Shown here in pieces: positions 1-45,564 of a DNA stretch of 45,564 nt. Numbering within the stretch: the stretch's first letter is position 1; each line of letters opens with the position of its first letter. A program made the position numbers and the translations under genes. The notes under the pieces are model-generated. The model did not search any database, was not told the origin of the DNA, and was given only the letters and a program-made list of their open reading frames with translations. This DNA is from Candidatus Zhuqueibacterota bacterium (GTDB lineage Bacteria > BS750m-G25): NCBI GenBank assembly GCA_016783505.1, contig JADHWK010000016.1, positions 1 to 45,564 of the forward strand, in the 5' to 3' direction.

Positions 1-727
1 GGTCCAGCTCCACGGCCTTCTGGTAGTTCTCAATGGCTTCCTCGAAGCGGCCTGTCTTCATATACAGATCGGCCATGGAATCGTATGGGTTGGGCTCGTC
101 GGGGATCAGTCTGATATAGTCTTTGAAGGCCTGCTCGGCTTTTTCATATTCACCGATCTCCCGGTAGGCATAGCCCAACTGGTTGTAAGGCGGCGGATAG
201 TCCTTATCCAGGGCGACGGCGGCCTCAAGTTCAGCAATTGCCTTGTCATCTTCGTCACGGCCGTAGTACGCGATACCCAGGAGATTACGTGCCCGCTTGT
301 CTTTCGGATATTTCCGCGCCAGTTGCTTGCGCAGTTTGAGCCGCTCGCCAAGATTGTTGTCCAGCCAGAAGGCCTTTCTCTGTTCAATAAGCAGCCGCTC
401 GCCCTCGGATACTTTGTCCGCCAGGGCCACGGCCTGCTTAAGGTGACTTTTCAGATCCTCATCGGAGGTAAAGTCAAAGGATCGGTACAGGTAGGCCTGG
501 GCGAAGTCGGGGTCCAGCTCGATGGCCTTATCGAAGTGTTCCCTGGCTTCATCCGTGCGGAGATGCTCAGACATTTCTCGTGCCTCTAGGAAGACCGCCC
601 GGGCCTCCTCCGATTGTGTGGTGATGGGAATCTCCAATTCTTTGCGGGCACATCCTAACTGAAGGATGAGTAACAGCGCAAAAAAGAAGACCCAAACTTT
701 GCTTAAGCCTATGAACAGCTTTTTCAT
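1..727 (-). CDS. TPR-repeat lipoprotein (runs off left edge)
   Basis: Own translation from ATG at 727: MKKLFIGLSKVWVFFFALLLILQLGC..EIPITTQSEEARAVF..AIELDPDFAQAY..YNQLGYAY..PDEPNPYDSMADLY; SD GGAGGA upstream. Not in ORF track because it has no stop in the window. Confidence 0.85.
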   Translation of the reverse strand, partial: MKKLFIGLSKVWVFFFALLLILQLGCARKELEIPITTQSEEARAVFLEAREMSEHLRTDEAREHFDKAIELDPDFAQAYLYRSFDFTSDEDLKSHLKQAVALADKVSEGERLLIEQRKAFWLDNNLGERLKLRKQLARKYPKDKRARNLLGIAYYGRDEDDKAIAELEAAVALDKDYPPPYNQLGYAYREIGEYEKAEQAFKDYIRLIPDEPNPYDSMADLYMKTGRFEEAIENYQKAVELD

Positions 728-1011
728 GATGATTCCTCCTCCTTTATTATGGTATTGAGTGTTTTTTATAAATCTTTTTTTATCGTTTCCAAATACTTTT
801 GATCCACTTTCAAAAAATCCCCAACTTGCCCCTTTGTTAAGTAAAACTACCACCTAACCCGTAATTATACTATATACTGAAGTATAATACTCTAAAGTCG
901 TTATGGACTTCTGTTGTAAAAACCGCTACCCATATAACTGCCTCCTTCAAATTTTAATTGTAGGATCTTTGGTAACGTACTATACTGCATCATACATTAT
1001 ATCAACATAAA

Positions 1012-1040
1012 AATATAAGGCATTTATTATAAAATGTCAA
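1012..1040 (-). promoter_or_regulatory. sigma70-type promoter for the TPR gene
   Basis: Minus strand TTGACA-17 bp-TATATT. Confidence 0.5.
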
Positions 1041-1173
1041 GAAAAAAGTAAGAGGGTCGGGATAAAACCTCCCTAACCCCTCCGTAAGCTCCCGATATTT
1101 ATTATTGATTATTTCCATAATTATTATTATATTTAAATGGTTACAAATTTCACAAACAATTTTGGGGTTGCCC

Positions 1174-2640
1174 TTGAAAATTCTATTTGTGGCCAGCGAA
1201 ATGGTGCCATTTGCCAAGACCGGCGGTCTTGCGGATGTGGCCGGGGCCCTGCCCAAGGCCCTTAAGGATCAGGGACACGACATCCGGGTGATGATGCCCA
1301 AATATGGGGTCATCAAGGACAGGCGTTTCAACCTGCGGAGTGTCATCCGGCTGATGGAGATCAGGATACCCATGGGCGGGGAGGTGAAGATTGCCTCTGT
1401 AAAATCGGGGTTTACCCCCCGCAGCCGGGTGCAGACCTATTTTCTGGAATACAAGTCCTACTTTGGCCGGGAGGGGCTTTATGGAGCCACCAAAACAGGA
1501 CGGGACTATCCCGATAATGCCGAACGGTTCATCCTCTTCTGCCGGGGGGTATTGGAGACCTTAAAGATGCTCTATTGGCAACCCGACATCATCCATTGCA
1601 ATGATTGGCAGATGGCACTGATCCCCCTATATCTGAAGACTCTGTATAAGGACGACGAATTCTTTAAAGACACCAAAACGTTGCTCACCATCCACAACCT
1701 GGCTTACCAAGGAAATTTTGATCCATCGGCGGTGAAGAAAGCAGGGCTGGACGAGGCAATTTTTTATCCGGGGAGCGGGGTCGAATTCTACGGAAAATTT
1801 AGCTTTCTCAAATCGGGAATCGTGCATGCTGATGTGTTGAGCACGGTCAGCCGGCGGTATGCCCAGGAGATTCAAAGCCTCCCCGAATACGGTTACGGCC
1901 TGGAGGTGGTGCTTAAGAGCCGAAGCGAGGATCTTTATGGGATCGTCAACGGAATTGACTACCAGGTCTGGAACCCCGAGACGGACACCTTAATCCCCCA
2001 CAACTATTCCCCAGAAGACCCTACGGGCAAGCTGGAGAACAAGAAGGCCCTAGTGGAAGGGCAGAAGATGCCCTTTCAGGCCGGGGTTCCCCTTATTGGG
2101 ATCATCTCCCGGCTGGCCGATCAGAAGGGGTTCGACATCTTGGCTGGAGCTTTGGATGATATCATGAAGCTGGATGTTCAGTTCGTCCTGCTGGGGACCG
2201 GCGACCGCAGCTACCACCGGCTGTTTAACCAGGTGGGCAGGAGGTTTCCCCAGAATATGGGGATCAATCTGAACTTTGACAATCGGCTGGCCCACTTAAT
2301 CGAGGCTGGGGCGGACGCCTTCCTGATGCCCTCCCGCTATGAACCCTGTGGTTTGAATCAACTCTACAGCCTGAAGTACGGAACCATCCCCATCGTCCGG
2401 GAGACGGGGGGGCTGGCGGATACCATCATTAATTTTAACCCCAAGACAGGGGAAGGAACGGGGTTTGTGTTCCGGGATTATTCATCCCAGGCGCTTTATA
2501 AGGCGGTGGCCCGGGCGGTGAGGACCTTTAAGAATCAAGTTCAATGGAAGAAATTGATGGGAAACGCCATGGCCCAGGATTTTTCTTGGGAGGCCTCGGC
2601 TGAAAAATATGCTGAGCTCTATCAAAAAGCGTGTGGGTAG
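1174..2640 (+). CDS. glgA: glycogen synthase (GT5)
   Basis: MKILFVASE..KTGGLADV, HCNDW, TIHNLAYQG, SRLADQKG, PSRYEPCGLNQ; likely TTG start at 1174. Confidence 0.97.
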   Translation: MKILFVASEMVPFAKTGGLADVAGALPKALKDQGHDIRVMMPKYGVIKDRRFNLRSVIRLMEIRIPMGGEVKIASVKSGFTPRSRVQTYFLEYKSYFGREGLYGATKTGRDYPDNAERFILFCRGVLETLKMLYWQPDIIHCNDWQMALIPLYLKTLYKDDEFFKDTKTLLTIHNLAYQGNFDPSAVKKAGLDEAIFYPGSGVEFYGKFSFLKSGIVHADVLSTVSRRYAQEIQSLPEYGYGLEVVLKSRSEDLYGIVNGIDYQVWNPETDTLIPHNYSPEDPTGKLENKKALVEGQKMPFQAGVPLIGIISRLADQKGFDILAGALDDIMKLDVQFVLLGTGDRSYHRLFNQVGRRFPQNMGINLNFDNRLAHLIEAGADAFLMPSRYEPCGLNQLYSLKYGTIPIVRETGGLADTIINFNPKTGEGTGFVFRDYSSQALYKAVARAVRTFKNQVQWKKLMGNAMAQDFSWEASAEKYAELYQKACG

Positions 2641-2670
2641 GTAATTCCCGGTTCGTCGTTGTGCTTATTA

Positions 2671-2698
2671 AAAGCCAGGCCTCCGCTTGGCTTTTTTT
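2671..2698 (+). terminator. intrinsic terminator after glgA
   Basis: AAAGCCAGGC-CTCC-GCTTGGCTTT followed by T run. Confidence 0.6.
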
Positions 2699-2712
2699 CT
2701 CCAAGTTTATCC

Positions 2713-2741
2713 TTGACTAAAACCGTTTTTTTGGTTATATT
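2713..2741 (+). promoter_or_regulatory. sigma70-type promoter
   Basis: TTGACT-17 bp-TATATT. Confidence 0.5.
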
Positions 2742-2773
2742 AAAGCCGATTTTTGGGAAAGAGGGGATACATT

Positions 2774-3976
2774 TTGGTTGTGAGTCAACCACTCCGCTGG
2801 GTTTTTCTTTTGATTTTTCTGGGATTCTGGGGATGCTCCGAGGTTAAAAATCCGGCCGGGAGCGGGGCGGTGGACCTGTCGGGGCGGGGCAGATTATATT
2901 CCGATACATTATTTGCCACCCTGGACACCTTCTACACCACCCTGGTGAGCACCGGCGCCAGCAATCAACTGTTGCTGGGAGAATACCGGGGACTCAGAAC
3001 CCGGACCCTGCTCAGATTTGAGAATCTGCCTGACAGCGGCTCCGTGATCGATTCAGCAGCCCTCATCCTCTATTACTTCAACGCGGTGGGGTGGGATTCG
3101 TCCTCCAGGTTCTTAGCCCAGGCCTACCGGGTCATGGAGGATTGGGTAGAAAATGATACCGTAAACTATGCTGTTTCCTACGAAGACAATATCAGCGAGC
3201 CCGTTTGGATTGACCCTACCGCAGACAGTTTAGTTTTGTCCATTGATACCACCTTGATACAGAACTGGGTCAACGGGGATACCACCGGTAAGAGACGGGG
3301 TCTTCTGATTGATTTCCATGAAGCCACCTTCATCCAGAGCTTTTATTCCCGCACCACTTCCAAAGAACCCGTTCTTAGGTTGGGGGTCAGGCAACCGGAT
3401 ACTACCTTTGCCGACAGCCTTGTCTTTCTCCCCGACACTACCCTGCTTGACACCGCTACCGCCGATCTGTTTGTGCTGGACTATAGTGGACATTCAAATT
3501 TACTTGATCTCAACAGACTTTACCTGGGTCATGGGGCCTCCAGGCGCATTTTGCTGAAACTTGATATACCCGATACAATTCCTCCTACCTCAACCATAAA
3601 TCAGGCCTTGCTGGAGCTCTTTGTTGATCAGGGGGATTCTGCCAATGTGGGGCAGATGAGCGCCAATCCCAGACCGAACATAGAGCTATACCGGATAACC
3701 TCGCCCGACTGGCCGAGCTCCCCTTCTTCGGTTACAGTTGATTCGGCCTATTACTTGTCGGGCAGCCTCTATCAAGCTAAACTGGAAGTGAATATTCATC
3801 CTCTTTTTCAGGGTTGGGTGAGGGGGGACTGGGAGAACATGGGAGTTTTGATCAAATCCTATTTCGATCATACTGATGTGGATCAGCAGGCCTTTTACTC
3901 TTCGGAAGAACCTGATTCGTTACTACGACCCCGACTTCAGTTGATTTATTCCATCGAAGATGAAGGGTCGGATTAG
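2774..3976 (+). CDS. secreted lipoprotein, DUF4270/DNRLRE-like
   Basis: Lipobox-like LGFWGC; two repeats ending in FYS..PxLxL; SD GAGGGG before TTG 2774. Confidence 0.55.
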   Translation: MVVSQPLRWVFLLIFLGFWGCSEVKNPAGSGAVDLSGRGRLYSDTLFATLDTFYTTLVSTGASNQLLLGEYRGLRTRTLLRFENLPDSGSVIDSAALILYYFNAVGWDSSSRFLAQAYRVMEDWVENDTVNYAVSYEDNISEPVWIDPTADSLVLSIDTTLIQNWVNGDTTGKRRGLLIDFHEATFIQSFYSRTTSKEPVLRLGVRQPDTTFADSLVFLPDTTLLDTATADLFVLDYSGHSNLLDLNRLYLGHGASRRILLKLDIPDTIPPTSTINQALLELFVDQGDSANVGQMSANPRPNIELYRITSPDWPSSPSSVTVDSAYYLSGSLYQAKLEVNIHPLFQGWVRGDWENMGVLIKSYFDHTDVDQQAFYSSEEPDSLLRPRLQLIYSIEDEGSD

Positions 3977-3982
3977 ACAAAA

Positions 3983-5179
3983 ATGCAGATAAATAAGCAA
4001 GTATCACTGATTGTACTCGCCGGGTTGCTCTGGGGCTATCAGGGCCTTCAGGCATTTTCTGTCTTCTCCGCCAATGGATTAGGGGAGATGCGGGTTTTCC
4101 CCAGCGGCCGGGTGGCCGCCTTGGGGGGAGCCGGGATCGCCCTGGCCGATTCCCAATCCCTAAACCTGGCTAACCCTGCCGCCTGGGGTGCGGTGAACCG
4201 CACCCTGATGACGATAGCCATGGTCGCCGATCGCACCGTCATCGAAGATTCCGATAACCTTAACCCTTCTTTCGACGCCGGACTGGAGGGATTTTCCATA
4301 GCTTTTTACCCAGGCCGGGGTTGGGCCTTTGGGGGGGGACTTCAGAGGGTGAGCCGGGTTTCCTATGGTTTCTATTGGCAGGACACCTTCGTCGAACACA
4401 ACTATGAAGAATCACTGACGGGAAAAGGGGGGCTGAATGCCGCCTTTTTTTCCTTAGCCCACCGGCATCGAGGAAGGCTTTTCCTGGGGGTAAGTGCCCG
4501 GTTCCTCTTCGGCCAAATTTATCGCCGCTGGAAAGTGGACTATGATGACTTGGTGGACACTGATAACCGGTCAACCTCGATTTTCAAGGGCTGGCAGGCC
4601 GAGGGGGGGATTATCTACCGCTTAACCCCCCGGCTTTCCTTGGGGGCGACGGTGGGGGGACCATCACGGCTAACCCGAACCCTCCGTGATACCACCCAGG
4701 CTGATACCAGTCGGTGGGAGGAAGAGGTTGACTGGCCGCTGTCCCTTGGGGTGGGAGTGACCTATAATCTCCATCCACGCATACTGGTATGTTCCGACCT
4801 TCGATGGGTGAACTGGGCCGGGGTTTCGTCGGTGATGGGGCAAAAGTCGGGATATCAAAATAGCTATCGGCTGGCCCTGGGTGGGGAGGTGCTTCCCCGT
4901 TCTGAAAAACCCAGGCGCTATTATCAGCGGGTATCCTATCGGCTCGGGGTTTCCTTCCAAACCCTTTACTGCAAAAGTGCCAACGAGAACCCGGTCAATG
5001 AGCTCTTTCTCACTTGGGGATTCGGCATTCCCCTACCCAGGGCCGCCTCCCGGCTGGATGTGGTCTTTGGGGTGGGCCGTCGGGGCTCAGTAGAGGAGAA
5101 CAACGCCGGGGAAAAGGTCTTTCAATTATCCCTCTTCTTGTGCAGCGGTGAACGATGGTTCCAAAGGAGGGTAAAATAA
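3983..5179 (+). CDS. outer-membrane beta-barrel, FadL/TodX-like
   Basis: Signal peptide, LGGAGIAL..NLANPAA motif, amphipathic beta strands, C-terminal ERWFQRR. Confidence 0.75.
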   Translation: MQINKQVSLIVLAGLLWGYQGLQAFSVFSANGLGEMRVFPSGRVAALGGAGIALADSQSLNLANPAAWGAVNRTLMTIAMVADRTVIEDSDNLNPSFDAGLEGFSIAFYPGRGWAFGGGLQRVSRVSYGFYWQDTFVEHNYEESLTGKGGLNAAFFSLAHRHRGRLFLGVSARFLFGQIYRRWKVDYDDLVDTDNRSTSIFKGWQAEGGIIYRLTPRLSLGATVGGPSRLTRTLRDTTQADTSRWEEEVDWPLSLGVGVTYNLHPRILVCSDLRWVNWAGVSSVMGQKSGYQNSYRLALGGEVLPRSEKPRRYYQRVSYRLGVSFQTLYCKSANENPVNELFLTWGFGIPLPRAASRLDVVFGVGRRGSVEENNAGEKVFQLSLFLCSGERWFQRRVK

Positions 5180-5257
5180 CCTTAAAGATTTATGCTGTCA
5201 GGATCAGCTTTCTGATTGTTCGTGATAACATCCTTAACAAATTTGAGGAGGACGACA

Positions 5258-6520
5258 ATGAAAAGGGCATCATTGCTGATGGGTTTGGGGATGGTTTGGG
5301 TGGCCATTGCTTTCTGGGGCTGTGCTGTCCAGAAGCCCATAGTGAAGAAGGAGATCAGTCCCGAGAGGCAAAGGGCGATTGCCGATTCCCTGGCCAGGGT
5401 GAGGGACCTGGAAATTCGCAAAAACCGGAGCATCGGCTACGAATATTACAAAAACAAACAGTATGAAGAGGCCAAGAAATACCTGTGGAAGGTGGTGCGG
5501 CTGGATGAGGCGGGCAAATACACCGACATCTACTCCTGGTTAGCCTACTGCTACATCAGTACCAACCAGGCCGACTCGGCCCAGCTCGTCTATGAGCGGG
5601 GCGTGGAGAAGGCCCCCGATGACGGGGATATGCACCTTCGGCTCGCCGATATTCTGTACCAGAAGGATGAAGTTGACCGGGCTATCGAGGAGTTTGAGAA
5701 GGGAGTGGCCTTAATCCCTGACAATCCCGACAACTTCAGAAAACTGGCCGATCTTTATCTGCGGAACGATGAGGTTGATGAGGCCATCCAGGTCTATCAG
5801 AGGGTGGTCGAGCTGGCCCCCGAGGATAAGGAAGCCCAGGAGACCCTGTCCCATCTGATCAAAACATCGGGGGATCAGGCTGCCTACATACAGAGCCTTG
5901 AGCAGGCGCTGATAAAGTTTCCCGATGACATCAAGACGATGATGGCCCTGGGCCGGGCCTATTTTGACGCCAACGAGAACCAGAAGGCCGCCCAGGTCTT
6001 TAACAGGCTTCTATCCTCAGATCCCAAGAACACCCAGGCCCTGGAATATCTGGGTAACACCTATCAAAATCTGGGGAAGTATCAGAAGGCCATCACCACC
6101 CAGAAGAAGATCCTGGGACTGGAACCCAAGAATGCCCGCATCATGTGTGACATCGCCTCCAGCTATAAATCCCTGAAACAGTACAAGACCGCCCGGTCAT
6201 ACGCCCGCCGGGCCCAGCGGGCCGATCCCAGTCTGGGACTGGTGTACGTAACCATAGGAGAGATCCTGGAGGCCTGTGCTGAGGTCTGCGTTGAGGGGAA
6301 GGGGGGAAAGATGATCTACGACGACAAGCTGGTCTACAAAATGGCCATTGAGGAATATGAGAAGGCCTATAAAGACCTGGAGTGGAAGGATTACGCCCGC
6401 AAGCGGGCCTCCGGGCTGAAGGGTTTTGTTCCCACTTCCGAGGACATTTTCTATCGAAAAGGGAGCGGCAAACCCATGGACAAGGCCTTAGGGAAATGCT
6501 ACCAGTGGATCTATGAATGA
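5258..6520 (+). CDS. TPR-repeat lipoprotein
   Basis: SD GAGGAGG + ATG 5258, lipobox FWGC, multiple TPR units. Confidence 0.85.
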   Translation: MKRASLLMGLGMVWVAIAFWGCAVQKPIVKKEISPERQRAIADSLARVRDLEIRKNRSIGYEYYKNKQYEEAKKYLWKVVRLDEAGKYTDIYSWLAYCYISTNQADSAQLVYERGVEKAPDDGDMHLRLADILYQKDEVDRAIEEFEKGVALIPDNPDNFRKLADLYLRNDEVDEAIQVYQRVVELAPEDKEAQETLSHLIKTSGDQAAYIQSLEQALIKFPDDIKTMMALGRAYFDANENQKAAQVFNRLLSSDPKNTQALEYLGNTYQNLGKYQKAITTQKKILGLEPKNARIMCDIASSYKSLKQYKTARSYARRAQRADPSLGLVYVTIGEILEACAEVCVEGKGGKMIYDDKLVYKMAIEEYEKAYKDLEWKDYARKRASGLKGFVPTSEDIFYRKGSGKPMDKALGKCYQWIYE

Positions 6521-6963
6521 TGAAAGTCCTGCTGGCTGCTGATCATGGGGGGTATTCCCTGAAGGAGGGGATAAAGCCCGTGCTGGATGCCCTGAACATT
6601 CTTTACGATGATCAGGGCACTTTTTCAATAGACCCGGTGGATGATTATCCCGATCTTGGCTACCGGGCGGCATTGCGGGTCTCCAAGGGGGAATTCGACC
6701 GGGGGGTGTTGATCTGTGGGTCGGGGATCGGGATGTCCATGGTGGCCAACAAGGTCCCCGGGGTGCGAGCGGCTCTGTGCATGAACCCGGAACAAGCACG
6801 CTTGAGCCGCAGCCACAACGACGCTAACATCCTGGTGCTGGCGGGATGGTTTACGTCAGCTTCCGCCGCCGAGGAGATTGTCAGGGCCTGGTTTGGGGCT
6901 GAATTTGAGGGGGGGAGACACCGACGGCGGGTGGACAAGATTCGTCGCCTTACTGGATTGTAA
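6517..6963 (+). CDS. rpiB: ribose-5-phosphate isomerase B
   Basis: ADHGG, DYPD, ICGSGIGM, ANKVPGVRAA, HNDAN, FEGGRHxRRV. Confidence 0.97.
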   Translation: MMKVLLAADHGGYSLKEGIKPVLDALNILYDDQGTFSIDPVDDYPDLGYRAALRVSKGEFDRGVLICGSGIGMSMVANKVPGVRAALCMNPEQARLSRSHNDANILVLAGWFTSASAAEEIVRAWFGAEFEGGRHRRRVDKIRRLTGL

Positions 6964-6979
6964 GGTAGGAGCTACGCAC

Positions 6980-7075
6980 AACCTATCTAAAGATAAAGTT
7001 CTGGTTAATGCTCTGTTTAACAAATAGTTAACCAGAACCGTTCTTTAGAGCGGTTCCAAAGACAACCCTCTGAAT
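6980..7075. repeat. partial copy of composite palindromic element
   Basis: GTTCTGGTTAA..TTAACCAGAACCG(T)TCTTTAGAGCGGTTC shared with elements at 13.4 kb and 35.1 kb. Confidence 0.75.
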
Positions 7076-7215
7076 TTAAAATTCTTTTATTTCTAGACAG
7101 CTTGGAGCAAATTTTTACCCAGTAAGATCTAACAATGTCTACCTGCCAGTCATGGCGACCTTGTCTTGAGAAAGCTAAGTCATTGATATTTAGGGAATGA
7201 CGAAAAGAGGATCCC

Positions 7216-8505
7216 ATGGATAAATTAAAGGAATATGACGGCGAGGTCTATCAGGCCATTCGGGGGGAGATCTCCCGGGAGAACGATACCCTGGAGATGA
7301 TCGCCTCGGAGAACTTCGTCTCCCCGGCGGTGCTTCAGGCTATGGGCTCGGTGATGACCAACAAGTATGCCGAGGGCTATCCCGGGAAGAGGTATTACGG
7401 GGGATGTGAATTTGTGGACGTGGCCGAGGACCTGGCCCGGGAGCGGGCCAAGCAATTGTTCAAGTGCGATTACGCCAACGCCCAGCCCCACTCGGGGTCG
7501 CAGGCGAACATGGCCGTCTATTTTGCCTTCCTCAAGCCGGGGGATATGTTTATGGGCATGGATCTCTCCTGCGGGGGGCACCTGACCCACGGTAGCCCGG
7601 TAAACTTCTCCGGTCAGCTCTACCGAGTCACCACCTACGGAATAAGCCAGGAAACGGGGCGCATTGATTACGACTCCGTGGCCCTACGGGTCAAAGTCGA
7701 ACGGCCCAAGCTCATCATGACCGGGGCCTCGGCTTATCCCCGGGTGATTGATTTTGCCCGTTTTCGGGAGATTGCCGATTCGGTGGGGGCCTACCTGATC
7801 GCCGACATCGCCCACATCGCCGGGCTGGTGGCGGTGGGTCTTCATCCCGATCCCCTGCCGTACTCTCATGCGGTAACCACCACCACTCACAAGACCCTGC
7901 GGGGCCCCCGGGGGGGGATGATCCTGATGGGAAAAGACATGGAAAACCCGATGGGCATCGTCGCCCCTAAAAGCGGCCGGGTGAAGATGCTCTCGGAGGT
8001 GCTGGACTCGGTGGTCATGCCCGGTATCCAGGGGGGACCGCTGATGCACGTGATTGCTGCCAAGGCGGTGGCCCTGAAAGAGGCCCTGGAACCGTCGTTT
8101 ACCGATTACCAAAAGCAGATTGTGGACAATGCCAAAGCGCTGGCGGAGACCCTGCTGGGATATGGTTTTGACCTGGTCTCCGGGGGAACCGACAATCACC
8201 TGATGCTGGTTGATTTGCGGAACAATGATTTGACGGGCAAGGCGGCTGAGAACGCCCTGGAAAAGGCTGGTATTACGGTGAACAAAAACATGGTACCCTT
8301 CGACACCAGAAGCCCCCTTGTCACCAGCGGTATTCGGATCGGCACCCCGGCCCTGACCACTAGGGGGATGAAGGAGCCCGAGATGAAGCTCATCGGGGGG
8401 ATGATCAACCAGGTGCTCTCCGATGTTGAGAATGCAAGCCTTCAACAGCAGGTTAAGGGTGAGGTCTTCGAGTTATGCCAGGGCTTTCCTTTGTATAAAG
8501 CCTAA
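7216..8505 (+). CDS. glyA: serine hydroxymethyltransferase
   Basis: [35 protein letters not shown]. Confidence 0.99.
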
Positions 8506-8535
8506 CGTTCCAATACATAGGGTGGCAAAATCAAG

Positions 8536-9438
8536 ATGGAAAGTATGGGTGACAAAAAAAAATTAGAATTTAGAAATAATATTTTTTGCAAAGAATGTCA
8601 TTCTGTTCTTAAAATAGAAGATTTAACTTTTCAAGCATATTTTCATTCTGATGAAATTACTTGTGCATATTGCAAACAAAAACTTGACCTTTGGGATTGC
8701 TTAAAAACTCAAATTGATCATATATTAGTTTCTTTTGGTTGGCATTATGGTTTATTAGGCTGTAAAGGTAGAAACATAAAAATCCTTCTGAAACCTAATG
8801 AATTACACAAATTAGACTTATCAAAAGAAATCGGAGATGGAGAATTACTTCATATTAATTACACACCTACTTCGGGCGACCTTTTTCCAATACAAATGCA
8901 TTCTAACAAACCAATTACACATCTTATGCCGAAAGTAATAAATCTCATTCCATATGCTGTCAAAGAAAATCCATCTAATACTGAGGTTAATATTTTTTAT
9001 TGGTTCGCAGCAAAAGAAGTAAAAGAAGATTTATCAACCATGTTGCTATTAGATGCATTTCGAAGATTTTATGAAGAAAATTATAGACATATGCTTGTTT
9101 CTGCTCAGACATCTATAGAAATTTTACAGTACAAATTCCTTAATGAGTTACTAAAATCAACCAAGATTTGTGAAGAAAGAATAAAATCTTTCCTTGAATA
9201 TAAAGCAACCTTTTCTGTTCAGTTATTTACATTAATGCCCTTTTTATCTAAAATAATGAAATTTCCAATACCAGCTCCACAGGTTATAAAAGGATTTAAA
9301 AATCTTGTGGATGATAGGAACGATGTCATTCACAGAGGAATTCCAGAAAAAGTATGGAATAAAAATCGGCTGCAAAATGAATTATTAAGTGCATTTATTT
9401 TATTTAAGTATTTTAGGATTATTCATAAAGTTTTTTAA
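8536..9438 (+). CDS. AT-rich hypothetical, Zn-ribbon plus HEPN-like motif
   Basis: CKEC..CAYC at N-terminus; C-terminal helical region with RNDVIH (Rx4H). Confidence 0.55.
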   Translation: MESMGDKKKLEFRNNIFCKECHSVLKIEDLTFQAYFHSDEITCAYCKQKLDLWDCLKTQIDHILVSFGWHYGLLGCKGRNIKILLKPNELHKLDLSKEIGDGELLHINYTPTSGDLFPIQMHSNKPITHLMPKVINLIPYAVKENPSNTEVNIFYWFAAKEVKEDLSTMLLLDAFRRFYEENYRHMLVSAQTSIEILQYKFLNELLKSTKICEERIKSFLEYKATFSVQLFTLMPFLSKIMKFPIPAPQVIKGFKNLVDDRNDVIHRGIPEKVWNKNRLQNELLSAFILFKYFRIIHKVF

Positions 9439-9608
9439 AACTTATATTTTTTTGCCTTATCCCGGCTATAGCTCATTCCACTGTGTTTTGTAGCTTCTAC
9501 TTGCTCCAGATGGATGTTTTCATCCGCCGGATGATTGATTATGAATGACCCCATCCATAGCGATTTTCTATGGAAAAAAATGAAGATCAATAAACATACA
9601 TATAAACA

Positions 9609-10544
9609 ATGATTAGAATATTAAAAAAAATTTTCTCTAAAAAAGAATCTTCAGGTTTATTTTCTATATCTAAAAAGTCACTAAGAACTATAGCCAAGAA
9701 ATCAAATATTGATCCTAAATTAATGGACCAAGCTTTTGATTCTTTAGTTGAAGAAATTGAAGCCTCTGGTGGCTCCATTGATTTAAGATCCCCTACTTCA
9801 AAAAAGATGGACGAGATACCATGCATCACGGAATATATAAAAAGAATGAGAGATAAATATAAAGATGATGAAATAACTAATAACTATATCGATGTTTTGT
9901 TGAAATTAACAGATTTAGAATTTTCATATTTTTGGGATTGTGTTTCAACTTATAAGGAAGATAAAAAACCAATAATTAGAAATTATGAAAGAGAATATTA
10001 TTTTGAATATAAAGCATACAACTCAAAAAATATAATTGAGAGCTTGTATAAAAGTGGAATTTTCATTGAGAGTACAGAAAGTGATTCAATAGAAGATATA
10101 TTACAAAATTATAAAGTGTCTGAATTAAAATCACTTGCATCAAGAAATTTAATTGAGGTAAAGGGCAAAAGAAATGAAATAGTAGATACATTAATTTTGA
10201 ATAAAGAGAAAATATTAAAGGACATACACTTTAGCGATTATCTGAAGATTCCTTTTGAAATAGTAAATTTGATTGTAGAAGCTGCCGATATGCAAAGCAA
10301 AGATATAGGTTTAGTAAATGCTCAATTTAATAAAGAACAATTAGATGGCCTGGGGGAAAGTGATTTTGTTGAATATAAAGGATGGCTTACTTCCAGAGAT
10401 AATTGGGTATGCGATGAATGTAAAAAAATGGATGATGAAATAGTTCCTCTAAATGAAACTTTTTCCAACGGTGAAATGTATCCTAATTCCCAACATTGTA
10501 AAAGAGGTTGTAGATGCACAATTATTCCAAGTAATAAAAATTAG
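9609..10544 (+). CDS. AT-rich protein with SAP-like segment and C-terminal phage MuF/gp7-like motif
   Basis: YKVSELKSLA..VKGKRNEIVD; KGWLTSRDNWVCDECKKMDDEIVPLNETFSNG..GCRCTIIP. Confidence 0.6.
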   Translation: MIRILKKIFSKKESSGLFSISKKSLRTIAKKSNIDPKLMDQAFDSLVEEIEASGGSIDLRSPTSKKMDEIPCITEYIKRMRDKYKDDEITNNYIDVLLKLTDLEFSYFWDCVSTYKEDKKPIIRNYEREYYFEYKAYNSKNIIESLYKSGIFIESTESDSIEDILQNYKVSELKSLASRNLIEVKGKRNEIVDTLILNKEKILKDIHFSDYLKIPFEIVNLIVEAADMQSKDIGLVNAQFNKEQLDGLGESDFVEYKGWLTSRDNWVCDECKKMDDEIVPLNETFSNGEMYPNSQHCKRGCRCTIIPSNKN

Positions 10545-10624
10545 TTTCTAAGAAATTAAAAGCATATTCCAAAGTCATATCATATATTTTGAAGTAAAAT
10601 TACCAAAATTTTAAAAATTATTGA

Positions 10625-11068
10625 ATGGCAAAAATCTATAACAAAATTCACATATGGGCACCAACAATTTTATCCTTGGTAACGATAATAGGATTGATAT
10701 TAGGAGTATTCCGTAGAATTCATCAATTTCTGACAAATTTCTTGTATCTAAGTTCAACAAAAACATTAATAATTGAAATAATTTTTTACTCGATATTAAT
10801 AGCGGTAGTACTATACCTGGCATGTTTCCATTCATTTTTTAGAAAGGTTAGATTTATTAAAAATATTACTAATGATGAGAAACAATTGTTACAAAAATAT
10901 ATTGATAAGTCAATTAGCACTATGAGTGTTGGTCCTTTACATAAAGATTTTGCAATAAGATTAGAGAAAAATGGAATTTTATATTATTCAAAAGAAACCA
11001 ACACTTTTAATATCGACAAGCGTATTTTTAAATATTTGCGTAAAGGGAAATACTTACTGAAAATATAA
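10625..11068 (+). CDS. membrane protein, superinfection-exclusion B (SieB)-like
   Basis: Two TM helices then IKNITNDEKQLL..LEKNGILY..FNIDKRIFKYL; directly followed by attC. Confidence 0.5.
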   Translation: MAKIYNKIHIWAPTILSLVTIIGLILGVFRRIHQFLTNFLYLSSTKTLIIEIIFYSILIAVVLYLACFHSFFRKVRFIKNITNDEKQLLQKYIDKSISTMSVGPLHKDFAIRLEKNGILYYSKETNTFNIDKRIFKYLRKGKYLLKI

Positions 11069-11080
11069 AATTATTCCTTT

Positions 11081-11215
11081 GCTTAACAACCGCCTGAAGT
11101 CCAACGGCGAGTAGCATCGGCGAAATTTTTAGACTGAGGATTTTCAAAAGAAAACGAGAAGTCAAATTTATTGCTTCTCTTACCCTCCCCGCGGCTTAGG
11201 CGGGAGTCGTTAGGA
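11081..11215 (+). mobile_element. integron attC site
   Basis: R'' GCTTAAC; left arm CCGCCT(G)AAG(T)CC pairs with GGCTTAGGCGG leaving two extrahelical bases; R' GTTAGGA. Confidence 0.85.
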
Positions 11216-11263
11216 GGATTCCTTATTGCAATGCAACTTTGAATAAAACAAGGATAGAAACCA

Positions 11264-11740
11264 ATGACCCGTCCTTCCTGGGATGAATATTTCATGGACA
11301 TCGCCCGGCAGGCGGCGGCCCGCTCCACCTGCGACCGCAATTGGGTGGGAGCCATCATCGTCAAGGACCGGATGATTCTGTCCACCGGCTACAACGGCAG
11401 CATCCGGGGGCTTCCCCACTGCGATGAGGTCGGTCATATTATGGAAGGGGATCACTGCGTGGCCACCGTGCATGCCGAGGCCAACGCTATCATCCAGGCA
11501 GCCCGGCACGGGGTGAGCATTGACGGAGCCTCTATCTACACCACCGCCAGCCCCTGCTGGAACTGCTTTAAGCTCATCGCAAATTCAGGGATAAAAAAGA
11601 TCTACTTCGGGGAATTTTACCGGGACGAACGTATTCTCACCTTTGCCCAGAAGGCGGGGATTGAGCTGATTGATATGAGTTCCCAGAAAGCGGGTGATAA
11701 GGGCAGAGGGGCTAGGGAGCAGAGGAGCAAGGGGGAGTAG
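11264..11740 (+). CDS. dCMP deaminase (ComEB family)
   Basis: RPSWDEYFM, TGYNG, HAEANAI, PCWNC. Confidence 0.95.
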   Translation: MTRPSWDEYFMDIARQAAARSTCDRNWVGAIIVKDRMILSTGYNGSIRGLPHCDEVGHIMEGDHCVATVHAEANAIIQAARHGVSIDGASIYTTASPCWNCFKLIANSGIKKIYFGEFYRDERILTFAQKAGIELIDMSSQKAGDKGRGAREQRSKGE

Positions 11741-11844
11741 GGGATGATTGTGGAACAGAACACGTTGAAAAACCCAAAGCACGAAATTCGAAATGCAGAA
11801 TGCGGACTGCGGAATGCGGAATAAAAAACCTGAAATCCGAAATA

Positions 11845-13317
11845 ATGATTACCACTAAAACCCAGGAAGAAAAGGTCTTTCGTTATATCCGACAGGGATG
11901 GGATAACCCTGTCATTTTCTCTAAATTTATTTTGTTGGCCTTTTTAATTGTTCTTTTCCGTGGATATTTAGCCAACGCCCAGCAGCTCGTTCAGACCTTC
12001 CGGGGGCATGAAAGTTATATCACCAGCCTGGCCTTCTCCCCAGACGGCAAGTTCTTAGCATCGGGAAGCCGGGATGGGACGGTCAAAATCTGGGATCTCA
12101 AGGCCGGGCATATAGGACAAGAATTTAACGCTAGGGAATGGGTTTATCAGATAGCCTTCTCTCCCGAAGGCCGGTTGCTGGCGGCTTCGGGACAGACGGA
12201 AAGGGTCCGTTTGTGGGACCTTAAACGGAAGAAGTTAGTTCAACTATTCCGGGGATACGGACCCATCGCCTTTTCCCCCGACGGAAAGCTGCTGGCAGCC
12301 GGGGGGGAAAACCGAATCAAGATCTTTGACCTGGACCGAGGTAAGAGGGTCAAAACCCTGTCCGGCACCTACCGTCCCATCTACACCCTGGCCTTTTCCC
12401 CTGATGGGAATCTGTTGGCCTCGGGTGGTGGGGATAAATTCCTGCGGATCTGGGACGCCAGGCGGGGCAGGCTGTTAAGGACATTGTCCGGCCATAAGGG
12501 GGACATCCGGGATCTCGTCTTTTCCCCCGATGGGAAGGTGATATATACCGCCGACGACCAGAAGTCCATCCGGTTTTGGGATATAAAGGAGGGGGAACAG
12601 ATCGGTGAGATCCGGACCTCTCCACCCTTGGCTATCTCCCCCGGGGGGAAGCTTTTAGTCACCGGGTCCGACCGGAGTGAAATTCTCTTCTGGGACCTGG
12701 TGAGCATGACTCGGGTGAGAACCATTCCCGACCAGTGGGGGGTTTTCGACCTGGCCATCTCCCCAAATGGAAGGTATCTTGCCTCGGGGAACATGGACAA
12801 TGAGGTGCTACTATGGGATGTGGATGGGGTATTGGCCCTGTTGGAGGTGGTCATTACCAGCCAGTATTTTAAGTGCGAATATTCCTATTCGGAGAATAGG
12901 TCCCAGGAGGTGGACTATCGGCTTGTCTTAGGGATGATGAAGACCACGGTTAAGGAATATTTTACTGAAAGCTATTTCAATCATTTCTTTGAAGGTTTTG
13001 TCAAGAACGGGGGACTTTCCCCCCACAGCGTGCGGGTGGTAGTGAAAAAGAAGGGGGAGAGGAGGTGGGTAAACGCCCAGGACGATATTGAAAAATGCAG
13101 CCAGATCATCCGGGATATTCCCCCGGGGGAATCCGTCTTCTTCCGCATTCTTTTTGAAGGGGCGACCGATAGGGTGTATGACCTGACCAAGATAAAATTG
13201 GTCAACCGGCAGGCCATCGGTATCGAGAAATTTCTAAAGGACTCCTACCACCGGGAAACCCACGGTCAATACGAAGACCGGGAGCAGTGGAGGGTGGTGG
13301 TGGATACCGTAGAATAA
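11845..13317 (+). CDS. WD40-repeat secreted/membrane protein
   Basis: About 7 repeats of the GH..AFSPDG..ASG..WD type after a hydrophobic segment; start uncertain. Confidence 0.9.
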   Translation: MITTKTQEEKVFRYIRQGWDNPVIFSKFILLAFLIVLFRGYLANAQQLVQTFRGHESYITSLAFSPDGKFLASGSRDGTVKIWDLKAGHIGQEFNAREWVYQIAFSPEGRLLAASGQTERVRLWDLKRKKLVQLFRGYGPIAFSPDGKLLAAGGENRIKIFDLDRGKRVKTLSGTYRPIYTLAFSPDGNLLASGGGDKFLRIWDARRGRLLRTLSGHKGDIRDLVFSPDGKVIYTADDQKSIRFWDIKEGEQIGEIRTSPPLAISPGGKLLVTGSDRSEILFWDLVSMTRVRTIPDQWGVFDLAISPNGRYLASGNMDNEVLLWDVDGVLALLEVVITSQYFKCEYSYSENRSQEVDYRLVLGMMKTTVKEYFTESYFNHFFEGFVKNGGLSPHSVRVVVKKKGERRWVNAQDDIEKCSQIIRDIPPGESVFFRILFEGATDRVYDLTKIKLVNRQAIGIEKFLKDSYHRETHGQYEDREQWRVVVDTVE

Positions 13318-13382
13318 GAAGAAATACGAAGTACGATCCCGAATACTCGGGACGAAATAAACTCGAATGTCCAAAATACAAA

Positions 13383-13627
13383 TCAGTCGGGCGGGCCTGT
13401 TGCACAACCCAAAAATTGTTGATTTTCCGTCTGAAGATCTCGCCTACCCAGCAAGGGGCAGGACCTATCCCGAAGTATCGGGATAAGGTTGAGCGTAGCC
13501 TCCTACGGACTGGCTAAATCTTTCTTTAATAAATAATTAACCAGAACCGCTCTTTAGAGCGGTTCTAAGCATAACTCCTAAATTATCAATTGCGATAGTT
13601 TTGCCACAGGCCCGGGCGCCTGACTGA
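13383..13627. mobile_element. MITE/REPIN-like composite element copy 1
   Basis: Imperfect terminal IR TCAGTCGGGCGGGCCTGTTGCACAAC / GTTTTGCCACAGGCCCGGGCGCCTGACTGA; interior shared with 35107-35354. Confidence 0.75.
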
Positions 13628-13774
13628 TGACCAAAATAGATGTCTTCGTGAATCCGTATCCTCATGAGTTTAGTTATGAAATACGATTGTTAATACTAAG
13701 ACCCATGCTGATGAATAATATGTTAGGTTGAGCAAATATGTCCAAAACCGTTTAATAATCAGAGGAAATGATAC

Positions 13775-14086
13775 ATGAGCGATGTTTTGGTACGAATAAA
13801 GCGAGCTGTTCTCACGGGACGATACGCATTCAGTTAAAAGGCGCGGATAGAAATGGAGATTGATGGTATTACGGAACTGGACGTGGCTGAATCCATTCTG
13901 AATGCTGTGGCAATTTACAAGACACTTCGTTCGCAGAGTCCATATAGGAGAATTGGGAGAGAGTACTTGTATGTGATTCAAAGCACAAACATGGACGGTC
14001 TACCGATTTACTAAAAGGGCAAACTAGTCAAGGAAGCGGGACAAGAAACTTATTATTTCTTAATTTCCTCAAAGAAAGTATTATAA
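13775..14086 (+). pseudogene. DUF4258-like toxin pseudogene
   Basis: MSDVLVRIKRAVLTGRYAFS*KARIEMEIDGITELDVAESILN..; in-frame TAA at 13835 and 14012; sits upstream of a YgiT-type gene. Confidence 0.65.
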
Positions 14087-14097
14087 AGGGTAGGATT

Positions 14098-14334
14098 ATG
14101 GAGAGAACATTAGTGATCAAGGTTTGTTCAACTTGTGGATGTGAAAAAATTAAGAAGGTGCGAAGGAACCGGTTGGGCAAATTCCAAGGACAATCATATT
14201 CTGTCCCGTCGCTAGAATACCATGAATGCCCCGAGTGCGGCGAAAAAGTTTATGGCAGGGAAGCTATGCGTAGGATAGAGGAAGAATCCCCAGCATTTAG
14301 CAGAAGTCGAAAGCAGAAACATGCCGTTGCTTAA
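14098..14334 (+). CDS. YgiT/MqsA-type zinc-finger antitoxin-like protein
   Basis: CSTCG..VPSLEYHECPECGEKVY. Confidence 0.8.
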   Translation: MERTLVIKVCSTCGCEKIKKVRRNRLGKFQGQSYSVPSLEYHECPECGEKVYGREAMRRIEEESPAFSRSRKQKHAVA

Positions 14335-14525
14335 CCGATGTACCAAGTTATGATGACTAAGGGAAGTGCCCTTAATTGTCACCGGAGCTGGCGGGTTAAC
14401 TGGTCACGAAAGCTGGCCGCAGTTCATTGTTAATGCATTCATTTTAAGAATTCTCTGGAGCGTAGCCCCCTACGGGAAGGAAAGTGATATGTTTTCATTT
14501 CAAAATCACCGCTCAAAAATAAATT

Positions 14526-15848
14526 ATGGCCAGAAGAACTTTTAAAGGGGGGGTGCATCCCCCTACCCATAAAGAGCTTACTGAAGAAAAACCGATTGAA
14601 TCTTTGCCCATGCCCGAGCGGGTAATTGTGCCCTTAAAACAGCACCTGGGTGCCCCGGCTGAGCCCATCGTAGAGCGGGGGGCAAAGGTTAATGAAGGGG
14701 ATAAGATCGCCGAGGCCAAGGGATTCGTTTCCGTTCCCGCCCACTCCCCTATTTCGGGAAAGGTCGTCTCCGTAGAGCCTGTGCCCCATCCCTTCGGGGG
14801 GGAGGAGTTGGCGGTGATCATCCAGGCGGATGGGGAAGGTGCCCTAAATGAAGAAATCCAGTTTGACGATGATTATTTAGATCTTAGCCCTGATGAGATG
14901 AAGGATCGGGTGCGGGAGGCCGGATTGGCGGGAATGGGGGGAGCGGCCTTTCCCACCCACGTGAAGCTCTCCCCACCCGAGGATAAGCCCATTGACACCC
15001 TGATCATCAACGGGGCCGAGTGCGAGCCCTATCTTACCGCCGATCACCGTTTGATGGTGGAACAAGGTGAGGACATTATAAAGGGGTTGCGGATTTTCCA
15101 GAAGATCTTGGGTGGCCCCAGGGCGATAGTGGCCATCGAGGGGAACAAGCCGGATGCCATAGAGGCTATGAAAGGGTGGGTTCTTGAAGATGGGGACATT
15201 GCTGTAGTTTCCTTGAAGGTCAAATATCCCCAGGGGTCGGAGAAGCAGTTGATCAAGGCGCTGACCGGCCGCGAGGTGCCCAGCGGGGGACTGCCCATGG
15301 ATGTGGGGTGTCTGGTGCAGAATGTGGGCACTGCCAAGGCGGTGTACGATGCCGTCGCCTTCCGCAAGCCCCTCACCGAAAGGGTGGTGACGGTAACCGG
15401 CCGCGGGGTGGCCGAGTCCAAGAATGTGCGGGCTAAAATTGGGACCCCCTTTAAGGAGCTCATTGACTATTGTGGGGGCTATCGGGAAAACGGCCCCCTG
15501 AAGGTGATTATGGGGGGCCCCCTTATGGGGCTGGCCCAGGCCGACGACGGGGTTCCAGTGATCAAGGGTACTTCGGGCATCCTGGTGCTCCCGGAAAAGG
15601 ACTCCAGGCTGGGAACACCCAGGCCCTGCATCTCCTGCTCCCGGTGTGTGGATGTGTGCCCTGCGGGCTTGGTCCCCAGTTTCCTGGGTTCCTACGTTGA
15701 ATACGAGCAATGGGAAACGGCGGAGGGGATCGGGATAATGGACTGCATCGAATGCGGGTGCTGCACCTACGTCTGTCCCACCAAAAGAAATCTGGTTCAC
15801 CTCATAAAGTATGGGAAACAGATTGTCTTATCAAGTAGGGCCAATTAA
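14526..15848 (+). CDS. rnfC: Rnf complex subunit C
   Basis: GGVHPP, GMGGAAFPTHVK, NGAECEPYLTAD, KYPQGSEKQL, two CxxCxxCxxxCP. Confidence 0.97.
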   Translation: MARRTFKGGVHPPTHKELTEEKPIESLPMPERVIVPLKQHLGAPAEPIVERGAKVNEGDKIAEAKGFVSVPAHSPISGKVVSVEPVPHPFGGEELAVIIQADGEGALNEEIQFDDDYLDLSPDEMKDRVREAGLAGMGGAAFPTHVKLSPPEDKPIDTLIINGAECEPYLTADHRLMVEQGEDIIKGLRIFQKILGGPRAIVAIEGNKPDAIEAMKGWVLEDGDIAVVSLKVKYPQGSEKQLIKALTGREVPSGGLPMDVGCLVQNVGTAKAVYDAVAFRKPLTERVVTVTGRGVAESKNVRAKIGTPFKELIDYCGGYRENGPLKVIMGGPLMGLAQADDGVPVIKGTSGILVLPEKDSRLGTPRPCISCSRCVDVCPAGLVPSFLGSYVEYEQWETAEGIGIMDCIECGCCTYVCPTKRNLVHLIKYGKQIVLSSRAN

Positions 15849-16175
15849 AGAACTTAGCCCCTTCGGGGCAACCGAAATAATGGAATGATGGAATTATGGG
15901 GAAATAAATATATCAGGTAATCAGGATACCAGTGGGAAGGAAATCAGTAGATCAGAACATTCGGAACGATCTTGGGACAGGATAAAACCTGATATTCTGA
16001 TTTACTTTAACTTAGACCTTTCTTAGAAATTCCGATACTTTTAATTAGTGGCTTTGATAAACCCGCTTCTATGGTTTCATCTGGAAAAATGGCCTGCAAA
16101 AGGGGGGGAATCTTCTTTTTAGAAATATTCTTTCCACCGATTTTTTTTACTTAGTAACGGTATTAGAGTCTGGTG

Positions 16176-17210
16176 ATGGAAAAAACGGGATTTCTGTCTG
16201 TTTCTCCCCACATTCGGGATGATGTATCAATCCCGAAGATCATGTATTCGGTGGTACTGTCCCTGCTGCCCGCCCTGGCAGGGGCGGTCTATTTTTTCGG
16301 CTTGCGCTCTTTATGGTTGACGCTGGTCAGTGTGGCGACAGCAGTGGTGGTAGAAACCCTGCTCCAGAAATTGATGGGGCGGGAGATCACCGCCCTGGAC
16401 GGCAGTGCCATCGTCACCGGAATTCTGTTGGCTTTTAACCTTCCCCCCGGGGTGCCCTTCTGGATGCCTGCCGTGGGGTCCTTTTTCGCCATCGCCATTG
16501 CCAAAATTCCTTTCGGGGGATTGGGGTATAATCCTTTAAATCCGGCTCTGGCGGGCCGGGCCTTTTTATTGGCATCTTGGCCGGTGGAGATGACCACCCG
16601 ATGGATCGCTCCAAGGGGTGGCATAACCGCCGTCACCGGCATTGACGCCTTCACCGGAGCCACCCCCCTGGGCGTTCTTAAAGAATCCCATAAAATCCTG
16701 GCCGACCAGGCGGCCTATTCCATCGAAAAGGTGATTCAGGCCCGGGATGCGTTGGATCAACTCTCTTTTTCCTATGGGGACCTGTTCTGGGGTCGGGTGG
16801 GGGGATGTCTGGGGGAGACCTCCGTCCTCCTGCTTTTGATTGGGGCGGTTTTTCTGATGTATAAACGGTATGTCGGCTGGAAGATCCCGTTCAGCTTTCT
16901 GGGGATGGTGATGGTTCTCTCCTGGATATTTGGGGGGGACAAGGGGGGGTTCAGCGGCGATCCCATCTTTCATCTTCTTTCCGGCGGGTTGATCTTAGGG
17001 GCGTTCTTCATGGCTACTGATATGGTGACCACGCCGGTGACCTTTAAAGGTCGGCTGATCTTCGGCACCGGCTGCGGGGTGCTGACGGTGGCCATTCGTC
17101 TCTTAGGGGGTTACCCCGAAGGGGTCTCCTACTCAATTTTGTTGATGAACTTGACAACACCCCTGATTGACCGCTATACGATGCCGAGAATATTTGGGAC
17201 TAAAAAATAA
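16176..17210 (+). CDS. rnfD: Rnf complex subunit D
   Basis: SPHIR, FGGLGYNPLNPALAGRAFL, FMN site TGATPL, GCLGETS, FMATD. Confidence 0.96.
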   Translation: MEKTGFLSVSPHIRDDVSIPKIMYSVVLSLLPALAGAVYFFGLRSLWLTLVSVATAVVVETLLQKLMGREITALDGSAIVTGILLAFNLPPGVPFWMPAVGSFFAIAIAKIPFGGLGYNPLNPALAGRAFLLASWPVEMTTRWIAPRGGITAVTGIDAFTGATPLGVLKESHKILADQAAYSIEKVIQARDALDQLSFSYGDLFWGRVGGCLGETSVLLLLIGAVFLMYKRYVGWKIPFSFLGMVMVLSWIFGGDKGGFSGDPIFHLLSGGLILGAFFMATDMVTTPVTFKGRLIFGTGCGVLTVAIRLLGGYPEGVSYSILLMNLTTPLIDRYTMPRIFGTKK

Positions 17211-17335
17211 CCTAACATTTCAGCCACGAAGGCACCAAGACACAGGGGTAAATAAGAGACTTGAATAAGGTTGAACACTAAAAGGTTGTGGCTGATCGCT
17301 GATAGCTGAACGCTTCTTCCCAATGAGGAGGGAAT

Positions 17336-17497
17336 ATGAAGGTTACAATCGAAATCCGGGATGATCTATACAGGAAGTTAAAAACAATTACAGAGATGGA
17401 TGATTGCTCAATTGACGAAGAAATTGAGATGGCAGTGCTGGTTATGGCTAAGAAGCGCACCTTGATCCAACGACTGATGGAGGAGACAGGGGGCTGA
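17336..17497 (+). CDS. orphan ribbon-helix-helix antitoxin-like protein (53 aa)
   Basis: SD GAGGAGG; MKVTIEIRDDLYRKLKT.. Confidence 0.5.
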   Translation: MKVTIEIRDDLYRKLKTITEMDDCSIDEEIEMAVLVMAKKRTLIQRLMEETGG

Positions 17498-17578
17498 ATT
17501 TGACGAGGCGATGCAAAGGTTAGCTGATTAGGTCCCGATGAAGGAAATTCTGTTTTTAGATGTTGATTAGGCTAAAGA

Positions 17579-18151
17579 ATGAAAAATATTTTAAAACTTG
17601 CCCTTATCCTGATGTTCATCGCCCTCATCGCCGCTGTGGGGTTGGCCCTGGTGAACTTGAAGACGAAACCGATCATCGAAGCCTATAAACGGTGGCAGCA
17701 GGAACAGGCCCGCAGGGAGGTCATACCGGTCGCTGAAGAGGGTGTATTTATATTAAAGGATAACGAGACGGAGTTTCCCTATTATATCGCCTATGTTGAC
17801 CCCGATACCACCAGGCTGGTGGGTTATACCTTTCTGGCTAAAGGAAAGGGCTACAGCAGCACCATTGAGACGGTGGTGGGGGTGGATACCGCTGGGATGG
17901 TGACCGGAATTAAGATCACCTTTCAGCAGGAGACTCCGGGGCTGGGGGCCAGGGCTACCGAGGTCAAATACGGTGATGAAAAACCCTGGTTTCCCCTCCA
18001 GTTCGCCGGGAAGTTGGCCCGCAACTTGGCCGTGGATAAGGACGGGGGCGAAATCCAGTCCATAACCGGAGCTACCATTACCTCCCGGGTAGTCACCAAC
18101 TCCATTAACGAGGGGATGAAGAAGCTTCAAGAAAAACTGAGCTTTAGGTAA
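17579..18151 (+). CDS. rnfG: Rnf complex subunit G
   Basis: N-terminal TM, KGY, ETPGLG, FMN site ITGATITS. Confidence 0.95.
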   Translation: MKNILKLALILMFIALIAAVGLALVNLKTKPIIEAYKRWQQEQARREVIPVAEEGVFILKDNETEFPYYIAYVDPDTTRLVGYTFLAKGKGYSSTIETVVGVDTAGMVTGIKITFQQETPGLGARATEVKYGDEKPWFPLQFAGKLARNLAVDKDGGEIQSITGATITSRVVTNSINEGMKKLQEKLSFR

Positions 18152-18486
18152 TAGTTCACCACGGATAACCACAGAATAACACAGAAAAAGATGAGAAATG
18201 GGCAAATGAAGAACTAGCGAAGTAAATTTCCAAATGGGAATAAGAATATCAGATGATCAGGATACATGCCCGTCCCGAAGGTTCGGGACAGGCGGGTCAG
18301 CGGGAAGAATATCAGTCGTAGACCCGTTTCACCAGGGTGGATCAGAACATCAGGATAAAATCTGATATTCTGATATACCTTTAATTTTGGCTCCGTAAAA
18401 TTTGAGATGTTACCACTAAATTTCAGGGTTGATATCCCGAAACTTCGGGACCGTGGTGAACTGTTACAACTTTAGAAATAGGGATT

Positions 18487-19116
18487 ATGGAACTGAGCAA
18501 GGAATTTTTTAAAGGGCTGTATAAGGAAAACCCCGTCTTTCGATTAGCCCTGGGCCTGTGTCCGGCGTTGGCAGTGTCTAACTCGGTGGAGAATGGGATT
18601 GGTATGGGGGTTGCCGTTACCTTTGTGCTTGTCTGTTCAAATTTTCTTATTTCGTTGATCCGGAAAGGGGTACCCCCCAAGATCCGGATTCCCGTCTTTA
18701 TCGTCATCATCGCCACCTTTGTCACCATCGCTGATCTGGTGATGAACGCCTACCGGCCTGAGCTTCACAAAAATTTGGGCATTTTCGTTCCCCTGATCGT
18801 GGTAAACTGCATCATCCTGGGCCGGGCCGAGGCCTTTGCCTCCAAGCAGGGGGTGGCGGCCTCTTTCGTGGACGGGCTGGGGATGGGTATAGGGTTTACG
18901 CTGGCGCTGGTATTGATCGCCACCGTGCGGGAGATCCTGGGTGCGGGGACTTTTTTAGGCTATCCCCTGCTGGGCCCCGGGTATAAACCGGTGCTGTTGC
19001 TGGTCCTGGCCCCGGGGGCCTTCATCACCATGGGGCTTTTTATGGGGCTGTTCGCCTGGCTGGATCGCCGCCGTAAATTCCGTTATCTTGAGATAGAGAG
19101 GGCCAAATATAAATAA
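18487..19116 (+). CDS. rnfE: Rnf complex subunit E
   Basis: ENPVF..LGLCPALAV, PLIVVNCIILGRAEAFA. Confidence 0.96.
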   Translation: MELSKEFFKGLYKENPVFRLALGLCPALAVSNSVENGIGMGVAVTFVLVCSNFLISLIRKGVPPKIRIPVFIVIIATFVTIADLVMNAYRPELHKNLGIFVPLIVVNCIILGRAEAFASKQGVAASFVDGLGMGIGFTLALVLIATVREILGAGTFLGYPLLGPGYKPVLLLVLAPGAFITMGLFMGLFAWLDRRRKFRYLEIERAKYK

Positions 19117-19280
19117 TTAAACTTTGGCAAATTTAAAATGCTGATTTCTAATCCCGAACCTTCGGGATGGGATTTGGAGCTTGTGATTTATAAAAATTGA
19201 TCATTGCGCTTAGTAAATAATAAAAGGCAGAAAATGATAAAGATGTTGGGCCAGCAGAAGCATAAGAGAAAGAAGGGATT

Positions 19281-19910
19281 ATGGACTTCGGCTACCTGCT
19301 GACGATTGCCATAGGGACGATTTTCATCAATAACTTTGTTCTGGCTCGGTTCTTAGGGCTCTGTCCCTATCTTGGGGTGTCCAGGAAGATGGATTCGGCC
19401 GTCGGGATGGGCCTGGCCGTCATCTTTGTGATGACTATGGCCTCGACGTTTACCTGGCTGGTCTATACCTATCTTCTGTCTCCTGTGACCAACATCTGGG
19501 GAATAGATCTGATCTTCCTGCGCACCATCGCCTTTATTTTGGTCATCGCTTCACTGGTGCAGTTCTGCGAGATCGTCATCCAGAAGGTAAGCCCGCACCT
19601 GTATAAGGCCCTGGGCATCTATCTACCCCTGATTACCACCAACTGCGCTATTTTGGGGGTGGCAGTGCTGAATATTGACGAGTTTTTCCAAAACGGGGGA
19701 CCTATTACGGGAAGTTTCATCTATGCGGTCGTCCAGGGGTTTACGGCCGGGTTGGGGTTTACCTTAGCCCTGGTGCTGATGGCGGGTTTGAGGGAAAAGC
19801 TGGAGATGGCCGGGGTCCCCGAATCCCTGAAAGGGCAGCCTATTGCCTTCATCATGGCCGGGCTGATGGCTATCGCTTTCCTGGGATTTTCCGGGTTCTC
19901 AGTAGGGTAG
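19281..19910 (+). CDS. rnfA: Rnf complex subunit A
   Basis: NNFVLARFLGLCPYLG, LPLITTNCAILG. Confidence 0.96.
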   Translation: MDFGYLLTIAIGTIFINNFVLARFLGLCPYLGVSRKMDSAVGMGLAVIFVMTMASTFTWLVYTYLLSPVTNIWGIDLIFLRTIAFILVIASLVQFCEIVIQKVSPHLYKALGIYLPLITTNCAILGVAVLNIDEFFQNGGPITGSFIYAVVQGFTAGLGFTLALVLMAGLREKLEMAGVPESLKGQPIAFIMAGLMAIAFLGFSGFSVG

Positions 19911-20067
19911 GTGGGGACAATGGAAAATTGGATGGATAAATGGAATATTAAAATATGGGTCAGGCTTTGGTGAAATCAACTTCTATTCGGGGGGATATTC
20001 AGGCGTGAAAAAATGCGCTGTTTTGAAATAGTATCATTTGGTTCTATGAAAATTTTTGAGTGTGTCA

Positions 20068-20131
20068 ACCCCGTTAGATAATCATTTTGCAAGGTTAGGT
20101 ATGTTAGACAGTTGTCAGTATCTAACGGGGT
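20068..20131. repeat. 13-bp perfect inverted repeat
   Basis: ACCCCGTTAGATA (20068-20080) / TATCTAACGGGGT (20119-20131). Confidence 0.7.
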
Positions 20132-20203
20132 CAACCGTGTTGATACATAAAGCGAGATGGTCGCTTTACTCCAAATTATTCCCAAAAGTTTTTATTGACC
20201 GTT

Positions 20204-21232
20204 ATGGATCCATCAATCTATGCCGCATTGATCAGCGTCGGCGTGCTGGGGTTTATCTTCGGCGGCGGGCTGGCCTATGCATCCAAAAAATTTCATGTGG
20301 AGATTGACCCCCGAGCTGAAAGGGTGCTGGATGCCCTTCCCGGCATTAACTGCGGGGCCTGCGGCTACCCGGGGTGTAGCGCCTTCGCTGAAGGGGTGGT
20401 AAACGGGGAGGCGGAACCATCGGGGTGCACCCCCGGTGGAGAGGGGGTTTCCGAGATAGTCTCGGCGATCATGGGGGTGGAGGTGGTGACCGCCACCGCC
20501 CCAGTGGCCGTTGTTCAATGTAAGGGGGGGCGAGGGGAGGCCAAGCAGCATTTCCAATATTACGGTGTGCCGGATTGTAACGCCGCCGATCTGGTAGCCG
20601 GGGGGCATATGGCCTGCCGCTACGGCTGTCTGGGACTGGGGTCCTGCGTTCGGGCCTGTCCCTTCGACGCCATGGAGATGAACGATAACGACCTGCCGGT
20701 AGTTTACGATGACCTGTGCACGGGATGCGGGTTATGCGTGGCCGCCTGTCCACGCAATATCATCGCCCTTATCCCCCGGGAGGCTAAAGTTTACTTAGGA
20801 TGCGTCTCCCGGGATCGGGGTAAGAAGGTCAAGGACGTCTGCTCGGTAGGCTGCACCGGCTGCACCCTGTGTGCCAACCCCAAGGTAACCCCCTCGGGGG
20901 CCATTCAAATGGACGGTTATCTGCCGGTAATTGATTTTAATGTTGAGGATAACCTTCTGGTGGCCGCCTATAAGTGTCCCACCAATTCCTTCGTGGATAA
21001 GCTCAAACATCGGCCCAAATTTACCATCACCAATGACTGTACGGGAACGGGTGAGTGCGTTTCTGCGTGTCCGGTCAAGGACTGCATTACCGGAGTGAAA
21101 GGGGAGAAGTTCGAGATTAACCCCGAGCTCTGTATCAGTTGCGGGCGGTGTCAGCCCGTATGTCCCGAAAAGGCCATTACCGTTATCGGGGCGCTGGCCT
21201 ATCAAGAGCAGTCGTTGGAAGGGGTAGGATAA
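20204..21232 (+). CDS. rnfB: Rnf complex subunit B (polyferredoxin type)
   Basis: N-terminal TM, LPGINCGACGYPGC, CRYGCLGLGSC, several extra CxxCxxC motifs. Confidence 0.96.
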   Translation: MDPSIYAALISVGVLGFIFGGGLAYASKKFHVEIDPRAERVLDALPGINCGACGYPGCSAFAEGVVNGEAEPSGCTPGGEGVSEIVSAIMGVEVVTATAPVAVVQCKGGRGEAKQHFQYYGVPDCNAADLVAGGHMACRYGCLGLGSCVRACPFDAMEMNDNDLPVVYDDLCTGCGLCVAACPRNIIALIPREAKVYLGCVSRDRGKKVKDVCSVGCTGCTLCANPKVTPSGAIQMDGYLPVIDFNVEDNLLVAAYKCPTNSFVDKLKHRPKFTITNDCTGTGECVSACPVKDCITGVKGEKFEINPELCISCGRCQPVCPEKAITVIGALAYQEQSLEGVG

Positions 21233-21285
21233 TTCTATCGGCCAGTGATTTTAATTGACTCTTTGGGTTCCTTTTCATATATTTT

Positions 21286-21777
21286 ATGGCATTATTGTTC
21301 TATTTATTCGCTCTGGTGGTCGCCTTTTCAGCGGTGATGGTGATTATCCGGAGGAATCCGGTCTCCAGCATCCTTTACCTGATGCTGGTCATGTTTTCCC
21401 TGGCTGGGCTTTATGTTCTGCTGGGAGCCCGCTTTATCGCCGCCCTGCAGGTGACGGTCTACGCCGGGGCCATCATGGTGCTCTTTTTGTTCGTGGTGAT
21501 GCTGCTGAACCTGGATAAGCCGGATGGTGTTGAGAGAAAACGGGCCGTAACCCGACTGATTGGGTTTTTAGTGGCCGGGCTGTTGTTGTTTTTGAGCGCT
21601 TTGTTGGTCAGGTCCAATTCCATTCAAAGCTCGGGAATGGACTTTAGACCGATGGGAACGGCCCAGGCGGTGGGGAAGACCCTGTTTACGGATTATTTAC
21701 TGCCCTTGGGAATAGTTCCCGTTTTGCTGCTTGCGGCTGTGCTGGGGGCGGTAGTACTGACGAATAAGAAATTATGA
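21286..21777 (+). CDS. nuoJ: complex I subunit J
   Basis: RNPVSS, LQVTVYAGAIMVLFLFVVMLL. Confidence 0.93.
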   Translation: MALLFYLFALVVAFSAVMVIIRRNPVSSILYLMLVMFSLAGLYVLLGARFIAALQVTVYAGAIMVLFLFVVMLLNLDKPDGVERKRAVTRLIGFLVAGLLLFLSALLVRSNSIQSSGMDFRPMGTAQAVGKTLFTDYLLPLGIVPVLLLAAVLGAVVLTNKKL

Positions 21778-21862
21778 GAATTATGAACCTTATTTCTAAA
21801 GCTGGGTTGTCGGATAGTAACGAATTTTCGGGATGCATCCGACCTACAGCAGAATTTGGGAA

Positions 21863-22168
21863 ATGCAGATTACGTTAGAACATTATCTGTTCTTGTCCGC
21901 TTTTCTTTTTGCCGTCGGGGTAGCCGGGGTGCTCACCCGGCGGAACGCCCTGATAATCTTTATGTCCATTGTGCTTATGCTGAATGGGGTGAATCTGACC
22001 TTCATCGCCCTGGCTCATTATCTTTCCGATATGGTCGGCCGGGTGTTCGTGGGCTTGGGGGTAACGGTGGCCGCCGCTGAGGTAGCGGTGGGGCTGGCTG
22101 TTGTGATCGCCATCTTCCGGAATAAGGGGACGGTTCATATTGATGTATTGAGCCTGACGAAATGGTAG
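21863..22168 (+). CDS. nuoK: complex I subunit K
   Basis: [31 protein letters not shown]; likely ATG 21863. Confidence 0.93.
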
Positions 22169-24000
22169 ACTATATTTGCTTAATCCTCCTCTTCCCCCTG
22201 ATCGGGGCCGGGGTTAACGGGCTTTTCGGGCATAAGCTTTCGGAAAAGACGGTGGGGATCATCGGTTGTTCGGCCATCGGGCTCTCCTTTCTGGTGGCTG
22301 GGGGAGTAATGATCCAGTTGGTGGGTCTGCCTCTAGCTGAGCGAAGGGCCGAAGTTACCCTATTCACCTGGCTTTTGGCCGGTGATTTTCGCATTCCGTT
22401 GGCTCTGTTGGTGGATCAGCTCTCCGGGGTGATGATCCTGGTGATAAGCGGGGTGGGTTTTCTGATCCATATCTATTCGCTGGGCTACATGCACGGGGAT
22501 CGGGGTTTTTCCCGCTACTTTGCCTGGATGAACCTGTCTGTCTTCTTCATGTTGCTGTTGGTGCTGGGAAATTCCTTTCCCATTTCGTTGGTGGGCTGGG
22601 AGGGGGTTGGTCTCTGCTCTTATCTTCTGATCGGCCTCTGGTATGAGGACCCGGCGAAGGCGGCGGCCGGGAAGAAGGCCTTCATCGTAGGCCGGATCGG
22701 TGACTGCGGGTTAATTATCGGTGTGCTGTTGATCTTCGCCACCTTCAAAACCCTGAATTATGTCGCGGTTTTTGAACTGGCAGGGTCATATCCAGGCAAC
22801 AGTGGGGTTATGATTGCCATTGCCTTGCTACTCTTCGTTGGGGCGGTTGGCAAATCGGCCCAGCTTCCCCTATACGTATGGCTGCCCGACGCCACTGCCG
22901 GCCCCCCACCGGTATTAGCCCTACTTACCACCACCACCATGGTCCCCGCTGGGGTATACATGGTGGCCCGGACCCATCCCCTTTATGAACTGGCCCCAGT
23001 TTCATTGACAGTCCTCTTGGTGGTAGGGGGCCTCACAGCAATTTATGCCGCCTCCATCGCCCTGGTCCAGAACGACATCAGGCGGGTGCTGGCCTATGCT
23101 ACCATCAGTCAACTGGGGTATATGTTTATGGCCTGCGGTGCCGGGGCCTATGCCGCCGGCATTTTCCATCTGACAACCTATGCTTTCTTCAATGCACTGC
23201 TATTTTTAGGGGTCGGGAGCATCATCCACGCCCTGGGAGGGGATGGGGACATCCGCCAGATGGGGGAGCTCAAGAAACATCTTCCTATTACCTTTTGGAC
23301 GTTTCTAGTAGCTGCGCTGGCCATCTCGGGTATCCCTGGGTTTTCGGGCTTCTTCAGCAAAGTTGAAATTCTATGGAAGTCCTTGAGCGGGGGCCATCCC
23401 TATGGCTGGGCGGTGGGGACAGTAGTTGCCGGCATGACCTCATTCTACATGTTCCGATTGCTCTATTTGACATTCTATGGCGATTTTCGGGGGAAAAAGA
23501 AAGCCCCAGAGCACATCCAAGAATCACCCCCCTCCATGGGAGTTCCCCTCATCCTATTGGGTGTCCTGTCCCTCTTCGGGGGATTGGGGGGGCTGCGCAA
23601 GCTGTTGGGCGGTGGGGATTGGTTGGGCCGTTTTTTAGCCCCGGTTTTCGAAAGCCCCGGGGTTCGTCACCGGGTCTATCATACCAGCGGCTTTGAATTC
23701 CTGATCATGGGGATTTTCGTGTTCGTAGTGCTGGTGGGTATTGCTCTGGCCTATTTGATGTATCGTAAAGCCCCCGAACTTCCCCAAAAGGCGGCCTCGA
23801 AATTCAGATTGGCCTATCATATTCTGTACAATAAATATTTTGTGGACGAAATCTACAATGTTGTCGTCGCTCAACCGGTGGTAAAGGGCTCCAATTGGCT
23901 ATTGCGCTGGGTTGACGATGGGGCCATTAACAAATCGGTAATGCTCATGGCCTCGGGGGTCGTCTTGATCCTCGGCTATTTTATTTTGCAAGTTCTTTAG
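22162..24000 (+). CDS. nuoL: complex I subunit L (divergent, short C-terminal helix)
   Basis: [57 protein letters not shown]. Confidence 0.93.
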
Positions 24001-24009
24001 GAATAAATA

Positions 24010-24173
24010 GTGAACCTCACTATTCTCTCCTTTATCACCTTTTCATTGGGATAGTCCTCTGGATCGGGGTCTATCCGAAGCCCTTCTTAAGCCGGATGGA
24101 GGCCTCAGTGGGCTATCTGATCCAGCGGGTGGAGTTGGCTAGGGATGGGACACCTAATTCAGACAACCTGTGA
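24010..24173 (+). pseudogene. nuoM: nuoM remnant (N-terminal stub fused out of frame to C-terminus)
   Basis: GTG start MNLTILSFITF, then in another frame IGIVLWIGVYPKPFLSRMEASV..*, the typical NuoM C-terminal motif; located between nuoL and nuoN. Confidence 0.8.
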
Positions 24174-24260
24174 GTTATCTATCATTAACTATCCAAAAGA
24201 ATTTTAAAACCAAGGTTTTTAATCACATATTGATCAGGTTGTTGAAAGAGAGAGTATTGA

Positions 24261-24593
24261 ATGAAACTGCCGAAGCGGGAGAACGCCTACGTACCACCGG
24301 GAAAATTAGCTAGATATCTTCTTTCAGAAATGCATCCTGTTGGTAAGTCGAAGGCCAAATTCTTCCAATCGGTCGGTTTCTATGGGTCCAACGTGGATAT
24401 ACTTGAGAGAAGTTTGGTTATGATTGCACACTCTAACGAGGTCAGCGAGACAAAGAAGACCTCGCATGGCACGAAATATTTAGTTGATGGAGAGATTCAA
24501 ACACCAGACGGGATGCTCGTTCAGTTGAGAACTGTCTGGATTATAGATGCTGGAAAGGACACTCCCCGTTTCGTGACAGCATATCCAGCTTAG
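24261..24593 (+). CDS. DUF6883-like putative toxin
   Basis: KLARYLL..HPVGKSKAKFF..GTKY..RTVWI..PRFVTAYP. Confidence 0.75.
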   Translation: MKLPKRENAYVPPGKLARYLLSEMHPVGKSKAKFFQSVGFYGSNVDILERSLVMIAHSNEVSETKKTSHGTKYLVDGEIQTPDGMLVQLRTVWIIDAGKDTPRFVTAYPA

Positions 24594-24615
24594 ATAATAA
24601 GGGAGGAGCTTTTAG

Positions 24616-24852
24616 ATGATTCGAGAATTGGACTCTGTTGCTTTGGCCTGTGACATTGCAGAGCATGGCCTGAAACAGGGCGATATAGGAGCAGTGGTTC
24701 ACTGCTACGGTGATGGATTGGCTTTTGAAGTTGAATTTGTGACCGCAGCGGGCAAGACAATTACTGTATTGACACTTAGCAGGGATGAAATCCGCCCTTT
24801 GGGGGGGAGAGAAATTCTTCATGCTCGGGAACTGGAACAGACTTTGGCATAA
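24616..24852 (+). CDS. DUF4926-like protein (partner of DUF6883)
   Basis: MIRELDSVAL..GLKQGDIGAVVH..AFEVEF..GKT. Confidence 0.8.
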   Translation: MIRELDSVALACDIAEHGLKQGDIGAVVHCYGDGLAFEVEFVTAAGKTITVLTLSRDEIRPLGGREILHARELEQTLA

Positions 24853-24928
24853 ACAGCTGAAGAGTCAGTGAAAAACGGTTGAGCTTAAACAAATGTCTAA
24901 ATTTAACTGCGGTAAAAATTTGTTCTCT

Positions 24929-25043
24929 TAGTGAACATCTAGATCAGTGTCTAGCCGAAGCCCTTCTTAAGCCGAATGGAGGTTTCTGTGGACCACATGA
25001 TCAAGAGGCTGGAATTGGCCAGGGATGAGGGATTAAATTTCTG
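24929..25043 (+). pseudogene. second, diverged copy of the nuoM 3' end
   Basis: CCGAAGCCCTTCTTAAGCCG identical to first copy; encodes PKPFLSRMEVSVDHMIKRLELARD, with TAG codons just upstream. Confidence 0.75.
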
Positions 25044-25104
25044 TATCGGAAATTGCTGATTATTGTTAGAAGGGCGCAAAACAAAAATCTTCCAAAGGGA
25101 ATCC

Positions 25105-26550
25105 TTGATATCCAGTCCTGAAATAAATATAAGTTCCATCGGGCCGGAGCTGACTGTTTTGCTGACGGCCATCGTCATCCTGGTGGTTGATCGGTGGGTG
25201 GCGAAAAGGAAACCATGGTTGCCATTGGGGCTGGGACTGGCCGGGTTGGCCCTGGCCCTGGGGGTCACGTTGTCGTTATGGAATCAATCCCGGGCTGGGT
25301 TCGGGGGGCTGATCGCCGCCGATAACTATGCTCTGTTTTTTAACCTTATTTTTCTCATTGCTGCCGCCATGACCTTTCTGGTCTCAAGATTTTATCTGGA
25401 CCAGAACGGGATGCAGCGGGGTAAATATTATGTTTTGTTGCTCTTTGCCCTGCTGGGGATGATGGTAACAGCGTCAGGCACGGACCTGTTGACCATTTTC
25501 CTGGGCCTGGAAACCTCGGCCGTTTCCCTCTATGCCCTGGCTGGCTTTCTGCGGGGACGGGTAAAATCCAATGAATCGGCCCTGAAATATATTCTGCTGG
25601 GGGCCTTTTCTACCGGATTTTTTCTGTATGGGGTGGCGCTGGTTTACGGGGGCACGGGGACTACCAATCTGGGGAGAATTGCTGACCACTTAGCCAAGAC
25701 CGACCTTTTATCATCCTCAATAATGCTGGCGGGGATGGGGCTGTTGATAGTGGGGTTCGGCTTTAAGGTGGCGGCGGTGCCCTTTCATTTCTGGGCCCCC
25801 GATGTCTACGAAGGGGCCCCAACCCCGATAGCCGCCTTCATCTCGGTGGGTCCAAAGGCAGCGGCTTTCGCCGCATTCCTGCGGGTATTCAGCACGGCTC
25901 TGCCGGCCCTGAAGCCCCAATGGACCCCGGTGCTCTACGTATTAGCCATCCTGACTATGACCCTGGGGAACCTGGCGGCCCTATCCCAGTGGAACATCAA
26001 ACGGATGCTGGCCTATTCCTGTATCGCCCATGCAGGGTATGTGCTGGTGGCGTTGGTGGCCGGTGAGGAGTTAGGAAATGCCAGTGTCCTCTTCTATCTG
26101 TTCGTCTACAGCCTGATGAACCTGGGGGTCTTCACCATCGCCATCTTGATCAATCGAAGGGGGAAAGGGAATTACCATCTGAACGACTACGCCGGGCTGG
26201 GCACCAGCCATCCCCTCCTGGGGGCGGTCATGGCGCTGTTTATGCTATCGTTAGCGGGAATTCCCCCCACGGCCGGGTTCTTCGGTAAATTCTATATCTT
26301 CGCTGCCGCGGTTAAATCGGACTATATCTGGTTGGCGGCGATCGGAATTCTGAACTGGTTGGTTTCCGTCTATTATTATCTGCGAATCGTCGTCACTATG
26401 TATATGATAAAGCCGGAGATCGCCTTGAAAAGGGTCAGGGTAGTACCGGAATTTGTGGTGGTCCTTCTGGTTTCGGCCCTGGGGATCCTGGGGCTGGGCC
26501 TCTTTCCGTCCGGACTGATGTTCTTGGTGAAAAGCGCGGTGATTTTTTGA
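25105..26550 (+). CDS. nuoN: complex I subunit N
   Basis: LGLE, ESALKY, GFKVAAVPFHFWAPDVYEGAPTP, KRMLAYSCIAHAGY, GIPPTAGFFGK; likely TTG start 25105. Confidence 0.94.
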   Translation: MISSPEINISSIGPELTVLLTAIVILVVDRWVAKRKPWLPLGLGLAGLALALGVTLSLWNQSRAGFGGLIAADNYALFFNLIFLIAAAMTFLVSRFYLDQNGMQRGKYYVLLLFALLGMMVTASGTDLLTIFLGLETSAVSLYALAGFLRGRVKSNESALKYILLGAFSTGFFLYGVALVYGGTGTTNLGRIADHLAKTDLLSSSIMLAGMGLLIVGFGFKVAAVPFHFWAPDVYEGAPTPIAAFISVGPKAAAFAAFLRVFSTALPALKPQWTPVLYVLAILTMTLGNLAALSQWNIKRMLAYSCIAHAGYVLVALVAGEELGNASVLFYLFVYSLMNLGVFTIAILINRRGKGNYHLNDYAGLGTSHPLLGAVMALFMLSLAGIPPTAGFFGKFYIFAAAVKSDYIWLAAIGILNWLVSVYYYLRIVVTMYMIKPEIALKRVRVVPEFVVVLLVSALGILGLGLFPSGLMFLVKSAVIF

Positions 26551-26621
26551 AGCCAAGCGGACAATGATGGTCCTACCGGATAAAACCCCCAGCTTCATCT
26601 TTCGGGGATGGTGAACAGGAC

Positions 26622-27785
26622 ATGCTTCTTTTGCATTTAGCCCTTATCGTCATTCTGAGCAAACTGGTCTCGGCCCTGGCGGCAAAATATAAGCAGCCCC
26701 CTGTTCTGGGGATGCTGTTGCTGGGGCTATTGCTGGGGCCCTCGGGATTTCACTTTATTGACTCGGAGATTGTATTAAAAAGCCTCGCCAAACTCGGAGT
26801 CCTGATCCTCATCTTCATGGTGGGTCTGGAGACAGATTTTGGGGGGATGAGGAGGCAGGGAAGGGCCTCCTTTTTGGCCGCCTTGGGGGGCGTTATCTTC
26901 CCCTTTGGGCTGGGAATTGGAACTGCTTTGTTCTTCAACTATGGATTGCTCGAGGGTTTCGTCATCGGAACTATCCTGACGGCAACCAGCGTGAGCGTCA
27001 CCGCTATGACCCTTATAGATTTGGGAAAGCTCAAGACGGCGGAGGGAACCACAATCCTCGGGGCGGCGATTCTCGATGATATCTTTGGGATCTTATTAAT
27101 TTCCATTATACTTTCCCTTGGGGGCGGTCAGACGAACATATGGGCCGTATTGGGGAAAATCATTCTGTTCTTTTTCATCACTACGGGGATCGGGATTTTT
27201 GCTTTTCCAAAATTGATGCGCTTCTCAGAGAGGCTCCATGTGCCCCACGGGGCGGTCGCCATTGCCCTGGGTCTGGCTTTCTTATATGCCTGGATCGCAG
27301 AACTCGGGAGGATTGCCTATATCACCGGGGCCTATCTTGCCGGGCTCTTTTTGGGAAGAACCACTACCCAGCGTCGTATTATCGCCGGGATGGAAACCCT
27401 GGGACAATCCCTTTTCACAGCTATCTTCTTTGTAAATATCGGGCTGGAAACCGAGCTAAAGGGCTTGAGTGAAAGCTATCTTTTTGTCCTTATCTTTGTC
27501 TTAGCCGCCATATTGGGGAAGGTGATCGGAAGCGGAATCGGAAGCTGGACCTCCGGGTTCAACCGGGCCCAATCCCTCCGGGTGGGCATCGGGATGATGC
27601 CCAGGGGCGAGGTGGCCCTGGTGGTTGCCTCCGTCGGTCTGTCAAATCAACTGATCGGACAGGTCGAGTATTCCGGAACCGTGGTGATGGCCATCCTGAC
27701 GGCTCTGCTGACCCCATTCCTCCTGAAGCTGGCTTTTGGTAAAAAGGAAATTCAGGATAATCCACCGGGGGAACTGCACGCCTAA
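26622..27785 (+). CDS. cation:proton antiporter, CPA2/NapA-like
   Basis: GLETD, TATSVSVT, AAILDDI, GMMPRGEVAL. Confidence 0.92.
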   Translation: MLLLHLALIVILSKLVSALAAKYKQPPVLGMLLLGLLLGPSGFHFIDSEIVLKSLAKLGVLILIFMVGLETDFGGMRRQGRASFLAALGGVIFPFGLGIGTALFFNYGLLEGFVIGTILTATSVSVTAMTLIDLGKLKTAEGTTILGAAILDDIFGILLISIILSLGGGQTNIWAVLGKIILFFFITTGIGIFAFPKLMRFSERLHVPHGAVAIALGLAFLYAWIAELGRIAYITGAYLAGLFLGRTTTQRRIIAGMETLGQSLFTAIFFVNIGLETELKGLSESYLFVLIFVLAAILGKVIGSGIGSWTSGFNRAQSLRVGIGMMPRGEVALVVASVGLSNQLIGQVEYSGTVVMAILTALLTPFLLKLAFGKKEIQDNPPGELHA

Positions 27786-27857
27786 TGGGGGTGACTAACG
27801 CCAAGTGGGATTTTAAAATGCGTCGCTGAAAGCATATGTATCATTTGTAAAAATCCT

Positions 27858-27921
27858 CCTAACCCCCCCTAGCCCCCCTTTATTAAAGGGGGAACAAAAG
27901 GGGGGTTCAAAGGGGGACTTT
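27858..27921. repeat. C-run/G-run hairpin repeat
   Basis: CCCCCCTAGCCCCCCTTTATTAAAGGGGGAACAAAAGGGGGG. Confidence 0.55.
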
Positions 27922-28042
27922 GAGAAAGGCCAAAGGATTAAGAAATAGGATTTAGTGGCGAACTGTTACTTTAATTTTGAATATTTGTGCCGAACTTGAG
28001 AAATAATGTGTGAATAATAAAAGATTAGACGAGGGGAGTGAG

Positions 28043-28564
28043 ATGTTATCCAGAATGATTAAAGAGGAATTGATCCTTCTCGATCTGAAATCCAGGACAA
28101 AGGAAGAAATAATCGAAGAGATGGGCCACTTGTTTGTCCATTCCGGATCCATCTCGGACCTGGATGAATTCATCAGAACCATACAGGAGAGGGAGGCTAT
28201 TGAAAGCACGGCCATCGGCGGGGGCGTCGCCATTCCCCACGGGAGGTCGGGAGCGGTGGAGGAGTTGTGCATAGCCTTTGGTGGGTCCAAAACAGGGGTT
28301 GATTTTGGGTCCCTGGATGGAGAGCCCGTTCACCTGATCTTTATGATTGCCTCACCCCTGAGTGCCCCCGGGGAATACCTCCAGGCGGTGGCAAAGATCG
28401 CCCGATTCCTGAAGATGGAAGATTTGAAACATAAGTTGCTGGGCGCCAAAACGAAAGGGGATGTTCTGGAAGTCCTAAGGGAGTTCGATGCCAGGGTGCC
28501 AAGGAAGATCGAGGTAAAACCGAAGGAAGGAAGGACCATATATAAGTCGAAACAGGGAGATTAG
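28043..28564 (+). CDS. PTS EIIA (Ntr/fructose-type) domain protein
   Basis: EREAIESTAIGGGVAIPHGR (phospho-His), GVDFGSLDGEPVHLIF. Confidence 0.9.
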   Translation: MLSRMIKEELILLDLKSRTKEEIIEEMGHLFVHSGSISDLDEFIRTIQEREAIESTAIGGGVAIPHGRSGAVEELCIAFGGSKTGVDFGSLDGEPVHLIFMIASPLSAPGEYLQAVAKIARFLKMEDLKHKLLGAKTKGDVLEVLREFDARVPRKIEVKPKEGRTIYKSKQGD

Positions 28565-28565
28565 T

Positions 28566-28907
28566 ATGTATCTTCTAATTATAATACTCAATAAAGAGGA
28601 GTATCTCGGGGATCTCCTCTCGGTGCTCATCGAGCTGGGGGTGATGGATGCTACCATTGTGGACTCCGAGGCCATTGGTAAGGCCTTAGCGGTGAAGGTC
28701 CCCATCTTCGCGGGATTGCGTCTGCGGGGGGATCGGATATTTTCCAAGACCATCTTCGCCCTGGTGGAGGATAAGAACACCGGGGATGAAATCGTTCATC
28801 TATTAAAGGACATCGGTATAGATCTTCTGACACCGGGGGTGGGGAGGATCGTCACCATCAAGGTGGAGTCAGCCCTGGGAACCCCCTCGCCGCCGGATAT
28901 TGTGTGA
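28566..28907 (+). CDS. small PII/GlnB-like hypothetical protein
   Basis: YLLIIILNKEEYL..GVMDATIVDSE..KTIF..PGVG..VE pattern. Confidence 0.55.
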   Translation: MYLLIIILNKEEYLGDLLSVLIELGVMDATIVDSEAIGKALAVKVPIFAGLRLRGDRIFSKTIFALVEDKNTGDEIVHLLKDIGIDLLTPGVGRIVTIKVESALGTPSPPDIV

Positions 28908-28989
28908 TCCCGAGGAAAATCCTATGGATTTCTTAGTTCTATTAGGTTGGATAAAAATTTATTGAATCGGGTTAAACGGCCGGAGGACC

Positions 28990-30117
28990 ATGAAAAGACT
29001 ACGCACCTTTTTTAATGGAATTTATAAGCAGGCCAAAGAGAAGCCGGTCCTGCGTACCCTGATGCCCCTGATCCGGATGATGGACAACTTCATCTTCGAG
29101 TCCGGGGGGGTGGTGACTGATGCTCCCCTGATCCGTGATGGGATCGGCACGCAGCGGTTTATGTCCATGGTGATTGTGGCGATTGCCCCGGCCACCATCG
29201 CTTCGGTCTATTTCTTCGGCTGGCGTTCGCTGTCCGTGATTGCGGTCTCCTATATTTTTGGCGGGATAACCGAGATTATCTTCGCCATCGTCAGAAAGGA
29301 ATCTATCAACGAGGGGCTGCTGGTAACCGGGATACTCTTTCCCTTAACCCTGCCCCCAACTATCCCCCTTTGGATGGTGGCCGTGGGGGTTGTGGTTGGT
29401 GTGGCCCTGGGGAAGGAGGTGTTCGGGGGCACTGGGAAGAATATCTTCAACCCGGCGCTGGTGGGGAGGGTTTTCCTGGCCATCGCCTTTCCGGTGGAGA
29501 TGACTACCAAATGGACAGCACCTGTGGGCGGTTTCTGGGGTGGTTTTACAACTTATCTTCCCGATGCGGTCACCTCAGCTACACCCCTGACCATTTTCAA
29601 ATCAACCGGCCAGCTCACCACCAATCTGGATTTGCTGTGGGGCAATGTGGCCGGGAGCCTGGGGGAAACCTCCGCCCTCCTGCTCATATTGGGGGGCCTG
29701 TTCCTGATGCTGACTAAGGTGAGCAACTGGCGCATACCGGTGGGCTATCTGGGCTCGGCCTTTGCCTTCGGATGGGTTATGTGGCTGCTGGTTCCCCAAA
29801 AGTTTGCCCCCCCAGTATTTCAACTGCTATCCGGAGGGCTGCTTTTCGGAACCTTCTTCATGGCCACCGACCCGGTCTCGGCCCCCATAACGAACCTGGG
29901 AAGGTGGATATATGCCCTTTTGCTCGGTATCATTACCATCATTATTCGGGGGTTGAGCGGATATGTGGAGGGGGTGATGTTTGCCATTTTATTCATGAAC
30001 ATCTTTTCATCCTTAATCAATGACATGACCGTTCCCCTCATTGCCAGGCGCAGGGAGCGGAGGGTTAAAGCCTCACTGAGTGCACGTCTTGGGAGTCCCA
30101 AAAATCTAACGAAATAA
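28990..30117 (+). CDS. nqrB: NqrB/RnfD-family subunit
   Basis: NqrB-like N-terminal extension, GKEVFGGTGKNIFNPALVGR, FMN site TSATPL, GSLGETS, FMATDPVS. Confidence 0.85.
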   Translation: MKRLRTFFNGIYKQAKEKPVLRTLMPLIRMMDNFIFESGGVVTDAPLIRDGIGTQRFMSMVIVAIAPATIASVYFFGWRSLSVIAVSYIFGGITEIIFAIVRKESINEGLLVTGILFPLTLPPTIPLWMVAVGVVVGVALGKEVFGGTGKNIFNPALVGRVFLAIAFPVEMTTKWTAPVGGFWGGFTTYLPDAVTSATPLTIFKSTGQLTTNLDLLWGNVAGSLGETSALLLILGGLFLMLTKVSNWRIPVGYLGSAFAFGWVMWLLVPQKFAPPVFQLLSGGLLFGTFFMATDPVSAPITNLGRWIYALLLGIITIIIRGLSGYVEGVMFAILFMNIFSSLINDMTVPLIARRRERRVKASLSARLGSPKNLTK

Positions 30118-30266
30118 TGTTCTAAACAAGTATATCAGGTGATCAGGACATCAGTGGGAAGAATATTAGAAAATCAGGAGAACAGTATAGGATAGATGAG
30201 TTAAATGTTGCACGGAGAAAATAATCTGGTGTTCTGGTAACCTAATCCTCTTCCAACTGATTTACT

Positions 30267-30521
30267 GATCAGTCCGGCGTCAGTCGGGCGGGCCTATTGC
30301 AGAACTACCGCATCGGTCAGGCGCCCGACTGATAGGAATAAATTCCTATGCTAATCCAAATAAAGTATGTTGAAACATACTGTAATCAGTCCCGAAGTTT
30401 CGGGGCTTTCTTTGAAATAGCGTGATAATTTATTATCACGCAAATAGGAAACCAGTCCCAAGATCTTTACGACGATTTCAGAGTTGTGCCACAGGCCCGG
30501 GCGCCTGACCGACCTGACGGA
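30267..30521. mobile_element. MITE/REPIN-like composite element copy 2 (different interior)
   Basis: Same ends as 35107-35354; interior hairpins ATAGGAATAAATTCCTAT, AGTATGTTGAAACATACT, GCGTGATAATTTATTATCACGC. Confidence 0.75.
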
Positions 30522-30591
30522 TATTCTTATTTACTTTAATATCAGTAAAGGCCTAATGAAGAAAATGCGGCACTAAGTTCAGGAGGAACCC

Positions 30592-31203
30592 ATGACCAAA
30601 AAACTTAAGCAGAGATTGTGGATGATCGGTCTAATGGCCATAATGGGTGTTATTTCAGCTTCGCTTTTAGCCAGCATCTACCAGTATGCTCAACCCATCG
30701 TGGAACGGAACCGAAGGATTAAGCTCTATTCGGCGGTGCTGACCGTGTTGAGGGTTGATTATTCAATGCCGGATATGGAAGTAGTTTTTCAGGATAGGAT
30801 AAAAATTATCGAACAGGAGGGGCTGACCCTTTATGAAGGATATTCTGATAAGGGACGACTTTTAGGCTATGCCCTGCCCCTCAAGGGTGGGGGGTTCTGG
30901 GGGCCCATTGCCACGGTCCTCGGCCTTGAGCCCGACTGGGAGACCCTCAAAGGGATCGAGATTATTGAAAATGTGGAGACGCCGGGACTGGGTGCCCGGA
31001 TCACCGAACCGGCTTTTAAAGCCTCTTTTAGGGGGCTGAAGGCCACCCCCAACATCACTTATGTGCTGCATAAGGAGCCGGAAAGACCCAATGAATTTCA
31101 GGCCATAACCGGGGCCACAGAGACAAGTAAATCTATTGCCAGGATCTTTAACAAGGGGATCAGACAATATCGTGGAGTTTTTGAAATATCCCTTGCGCAA
31201 TGA
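30592..31203 (+). CDS. nqrC: NqrC/RnfG-family FMN-binding subunit
   Basis: GGGFWGPI, ETPGLGARI, FMN site ITGATETS. Confidence 0.85.
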   Translation: MTKKLKQRLWMIGLMAIMGVISASLLASIYQYAQPIVERNRRIKLYSAVLTVLRVDYSMPDMEVVFQDRIKIIEQEGLTLYEGYSDKGRLLGYALPLKGGGFWGPIATVLGLEPDWETLKGIEIIENVETPGLGARITEPAFKASFRGLKATPNITYVLHKEPERPNEFQAITGATETSKSIARIFNKGIRQYRGVFEISLAQ

Positions 31204-31334
31204 AAATTGAAAAGTGTCTCGAACATTCGGGGGAAAATGCAAAATAGTGAAGAACAAATAACTTTGCATTTTGATATTTTCATTTTTCAATCAAGCTTAT
31301 GCGTGCCGGTGCATATCATTTGGATAAAATAATT

Positions 31335-31504
31335 ATGGCAGAAAAATTAATCGTTGAAGGATTCAAACAATTTGGAGGAAAGCATTGCCAGACGACGTCA
31401 CTGAAGAATGTATCTCTTTACTAGACAATTTGAAACAGAAGATTATTGAATGTTATGAGATAGAAGAACGAGCATTTCAGATATTAAGTAATACTGTAAA
31501 ATGA
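31335..31504 (+). pseudogene. internally deleted BtrH-N/DUF4872-like remnant
   Basis: MAEKLIVEGFKQFGGKHCQTTSLKNV then frame-shifted tail IIECYEIEERAFQIL*. Confidence 0.4.
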
Positions 31505-31608
31505 AGTGGCAAAACAAGCCCAATAACAGATCAACTACGCCATTCCGATTATTAAAAATCCAATAGGAAAATGTATTATTTGGGCAAGGTGAATAGAAAG
31601 GAGATGCT

Positions 31609-32280
31609 ATGGCTGAAACTGGTATCCAAGTTCAAGCAATACCGATGGTGAAGCCCGGGTTGTCGCTCTGGCATAAGGTCAAAAAGAGCCGAAGTTACAC
31701 CGACTTAGTCAGGGGGCTGTGGGCGGATAACCCCACCTACCGCATGGTGCTGGGCATGTGTCCCACCCTGGCGGTGACCAATACCGCGGTGAACAGCGTG
31801 GCCATGGGTCTGGCCACCATGTCGGTTACCATCTTTAGCTCGGTCGCCATATCCATCATTCGCCGCATCATTCCCCGGCGGGTGCGTTTGGCGGTCTTTA
31901 TGATCATTATCGCCACCCTGGTCACCTTCGTGGATCTGTTTTTCAAAGCCGTCCTGCCGGACATCAGCGAAGCCCTGGGTGCCTATGTGGGGCTGATTAT
32001 CACCAATTGCATCATTCTGGGGCGGGCTGAGGCCTTTGCCTCGATCAACAAACCCTGGTACTCTTTCTTAGACGCCCTGGGAGTGGGACTGGGATTCACC
32101 GCTTCGCTTACCATTCTGGGCATGGTGCGGGAATTCTTAGGATTTGGCACCATCTTCTACCAGGAGGTCGCTGGCGCCGGTTGGACCGATTGGGCGATTA
32201 TGATCATGCCCCCGGGCGCCTTCTTAACCCTTGGGGTATTATATGGAATATTTAACAGCATCTCAAAACCTAAAGAATAG
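31609..32280 (+). CDS. NqrD/RnfE-family subunit
   Basis: DNP..LGMCPTLAVT, GLIITNCIILGRAEAFA, MPPGAF. Confidence 0.9.
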   Translation: MAETGIQVQAIPMVKPGLSLWHKVKKSRSYTDLVRGLWADNPTYRMVLGMCPTLAVTNTAVNSVAMGLATMSVTIFSSVAISIIRRIIPRRVRLAVFMIIIATLVTFVDLFFKAVLPDISEALGAYVGLIITNCIILGRAEAFASINKPWYSFLDALGVGLGFTASLTILGMVREFLGFGTIFYQEVAGAGWTDWAIMIMPPGAFLTLGVLYGIFNSISKPKE

Positions 32281-32289
32281 GAGTAGATA

Positions 32290-32871
32290 ATGGAAGCTTT
32301 TCTTATCATCATTGCCTCGATCTTTACCGCCAATATTGCCCTGTCCAATTTTCTAGGGATGTGCCCCTTCATCGCCATCTCCAAGGACTATCACTCAGCC
32401 ATCGGGATGGGTATGGCGGTCACCTTTGTCCTCACCATTACGGCAACCGCAAACTGGATTATTGACTATTATGTCTTGGTGCCACTGGGGGTGGGATATT
32501 TGCGCTTTGTCATCTTCATTATCGTGATCGCTGCCATGGTGCAGATCGTGGAGATGTTTATGGAACGGTTCTCCCCCACCCTGTACAATGCCCTGGGTAT
32601 TTTCCTGCCGCTAATCACCGTCAACTGTGCCATTTTGGGGGTTTCGCTATTTATGATTTTGCGTGAATATACCTTTATCAAGGCGGTGGCCTTCGGTTTC
32701 GGGGGAGGGGTGGGCTGGAGCTTGGCCATTATCGCTATGGCCAGTATTCGCAATCGGCTGCAATTTTCCAATGTCCCCCGTCAACTTCAGGGAGCCGGCA
32801 TTACTATGATCATCGCCGGAATGATGGCCCTGGGGTTTATGGGCTTTGCCGGTATGGTGCCTATTCAATAA
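32290..32871 (+). CDS. NqrE/RnfA-family subunit
   Basis: NIALSNFLGMCPFIAISK, FLPLITVNCAILG. Confidence 0.9.
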   Translation: MEAFLIIIASIFTANIALSNFLGMCPFIAISKDYHSAIGMGMAVTFVLTITATANWIIDYYVLVPLGVGYLRFVIFIIVIAAMVQIVEMFMERFSPTLYNALGIFLPLITVNCAILGVSLFMILREYTFIKAVAFGFGGGVGWSLAIIAMASIRNRLQFSNVPRQLQGAGITMIIAGMMALGFMGFAGMVPIQ

Positions 32872-32972
32872 TTGCAGAGGAAACAGGGATGATTATAAAC
32901 AGTTGCTTCAAGGTTGCACCTTGAAGTATTACAAAAAAGTTCAGGTTACACTATGGGTAGGTTTTAATAAAA

Positions 32973-33494
32973 ATGGCTGAATTTAAAGACAGACTTTATA
33001 TGGCCCTTGGTCGACTTACCGTCAATTACTCTTTACTTGAGGAGAATTTTATACTTTTGATTACCGCCCTGCTTGGTGTAGACTTTAAGATTGGAGACAT
33101 CATTACATGCAAACAGTCGTTTTCTGGCCTACTTAAACTATCAGACGCCCTCTTTAGGCAAAAGATAGATGACCAAGAGTTACTTGAACAGTTAAGGCTT
33201 GTGATAAACCAGGCAAGTAAATGCGCCGAACGACGGAATTCATTAATTCACTCAATGTGGTACTTTGCTGATCCTGAAATTGGAACGGTGCAGATTAAGA
33301 AGAAGGTAAAGATCGGCAAAGGATTTCAGGACACCTTCGACCCTGCTGATGTTGATGATATCAATGATCTAGTAAAATCAATAGAAGAGACAGTACTCGC
33401 TGTAACTGGGCTGCTTATTGAAACCGAACGAAAAGGGTTCATTCGCTTCTTTGATATACCATTTCAGGAAGACAAGACGCAAAATAAAACCTAA
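32973..33494 (+). CDS. HEPN-like hypothetical (cassette-like cargo)
   Basis: ALGRLTVNYSLLE..RRNSLIHSMW (Rx4H); stop codon overlaps ACCTAAC. Confidence 0.6.
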   Translation: MAEFKDRLYMALGRLTVNYSLLEENFILLITALLGVDFKIGDIITCKQSFSGLLKLSDALFRQKIDDQELLEQLRLVINQASKCAERRNSLIHSMWYFADPEIGTVQIKKKVKIGKGFQDTFDPADVDDINDLVKSIEETVLAVTGLLIETERKGFIRFFDIPFQEDKTQNKT

Positions 33495-33631
33495 CCTATC
33501 ACTTTTAACTTTAAGGTAAATAATTCTTTCAAGGTTCAACCTTGAAAGAACAAATGTTATGGAATTTTCACAAGATTCTCGTAAGATAAATTTATATTGC
33601 TATTTAACTAGTTTAAAAAACAGGAAGGATT

Positions 33632-35080
33632 ATGGAGCAACTGAAGATCAAGAAATCATTTCGGGGGGGGATGAAGCTCCCGAAGTTTAAGGGAATTCCT
33701 GATGCAAACATCACCGACTATTTCAGCTTGCCAGCGCTGGTGGTTATCCCTTTGAGGCGGGGGACCGGAGCGGTCAATGAGCCATTAGTTCAGGTGGGCG
33801 ATGAGGTCAGGACGGGGCAGGTCATCGCCTGCAATAACGGGGAGGTGGCCACTCCGGTTCATGCCAGCATCAGCGGCAAGGTAGTGGCTATTGAGAAGAG
33901 ACTCCATCCGACCCAAAAGCCCACCCTGTCGGTGGTGATTGAGGGGGACGGCAGGGATGAGTGGATGAAAACGGCCGAAGAAAAAAGGGCGTGGGAGGAC
34001 CGCACTTCTGAGGAAATCGGTAAAGTGCTCTATGAAGCCGGGGTTACCGGGGGGGGCAAGGGGGGGTTCCCCACCGCTTACCGTTCATCTGAAGTTCCGC
34101 CCGAACAGATTCATACCCTGGTCATCAACGCTATCGAGACCGACCCCTATCTGGTGGCCAACCAACAAATCGTTCTTGATAAGCAGGATGAGTTTTTGCA
34201 GGGCATACGGATTCTTCGCAGGGCCCTGGGGGATGTGGTGGTGCTTTTGGGCGTTGATGTGAAAGACCAGGGATTGGGTAAGCCGCTTTCCGAAAATGCT
34301 AAGGATTGGCCCTGGCTGACCCTCTGTCCACTTCGGGCAAAGTATCCCCAGGGTGAGGAGGAGATTCTTCTCGGCACTTTGTTGAATATTAATCTGCCCG
34401 GCGGTAAAACCCCCGTTGATGCCGGGGTGGTGGTTCAGGATGCGGCCCAAGTGCTGGCGGCCTATGAAGCAGTAGCGCTGGGCAAGCCATTTATTGAAAG
34501 GACGATATCCGTCGGCGGAGATGGGGTAAATTCCCCAAGGAATTTGAAGGTTAGGGTGGGAACGCCCATCCGAGCTATCGCCGATGAATTGGCCCCCAAC
34601 ATCCCCCTGCGGGTAGCCATGAACGGTCTCCTCAAGGGAGTGTATGTGAAGAATTTAGAATCACCCGTCCTGCGGGAGACCGCCGGGCTGACCCTTCTGA
34701 CCGCGTATGATGATCGAACACCTTTCTATTTTGTGAGGATGGGGTTAAATACGTTTTCCTATACCCGTTCGTTTATTTCCCTCCTCCCGGAAAAACCTGT
34801 CGAGCCCAGGCTGCGCGGGGAGGAGCGCGCCTGCCTTAGTTGCGGTTACTGTATTGACGTCTGTCCGGTGGGGCTGGTGCCCACCTACCTGGCCCGATAT
34901 GCTGAAAAAAAGATGTGGGATGAGGCTCAGGAACTGGACATCCTGGCGTGTATTGACTGCAATCTGTGCAGCTATGTGTGCCCGTGTAAGATTTCCCTGG
35001 CGGAACAGATAAAAAAGGGGAAGAGAAGAGTCGCCAAGAAGTTGGCAAAAGAGGAGGCTGCTCAAGCGGCTGTTAGCTAA
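33632..35080 (+). CDS. RnfC/NqrA-intermediate subunit with 2x[4Fe-4S] motifs
   Basis: PVHASISGKV, GGFPT, NAIETDPYL, KYPQGEE, TFSYTRSF..GEERACLSCGYCIDVCP, CIDCNLCSYVCP. Confidence 0.88.
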   Translation: MEQLKIKKSFRGGMKLPKFKGIPDANITDYFSLPALVVIPLRRGTGAVNEPLVQVGDEVRTGQVIACNNGEVATPVHASISGKVVAIEKRLHPTQKPTLSVVIEGDGRDEWMKTAEEKRAWEDRTSEEIGKVLYEAGVTGGGKGGFPTAYRSSEVPPEQIHTLVINAIETDPYLVANQQIVLDKQDEFLQGIRILRRALGDVVVLLGVDVKDQGLGKPLSENAKDWPWLTLCPLRAKYPQGEEEILLGTLLNINLPGGKTPVDAGVVVQDAAQVLAAYEAVALGKPFIERTISVGGDGVNSPRNLKVRVGTPIRAIADELAPNIPLRVAMNGLLKGVYVKNLESPVLRETAGLTLLTAYDDRTPFYFVRMGLNTFSYTRSFISLLPEKPVEPRLRGEERACLSCGYCIDVCPVGLVPTYLARYAEKKMWDEAQELDILACIDCNLCSYVCPCKISLAEQIKKGKRRVAKKLAKEEAAQAAVS

Positions 35081-35106
35081 ACAGTAAAGAGCACATTGGG
35101 AAATCC

Positions 35107-35354
35107 GATCAGTCCGGCGTCAGTTAGGCGGGTCTGTGGCACAACTTAAAGATCCTTTATTTTCCGTTTGAAGATCTTGCCTGCTCAACAAGGGCCAAAA
35201 CCTATCCCGAAGCATCGGGATAAGGTTCTGGTTAAGGCCATCTTTAACAACTATTTAACCAGAACCGCTCTTTAGAGCGGTTCTAAACATAACCCCTAAA
35301 TTATCAATTGCGATAGTTGTGCCACAGGCCCAGGCGCCTGACTGACCTGACGGA
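35107..35354. mobile_element. MITE/REPIN-like composite element copy 3
   Basis: Ends as 30267 copy, interior as 13383 copy. Confidence 0.78.
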
Positions 35355-35409
35355 AGCACGATCCCGAAACTTCGGGACAAAATACAAAGCAACAATAAAA
35401 ACAGCGACA

Positions 35410-35462
35410 GGAGTTACCCCGGAGCTTCGCGGTTTATGATAAACCGCTGAAGCGGTAACTCC
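35410..35462. repeat. branched hairpin repeat; related copy at 41718-41770
   Basis: GGAGTTACC..CGGTTTATGATAAACCG..GGTAACTCC vs GAGTTACC..GGTTTAGGATAAACC..GGTAACTTC. Confidence 0.6.
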
Positions 35463-35761
35463 AAATTTCACTGAAAAGATTTGGAACAGGAATCAACGGA
35501 ACTTACGAATATTTGTGGCTCTCTCGCTCCCGGTGGATGTCGCCTGCCCGCCATCCCGAAGCTTCGGGATAGTGGTGAGTCATCCGCCGGAAATCCTGTG
35601 GTATCAATATAATAGTCGAGGATGACAATATCCTCGACGAGCATGGATGGTGTCATTATAATGATTACTTTTTAAAATGGTTTAGGGTTTAGTATTTTCA
35701 ACGTTAGCAATTTTTACCAAAATTTAGTTAGGATAATATGGTAATTTAAGGAGATATTACC

Positions 35762-36844
35762 ATGGGACCGATAGTTACGCCAATAGTCGTTTTGAGCTCC
35801 GTTGGGGCTGGTCTGGCCATTATCTTGGTTCTGGCGGAGAAGTATTTAGCCAGTTATGGGGAATGTCGCATCAAGGTGAAGGGAGAGAAGGAGATCGTGG
35901 TGGAGGGCGGGGGCACCCTGCAGGCGAGCTTGACGGATAACGGGGTTTTTGTCCCTTCCGCCTGCGGGGGAAAGGGAACCTGTGGAACCTGCAAGGTTCA
36001 GATATTCAATAAAGGCGCCGGTGAGCCCCTGGCCACTGAGATTCCCTATCTCTCCAAGGAAGACCTGGAAAACGGTTTTCGCCTCTCCTGTCTGGTGAAG
36101 GTGAAAAATGATCTGGAAGTTTCTGTCCCCAAGATCCATGAGTTCAGGACTATCGTTACAAAGATCGAGGACCTCACCCACGACATAAAGTCCATTATCT
36201 TTGAGTTGCAGGATGGCGAGACCATTGATTTCAAGCCGGGGCAGTATGTGATGATGCGCATGCCGGGCACCGAGGAGGAGCCGGTGATGCGGGCATATTC
36301 CATTGCTTCAAAGCCCTCGGACAACCATGTCGTCGAGCTCCTCATCCGATTGGTACCCGGGGGATTGATGACCACTTATGTCTTTACCGAGTTAAAAGTG
36401 GGGGACGAAGTCTACCTCTCCGGACCATACGGAGAATTTTACCTGCGGGATTCCGACAAAGATATCATCTGCGTTGGCGGGGGCTCCGGGGTGGCACCCA
36501 TCAAGTCCATCATTACCCATCTCTTCGAAAAGGACACCGACAGGAAAGTAACCTATTATTTTGGGGCCCGGGCGGTGAAGGATCTTTATTTCTACAAAGA
36601 ATGTCTTGAGTTGAAGGAGAAATATCCGAACTTCAGATTTATTACCGCCCTCTCTGATTTGGATGAAGGCGACCAATGGGACGGGGACACCGGGTTTATC
36701 CATCTGGTGATAGACAAATATTTAGAGGATGGGGAAGACATGGAGAGCTACATGTGCGGCCCGCCGCCGATGATTGATGCCGCCATTGATATGCTGGTGG
36801 AAAAGGACATGGATGAAGATGATATTTATTTTGACAAGTTCTGA
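35762..36844 (+). CDS. nqrF: NqrF-like [2Fe-2S]/FAD/NADH reductase subunit
   Basis: N-terminal TM, SACGGKGTCGTCKV..RLSC, RAYSIAS, GPYGEF, GGGSGVAP, YMCGPPPM, FDKF. Confidence 0.9.
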   Translation: MGPIVTPIVVLSSVGAGLAIILVLAEKYLASYGECRIKVKGEKEIVVEGGGTLQASLTDNGVFVPSACGGKGTCGTCKVQIFNKGAGEPLATEIPYLSKEDLENGFRLSCLVKVKNDLEVSVPKIHEFRTIVTKIEDLTHDIKSIIFELQDGETIDFKPGQYVMMRMPGTEEEPVMRAYSIASKPSDNHVVELLIRLVPGGLMTTYVFTELKVGDEVYLSGPYGEFYLRDSDKDIICVGGGSGVAPIKSIITHLFEKDTDRKVTYYFGARAVKDLYFYKECLELKEKYPNFRFITALSDLDEGDQWDGDTGFIHLVIDKYLEDGEDMESYMCGPPPMIDAAIDMLVEKDMDEDDIYFDKF

Positions 36845-36856
36845 GCGAAAAAGGCC

Positions 36857-36885
36857 TTGAAAAATCGGCCAGCAAATTGTATATT
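36857..36885 (+). promoter_or_regulatory. sigma70-type promoter of V/A-ATPase operon
   Basis: TTGAAA-17 bp-TATATT upstream of first ATPase gene. Confidence 0.45.
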
Positions 36886-36896
36886 GAGGTGACCGA

Positions 36897-37226
36897 ATGG
36901 AGAAGACGAAAATGCCCATAGACCTGATTCGCCAGGTCAAGGAGGCCGAAGTTCAAGGCCAGAAATCGGTTGAGGGGGCCAGGAGGGAAGCGGGGGGGAT
37001 AGTGGAGAAGGCAAGGCAAGTCACGGTGGACCTTCTGGAGGGTGCAAAGCGAGAGGCCAAGGAAATGGAGAAAAGATTGATAAAGGAGAGAACCCTTAAA
37101 GCACAAGAAGAGGTCGAATCGCTTAAGAAGGCTAATAAAAAGAAGATTGAAGAGCTTCGGGACCAGGCGGCTAAGAACATGGAAAGGGCGGTTTCCTTTA
37201 TCGTGGATAAGATTTCCGGTGGTTAG
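36897..37226 (+). CDS. V/A-type ATPase subunit H(G)
   Basis: Charged coiled coil IRQVKEAE..AVSFIVDKI, first in operon before subunit I. Confidence 0.8.
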   Translation: MEKTKMPIDLIRQVKEAEVQGQKSVEGARREAGGIVEKARQVTVDLLEGAKREAKEMEKRLIKERTLKAQEEVESLKKANKKKIEELRDQAAKNMERAVSFIVDKISGG

Positions 37227-37355
37227 CAAAATAAGTTTTTATTATAATCAGCCTAACTCAACCCTTTGAAATATATCCATTCAAGACCTTCAAGCCCTGA
37301 ACATTTTTTGGTCCCTCTTTACGAGTTTTATTGGTAGTCGTTAGGGTAAGAATAA

Positions 37356-37631
37356 ATGTTTAATCCTGAGATTTTCATTAGAAATGCAAGAGAGCTAATA
37401 AATAAATCTATCTCACGTAATATAAAGAAATTTATCTCAAAAAATGATAGATGGATTGCTGTATGGGATAAATCATTAAATCTTGTTGGATTTTATCAAT
37501 TCAATATTTCAAAGGATGGAGAAAAACTATTTTGTCATTTTAGAACACTCTATCCTTTTGTCAGGGCATTTGAAGTAACGCCAAAAATTTTGGGTAAAAA
37601 CTGGGAATTTATGGAGAAAAATATTTGGTAA
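37356..37631 (+). CDS. AT-rich hypothetical (inserted cargo)
   Basis: 91-aa ORF between ATPase H and I, preceded by GTTAGGG. Confidence 0.45.
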   Translation: MFNPEIFIRNARELINKSISRNIKKFISKNDRWIAVWDKSLNLVGFYQFNISKDGEKLFCHFRTLYPFVRAFEVTPKILGKNWEFMEKNIW

Positions 37632-37682
37632 ATTGTATGTAACTATTAAATTCGTGAATAATAAAATTATATAAGGAGAAAG

Positions 37683-39656
37683 ATGGCTGTCAGCCGGATA
37701 AAAAAAATTCACCTCCTAGGCCACATCACAGCACGAGAGAGGATAGTGGATGCCTTAAGGAAGATGGGGGTTCTTCAGATAACGGATCTAAAAAAGCGAC
37801 TGATTGAGGAAGATGTAAAAATAATAGATGAGAAGGGGATAGAAGATCCCGATTTAGAGGCACGATTATCCAGGCTTCAATATATGGTAGAATTTATTTC
37901 GGGTTTTCAAGAGAAACCGAAGATGCTGGAGACCATGCTTAACCCAAAGCTGATCATCGGTGAAGATGAGCTTAAAAATGTTGCTGAGAACTTTAATGTA
38001 GACGAAATGTATCGGCGGTATTCCGAGCTTGAAAACAAAATCAAGGAGGCCGAAAGTGAAAAGAGTAGAAAAGAATCATTGTTGAAGGATCTGATACCCT
38101 GGGCGGCATTGGACATTCCCCTACAGGAGATAGCTGACACTGAAAAAACCTGTATCTCTTTGGGCATTATTAAAACCCAGTCCTTCCCAATTTTGCAAGA
38201 AGGATTGGCTCAAATTACAGGGGAGCTTCATCTCGATATAGTGGAAACCATCAAAACCTTGACCTATTTCGTTCTGATATTTTCCAGGGATTATGAAGGC
38301 CAGATACTGGAGGTTTTGAAGAAAGAGAACGGGCGATTGGTAAAATTCGAGGGGCTCATCGGTATCCCCAGGAAAGTTATCGAGGAAATAGAATATGAAC
38401 TGGAGGATATTGAAAAACAGCTCCTAGCTTATAAAAAAGAAGGGGAGGAATTAGCCTCAGAGAAAGATAAGGTTTTAATTGCATATGATTATCTCTCAGA
38501 GCTCCTGGCGAAGAAGAAGGTTCAGAACAATTTTGCCCATACCGCTGAAACCTTCGTGATTGAAGGATGGATCCGCGAGAAGGACGAAGAAGTAATCCGT
38601 CAGCGGTTGTCCCGAATCTCCCCGGAGATCGAGATAATCGCTCTTCCACCCGGGGAAGATGACAAACCCCCCATCGCATTGGAAAATAAATCTTATGTTA
38701 CCCCGTTTGAATTCGTCACCACCCTATACGGGCGGCCGCTCTATCGGGAGTACGATCCCACCCCCCTGTTGGCCCCGTTTTTTATTCTCTTCTTTGCCCT
38801 GTGCCTCACCGATGGCGGCTATGGCTTGACCCTGGCGGCCCTGGCCCTCCTGGGTATGAAGAAATTAAAAGGCGGCCCAGGGGTAACCAAGCTCTTCAGG
38901 CTGATGTTCTTCGGCGGTCTGATTACCGCAGTGGTGGGACTTTTTACGGGGGGTTGGTTTGGAATTGAAACCGGGGTTCTCCCATCGGCATTGCGGAAAG
39001 TGATCCTCCTGAATCCCCTTGAAGACCCCATGAAGATGCTAAATCTGGCCTTTGCATTGGGAATATTGCAGATTTTCTTCGGGATCGGGATAAAGATGTA
39101 CAGTAACATCCGGGCGGGAAAGGTAGTTGCCGCCCTGCTCGATCAGGGGTTGTGGCTGGTCTTTCTGACCTTTTTGGTGCCCTTAGGTTATAGCCTTATC
39201 CTGGGGGGAGAGGTCAGCCAGGGAATTTTGTCGGTGGCCCAAAAAGGGGCTCTATATGGTGTGATTCTTTTGGTTTTAACCCAGGGCCGGCGTCAGAAAA
39301 ATCCGGTAATGAAGCTGCTGGCGGGGGTGGCCAAATTGTACGACGTGGTGGGTTATTTCGGCGATGTGTTGTCCTACGCCAGGCTTTTGGCCTTGGGTCT
39401 GGCAACCAGTGCCATTGGCTTAGCTATCAATGGTATTGCCAAGATGGCCCTGGGTATGCCCTATTACATCGGTTATGTGGTGGCCCTGTTCGTTTTAGTC
39501 GGCGGTCACCTCTTCAATTTGGCAGTGAATACCCTGGGGGGATTCGTCCACTCCGGGAGGTTGCAGTATCTGGAGTTCTTTTCCAAATTCTTTGAAGGCG
39601 GGGGTGCTGAGTTTAAGCCTTTTAAGGAGGAGACGAAATATACTGTAGTGAAGTAA
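37683..39656 (+). CDS. atpI: V/A-type ATPase subunit I (a)
   Basis: YGRP.Y.EYDPT, DGGYG, GDVLSYARLLALGL, HSGRLQYLEFFSKFFEGGG. Confidence 0.96.
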   Translation: MAVSRIKKIHLLGHITARERIVDALRKMGVLQITDLKKRLIEEDVKIIDEKGIEDPDLEARLSRLQYMVEFISGFQEKPKMLETMLNPKLIIGEDELKNVAENFNVDEMYRRYSELENKIKEAESEKSRKESLLKDLIPWAALDIPLQEIADTEKTCISLGIIKTQSFPILQEGLAQITGELHLDIVETIKTLTYFVLIFSRDYEGQILEVLKKENGRLVKFEGLIGIPRKVIEEIEYELEDIEKQLLAYKKEGEELASEKDKVLIAYDYLSELLAKKKVQNNFAHTAETFVIEGWIREKDEEVIRQRLSRISPEIEIIALPPGEDDKPPIALENKSYVTPFEFVTTLYGRPLYREYDPTPLLAPFFILFFALCLTDGGYGLTLAALALLGMKKLKGGPGVTKLFRLMFFGGLITAVVGLFTGGWFGIETGVLPSALRKVILLNPLEDPMKMLNLAFALGILQIFFGIGIKMYSNIRAGKVVAALLDQGLWLVFLTFLVPLGYSLILGGEVSQGILSVAQKGALYGVILLVLTQGRRQKNPVMKLLAGVAKLYDVVGYFGDVLSYARLLALGLATSAIGLAINGIAKMALGMPYYIGYVVALFVLVGGHLFNLAVNTLGGFVHSGRLQYLEFFSKFFEGGGAEFKPFKEETKYTVVK

Positions 39657-39670
39657 AGTGAAAACAATCT

Positions 39671-39997
39671 TTGATGCTTATTAGTAAAGTGAGACGTTCA
39701 AAGTCAGAGAAAATTGCTTCTAAGCTATCAAAATATTTTAACATCCCTCCACCGCGTATTGATTTATGGGATAGTATCCCGGATTATTTTTATCCTGATG
39801 TTTCAAGCAGTTATTTAGACAAGAGAGGTAATGGGTTTTACATACCTAGTGAAAGAACAATTGTATTGGAATCATTCAATCAAAAGATGCAAAAGAGATA
39901 TTCAGATGAAGCTTTATTGCATTGTTTCGCTCATGAATTTGTGCATCATTTAGAAACAGTGCTTATCGGCGAGTTCCCTTCGCACAGAGGAAGCTGA
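39671..39997 (+). CDS. small HExxH metallopeptidase-like protein (inserted cargo)
   Basis: GFY..ERTIVL..HCFAHEFVHHLE; AT-rich; start uncertain. Confidence 0.55.
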   Translation: MMLISKVRRSKSEKIASKLSKYFNIPPPRIDLWDSIPDYFYPDVSSSYLDKRGNGFYIPSERTIVLESFNQKMQKRYSDEALLHCFAHEFVHHLETVLIGEFPSHRGS

Positions 39998-40249
39998 CAA
40001 AATACTCCTAAATTCTTCAGACATGAGTTCATCTTGGATACGTCCTAATTAAAAGAAAGATCTTTCAGTTGAGATAACGGTGATTGATAACCAAAAGTTT
40101 AACATTTGGTGAAACAATATAAATAGGATACAGAACCCTTTACTGGATTAGTGCATCTGAAGTTTCTGAGTCAAAAGGCCTTAAGACTGCAGAGGGAATT
40201 CTTGGTAAAAGAGAGTGATTTATCTTAATTAAGCGTAGGAGATACTCAA

Positions 40250-40720
40250 ATGGAAGGTTTCATGTTGGTGCTGTTGGGTGCCGCCTTGGCGGCTGGTCTG
40301 GCGGGTACGGGCTCGGCCTTAGGTTGTGGTATTGCCGGGCAGGCCGGGGCCGGTGTGGTCAGTGAGGATCCGGAAAAGTTCGGTCGCCTGCTTCTGCTGC
40401 AGGCCCTGCCGGGAACCCAGGGGATTTACGGGATCGTGGGACTGTTTCTGATACTTACCAAGTTGGCCGGCGTGGAGGTCGCAAATATAACCGTGGGACA
40501 GGGCTGGCAGATTGTATTTGCCAGCTTGCCCCTGGCCATTACCGGGCTGTCCTCGGGAATTTATCAGGGAAAGGTCTCCGCCGCCGGATGTAGTTTGGTG
40601 GCTAAACGCCCCGAGGAGATGGGCAAGGGGATGATCTTCGCCGTCGTCGTGGAGACCTATGCCGTCCTGGGACTGCTGGGGACAATCCTCCTATTACAGA
40701 AAATCACCCTGGGGGGCTGA
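40250..40720 (+). CDS. atpK: V/A-type ATPase subunit K (c), Na+-type
   Basis: 4 TM; LPGTQGIY, IYQG, VETYA match the Enterococcus NtpK Na+ ligands. Confidence 0.95.
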   Translation: MEGFMLVLLGAALAAGLAGTGSALGCGIAGQAGAGVVSEDPEKFGRLLLLQALPGTQGIYGIVGLFLILTKLAGVEVANITVGQGWQIVFASLPLAITGLSSGIYQGKVSAAGCSLVAKRPEEMGKGMIFAVVVETYAVLGLLGTILLLQKITLGG

Positions 40721-40981
40721 GCATCCCGAAGATCTCAAGCTCCAAATCCCATCCCGAAGGATCGGGACAAACAAATCCTATCCCGAATATTCGGGAACCA
40801 AATGTTCAAAACCAACCCTGTTTATATTATTAGGATTTGGTTATTGGACATTGTTTGCCTGCCCGGCCAGGGGAATTTGTTGCTTGATCATTGGAATTTG
40901 CTAGCTTTAGTGCTTAAGTTTTTTACAATATTCTATTGTGTTATCTCTAAGGTTTGGATATCGTCCGAATAGGAGATTAAT

Positions 40982-41578
40982 ATGGCTCTCGATGATATTA
41001 TTAACAAAATCAAAGGGGATGCCCAGGTAGAAGCCCAGAAGATAATGGAGAGGGCTTCCCTTGAGGCGGAGGAGATCCGCGAAAAAGCCCGAAGGCAGGC
41101 TGAGGAATTGAAAGCGGAAATGCTGGCCAAGGCCAAGCGCCTGGCAGAAGAGGAGGGAGAAAGGGTCCTCACCCTGGCCAGCCTGGAATTTCGTAAGGCC
41201 CTACTTCGGGAGAAACAATCTAAGATTGATGAAGCCTTTCGCCAGGCCCAGGATCGGTTAGTAAAACTGGAGCGGAAGGAATATCAGGATTTGATGAAAA
41301 ACCTTCTCATGGAAGCCGTTGAGTCCGGCGAGGAAGGGATCGTTGTCTCCACAACCCACAGAGGAATGTGGACTGACCAGTTCCTGAAGGGTGTTAACCG
41401 GATGCTGGGCCAGGGATCGGGAAGGTTAAAGCTCAGCGGGGAAACGGGGGATTTCTCGGGGGGATTCATCCTTCGCCGGGGACGGACGGAGATCAACTAT
41501 AGCTTCGAGGCTATTTTCAAAACCATCAGAGAAGATCTGGAGCCCGAGGTAGCTAAGATTTTGTTTGTGGAATCTTAA
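40982..41578 (+). CDS. atpE: V/A-type ATPase subunit E
   Basis: MALDDIINKI, coiled coil, GGFILR..EINYSFE. Confidence 0.92.
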   Translation: MALDDIINKIKGDAQVEAQKIMERASLEAEEIREKARRQAEELKAEMLAKAKRLAEEEGERVLTLASLEFRKALLREKQSKIDEAFRQAQDRLVKLERKEYQDLMKNLLMEAVESGEEGIVVSTTHRGMWTDQFLKGVNRMLGQGSGRLKLSGETGDFSGGFILRRGRTEINYSFEAIFKTIREDLEPEVAKILFVES

Positions 41579-41865
41579 CCTTAACCATTTCAACAGTTCC
41601 TTCTTCTAGGGTTTCAGAGATAGTCATTAGCGGTAAAAAGTTGGTTATATTTTGTTCTTTATTCTGATGTATTAAATCCCAGCTCAATAAATGCTTGACC
41701 TCACAATTAAGGTGTTTCGAGTTACCCGTTCACGGGTTTAGGATAAACCACAAAGTTTGGTGGTAACTTCACTTAGAATGATAGCAAAATAAAGTCATAT
41801 GATTCACAAAATTGAGGAATTAAAGTGCAGATGCAAAAGCAGAGCTTTTGCACTCCAAAGTTTAG

Positions 41866-42876
41866 TTGGATGAAGACATAGTGGACGACGGACGCTATAC
41901 TTACGCAGTAGCCCGCATCAGAGCCCTGGAGACCAAGCTCTTCGATCGGCCGCAGATTGAGAGGCTGTTGGCAGAGGACTCCCAGGGAATGCTCCGACTT
42001 TTGAAGGAATCGGACTACGCCGAATCCTTCAGTGAGGTGGGGGACCCCCACGATTTTGAACCGGCTTTAACCAGGGAGCTGGATAAGGTTCTTTCTCTGC
42101 TGACGAAGCTCTCCCCAGACAGAGAGCTGATAGATCTCTTCCGTTTGAGATATGATTACCATAATTTGAAGATTTTGCTGAAGGCTAAATATCTTGATGA
42201 GAGCGGCGATGGTGCCCTGATGGACCTGGGTATGTCGGGGCTTGCGTCTTTAAAATCCATGGTTCAGGAGGGCAAATATCTGGGTTTGATTGAACCATTA
42301 AAGGAGTGCTTCCCCGGGGCTGTGGCCGCTTACGAGAGGGAAAGCGATCCCCGGGAGATCAATCTGGCCGTTGATCGGGCGATGTGGGAGCATTTTTTAA
42401 GAATAGCGGATAAATATCACTGTGCTTTTTTGAAAGGCTTATTCCAATGTACCATCGACCTGATCAACATTAAGATTCTCCTGAGAATCAAAGGGTTTGA
42501 GTCTGAAAAGAAAGTGCTAGAAAGGAACCTGATCCCTGGTGGGATATTAGAAAAGGGTTTTTTCCTCCAAAGCTATGATGAGCCCTGGGATGCCTTCCTC
42601 ACCCAGATGGCCGTAACGCCCTATGAATATATCCTAACTGAGGGGTTGAAATCCTGGCCGGAGGATAAGTCCTTTACGCAATTTGAAATCGCCTGTGATC
42701 GTTATATCTTCCGTTATCTTGAGAAGGCAAAATACGTCGTCTTCGGGATAGAACCGCTGATCGCCTATCTCGTTTACAAAGAAAACGAGATCAAATTGAT
42801 TCGAACCATGATGGTGGGTAAGCTCAACGGCATAGACCGGGAGACCCTGGAAGCAAGGTTGAGGGTGCCATATTAG
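41866..42876 (+). CDS. atpC: V/A-type ATPase subunit C (d)
   Basis: YAVARIRALE, YDYHNLKILLK, IDLINI, FGIEPLIAY..KENEIK. Confidence 0.93.
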   Translation: MDEDIVDDGRYTYAVARIRALETKLFDRPQIERLLAEDSQGMLRLLKESDYAESFSEVGDPHDFEPALTRELDKVLSLLTKLSPDRELIDLFRLRYDYHNLKILLKAKYLDESGDGALMDLGMSGLASLKSMVQEGKYLGLIEPLKECFPGAVAAYERESDPREINLAVDRAMWEHFLRIADKYHCAFLKGLFQCTIDLINIKILLRIKGFESEKKVLERNLIPGGILEKGFFLQSYDEPWDAFLTQMAVTPYEYILTEGLKSWPEDKSFTQFEIACDRYIFRYLEKAKYVVFGIEPLIAYLVYKENEIKLIRTMMVGKLNGIDRETLEARLRVPY

Positions 42877-42982
42877 CTGTTGTTAGGTATATACTTAAGA
42901 TATGAATCCATGTACTTAAAATTTATAAGGTTAACCATAAGATTCGATTGTCAATACTTATACACATGCTGGTGAATAATAT
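42830..42982 (+). repeat. ~150-bp direct repeat (atpC 3' end + attC-like right half); second copy 45269-45417
   Basis: GCATAGAcCGG..CCCTGGAAGCAAGGTTGA..GTGCCATATTAGCTGTTGTTAG..TGCTGGTGAATAATAT in both copies. Confidence 0.9.
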
Positions 42983-43119
42983 ATTAGAATTCAAGTTTCG
43001 TATGTCTATGGGTTGTCGGCAAAAGCAGGCATTTATTTAAATATTGGTGTTTGAGTTACTATTTTTTCAAATAAATTTATATATTTATTTAACTAAACAT
43101 TAAAAGGTTAATATCAAAA

Positions 43120-44913
43120 ATGACTGTTCATAACTTTCACATTCCAGTAATGGGAATTGGCTTTACTATTGATACGCCAATCAAAGTTGCTCAATACGGA
43201 ATTTCTTCTGTAATTTCACTTGTAGACGATTTTCTTATTGAAAAAATGCGGGAATTTCATTGTAAGATATTGAATATACCTTTTGTTGCTATTGGCAAAA
43301 ATGAAGATGATTTTAGGGCTAGAAGAATCACTTCATATTTAAATCTAATTGATAAAATTGTAAAAAAGAAATTTATAGAATTAAGGGCCTCTTCATTTGA
43401 AAAAGGAAGCGAAATCATCAAATATTTAGAAATGTTGCCTGATGATTCAAAGTTAAGGCAAGTTTATAATAAAATGCTTCAGACTAAAGACAATGAAACC
43501 GTAAATAAGATGCAAAACTGGCTAAAGGAAAATTTGTTGGTAGGTTCAATAGATGTAAATATCATGACCAAACTTGATAAGACAAATTTTAAAGGGGGAA
43601 AAGAACTTTCAGTTGAGTATAACGACGGGCATGCTGCCTTACGCGGGTTTGCCTTAAGTGATTTGAATTCATCCATCGTTTTATCGGCGGGTATAAATAC
43701 ACGATTATATAGCTACTTGGCAAATTTTGAGGATTTTTATCCTGACGAGAATGGTTTTATAAAAAAGAGAATCATATTAAAAGTTAGTGACTATCGGTCA
43801 GCTTTAACACAAGGCAAATTTTTAGCAAAAAAGGGCTTGTGGGTATCAGAGTATCGTATTGAATCAGGATTAAATTGCGGGGGTCACCTCTTTGCCACTC
43901 AGGGTTACCTGTTAGGGCCAATCTTAGAGGAATTCAAGAAGCACAAAGAAGAACTTATCCACTTAACTCATGAATTGTTAGTCTCAGCCCTAAAAAACAG
44001 AAACAAACCTTTTTGCGACACTCCTTTAAACTTTAAAATCACCGTTCAAGGTGGTATTGGTAATTCAAAAGAACAAAATTTCCTTTTAAATTATTATAAA
44101 GTGGATTCAATAGGATGGGCATCTCCATTTCTTTTGGTACCGGAGGTTACAAATGTTGATCAAAACACACTTAGATTATTGAGTAATGTAAAAGAGGAAG
44201 ATCTTTATTTAAGTGATATTTCTCCTATGGGAGTTCCTTTTAATAGTTTAAAGGGCAATACCAAAGATGAAGAAAAACAGGCGTTAATAGAAAGAGGAAG
44301 ACCCGGAAGTGCTTGTCCAAAAAAAATTCTTGTTTCAAATAAAGAATTTACCAAACGAGCTATTTGTACGGCTTCACGTCAATATCAAAATCTAAAAATT
44401 AAGGAGCTCGAAAAAAAATCCCTTAATCAAAAGGAATATAAAAACTTTTTCAGGAAAATTGTCGAAAAATCATGCATTTGTGTTGGGTTGGGTACCTCGA
44501 CTTTGCTCGTAAAAAACCTGGACACAACGGTAGAAGGAAAGGGTGTTTCGGTTTGTCCGGGACCGAATATAGCCTATTTTTCAAGGGTTGTTTCGCTGCA
44601 AGAAATGGTAGATCATATATATGGCAGGATAAATATTTTAAACGAAAAATGTCGTCCAGATATGTTCGCCAAAGATTTAGATATGTATGTGGATTATTTA
44701 AGAAAAATGGTTGAGGAAAGTCTTAAGCCACTTAAGGAAAAACAAATTAAATATTTTAAGTCCTTTCAAAGTAACTTACAAGAGGGAATTAATTACTATA
44801 AAAGTCTATTTTCTAGTGTGATAGAAGAATCAAAAAGCGTGAAAGATAAATTAATTGCAGAACTAAAATATCTTGAAAACAAACTATCCTGTATATCCAT
44901 ATGCGAAACTTAA
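43120..44913 (+). CDS. conserved hypothetical (Bacteroidetes-type, possible nitronate-monooxygenase/IMPDH-like barrel), carried as gene cassette
   Basis: HIPVMGIGFTIDTP, RIESGLNCGGH, VQGGIG, KSCICVGL, VCPGPNIAYF; AT-rich. Confidence 0.75.
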   Translation: MTVHNFHIPVMGIGFTIDTPIKVAQYGISSVISLVDDFLIEKMREFHCKILNIPFVAIGKNEDDFRARRITSYLNLIDKIVKKKFIELRASSFEKGSEIIKYLEMLPDDSKLRQVYNKMLQTKDNETVNKMQNWLKENLLVGSIDVNIMTKLDKTNFKGGKELSVEYNDGHAALRGFALSDLNSSIVLSAGINTRLYSYLANFEDFYPDENGFIKKRIILKVSDYRSALTQGKFLAKKGLWVSEYRIESGLNCGGHLFATQGYLLGPILEEFKKHKEELIHLTHELLVSALKNRNKPFCDTPLNFKITVQGGIGNSKEQNFLLNYYKVDSIGWASPFLLVPEVTNVDQNTLRLLSNVKEEDLYLSDISPMGVPFNSLKGNTKDEEKQALIERGRPGSACPKKILVSNKEFTKRAICTASRQYQNLKIKELEKKSLNQKEYKNFFRKIVEKSCICVGLGTSTLLVKNLDTTVEGKGVSVCPGPNIAYFSRVVSLQEMVDHIYGRINILNEKCRPDMFAKDLDMYVDYLRKMVEESLKPLKEKQIKYFKSFQSNLQEGINYYKSLFSSVIEESKSVKDKLIAELKYLENKLSCISICET

Positions 44914-44914
44914 A

Positions 44915-45049
44915 TTCTAACAACCGCTGCACCAGACGCCAAAAGAAGGGGCGCGAATTTAAAAGTTTGGAAGTCCGCATAAAGTTTTGTTTGTTACCAA
45001 AAGTCAATAGCTCAGCAAGTTTCGGTGCCGGTGAGCTTCTTCATTAAAC
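44915..45049 (+). mobile_element. integron attC site
   Basis: R'' TTCTAAC just after the stop; GCT(G)CACC(A)GACGCC pairs with GGTGCCGGTGAGC; R' position reads ATTAAAC. Confidence 0.8.
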
Positions 45050-45069
45050 AATAATAAGGTCGGTTGTCT

Positions 45070-45237
45070 ATGTCTAAAATCGCCATGGTGGGGGACAGGG
45101 ATTCTATCTGGGCCTTCAAAGCTTTTGGATTTTCCCTCTGTTTCGTAAAGGATGGGGAGGAGAAGGAGGACTTAGCAAAAAGTGATCAAACACCCTACGG
45201 GTGTTTTAGGCAACCTTTTTTAATTACAAGGGATTGA
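45070..45237 (+). pseudogene. atpF: truncated V/A-type ATPase subunit F
   Basis: MSKIAMVGDRDSIWAFKAFG then runs into palindrome pair and stops after 55 aa. Confidence 0.75.
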
Positions 45238-45255
45238 AAGACACCCGTAGGGTGT
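45190..45255. repeat. inverted pair of REP-like palindromes
   Basis: ACACCCTACGGGTGT (45190-45204) and its exact reverse complement (45241-45255). Confidence 0.75.
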
Positions 45256-45268
45256 CGGATCGCTCTTA

Positions 45269-45417
45269 GCATAGATCGGGGAACCCTGGAAGCAAGGTTG
45301 ATGGTGCCATATTAGCTGTTGTTAGATACTTAATATATGAATCCATGTACTTAAAATTTATAAGCTTAACCATAAGATTCAATTGTTAATACTTATATAC
45401 GTGCTGGTGAATAATAT
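45269..45417 (+). repeat. second copy of atpC 3' end + attC-like right half
   Basis: Near-identical to 42830-42982. Confidence 0.9.
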
Positions 45418-45442
45418 GTCGGCCACCCCAAGGAGAAATCAA

Positions 45443-45564
45443 ATGAAGGTTATTCATTTTAACCAAGCCGAGAATTATGAACCTGAAAAGGACTGGAAAC
45501 GGGTTAGCATTTGCAATCAAGATGACATCTCAGTTGAGCATTTCGTCAAGCCACAGAAGCACGC
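45443..45564 (+). CDS. probable cupin-domain protein (runs off right edge)
   Basis: SD AAGGAG; MKVIHFNQAENYEPEKDWKRVSICNQDDISVEHFVKP. Confidence 0.5.
   Translation, partial: MKVIHFNQAENYEPEKDWKRVSICNQDDISVEHFVKPQKH

Follow-up and report, generated by a model that had tools for sequence, protein, structure and literature searches.

The membrane arm of canonical complex I comprises NuoJ, K, L, M and N, encoded in that order within nuoA-N. A 2M form of the enzyme, from Nitrospira and Chloroflexi, was reportedly described by Chadwick et al. in 2018. In the 2M enzymes and in the five-pump Complex_I_3 of Ca. Manganitrophaceae (Yu et al. 2022, PMC9040806), the number of antiporter-like subunits changes and the lateral helix of NuoL changes with it, by a unit of ~26 residues at the place affected here (PMC9040806, PMC7117926). 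The Mrp antiporters (CPA3) contain two antiporter-like subunits, NuoK-like and NuoJ-like elements and a lateral helix over one subunit, and this two-subunit unit is described as one that can be built up into units of three or four, or cut down to one (PMC7419157). In laboratory constructs, single complex I modules were found able to conduct protons on their own (2024, PMC11496545), and in lateral-helix mutants of E. coli the helix mattered mainly for stability, an altered helix geometry between L and M being able to lower pumping (Belevich et al. 2011, PMC3274701). In contrast to these constructs and mutants, the case reported here is a natural genome state.

The locus belongs to an uncultured Candidatus Zhuqueibacterota bacterium represented by a metagenome-assembled genome that is 59.9% complete. 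The window, i.e. the whole stretch of DNA that was analysed, has 45,564 nt (GCA_016783505.1 JADHWK010000016.1:1-45564). ORF calling together with Pfam and NCBIfam profiles gave, on the plus strand, rnfCDGEAB followed by nuoJ, nuoK, nuoL, a nuoM stub and nuoN. The features are as follows:

14526-15848, + strand: rnfC (Pfam)
16173-17210, + strand: rnfD (Pfam)
17579-18151, + strand: rnfG (Pfam)
18487-19116, + strand: rnfE (Pfam)
19281-19910, + strand: rnfA (Pfam)
20195-21232, + strand: rnfB (Pfam)
21233-21285, + strand: 53-nt spacer between rnfB and nuoJ, with a promoter-like site at 21255-21283 (10/12 consensus positions, a consensus match only)
21286-21777, + strand: nuoJ, 163 aa, open (PF00499, 136.3 bits vs 33.2)
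21833-22168, + strand: nuoK, 111 aa, open (NF004320, 101.1 vs cut-off 57)
22162-24000, + strand: nuoL, 612 aa, open, with core changes in helices 8, 11 and 12 (TIGR01974)
23915-23938, + strand: position where nuoL lost 24 residues in frame, lateral helix, residues ~585-592 (tail lengths, alignment and AlphaFold2 model)
24011-24173, + strand: nuoM stub A, 163 bp, with 14 codons from the start to a stop and then ~40 C-terminal codons in another frame
24261-24593, + strand: DUF6883 gene (PF21814, 108.2 bits)
24616-24852, + strand: DUF4926 gene (PF16277, 76.2 bits)
24929-25059, + strand: nuoM stub B, a second copy without ~40 nt of stub A (direct repeats D1, 90 nt, 81%, and D8; alignment A1)
25105-26550, + strand: nuoN, 481 aa, open, the ORF being open from 25063 (TIGR01770, 455.9 vs cut-off 332.6)
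26622-27785, + strand: CPA2-type cation/proton exchanger gene, directly downstream of nuoN, context only (PF00999, 217.5 bits; TIGR00932, 155.7, under the cut-off of 238.3)

The four nuo genes encode clear orthologs of complex I subunits, with which they share the J-K-L-(M)-N order. ORF calls and profile matches agreed that nuoJ, nuoK, nuoL and nuoN are all open, with ~1,370 codons free of stops and frameshifts; NuoJ scored under the NCBIfam equivalog cut-offs (125.7 vs 154), and a 481-aa form of NuoN is on record. The J-K-L-(M)-N order was found in 21/21 nuo operons of the sampled genomes, each with an M-like gene directly after nuoL. At this position the window contains only stub A, out of frame, both parts of which resemble the ends of relatives' NuoM. 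No PF00361 gene other than nuoL and nuoN was found in the 59.9%-complete genome. The reduction of nuoM to a stub, first read from the sequence, was thereby borne out: nuoM was deleted in place and is truly absent from the locus.

Three features had escaped that sequence-only reading, namely the second stub copy, the pair of genes inserted between the two copies, and losses of conserved residues in NuoL and NuoK. The inserted DUF6883 and DUF4926 genes are 22 nt apart and have a G+C content of 0.445 (24261-24852), against 0.53-0.56 in the flanks. By its gene make-up this segment is a BECR-Tox3 (DUF6883)/DUF4926 toxin-immunity pair, of which the members are an RNase toxin and a likely immunity protein as described earlier (bioRxiv 10.64898/2026.08.28.747851). 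PADLOC gave no match for the inserted pair.

NuoL is clearly recognisable (TIGR01974, 641.7 vs cut-off 407.5) and its end is short. Exactly 56 residues run from NKYFVDEIY to the end, as originally counted, and 53 when counted from FVDEIY. The latter tail has 76–81 residues in 118 of the best 120 homologs (the other two being one partial protein and one missed by the pattern yet showing the full segment), 77–144 residues in 120/120 additional homologs retrieved by a search with the C-terminal part, and 74–106 residues in 14/14 NuoL of the sampled genomes. Over all 238 measured homologs the range is 76–144 residues, so that the 53-residue tail is unmatched and the same short helix was not seen in any of these relatives. 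Alignment measured the loss as 24 residues (72 bp), inside the initial estimate of roughly 20–26. The last membrane helix is retained and begins directly after the loss site. In the AlphaFold2 model of NuoL (pLDDT 89.3, pTM 0.89) the lateral helix extends to residue 583, followed by a coil (584-587) and the last helix (588-611), the model being unsure at the junction, with pLDDT <50 over residues 585-592. At 53 residues against at least 76, this end falls short of the full length required for spanning NuoM to NuoN. No second lineage combining nuoM loss with a short helix was found among the NuoL and NuoN homologs searched, the best of which are 57% identical; among these, the combination is specific to a single, deep-branching lineage.

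The sequence-only reading had interpreted this as the '0M' mirror image of 2M complex I. Numerically this is sound, since the 2M insertion is of 26 residues and duplicates the repeat unit from which 24 were lost here (PMC9040806), and three NuoL of the sampled genomes carry +25 to +29 residues; the change goes in the opposite direction, with one subunit and 24 residues fewer. What did not hold is a strict rule: the length of the helix need not follow the number of subunits, as the same source notes, and three NuoL with a long helix have a single M-like gene beside them. The losses of pumping residues and, apparently, of redox genes seen here are not reported for 2M enzymes. A 2M-type extended complex I was ruled out for this locus by the absence of nuoM and the 24 missing residues. 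The resemblance to Mrp that had also been suggested holds for content, L+N paralleling the Mrp two-antiporter unit (PMC7419157). Identity with MrpA/MrpD was rejected, Mrp models giving 200–245 bits vs cut-offs >900, and no MrpB, F or G (PF04039, PF04066, PF03334) was found in the 59.9%-complete genome.

Conserved charged residues of NuoL, NuoK and NuoN serve the proton path and the link to the quinone site; by these residues NuoL and NuoK depart from complex I and NuoN conforms. Four conserved charged or polar core residues are missing from NuoL, through H256T in helix 8, H340Y and K344N in helix 11, and D401V in helix 12; E147, K231 and K400 are retained. Substitutions in NuoL are clustered, 8/20 falling in residues 240-266 (26 of 178 columns, P = 0.0027). 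NuoK misses 1/16 conserved columns and has Val at residue 47 in place of its first conserved Glu, with no acidic residue near it in that helix, and the second Glu is retained; a Glu stands opposite this Val in 4/4 alignments listed to solved NuoK chains. In E. coli the first NuoK Glu is essential for coupling. NuoJ retains the helix-3 motif, and the conserved Glu of the last helix is replaced in it, by Gly in the alignment with E. coli NuoJ. Alignments to solved NuoN/NdhB chains showed that NuoN keeps the four canonical charged residues (helix-5 Glu; helix-7, -8 and -12 Lys), and its 17 differences over 160 conserved columns are mostly conservative. The losses in the NuoL core and of the first NuoK Glu count against a working pump or antiporter, and for a pump so does the lack of any nuoA-I match in the 60%-complete genome.

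We favour, at a probability of roughly 0.42, the reading that J, K, N and L without NuoM are a lineage-specific, remodelled and redox-uncoupled remnant of the complex I membrane arm which is kept by selection. Because the above four NuoL residues and the first NuoK Glu, the link towards the quinone site, are lost, the module most likely does not work as an ordinary redox-driven respiratory pump any more. Without NuoM, NuoL would pack straight against NuoN, and a helix cut by ~36 Å (24 residues x 1.5 Å), roughly the width of one pump subunit, would allow its terminal helix still to clamp the proximal subunits. Our best guess is that NuoL would be mainly a structural clamp and that NuoN, with its full set of proton-path residues, may conduct protons or cations in a stand-alone membrane module, the redox and quinone modules being apparently absent, judged on a genome 60% complete. 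Co-folding of NuoL with NuoN gave an ipSAE of 0.39 vs 0.00 for the best of 3 controls. The mark used was reached by 58/80 solved complexes and 2/110 mismatched pairs, and among those passing, 7 of the 80 solved complexes and both mismatches had an ipSAE of at most 0.60. The runs agreed in at least 89% of contacts, with partner pLDDT of at least 73. This model lends weak support to packing of NuoL on NuoN, and the pass may stem from the resemblance of this pair to the solved L-M and M-N ones. The favoured reading has to contend with the toxin-immunity cassette that separates nuoL from nuoN within the operon, with the lack of a second lineage in the same state, with the three long-helix NuoL that have one M-like gene, with an incomplete genome in which nuo genes may have been missed and a quinone pool may exist, and with residue losses in NuoL and NuoK that are also the picture of early decay.

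Decay is a serious rival, less likely on balance. It holds that nuoA-I were lost and the distal genes became useless, after which nuoM was deleted, the cassette, as a mobile element, was inserted, nuoL was shortened by 72 bp and its product deprived of key residues, and NuoK lost its Glu, the open frames being merely not yet hit. NuoL differs at 24/182 columns conserved in at least 95%, radically in the core (the other 118 homologs have a median of 1 and a maximum of 10), NuoJ misses 3/11 conserved columns, and the NuoK Glu-to-Val change, the cassette and stub debris within the operon, the partner genes not found in the 59.9%-complete genome and the restriction to one lineage all fit such a relic. 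However, 158/182 conserved NuoL columns are intact and the changes are clustered, the deletion in nuoL keeps the frame, takes out a single repeat unit and leaves the terminal helix in place, and all functional residues of NuoN are retained. The stub was duplicated after the nuoM deletion, and its copies have diverged at 17/90 nt (81% identical) while the nuoJKLN frames stayed open; over the ~1,370 codons there is no stop or frameshift although the copies differ by 19%. Neutral drift at ~0.1 substitution/site would presumably have produced >10 stop codons in nuoJKLN, a rough estimate based on mutation spectra. As a neutral clock the copies might mislead, being themselves non-neutral or, for copy B, brought by recombination. 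Of the nuoN strain differences shown, 6 are synonymous and 1 is non-synonymous, a tiny sample of 7 sites drawn from the 40 differences shown of 165. Retention under selection, as the sequence-only reading had proposed, has some signs in its favour, and under the favoured reading selection would have preserved the genes from the time when nuoM was lost.

It is improbable that the module belongs to a complete M-less complex I, with nuoA-I in the unassembled 40% of the genome; such an enzyme would have two antiporter-like subunits and would move fewer protons per NADH or ferredoxin. The short helix suits an enzyme without NuoM, and split nuo clusters are known, e.g. nuoJKLN in Wolbachia (PMC3616963). 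NuoEFG-like genes are present in the genome, at three loci. A MenA-type enzyme is encoded (TIGR00751, 114.5 vs 102.15), a prenyltransferase that suggests menaquinone; at 59.9% completeness, nuo genes may have been missed, and a quinone pool may exist. Against this, the genes nuoA-I, already seen to be missing from the window, were not found in the ~60%-complete genome either: searches with two Pfam families, NuoH (PF00146) and NuoD (PF00346), and tblastn with relatives' proteins gave no match for NuoA, B, C, D, H or I. The three loci of the NuoEFG-like genes are separate from one another, as would be typical of soluble hydrogenase or dehydrogenase modules. The lost NuoL core residues, and the Val of NuoK with no acidic neighbour in its helix, also speak against an M-less respiratory enzyme.

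Coupling to Rnf, which had been raised from gene order, fared worse. In such a hybrid NuoJKLN would dock on Rnf and add ion translocation to ferredoxin:NAD+ oxidoreduction. The Rnf gene set is complete, nuoJ lies shortly 3' of rnfB on the same strand as first described, no terminator-like site was found in the 53-nt spacer, and the entire window is a succession of bioenergetic operons; the spacer, however, contains the promoter-like site. Linkage of rnfB with nuoJKLN is not conserved: no nuoJ/K/L/N match was found near rnfB in 43 rnfB loci of other genomes, among them those of the two nearest RnfB (60% and 58% identical); 30 of the 43 include at least 2 kb after rnfB, and 0/21 nuo operons in the sampled genomes adjoin rnf. 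To our knowledge there is no structural precedent for an Rnf-Nuo hybrid, which we regard as very improbable, and the nuo position would be a rearrangement scar rather than a functional link. RnfB itself (NF005503, 261.2 vs cut-off 252) is not fused to a NuoI remnant, because its alignment with the closest RnfB from other genomes stays colinear up to residue ~340 of 345.

Finally, an assembly or binning artefact as the source of the missing nuoM and the shortened end of nuoL, conceivable in a metagenome-assembled genome and with a related public contig (L053) chimeric over its first 226 nt, is close to refuted: contigs from runs of other studies, each including the short nuoL tail, cover 23187-24433 with 0 differences (X5), 23450-24094 with 2 (X7) and 23450-23981 with 2 (X9), L053 matches 23142-24988 with 1 mismatch, five runs contain 86–100% of the sampled words, and identical proteins occur on contigs of three assemblies. 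The same arrangement on contigs from other studies, spanning the junctions, therefore indicates that the nuoM deletion is real.

A more specific form of the favoured reading, tentative and somewhat doubtful, is that of a natural '0M' derivative: after loss of the redox module and of NuoM, J-K-N-L would have been selected as a stand-alone two-antiporter machine, its helix trimmed by exactly one subunit repeat. If true, complex I would here have taken a step back in evolution, in the direction of an Mrp-like architecture, and the lateral helix would serve as a modular ruler or clamp, its length following the number of subunits both up and down.

The source MAG comprises 2.51 Mb in 89 contigs at 59.9% completeness, and the window is its contig C66. 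All genes surrounding the nuo cluster lie on the + strand, and the features of the region are as follows.

14526-21232, + strand, rnfC, rnfD, rnfG, rnfE, rnfA and rnfB
21286-21777, + strand, nuoJ (passes the Pfam cut-off)
21833-22168, + strand, nuoK (passes the NCBIfam cut-off)
22162-24000, + strand, nuoL (passes the NCBIfam cut-off)
24261-24852, + strand, DUF6883 gene and DUF4926 gene, in a stretch of lower G+C
24929-25059, + strand, nuoM stub B, with the start and 3' end of stub A, about 40 nt missing, 81% identical to it over 90 nt
25105-26550, + strand, nuoN (passes the NCBIfam cut-off)

No nuo frame is present in the 1.1 kb between nuoL and nuoN. Judged by similarity scores, the remaining antiporter-like gene beside nuoL is of the N type and not of the M type: its scores against the sampled genomes were 258-452 bits for N genes and 53-82 bits for M genes, and it reached 455.9 bits with the TIGR01770 profile versus 154.5 with the NuoM model. 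An M-like gene directly follows nuoL in all 21 nuo operons (20 loci) of the sampled genomes. Here the position is occupied by stub A (24011-24173), which starts with GTG 10 bases past the nuoL stop, continues for 14 codons resembling the NuoM N-terminus up to a stop, and carries in its 3' part, in a different frame, about 40 NuoM C-terminal codons ending at 24173; about 450 codons are gone. The two stubs flank the DUF6883/DUF4926 pair, a pairing that a 2026 preprint (bioRxiv 10.64898/2026.08.28.747851) describes as a BECR-Tox3 RNase toxin with its likely immunity protein; PADLOC gave no match for the inserted pair. Since the stubs have the start-to-3'-end junction in common, the deletion would have preceded the duplication, and the likely order of events would be deletion of nuoM, duplication of the stub around the cassette and 19% divergence; alternatively, stub B may have been imported from a relative already bearing a stub. 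Descent of the stubs from two nuoM genes of an ancestor with an extra NuoM (2M) was ruled out by the same junction pattern and the 81% DNA identity.

Several features were observed in the surroundings. The rnf spacers are unusually long (165-369 nt); those at 15900-16013 and 18236-18386 have repeated elements in common (83-86% identical), and 18269-18288 forms with 19152-19171 a 20-nt inverted repeat with 95% complementarity. A low-G+C island (0.27-0.29) at 8536-11068 holds three ORFs, one matching Phage_Mu_F weakly; MuF domains reportedly bear, according to the same preprint (bioRxiv 10.64898/2026.08.28.747851), BECR toxins akin to the DUF6883 gene within the nuo cluster. The 3' side of nuoN carries a CPA2-type exchanger gene, a PTS-EIIA-like gene, a second Rnf/Nqr-like set and V-type ATPase genes. 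The PTS-EIIA/PtsN-like gene (28010-28564) adjoins the 3' side of the exchanger gene and is possibly its regulator. The second set (28990-36844) combines Rnf and Na+-NQR features in the order D-like, G-like, E, A, a 173-aa ORF without family, an RnfC-like protein (FMN and Fe-S domains) and an NqrF-like protein (2Fe-2S, FAD and NAD domains). The V-type ATPase genes I, c, E and C lie within 37683-44913, where a 597-aa ORF (43120-44913; DNA 0.33 G+C; no Pfam match at E 0.05) occupies the expected place of the catalytic subunits.

The NuoL tail, counted from the FVDEIY motif to the C-terminus, is 53 residues long. In 118 of the 120 best homologs it measures 76-81 residues (mode 77), the other two being a partial protein and one missed by the motif pattern in which the full segment is visible; it measures 77-144 residues in all 120 further homologs found by the C-terminal region alone, and 74-106 in the 14 NuoL proteins of the sampled genomes. 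The alignment shows one 24-residue gap after WVD with the last membrane helix retained, and the lost segment contains in relatives the conserved G-x-x-N-G and R-x-x-Q-T-G positions. In the AlphaFold2 model (pLDDT 89.3, pTM 0.89) helix 15 spans residues 509-536 and is followed by lateral-helix pieces at 540-547, 549-556 and 559-583, a coil at 584-587 and the last helix at 588-611, with pLDDT below 50 over 585-592. Both the absence of NuoM at this locus and the in-frame shortening of the NuoL lateral helix, as claimed in the sequence-only reading, are confirmed. Among 238 NuoL homologs (tails 76-144) no case was found in which a missing subunit goes with a correspondingly shorter helix.

The unit lost here is the one present twice in long-tailed NuoL, and it is there that Yu et al. 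2022 (PMC9040806) place a 26-residue insertion in enzymes that carry an additional pump subunit. Three fetched loci, L037, L041 and L048 (from sampled genomes G005, G031 and G032), encode NuoL with a duplicated helix unit and tails of 102-106 residues. Two nuoM genes had been expected beside such long-helix NuoL as a length calibration, but only one M-like gene adjoins each; hence this sample does not allow a strict relation of 25 residues to each subunit to be claimed. No N-like gene was present on the 3' side within the stretches fetched for L048 and L052. In the closest sampled-genome NuoL (L033 701-3073, contig 21 of G039; 55% identity) the frame does not end after the Q-S-G position but extends into the nuoM region, and the last membrane helix is absent; this is a frameshift or a 3'-end sequencing error.

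We tentatively favour, with a probability of about 0.4, a remnant module that has been remodelled and is uncoupled from redox chemistry; in it NuoL would adjoin NuoN and the clamp helix would be cut by one unit. When NuoL was co-folded with NuoN residues 100-481, ipSAE was 0.39 versus 0.00 for the best of three controls, a mark that 58 of 80 solved complexes attained, as did 2 of 110 mismatches; only 7 of the 80, but both mismatches, did so at or below 0.60. Contact agreement between runs was at least 89% and partner pLDDT at least 73. The co-fold is weak support for NuoL beside NuoN, and the pass may stem from a resemblance to solved L-M and M-N pairs.

A relic in slow decay is a serious rival, though we regard it as less probable than the remnant module, and the residues bear on it in both directions. 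Compared with 118 full-length homologs (two partial ones were dropped), NuoL differs at 24 of 182 columns conserved in at least 95% (20 substitutions and 4 gap columns), the other NuoL proteins missing a median of 1 and a maximum of 10. The substitutions are clustered, 8 of the 20 lying in the family's most conserved motif at residues 240-266 (P = 0.0027). H256T, H340Y, K344N and D401V are among the changes, and we take these positions to belong to the central proton path, as the His of helix 8, the His and Lys of helix 11 and the Asp of helix 12; E147, K231 and K400 are kept. Such clustering of core losses suggests that the pumping role of NuoL was altered or lost. In NuoK the first Glu, present in all four printed solved chains and in at least 90% of 21 homologs, is replaced by Val and the second is retained; NuoJ retains the helix-3 motif and has lost a conserved Glu of the last helix. 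In NuoN the Glu of helix 5 and the Lys in helices 7, 8 and 12 are intact, and the 17 differences at 160 conserved columns are nearly all conservative (maximum 12 in the others, a much more uniform set from which three short proteins were dropped).

Two lines of evidence together speak for continued purifying selection on the nuoJKLN frames. Among the 40 of 165 strain differences listed, seven fall in nuoN, six synonymous and one Ala to Val, a small sample confined to the 3' third of the gene; five of eight are synonymous in the neighbouring exchanger gene. The 4.1 kb of nuoJKLN contain no stop codon or frameshift; if the stub copies reached their 19% divergence by neutral drift, the same drift would be expected to have left many of both in these genes.

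The favoured remnant module also competes with an M-less complex I whose remaining genes are unassembled, which seems unlikely; scattered nuo clusters do exist according to PMC3616963. In the 59.9%-complete genome PF00361 occurs in nuoL and nuoN only, and the NuoH and NuoD families as well as MrpB, F and G gave no match. With 58 ORFs from four canonical operons, tblastn found only J, K, L, N and three separate NuoEFG-like loci. These absences are weak evidence because 40% of the genome is missing. Contigs C61, C68, C49 and C30 hold these NuoE/F/G-like loci and a MenA-type prenyltransferase gene; the loci are probably soluble hydrogenase or dehydrogenase modules, and the MenA-type enzyme makes menaquinone likely.

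The sequence-only reading had also linked the module to Rnf, and this part was not borne out: rnf adjoins none of the 21 nuo operons of the sampled genomes, and no nuoJ, K, L or N match occurs at 43 rnfB loci of other genomes, 30 of which, counted from the listing, hold at least 2 kb past rnfB. The linkage is therefore peculiar to this lineage, a true Rnf-Nuo hybrid is very improbable, and the rnfB-nuoJ junction is most plausibly a scar left when a rearrangement took away the sequence preceding nuoJ. A fusion of RnfB with a NuoI remnant was ruled out, RnfB being colinear with the nearest RnfB to residue ~340 of 345. The lineage is a deep one, since no NuoL or NuoN homolog among 5.8 billion proteins exceeds 57% identity and the best RnfB among species genomes (a Ca. 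Tariuqbacter MAG) reaches 60%. The 40 sampled genomes are all kin only at the level of domain, and a metagenome scan returned one near-identical 2-kb contig, all else being at most 47% identical.

An assembly artefact behind the nuoM gap or the short NuoL end is hardly credible, since contigs of other studies span the region with 0-2 differences: none in a contig of sequencing run X5 (23187-24433), two in each of those from runs X7 and X9 across the short tail, and one mismatch in L053 over 23142-24988. In addition, 86-100% of sampled words from 23500-25600 were present in five runs, and identical NuoL, NuoJ and NuoK are on record from contigs of three assemblies. An intact nuoM appeared on none of the contigs, although contigs can show presence and not absence. 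L053, the sole near-identical public metagenome contig, begins (1-226) with part of an unrelated permease-like gene, which meets nuoL at a short stretch common to both, probably a chimeric assembly joint.

Complex I variants that have gained pump subunits and a longer lateral helix are already known (PMC9040806). Compared with these 2M and five-pump enzymes, the window shows the reverse state, with one subunit fewer and a shorter helix; no published M-less arm with a shortened helix was found in the literature covered, which excluded most subscription journals. The subunit content parallels the two-antiporter unit of Mrp (PMC7419157), but the proteins are orthologous to Nuo subunits, and a search for the small Mrp subunits B, F and G gave no match. 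Isolated antiporter modules can conduct protons alone, according to PMC11496545, and E. coli helix mutants point to a lateral helix that chiefly stabilises the enzyme (PMC3274701). The anatomy is well confirmed, for a single lineage. If the module works, it would be a natural minimal system for distinguishing the lateral helix as clamp from the helix as coupling rod, and would also inform how far antiporter modules act alone. If it is decaying, it would offer a rare snapshot of the dismantling of a complex I operon, in the order redox genes, pump subunit and core residues of the distal pump, with NuoN still intact.

Follow-up and report, generated by a model that had tools for sequence, protein, structure and literature searches.

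A candidate early-branching redox pump of the Na+-NQR lineage with an RnfC-like A subunit in Candidatus Zhuqueibacterota

The closest structurally described relatives of the locus reported here are the Na+-NQR of Vibrio cholerae (7XK3, 8A1T/8A1U) and the Rnf complexes of Acetobacterium woodii and Clostridium tetanomorphum (9ERI, 7ZC6). In the sections of the literature cited here, NqrA is described as lacking any redox cofactor (PMC12174285), and the quinone site as formed by two conserved glycines on helix III of NqrB (PMC4014512). NQR-like nqrBCDEF operons without nqrA occur in Clostridium ultunense, Pseudothermotoga lettingae and Alkaliphilus metalliredigens, with an acceptor that the authors call unknown in the part of that paper cited (PMC5924567). 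Prevotella (Segatella) bryantii, per the excerpts cited, pairs a menaquinone-reducing canonical NQR with quinol:fumarate reductase (PMC10739449, PMC8516057).

We analyzed a gene cluster within a window of 45,564 nucleotides (contig JADHWK010000016.1, positions 1-45,564). The genes present, their motifs and domain scores and the placement in trees were all obtained directly; they suggest, with a probability of roughly 0.55, that the cluster specifies a redox pump of six subunits that descends from Rnf, belongs to the NQR lineage and split off before all other sampled NqrF-bearing complexes, with menaquinone as the likeliest acceptor. As in V. cholerae, there are six homologous subunits: F is an NqrF-type input module with a membrane anchor and 2Fe-2S, FAD and NADH domains, B and C bear flavinylation motifs, D and E hold four Cys between them, the NqrB Gly-Gly pair is found in B, and A has the Nqr-specific insertion. 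Unlike in the V. cholerae enzyme, the cluster A retains two 4Fe-4S motifs and an FMN-domain remnant, F lacks an insertion of ~30 aa, B lacks ~40 N-terminal residues, the genes run B-C-D-E-X-A-F, the products stay below every NCBIfam Nqr cut-off, and the complex lies outside the canonical clade. Shared with Rnf are homologous core subunits (D, G, E, A), an Rnf-like first Cys motif in D and an A subunit nearest to RnfC; in contrast to Rnf, NqrF replaces RnfB, the FMN/NAD motifs of A are degraded and accompanied by the Nqr-side insertion, B and C carry Nqr-type motifs, and the cluster falls outside the Rnf clade. The operons without nqrA, of which we consider our type IV loci (L164-L168) to be examples, resemble the cluster in their compact NqrF (~365 aa), in having B first and in belonging to anaerobes that also hold Rnf. 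In type IV, A is gone and B has lost its N-terminal arm (~39 residues remain), whereas the cluster keeps both; type IV also forms a derived clade near canonical NQR, and the cluster a basal branch.

Gene content and subunit signatures

The cluster and its context comprise the following features.

14526-21232, + strand: canonical rnfC-D-G-E-A-B operon (context); 6/6 products above NCBIfam rnf cut-offs
28990-30117, + strand: B subunit (NqrB/RnfD homologue), 375 aa, membrane subunit; TSAT, NqrB-type Gly-Gly pair
30118-30591, no strand: B-C spacer, 474 bp; dispersed repeat of ~250 nt, core 30267-30521
30592-31203, + strand: C subunit (NqrC/RnfG homologue), 203 aa; N-terminal membrane helix, FMN_bind, TGAT
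31609-32280, + strand: D subunit (NqrD/RnfE homologue), 223 aa; both Cys, intramembrane Fe-S site
32290-32871, + strand: E subunit (NqrE/RnfA homologue), 193 aa; both Cys, intramembrane Fe-S site
32973-33494, + strand: ORF X, family unknown, 173 aa, between E and A; CAAGGTT..AACCTTG hairpins on its flanks
33632-35080, + strand: A subunit (RnfC/NqrA homologue), 482 aa; 2 CxxCxxCxxxCP, degraded FMN/NAD domain
35081-35761, no strand: A-F spacer, 681 bp; dispersed repeat of ~230 nt, 35107-35354
35762-36844, + strand: F subunit (NqrF homologue), 360 aa; hydrophobic N-terminus, 2Fe-2S, FAD and NAD(H) domains

The initial annotation had read an operon ordered B-C-D-E-A-F without rnfB, next to a complete Rnf. 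The six ORFs match that order, with ORF X additionally between E and A; no RnfB-like ORF occurs among the cluster ORFs, and the full Rnf set lies 8 kb upstream. ORF X and the long B-C, C-D (405 bp) and A-F spacers are absent from the annotation's list. Its picture of two evolutionary states side by side holds for adjacency but not as a snapshot of duplication, since the adjacent Rnf subunits are only 30-44% identical to the Nqr-like subunits of the cluster and the Rnf B, D and E equivalents nest inside the Rnf clade in our trees. Judged by sequence, the neighboring Rnf is an ancient paralogue of the cluster rather than its parent.

Subunit B matches PF03116 (353.5 bits) and scores 288 against nqrB (TIGR01937, below the cut-off of 349.9) and 282.7 against rnfD (TIGR01946, above 207); its matches to V. 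cholerae NqrB (7xk3_B) and RnfD (7zc6_D) reach 209.8 and 194.4 bits. The NQR-like signatures attributed to B and C are present: B has GKEVFGGTG, together with the Nqr-side ATDPV, and C has GGGFWG, an instance of G.G(F/L)WG. Gly91 and Gly92 of B align with G140/G141 of V. cholerae NqrB, which we take to be the residue numbers of the quinone-site glycines; the pair is found in the cluster B and in none of the Rnf rows (0/16). B does have the claimed N-terminal extension when compared with RnfD: 86 residues precede the Gly-Gly motif, against a median of 55.5. Canonical NqrB has a longer one (median 129), and in the five operons lacking A the arm measures ~39 residues. For C, PF04205 gives 48.7 bits, and nqrC (77.3) and rnfG (71.9) both stay below their cut-offs.

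Subunits D and E keep all four Cys and, as described initially, both show the Rnf-like LGMCP. D (PF02508, 203.9) scores 213.7 with rnfE (cut-off 213.4) and 180.3 with nqrD (below 244.85), and combines an Rnf-like LGMCPTLAV with an Nqr-like ITNC. E (PF02508, 194) scores 233.3 with nqrE (below 247.55) and 229.3 with rnfA, equal to the cut-off. The F subunit is indeed a compact reductase with an anchor, with Fer2, FAD_binding_6 and NAD_binding_1 behind a hydrophobic N-terminus, and has the Cys4 2Fe-2S and RAYS motifs; the insertion of canonical NqrF was not found in it. It scores 286.7 with nqrF (TIGR01941, below 295) and 184.6 with BenC, and matches V. cholerae NqrF (8a1t_F) at 226.7 bits.

The A subunit is the most RnfC-like among the NqrF-bearing operons sampled. 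The HMM comparison proposed at the outset gave 322.2 for rnfC (TIGR01945, above 245.95) and 95.8 for nqrA (TIGR01936, below 321), and matches to RnfC in the Protein Data Bank reach 229 (9eri_C) and 226 bits, against 63 for NqrA (7xk3_A). An AlphaFold 2 model (pLDDT 83) is closest in fold to RnfC (TM 0.78-0.87), with Foldseek E-values of 1e-37 for RnfC and 1e-25 for NqrA. Both CxxCxxCxxxCP motifs are there, with 8/8 cluster cysteines, as are the two further features singled out before: NAIETDPYL, where the neighboring RnfC reads NGAECEPYL, and the segment TFSYTRSFISLL...GEERA. An insertion of ~35 aa (residues 359-399) is shared with all Nqr-side rows and none of the Rnf rows (0/16). The FMN/NAD domain scores 86.6 against PF01512, versus 184.8 in the adjacent RnfC.

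Predicted electron path and acceptor

By analogy with solved homologues, from which the electron path, Na+ coupling and quinone acceptor are carried over, NADH would be oxidized at the FAD of F. Single electrons would pass from the 2Fe-2S center of F to the intramembrane Fe-S center of D/E, onward to the covalent FMN of C at the outer face, and then to the covalent FMN and riboflavin of B, with the electron loop driving Na+ out of the cell. Menaquinone would be the likeliest final acceptor, bound at B near the B/A interface, with A held on the N-terminal arm of B. In A, the pair of 4Fe-4S clusters and the half-decayed FMN/NAD pocket, derived from RnfC, would constitute a retained side branch.

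For the acceptor, left open in the initial annotation, several lines point to a quinone. Besides the Gly-Gly pair of B, the genome holds a MenA-like prenyltransferase above the TIGR00751 cut-off, a long-chain polyprenyl-diphosphate synthase adjoining apbE, and a complete membrane-anchored SdhCDAB. A genome check for apbE and quinone biosynthesis had been suggested: ApbE is present. MqnA/D, NuoH, cytochrome bd, NrfD, cytochrome b and a MenB above cut-off were not found in the recovered genome (59.9% complete), so the case for a quinone pool rests on the MenA-like protein, the prenyl synthase and SdhCDAB. In the next-deepest relative (L090), a UbiE/MenG-type methyltransferase and a polyprenyl synthase lie directly upstream, and type III operons begin with Rieske and cytochrome b genes. 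The Prevotella bryantii NQR is a possible functional analogue, as a presumed anaerobe would here unite an NQR-type pump with a naphthoquinone prenyltransferase and a membrane enzyme of the SdhCDAB/Frd type; that NQR is canonical, and menaquinone reduction by the cluster product, like a fumarate reductase role of the Sdh, is a prediction. In keeping with Na+ coupling, a Na+/H+ exchanger gene lies upstream of the cluster and a V-type ATPase operon downstream. The ATPase K subunit best matches NtpK of the Na+-ATPase of E. hirae and keeps all five residues at positions that align with what we take to be the NtpK Na+ site.

It is conceivable, though unlikely, that A is instead a working flavin/nucleotide module. 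The complex would then have two nucleotide sites, in F and A, and might act as a Na+-coupled transhydrogenase-like enzyme or pass electrons from NADH through the A clusters to a soluble acceptor rather than a quinone. A does keep the Gly-rich loop with FPT (GGGKGGFPTAYR), E-T-D-P-Y for E-C-E-P-Y, YPQGEEE and every cluster cysteine, and is the Nqr-side A nearest to RnfC by tree and fold. Its nucleotide/flavin motifs are almost identical to those of type III A, which has about the same PF01512 scores (84.8 and 88.9) and is presumably still active, as type III lacks any other NAD(H) module. However, true RnfC scores twice as high (168-185), the RnfC stretches HVK and QNVGT are changed, the SLBB model no longer matches, and B already has the Nqr-type Gly-Gly pair. 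A conserved gene for a candidate soluble partner was not found beside the cluster. Furthermore, two NAD(H) sites of equal potential would provide no driving force unless NADPH were involved, and F gives no sign of NADPH preference, as judged by eye from its motifs.

The menaquinone reading has its own difficulty, in that the eight retained cysteines of A are without explanation if electrons leave at B. Their retention runs through the whole grade of related loci, including the near-canonical L140, although most grade loci were found via patterns from these same cysteine motifs and only six are free of that bias.

Integrity of the locus

The layout is disrupted in a manner seen in 0/43 related loci: repeats and a foreign ORF lie within the operon, and A, usually the first gene, has moved to between E and F. 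The spacer repeats (230-250 nt) belong to families D4 and D6 in the B-C spacer and to D1, D2, D4 and D6 in the A-F spacer, with copies on many contigs of the genome; blastn gave 44 and 49 match lines, respectively, counting all pieces, some only ~30 nt. ORF X has no Pfam or NCBIfam match, its protein atlas matches are 'hypothetical protein' clusters only, and none of the related loci yielded a homologue. The hairpins on its flanks recur across the genome. ORF X is probably an insertion, not a pump subunit.

These features, along with three long spacers, two of them with mobile-looking repeats, and the availability of a second intact ion pump in Rnf, could indicate a decaying remnant that has lost its function. 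We regard this as very unlikely: ORF inspection revealed no frameshift or stop in the six pump genes, all cofactor-binding motifs checked are intact, and branch lengths are ordinary (0.42-0.50, versus medians of 0.3-0.48). Spacers are equally long in the adjacent, clearly canonical Rnf operon, and the same sequence recurs without a difference in runs of two studies. None of the RNA runs contained the stretch, a result that weighs neither for nor against function.

Still less probable is that misassembly at the repeats placed A between E and F in a true A-B-C-D-E-F or B-C-D-E-F operon. The zero-difference Logan contigs from both studies (28500-30361, 30483-33547, 33523-35218 and 35434-37300) do have gaps or junctions at 30361-30483, near 33535 and at 35218-35434, and only at repeats; there the A piece (33523-35218) is linked to its neighbors solely via repeat sequence. 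Yet a separate public metagenome record (L170, 3521 bp) is identical to 33444-36964, covering the last part of ORF X, all of A, F and some sequence beyond. The depth of the A piece approximates that of its neighbors in both runs (68 vs 67-70 and 16 vs 19-20), and no gene directly upstream of B could be a second A.

Position between Rnf and Na+-NQR

We built trees of B+D+E (63, 68 and 34 rows), A (62 rows) and F (44 rows, including two BenC-like outgroups). Rooting on Rnf is an assumption whose only backing is the NuoF-like, cofactor-bearing state of RnfC. All trees place the cluster outside both Rnf and canonical NQR, and the six subunits do not jointly fall inside either clade. With B, D and E concatenated, the Rnf clade (100/100) splits off first, then the type III complexes of Bipolaricaulota/Fraserbacteria, then the cluster, ahead of all remaining Nqr-side complexes. 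The node that leaves out type III has 97/93 support and the one that leaves out the cluster 100/99, and the canonical NQR clade (100/100) is nested far inside. An AU test did not separate the possible orders of cluster and type III (p = 0.072); the cluster would be one of the two earliest branches between Rnf and canonical NQR. In the A tree it is the Nqr-side sequence nearest to Rnf, and in the F tree it belongs to the basal, unresolved part of the NqrF clade; among the sampled complexes, it is the deepest NqrF-bearing branch.

That the cluster is simply an ordinary Rnf or Na+-NQR, intermediate only in look through divergence, is scarcely credible: its products reach or exceed the rnfC, rnfD, rnfE and rnfA models and come close below the nqrB, nqrE and nqrF cut-offs, but the absence of RnfB and presence of NqrF exclude Rnf, the iron-sulfur A, the failure of all products (0/6) to reach an Nqr equivalog cut-off and the missing NqrF insertion exclude canonical NQR, and both clades form at 100/100 without it.

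The transitional character proposed initially is thus borne out as a mixture of states in motifs, insertion and domain scores. The cluster is one member of a widespread iron-sulfur-A grade, of which we found no description in the literature, and not a unique relic. With motifs and trees placing the pump between Rnf and Na+-NQR, the cluster keeps an intermediate stage of one respiratory enzyme turning into another.

Gene content and surroundings of the cluster

The proposal that the Nqr-like cluster is an Rnf-to-NQR transitional complex is supported by its tree position and its mixed characters, which mark it as a variant within the Rnf/Nqr family. Homologues of NqrA to NqrF are encoded together, judged by the best NCBIfam and Pfam matches of six ORFs. 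The claim of a six-gene cluster without rnfB was confirmed, as 28990-36844 holds no RnfB-like ORF and the sole rnfB of the window (20195-21232) belongs to the upstream operon. The order B-C-D-E-A-F given in the initial annotation also stood, save that it had passed over an ORF, here called X, between E and A.

Features of the cluster and the neighbouring Rnf operon
28990-30117, + strand: B subunit, NqrB/RnfD homologue (NCBIfam, Pfam)
30592-31203, + strand: C subunit, NqrC/RnfG homologue (NCBIfam, Pfam)
31609-32280, + strand: D subunit, NqrD/RnfE homologue (NCBIfam, Pfam)
32290-32871, + strand: E subunit, NqrE/RnfA homologue (NCBIfam, Pfam)
32973-33494, + strand: ORF X, 173 aa, between E and A (no family match)
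33632-35080, + strand: A subunit, RnfC/NqrA homologue (NCBIfam, Pfam)
35762-36844, + strand: F subunit, NqrF homologue (NCBIfam, Pfam)
14526-21232: rnfC-D-G-E-A-B operon, all six products above the NCBIfam rnf cut-offs

ORF X matched no family in Pfam, NCBIfam or the protein atlas, and none of the related loci has an equivalent ORF; the CAAGGTT..AACCTTG hairpins that flank it occur repeatedly in the genome. Repeats of 230-250 nt lie in the spacers B-C and A-F, each query giving more than 40 blastn match lines, some short, on many contigs; by blastn against the genome, the C-D spacer is unique sequence. Three 39-41-aa peptides in the latter had no Pfam match at E ≤ 1, and the idea that its small ORFs are remnants of a degraded gene was dropped accordingly. 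At least two families of such MITE-like intergenic repeats are dispersed in the genome (window 13370-13636, 30267-30521 and 35107-35354, and many other contigs); some matches are only ~30 nt long, and public contigs end at the repeats.

The assembly was checked against other data. Another public record has the identical sequence over 33444-36964, a span reaching from the end of X across A to F and further, and run contigs from two studies show zero differences over 28500-30361, 30483-33547, 33523-35218 and 35434-37300, breaking at repeats only. The B-C joint is supported by the window's own assembly and by universal B-C synteny. An X-less allele, suggested by read joints that skip ORF X or join repeats, was rejected: the joint sides span 20-35 letters and were read as other repeat copies. 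No Rfam family was found in 13000-37500, and promoter and terminator scans gave no signal above shuffled expectation.

The neighbouring Rnf shares 33, 39, 30, 42 and 44% identity with window A, B, C, D and E, respectively, and its subunits nest within the Rnf clade beside Omnitrophota sequences. Adjacency therefore reflects clustered ion-motive machinery and not a fresh duplication; of the earlier picture of the two states side by side, what holds is their proximity. The same stretch encodes nuoJ, K, L, an M/N-like gene, a Na+/H+ exchanger, a PTS-EIIA-like gene and a V-type ATPase operon. Nuo, exchanger, EIIA and ORF X are not conserved beside Rnf/Nqr-like operons in other loci, where no Nuo module is linked to Rnf either. 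The nuoJ, nuoK, nuoL and M/N-like antiporter genes directly follow rnfB (21286-26550), with a DUF6883 ORF (24261-24593) between L and M/N that has copies of a 90-nt direct repeat on either side (24058-24147 and 24938-25027, 81% identical). Between exchanger and B (28010-28907) lie the PTS-EIIA(Ntr)-like gene and an ORF of 113 aa that matches no family; both may be regulators of ion-transport genes. The ATPase operon lies directly downstream of the cluster (36897-44913). Its K subunit (40250-40720, 156 aa) best matches the E. hirae Na+-ATPase subunit NtpK (124.5 bits) and has the same residues at the positions aligned with NtpK L61, T64, Q65, Q110 and E139, which we take to be the Na+ site. Elsewhere in the window, 8001-12000 is low in GC (0.36-0.375 vs ~0.5 around), and ORFs at 8536-9438, 9609-10544 and 10625-11068 are without Pfam matches.

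Sequencing runs in which at least 94% of the sampled words of the stretch occur carry the labels of aquatic and marine metagenomes, and no RNA run is listed as containing it. A metagenome scan for relatives returned a single identical record of 3.5 kb and, besides it, only a relative at 32%. The SHMT of the window shares 69-73% identity with proteins named Calditrichaeota, Neomarinimicrobiota, Bacteroidota and Caldithrix, and contig C30 of the source genome encodes a T9SS sorting-domain protein; together, these are a weak hint at the FCB group. On another contig of the same genome (G000 C84, 38954-40755), a CpaM-type corrinoid-protein-associated methyltransferase (296 bits) adjoins an HgcAB-like fusion protein (468 bits).

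Related loci and operon types

A protein search with window A ranked ~55 clusters above ordinary RnfC, at 34-50% identity and mostly 465-530 aa long, with P0002 the nearest (50%); their source names are either RnfC or NqrA. We collected 80 loci by scanning genomes with an alignment of A relatives and peptide patterns of the two Cys motifs, a procedure that is therefore uninformative on how often the motifs are lost. The A gene is closer to window A than to window RnfC in 43 of the 80. An A with the Nqr-side insertion described below and both 4Fe-4S motifs likewise occurs in 43/80 loci of this Cys-patterned fetch, and the window cluster fits the same Fe-S-A NQR grade, in which such an A accompanies B, C, D, E and an NqrF-type F. 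A unbiased counterpart used the nqrA model on 301 genomes, with 22 over the cut-off and 8 under it; seven of the latter, the window included, have Nqr-side operons with both motifs, and one has an Rnf. Six genomes besides the window, of 300, thus carry an Fe-S A found free of Cys-motif bias. The comparison genomes (40, then 300) are related to the source at domain level only.

Operon types among the related loci
Type I: A-B-C-D-E-F with compact NqrF; Omnitrophota, Planctomycetota including a Brocadiia MAG, Tissierellales, Dethiobacter, Eisenbacteria, Bipolaricaulota
Type Id: a more NqrA-like sub-group inside type I
Type II: A-B-C-D-E, then an NqrF-like anchor with 2Fe-2S domain, NuoE, NuoF, HoxU-like; Spirochaetota, Pirellulales, scanned genome G006
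Type III: Rieske and cytochrome b genes, then A-B-C-D-E, then a small 2Fe-2S and RnfB-type PF04060 protein, then a 2Fe-2S protein with a cytochrome b C-terminal-like part; Bipolaricaulota, Fraserbacteria
Type IV: B-C-D-E-F without A

B comes immediately after A in 42 of the 43 related loci, and the remaining one shows A alone. In none of the 43 does A follow E, so the window's gene order is a local rearrangement. In type II (loci L016 from G006, L027, L028, L036, L038, L047 and L065), the 2Fe-2S domain is free or fused to NuoE, and NADH input is predicted to be through a NuoEF-type module that replaces the FNR-type part of NqrF. Type III comprises L018, L021, L022 and L024, together with L017, L020 and L041, which are without C, D and E genes. 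Its cytochrome b gene is of the N-terminal, b6-like kind, its small protein (212-267 aa) combines Fer2 with PF04060, and its last protein (~350 aa) combines Fer2 with the cytochrome b C-terminal-like part. From this domain content, type III seems to couple a Rieske/cytochrome b unit to a core of Rnf/Nqr type, with the small protein resembling a chimera of RnfB and NqrF; a paper on Oman Acetothermia, in its passages on these genes, labels them Rnf/RnfC only. Type IV (L164-L168, from G027, G123, G054, G127 and G103) has a B without the N-terminal arm, with ~39 residues before the GG motif vs 86 in the window. It is a derived clade near canonical NQR, and its absence of A is therefore a loss; nqrBCDEF without nqrA also appears for Clostridium ultunense and Pseudothermotoga lettingae in part of an earlier genome paper (PMC5924567). 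Separately, an RnfC-like gene followed by an RnfD-like gene was seen in Bacteroidota (L040, L055, L071, L085, L088, L096) and Leptotrichiaceae (L037, L049, L056, L068), with no G, E or A homologue beside these pairs at E ≤ 1e-8.

Character states and phylogenetic position

None of the six products reached its NCBIfam Nqr equivalog cut-off (TIGR01936-TIGR01941; score/cut-off for A 95.8/321, B 288/349.9, C 77.3/144, D 180.3/244.85, E 233.3/247.55, F 286.7/295). The rnf subfamily models, which are broader, were passed or just met by A (322/246 for rnfC, TIGR01945), B (283/207), D (213.7/213.4) and E (229.3/229.3), with C below at 72/102. Solved structures place A closer to RnfC (229, 226 and 193 bits) than to V. 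cholerae NqrA (63 bits), B marginally closer to NqrB (210 bits) than to RnfD (194 bits), and F with V. cholerae NqrF (226.7 bits), oxygenase reductases trailing at 137-151. An AlphaFold model of A (pLDDT 83, pTM 0.85) ranks structures in the same way: RnfC (E 1e-37 to 1e-34, TM 0.75-0.87), NqrA (E ~1e-25, TM 0.72-0.78), then NuoF (~1e-10).

The smaller subunits mix the two families. The NQR-like signatures noticed at the outset in B (GKEVFGGTG) and C (G.G(F/L)WG) are indeed present and distinguish every Nqr-side group, including the window, from Rnf, as do ATDPV(S/T) and a Gly-Gly pair in B. This pair, located in NqrB helix III and linked to quinone binding, is G91/G92 in the window, aligned with G140/G141 of the V. 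cholerae Na+-NQR structure (7xk3_B), and is absent from 16/16 Rnf rows. The reading of D as Rnf-like held for its first Cys motif, CPTLAV; its second, ITNC, is Nqr-like. Covalent-FMN threonine motifs occur in B (TSAT) and C (TGAT), from which flavinylation is predicted. F is compact, as had been noted, and has the NqrF layout of membrane anchor, Fer2, FAD_binding_6 and NAD_binding_1. It lacks the ~30-aa insertion of V. cholerae NqrF, which is found in 12/12 NQR-group rows and in the related loci L034 and L143, and is absent from 5/5 type IV rows, the remaining rows of types I and Id, and both BenC-like outgroups. This distribution suggests that the insertion was acquired late in the Rnf-to-NQR series.

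The A subunit carries most of the argument. Window A retains both CxxCxxCxxxCP motifs, with all eight Cys, and a PF01512 match of 86.6 bits, and so differs from cofactor-free NqrA. Its NADH/FMN region has diverged, as first proposed: relative to RnfC, the PF01512 score is halved, the SLBB model is without a match, and the HVK and QNVGT stretches are altered. The "NqrA-like segment" proved to be an insertion of ~35 aa that lies between the SLBB-like domain and the ferredoxin domain (PG..DSYT..F...K..T.L.GE.R), present in every Nqr-side row and in 0/16 Rnf rows; in window A (residues 361-397), it is the low-confidence part of the AlphaFold model.

Character states of A (motifs; cluster cysteines; Pfam score, with PF01512 the FMN-binding domain model)
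Rnf: GxGGAxFPTHVKL, NGAECEPY, KYPQGxEKQL in 13/16 rows (L050, L070 and L077 have degraded motifs); 8 Cys in all 16; PF01512 168-185 bits
Window: Gly-rich loop GVTGGGKGGFPTAYRS, NAIETDPYL, KYPQGEEEIL; 8 Cys; PF01512 as in the text
Type III: GGQAGFPTAF, NAIETEPY, KYPQGDDAVL; 8 Cys; PF01512 84.8 and 88.9 bits
Types I and II: Gly-rich loop SLDREGIPTHFKS, HGVGSEPYN, KYPQGYDEVL; 8 Cys; PF01512 57.9, 57.4, 49.3, 47.5, 32, 25.3, 18.5 bits, none
Type Id: GAWQF-FYDAHTG, LEPF, YPYD; 8 Cys; PF01512 none, NqrA second-domain model emerging at 30-32 bits
L140, near-canonical: both Cys motifs kept; NqrA second-domain model 40 bits
Canonical NQR: GLWTA-LRxRPFS, TAMDTNPLA, PHPAGLVGTH; cluster Cys lost; NqrA second-domain model 144-203 bits

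The Pfam score order of A parallels the order of motif states across groups. Among 11 operons that pass the nqrA model, 10 are without either complete Cys motif and one, L138, keeps the second; most canonical rows show an LCTYVCP remnant alone. The loci form a stepwise series between Rnf and NQR in which the FMN-domain score drops in steps and the Fe-S motifs are lost last. The window operon stands at or next to the base of this series, its A the most RnfC-like among the NqrF-bearing operons seen here.

Trees (IQ-TREE, LG+C20 PMSF) were built for concatenated B+D+E by quick searches of 63 and 68 rows, leaving out one type I locus without D, and by a careful search of a 34-row subset picked after the quick tree was seen. 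The topology was Rnf | (type III, (window, (L090, (other type I/II clades, (L034, type IV, (type Id, canonical NQR)))))), L090 being a deep relative. In the careful tree, UFBoot/SH-aLRT support was 100/100 for Rnf vs the rest, for type III and for canonical NQR, 97/93 for the node excluding type III and 100/99 for the node excluding the window. Nesting in a canonical Nqr or Rnf clade, which would have spoken against a transitional complex, was not seen in the B+D+E, A or F trees: at least three supported nodes separate the window from canonical NQR, in agreement with the A and F trees, and the Rnf clade forms without the window's Nqr-like subunits (100/100 for B+D+E, 99 for A). An AU test did not reject a clade of window and type III (delta lnL 8.2, p 0.072), so that the window either branches first or second or is the sister of type III. 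In the A tree (62 rows; two short ones dropped), the window stands next to Rnf (94), followed by type III (split 99), types I and II, and type Id with NQR. The F tree (44 rows with two long-branch BenC-like outgroups; type III rows and fragments under 250 aa excluded, one over-extended ORF trimmed) recovers an NqrF clade (95) with the window in an unresolved base and canonical NQR nested inside. Rooting on Rnf is an assumption, backed by the cofactor-bearing state that RnfC has in common with NuoF. On these trees, the window cluster is the deepest of the NqrF-bearing branches seen here, and its operon is rearranged.

Electron acceptor and significance

Presence and absence below concern the recovered part of the source genome, which is 59.9% complete. 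The suggested search for apbE and quinone biosynthesis succeeded in part. ApbE is encoded on contig C73 (297 bits), adjoining a long-chain polyprenyl-diphosphate synthase, and a MenA-like prenyltransferase exceeds the TIGR00751 cut-off (114.5 > 102.15), yet falls below those of PRK06080; MqnA/D, MenB over the cut-off and full-length UbiE/MenG were not found in the recovered 59.9%, nor were NuoH, cytochrome bd, NrfD and cytochrome b. A complete SdhC-SdhD-SdhA-SdhB set lies beside a fumarate hydratase subunit. In L090, quinone-biosynthesis genes lie upstream of the operon. We favour a naphthoquinone as the probable acceptor, with the Gly-Gly pair of B, the quinone genes of L090 and the Rieske/cytochrome b genes of type III all pointing this way. 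Such an enzyme would resemble the menaquinone-dependent pairing of NQR with fumarate reductase described for Prevotella (PMC10739449, PMC8516057).

A live rival is that A would hold a working nucleotide site. All eight A cysteines are kept throughout the grade, which speaks against a simple quinone picture, and the flavin and nucleotide motifs of window A are nearly identical to those of type III, in which A is the only candidate NAD(H) site. Taken further, the window could be the earliest surviving stage after NqrF replaced RnfB, with A still binding FMN and pyridine nucleotide and two nucleotide sites joined by a Na+-coupled loop; the enzyme would then be a Na+-translocating NAD(P)H/NAD(P)+ transhydrogenase, or a dual-exit complex with quinone and nucleotide acceptors. 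We regard this extended version as unlikely. To our knowledge, neither activity is known for any Rnf/Nqr-type complex.

A naphthoquinone-reducing window enzyme remains our preferred reading, and the series bears on how NQR arose. In the accepted account, as passages of two articles give it (PMC4014512, PMC12174285), the rnf operon was duplicated, rnfB was lost, an oxygenase reductase was recruited, and RnfC decayed to a cofactor-free NqrA; the latter, a 2025 review, presents NqrA as without any redox cofactor. This account was inferred from two end states only. We found no description or published name for an Fe-S NqrA or a graded Rnf-to-Nqr series in the full-text literature, with subscription journals outside its coverage. 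The "Nqr/Rnf-like complex" of PMC11334425 was set aside as a precedent, being, in the passage concerned, a different, two-subunit system. Genome papers, at least in the relevant passages, label such operons Nqr or Rnf without comment (e.g., PMC5924567).

These findings call for caution in annotation, as such operons are not simply "Nqr" or "Rnf". Its position at or next to the base and its most RnfC-like A among NqrF-bearing operons make the window operon a good candidate for expression and structure work. The role of the retained clusters, the onset of quinone reduction and the use of another acceptor by intermediate enzymes become accessible questions.
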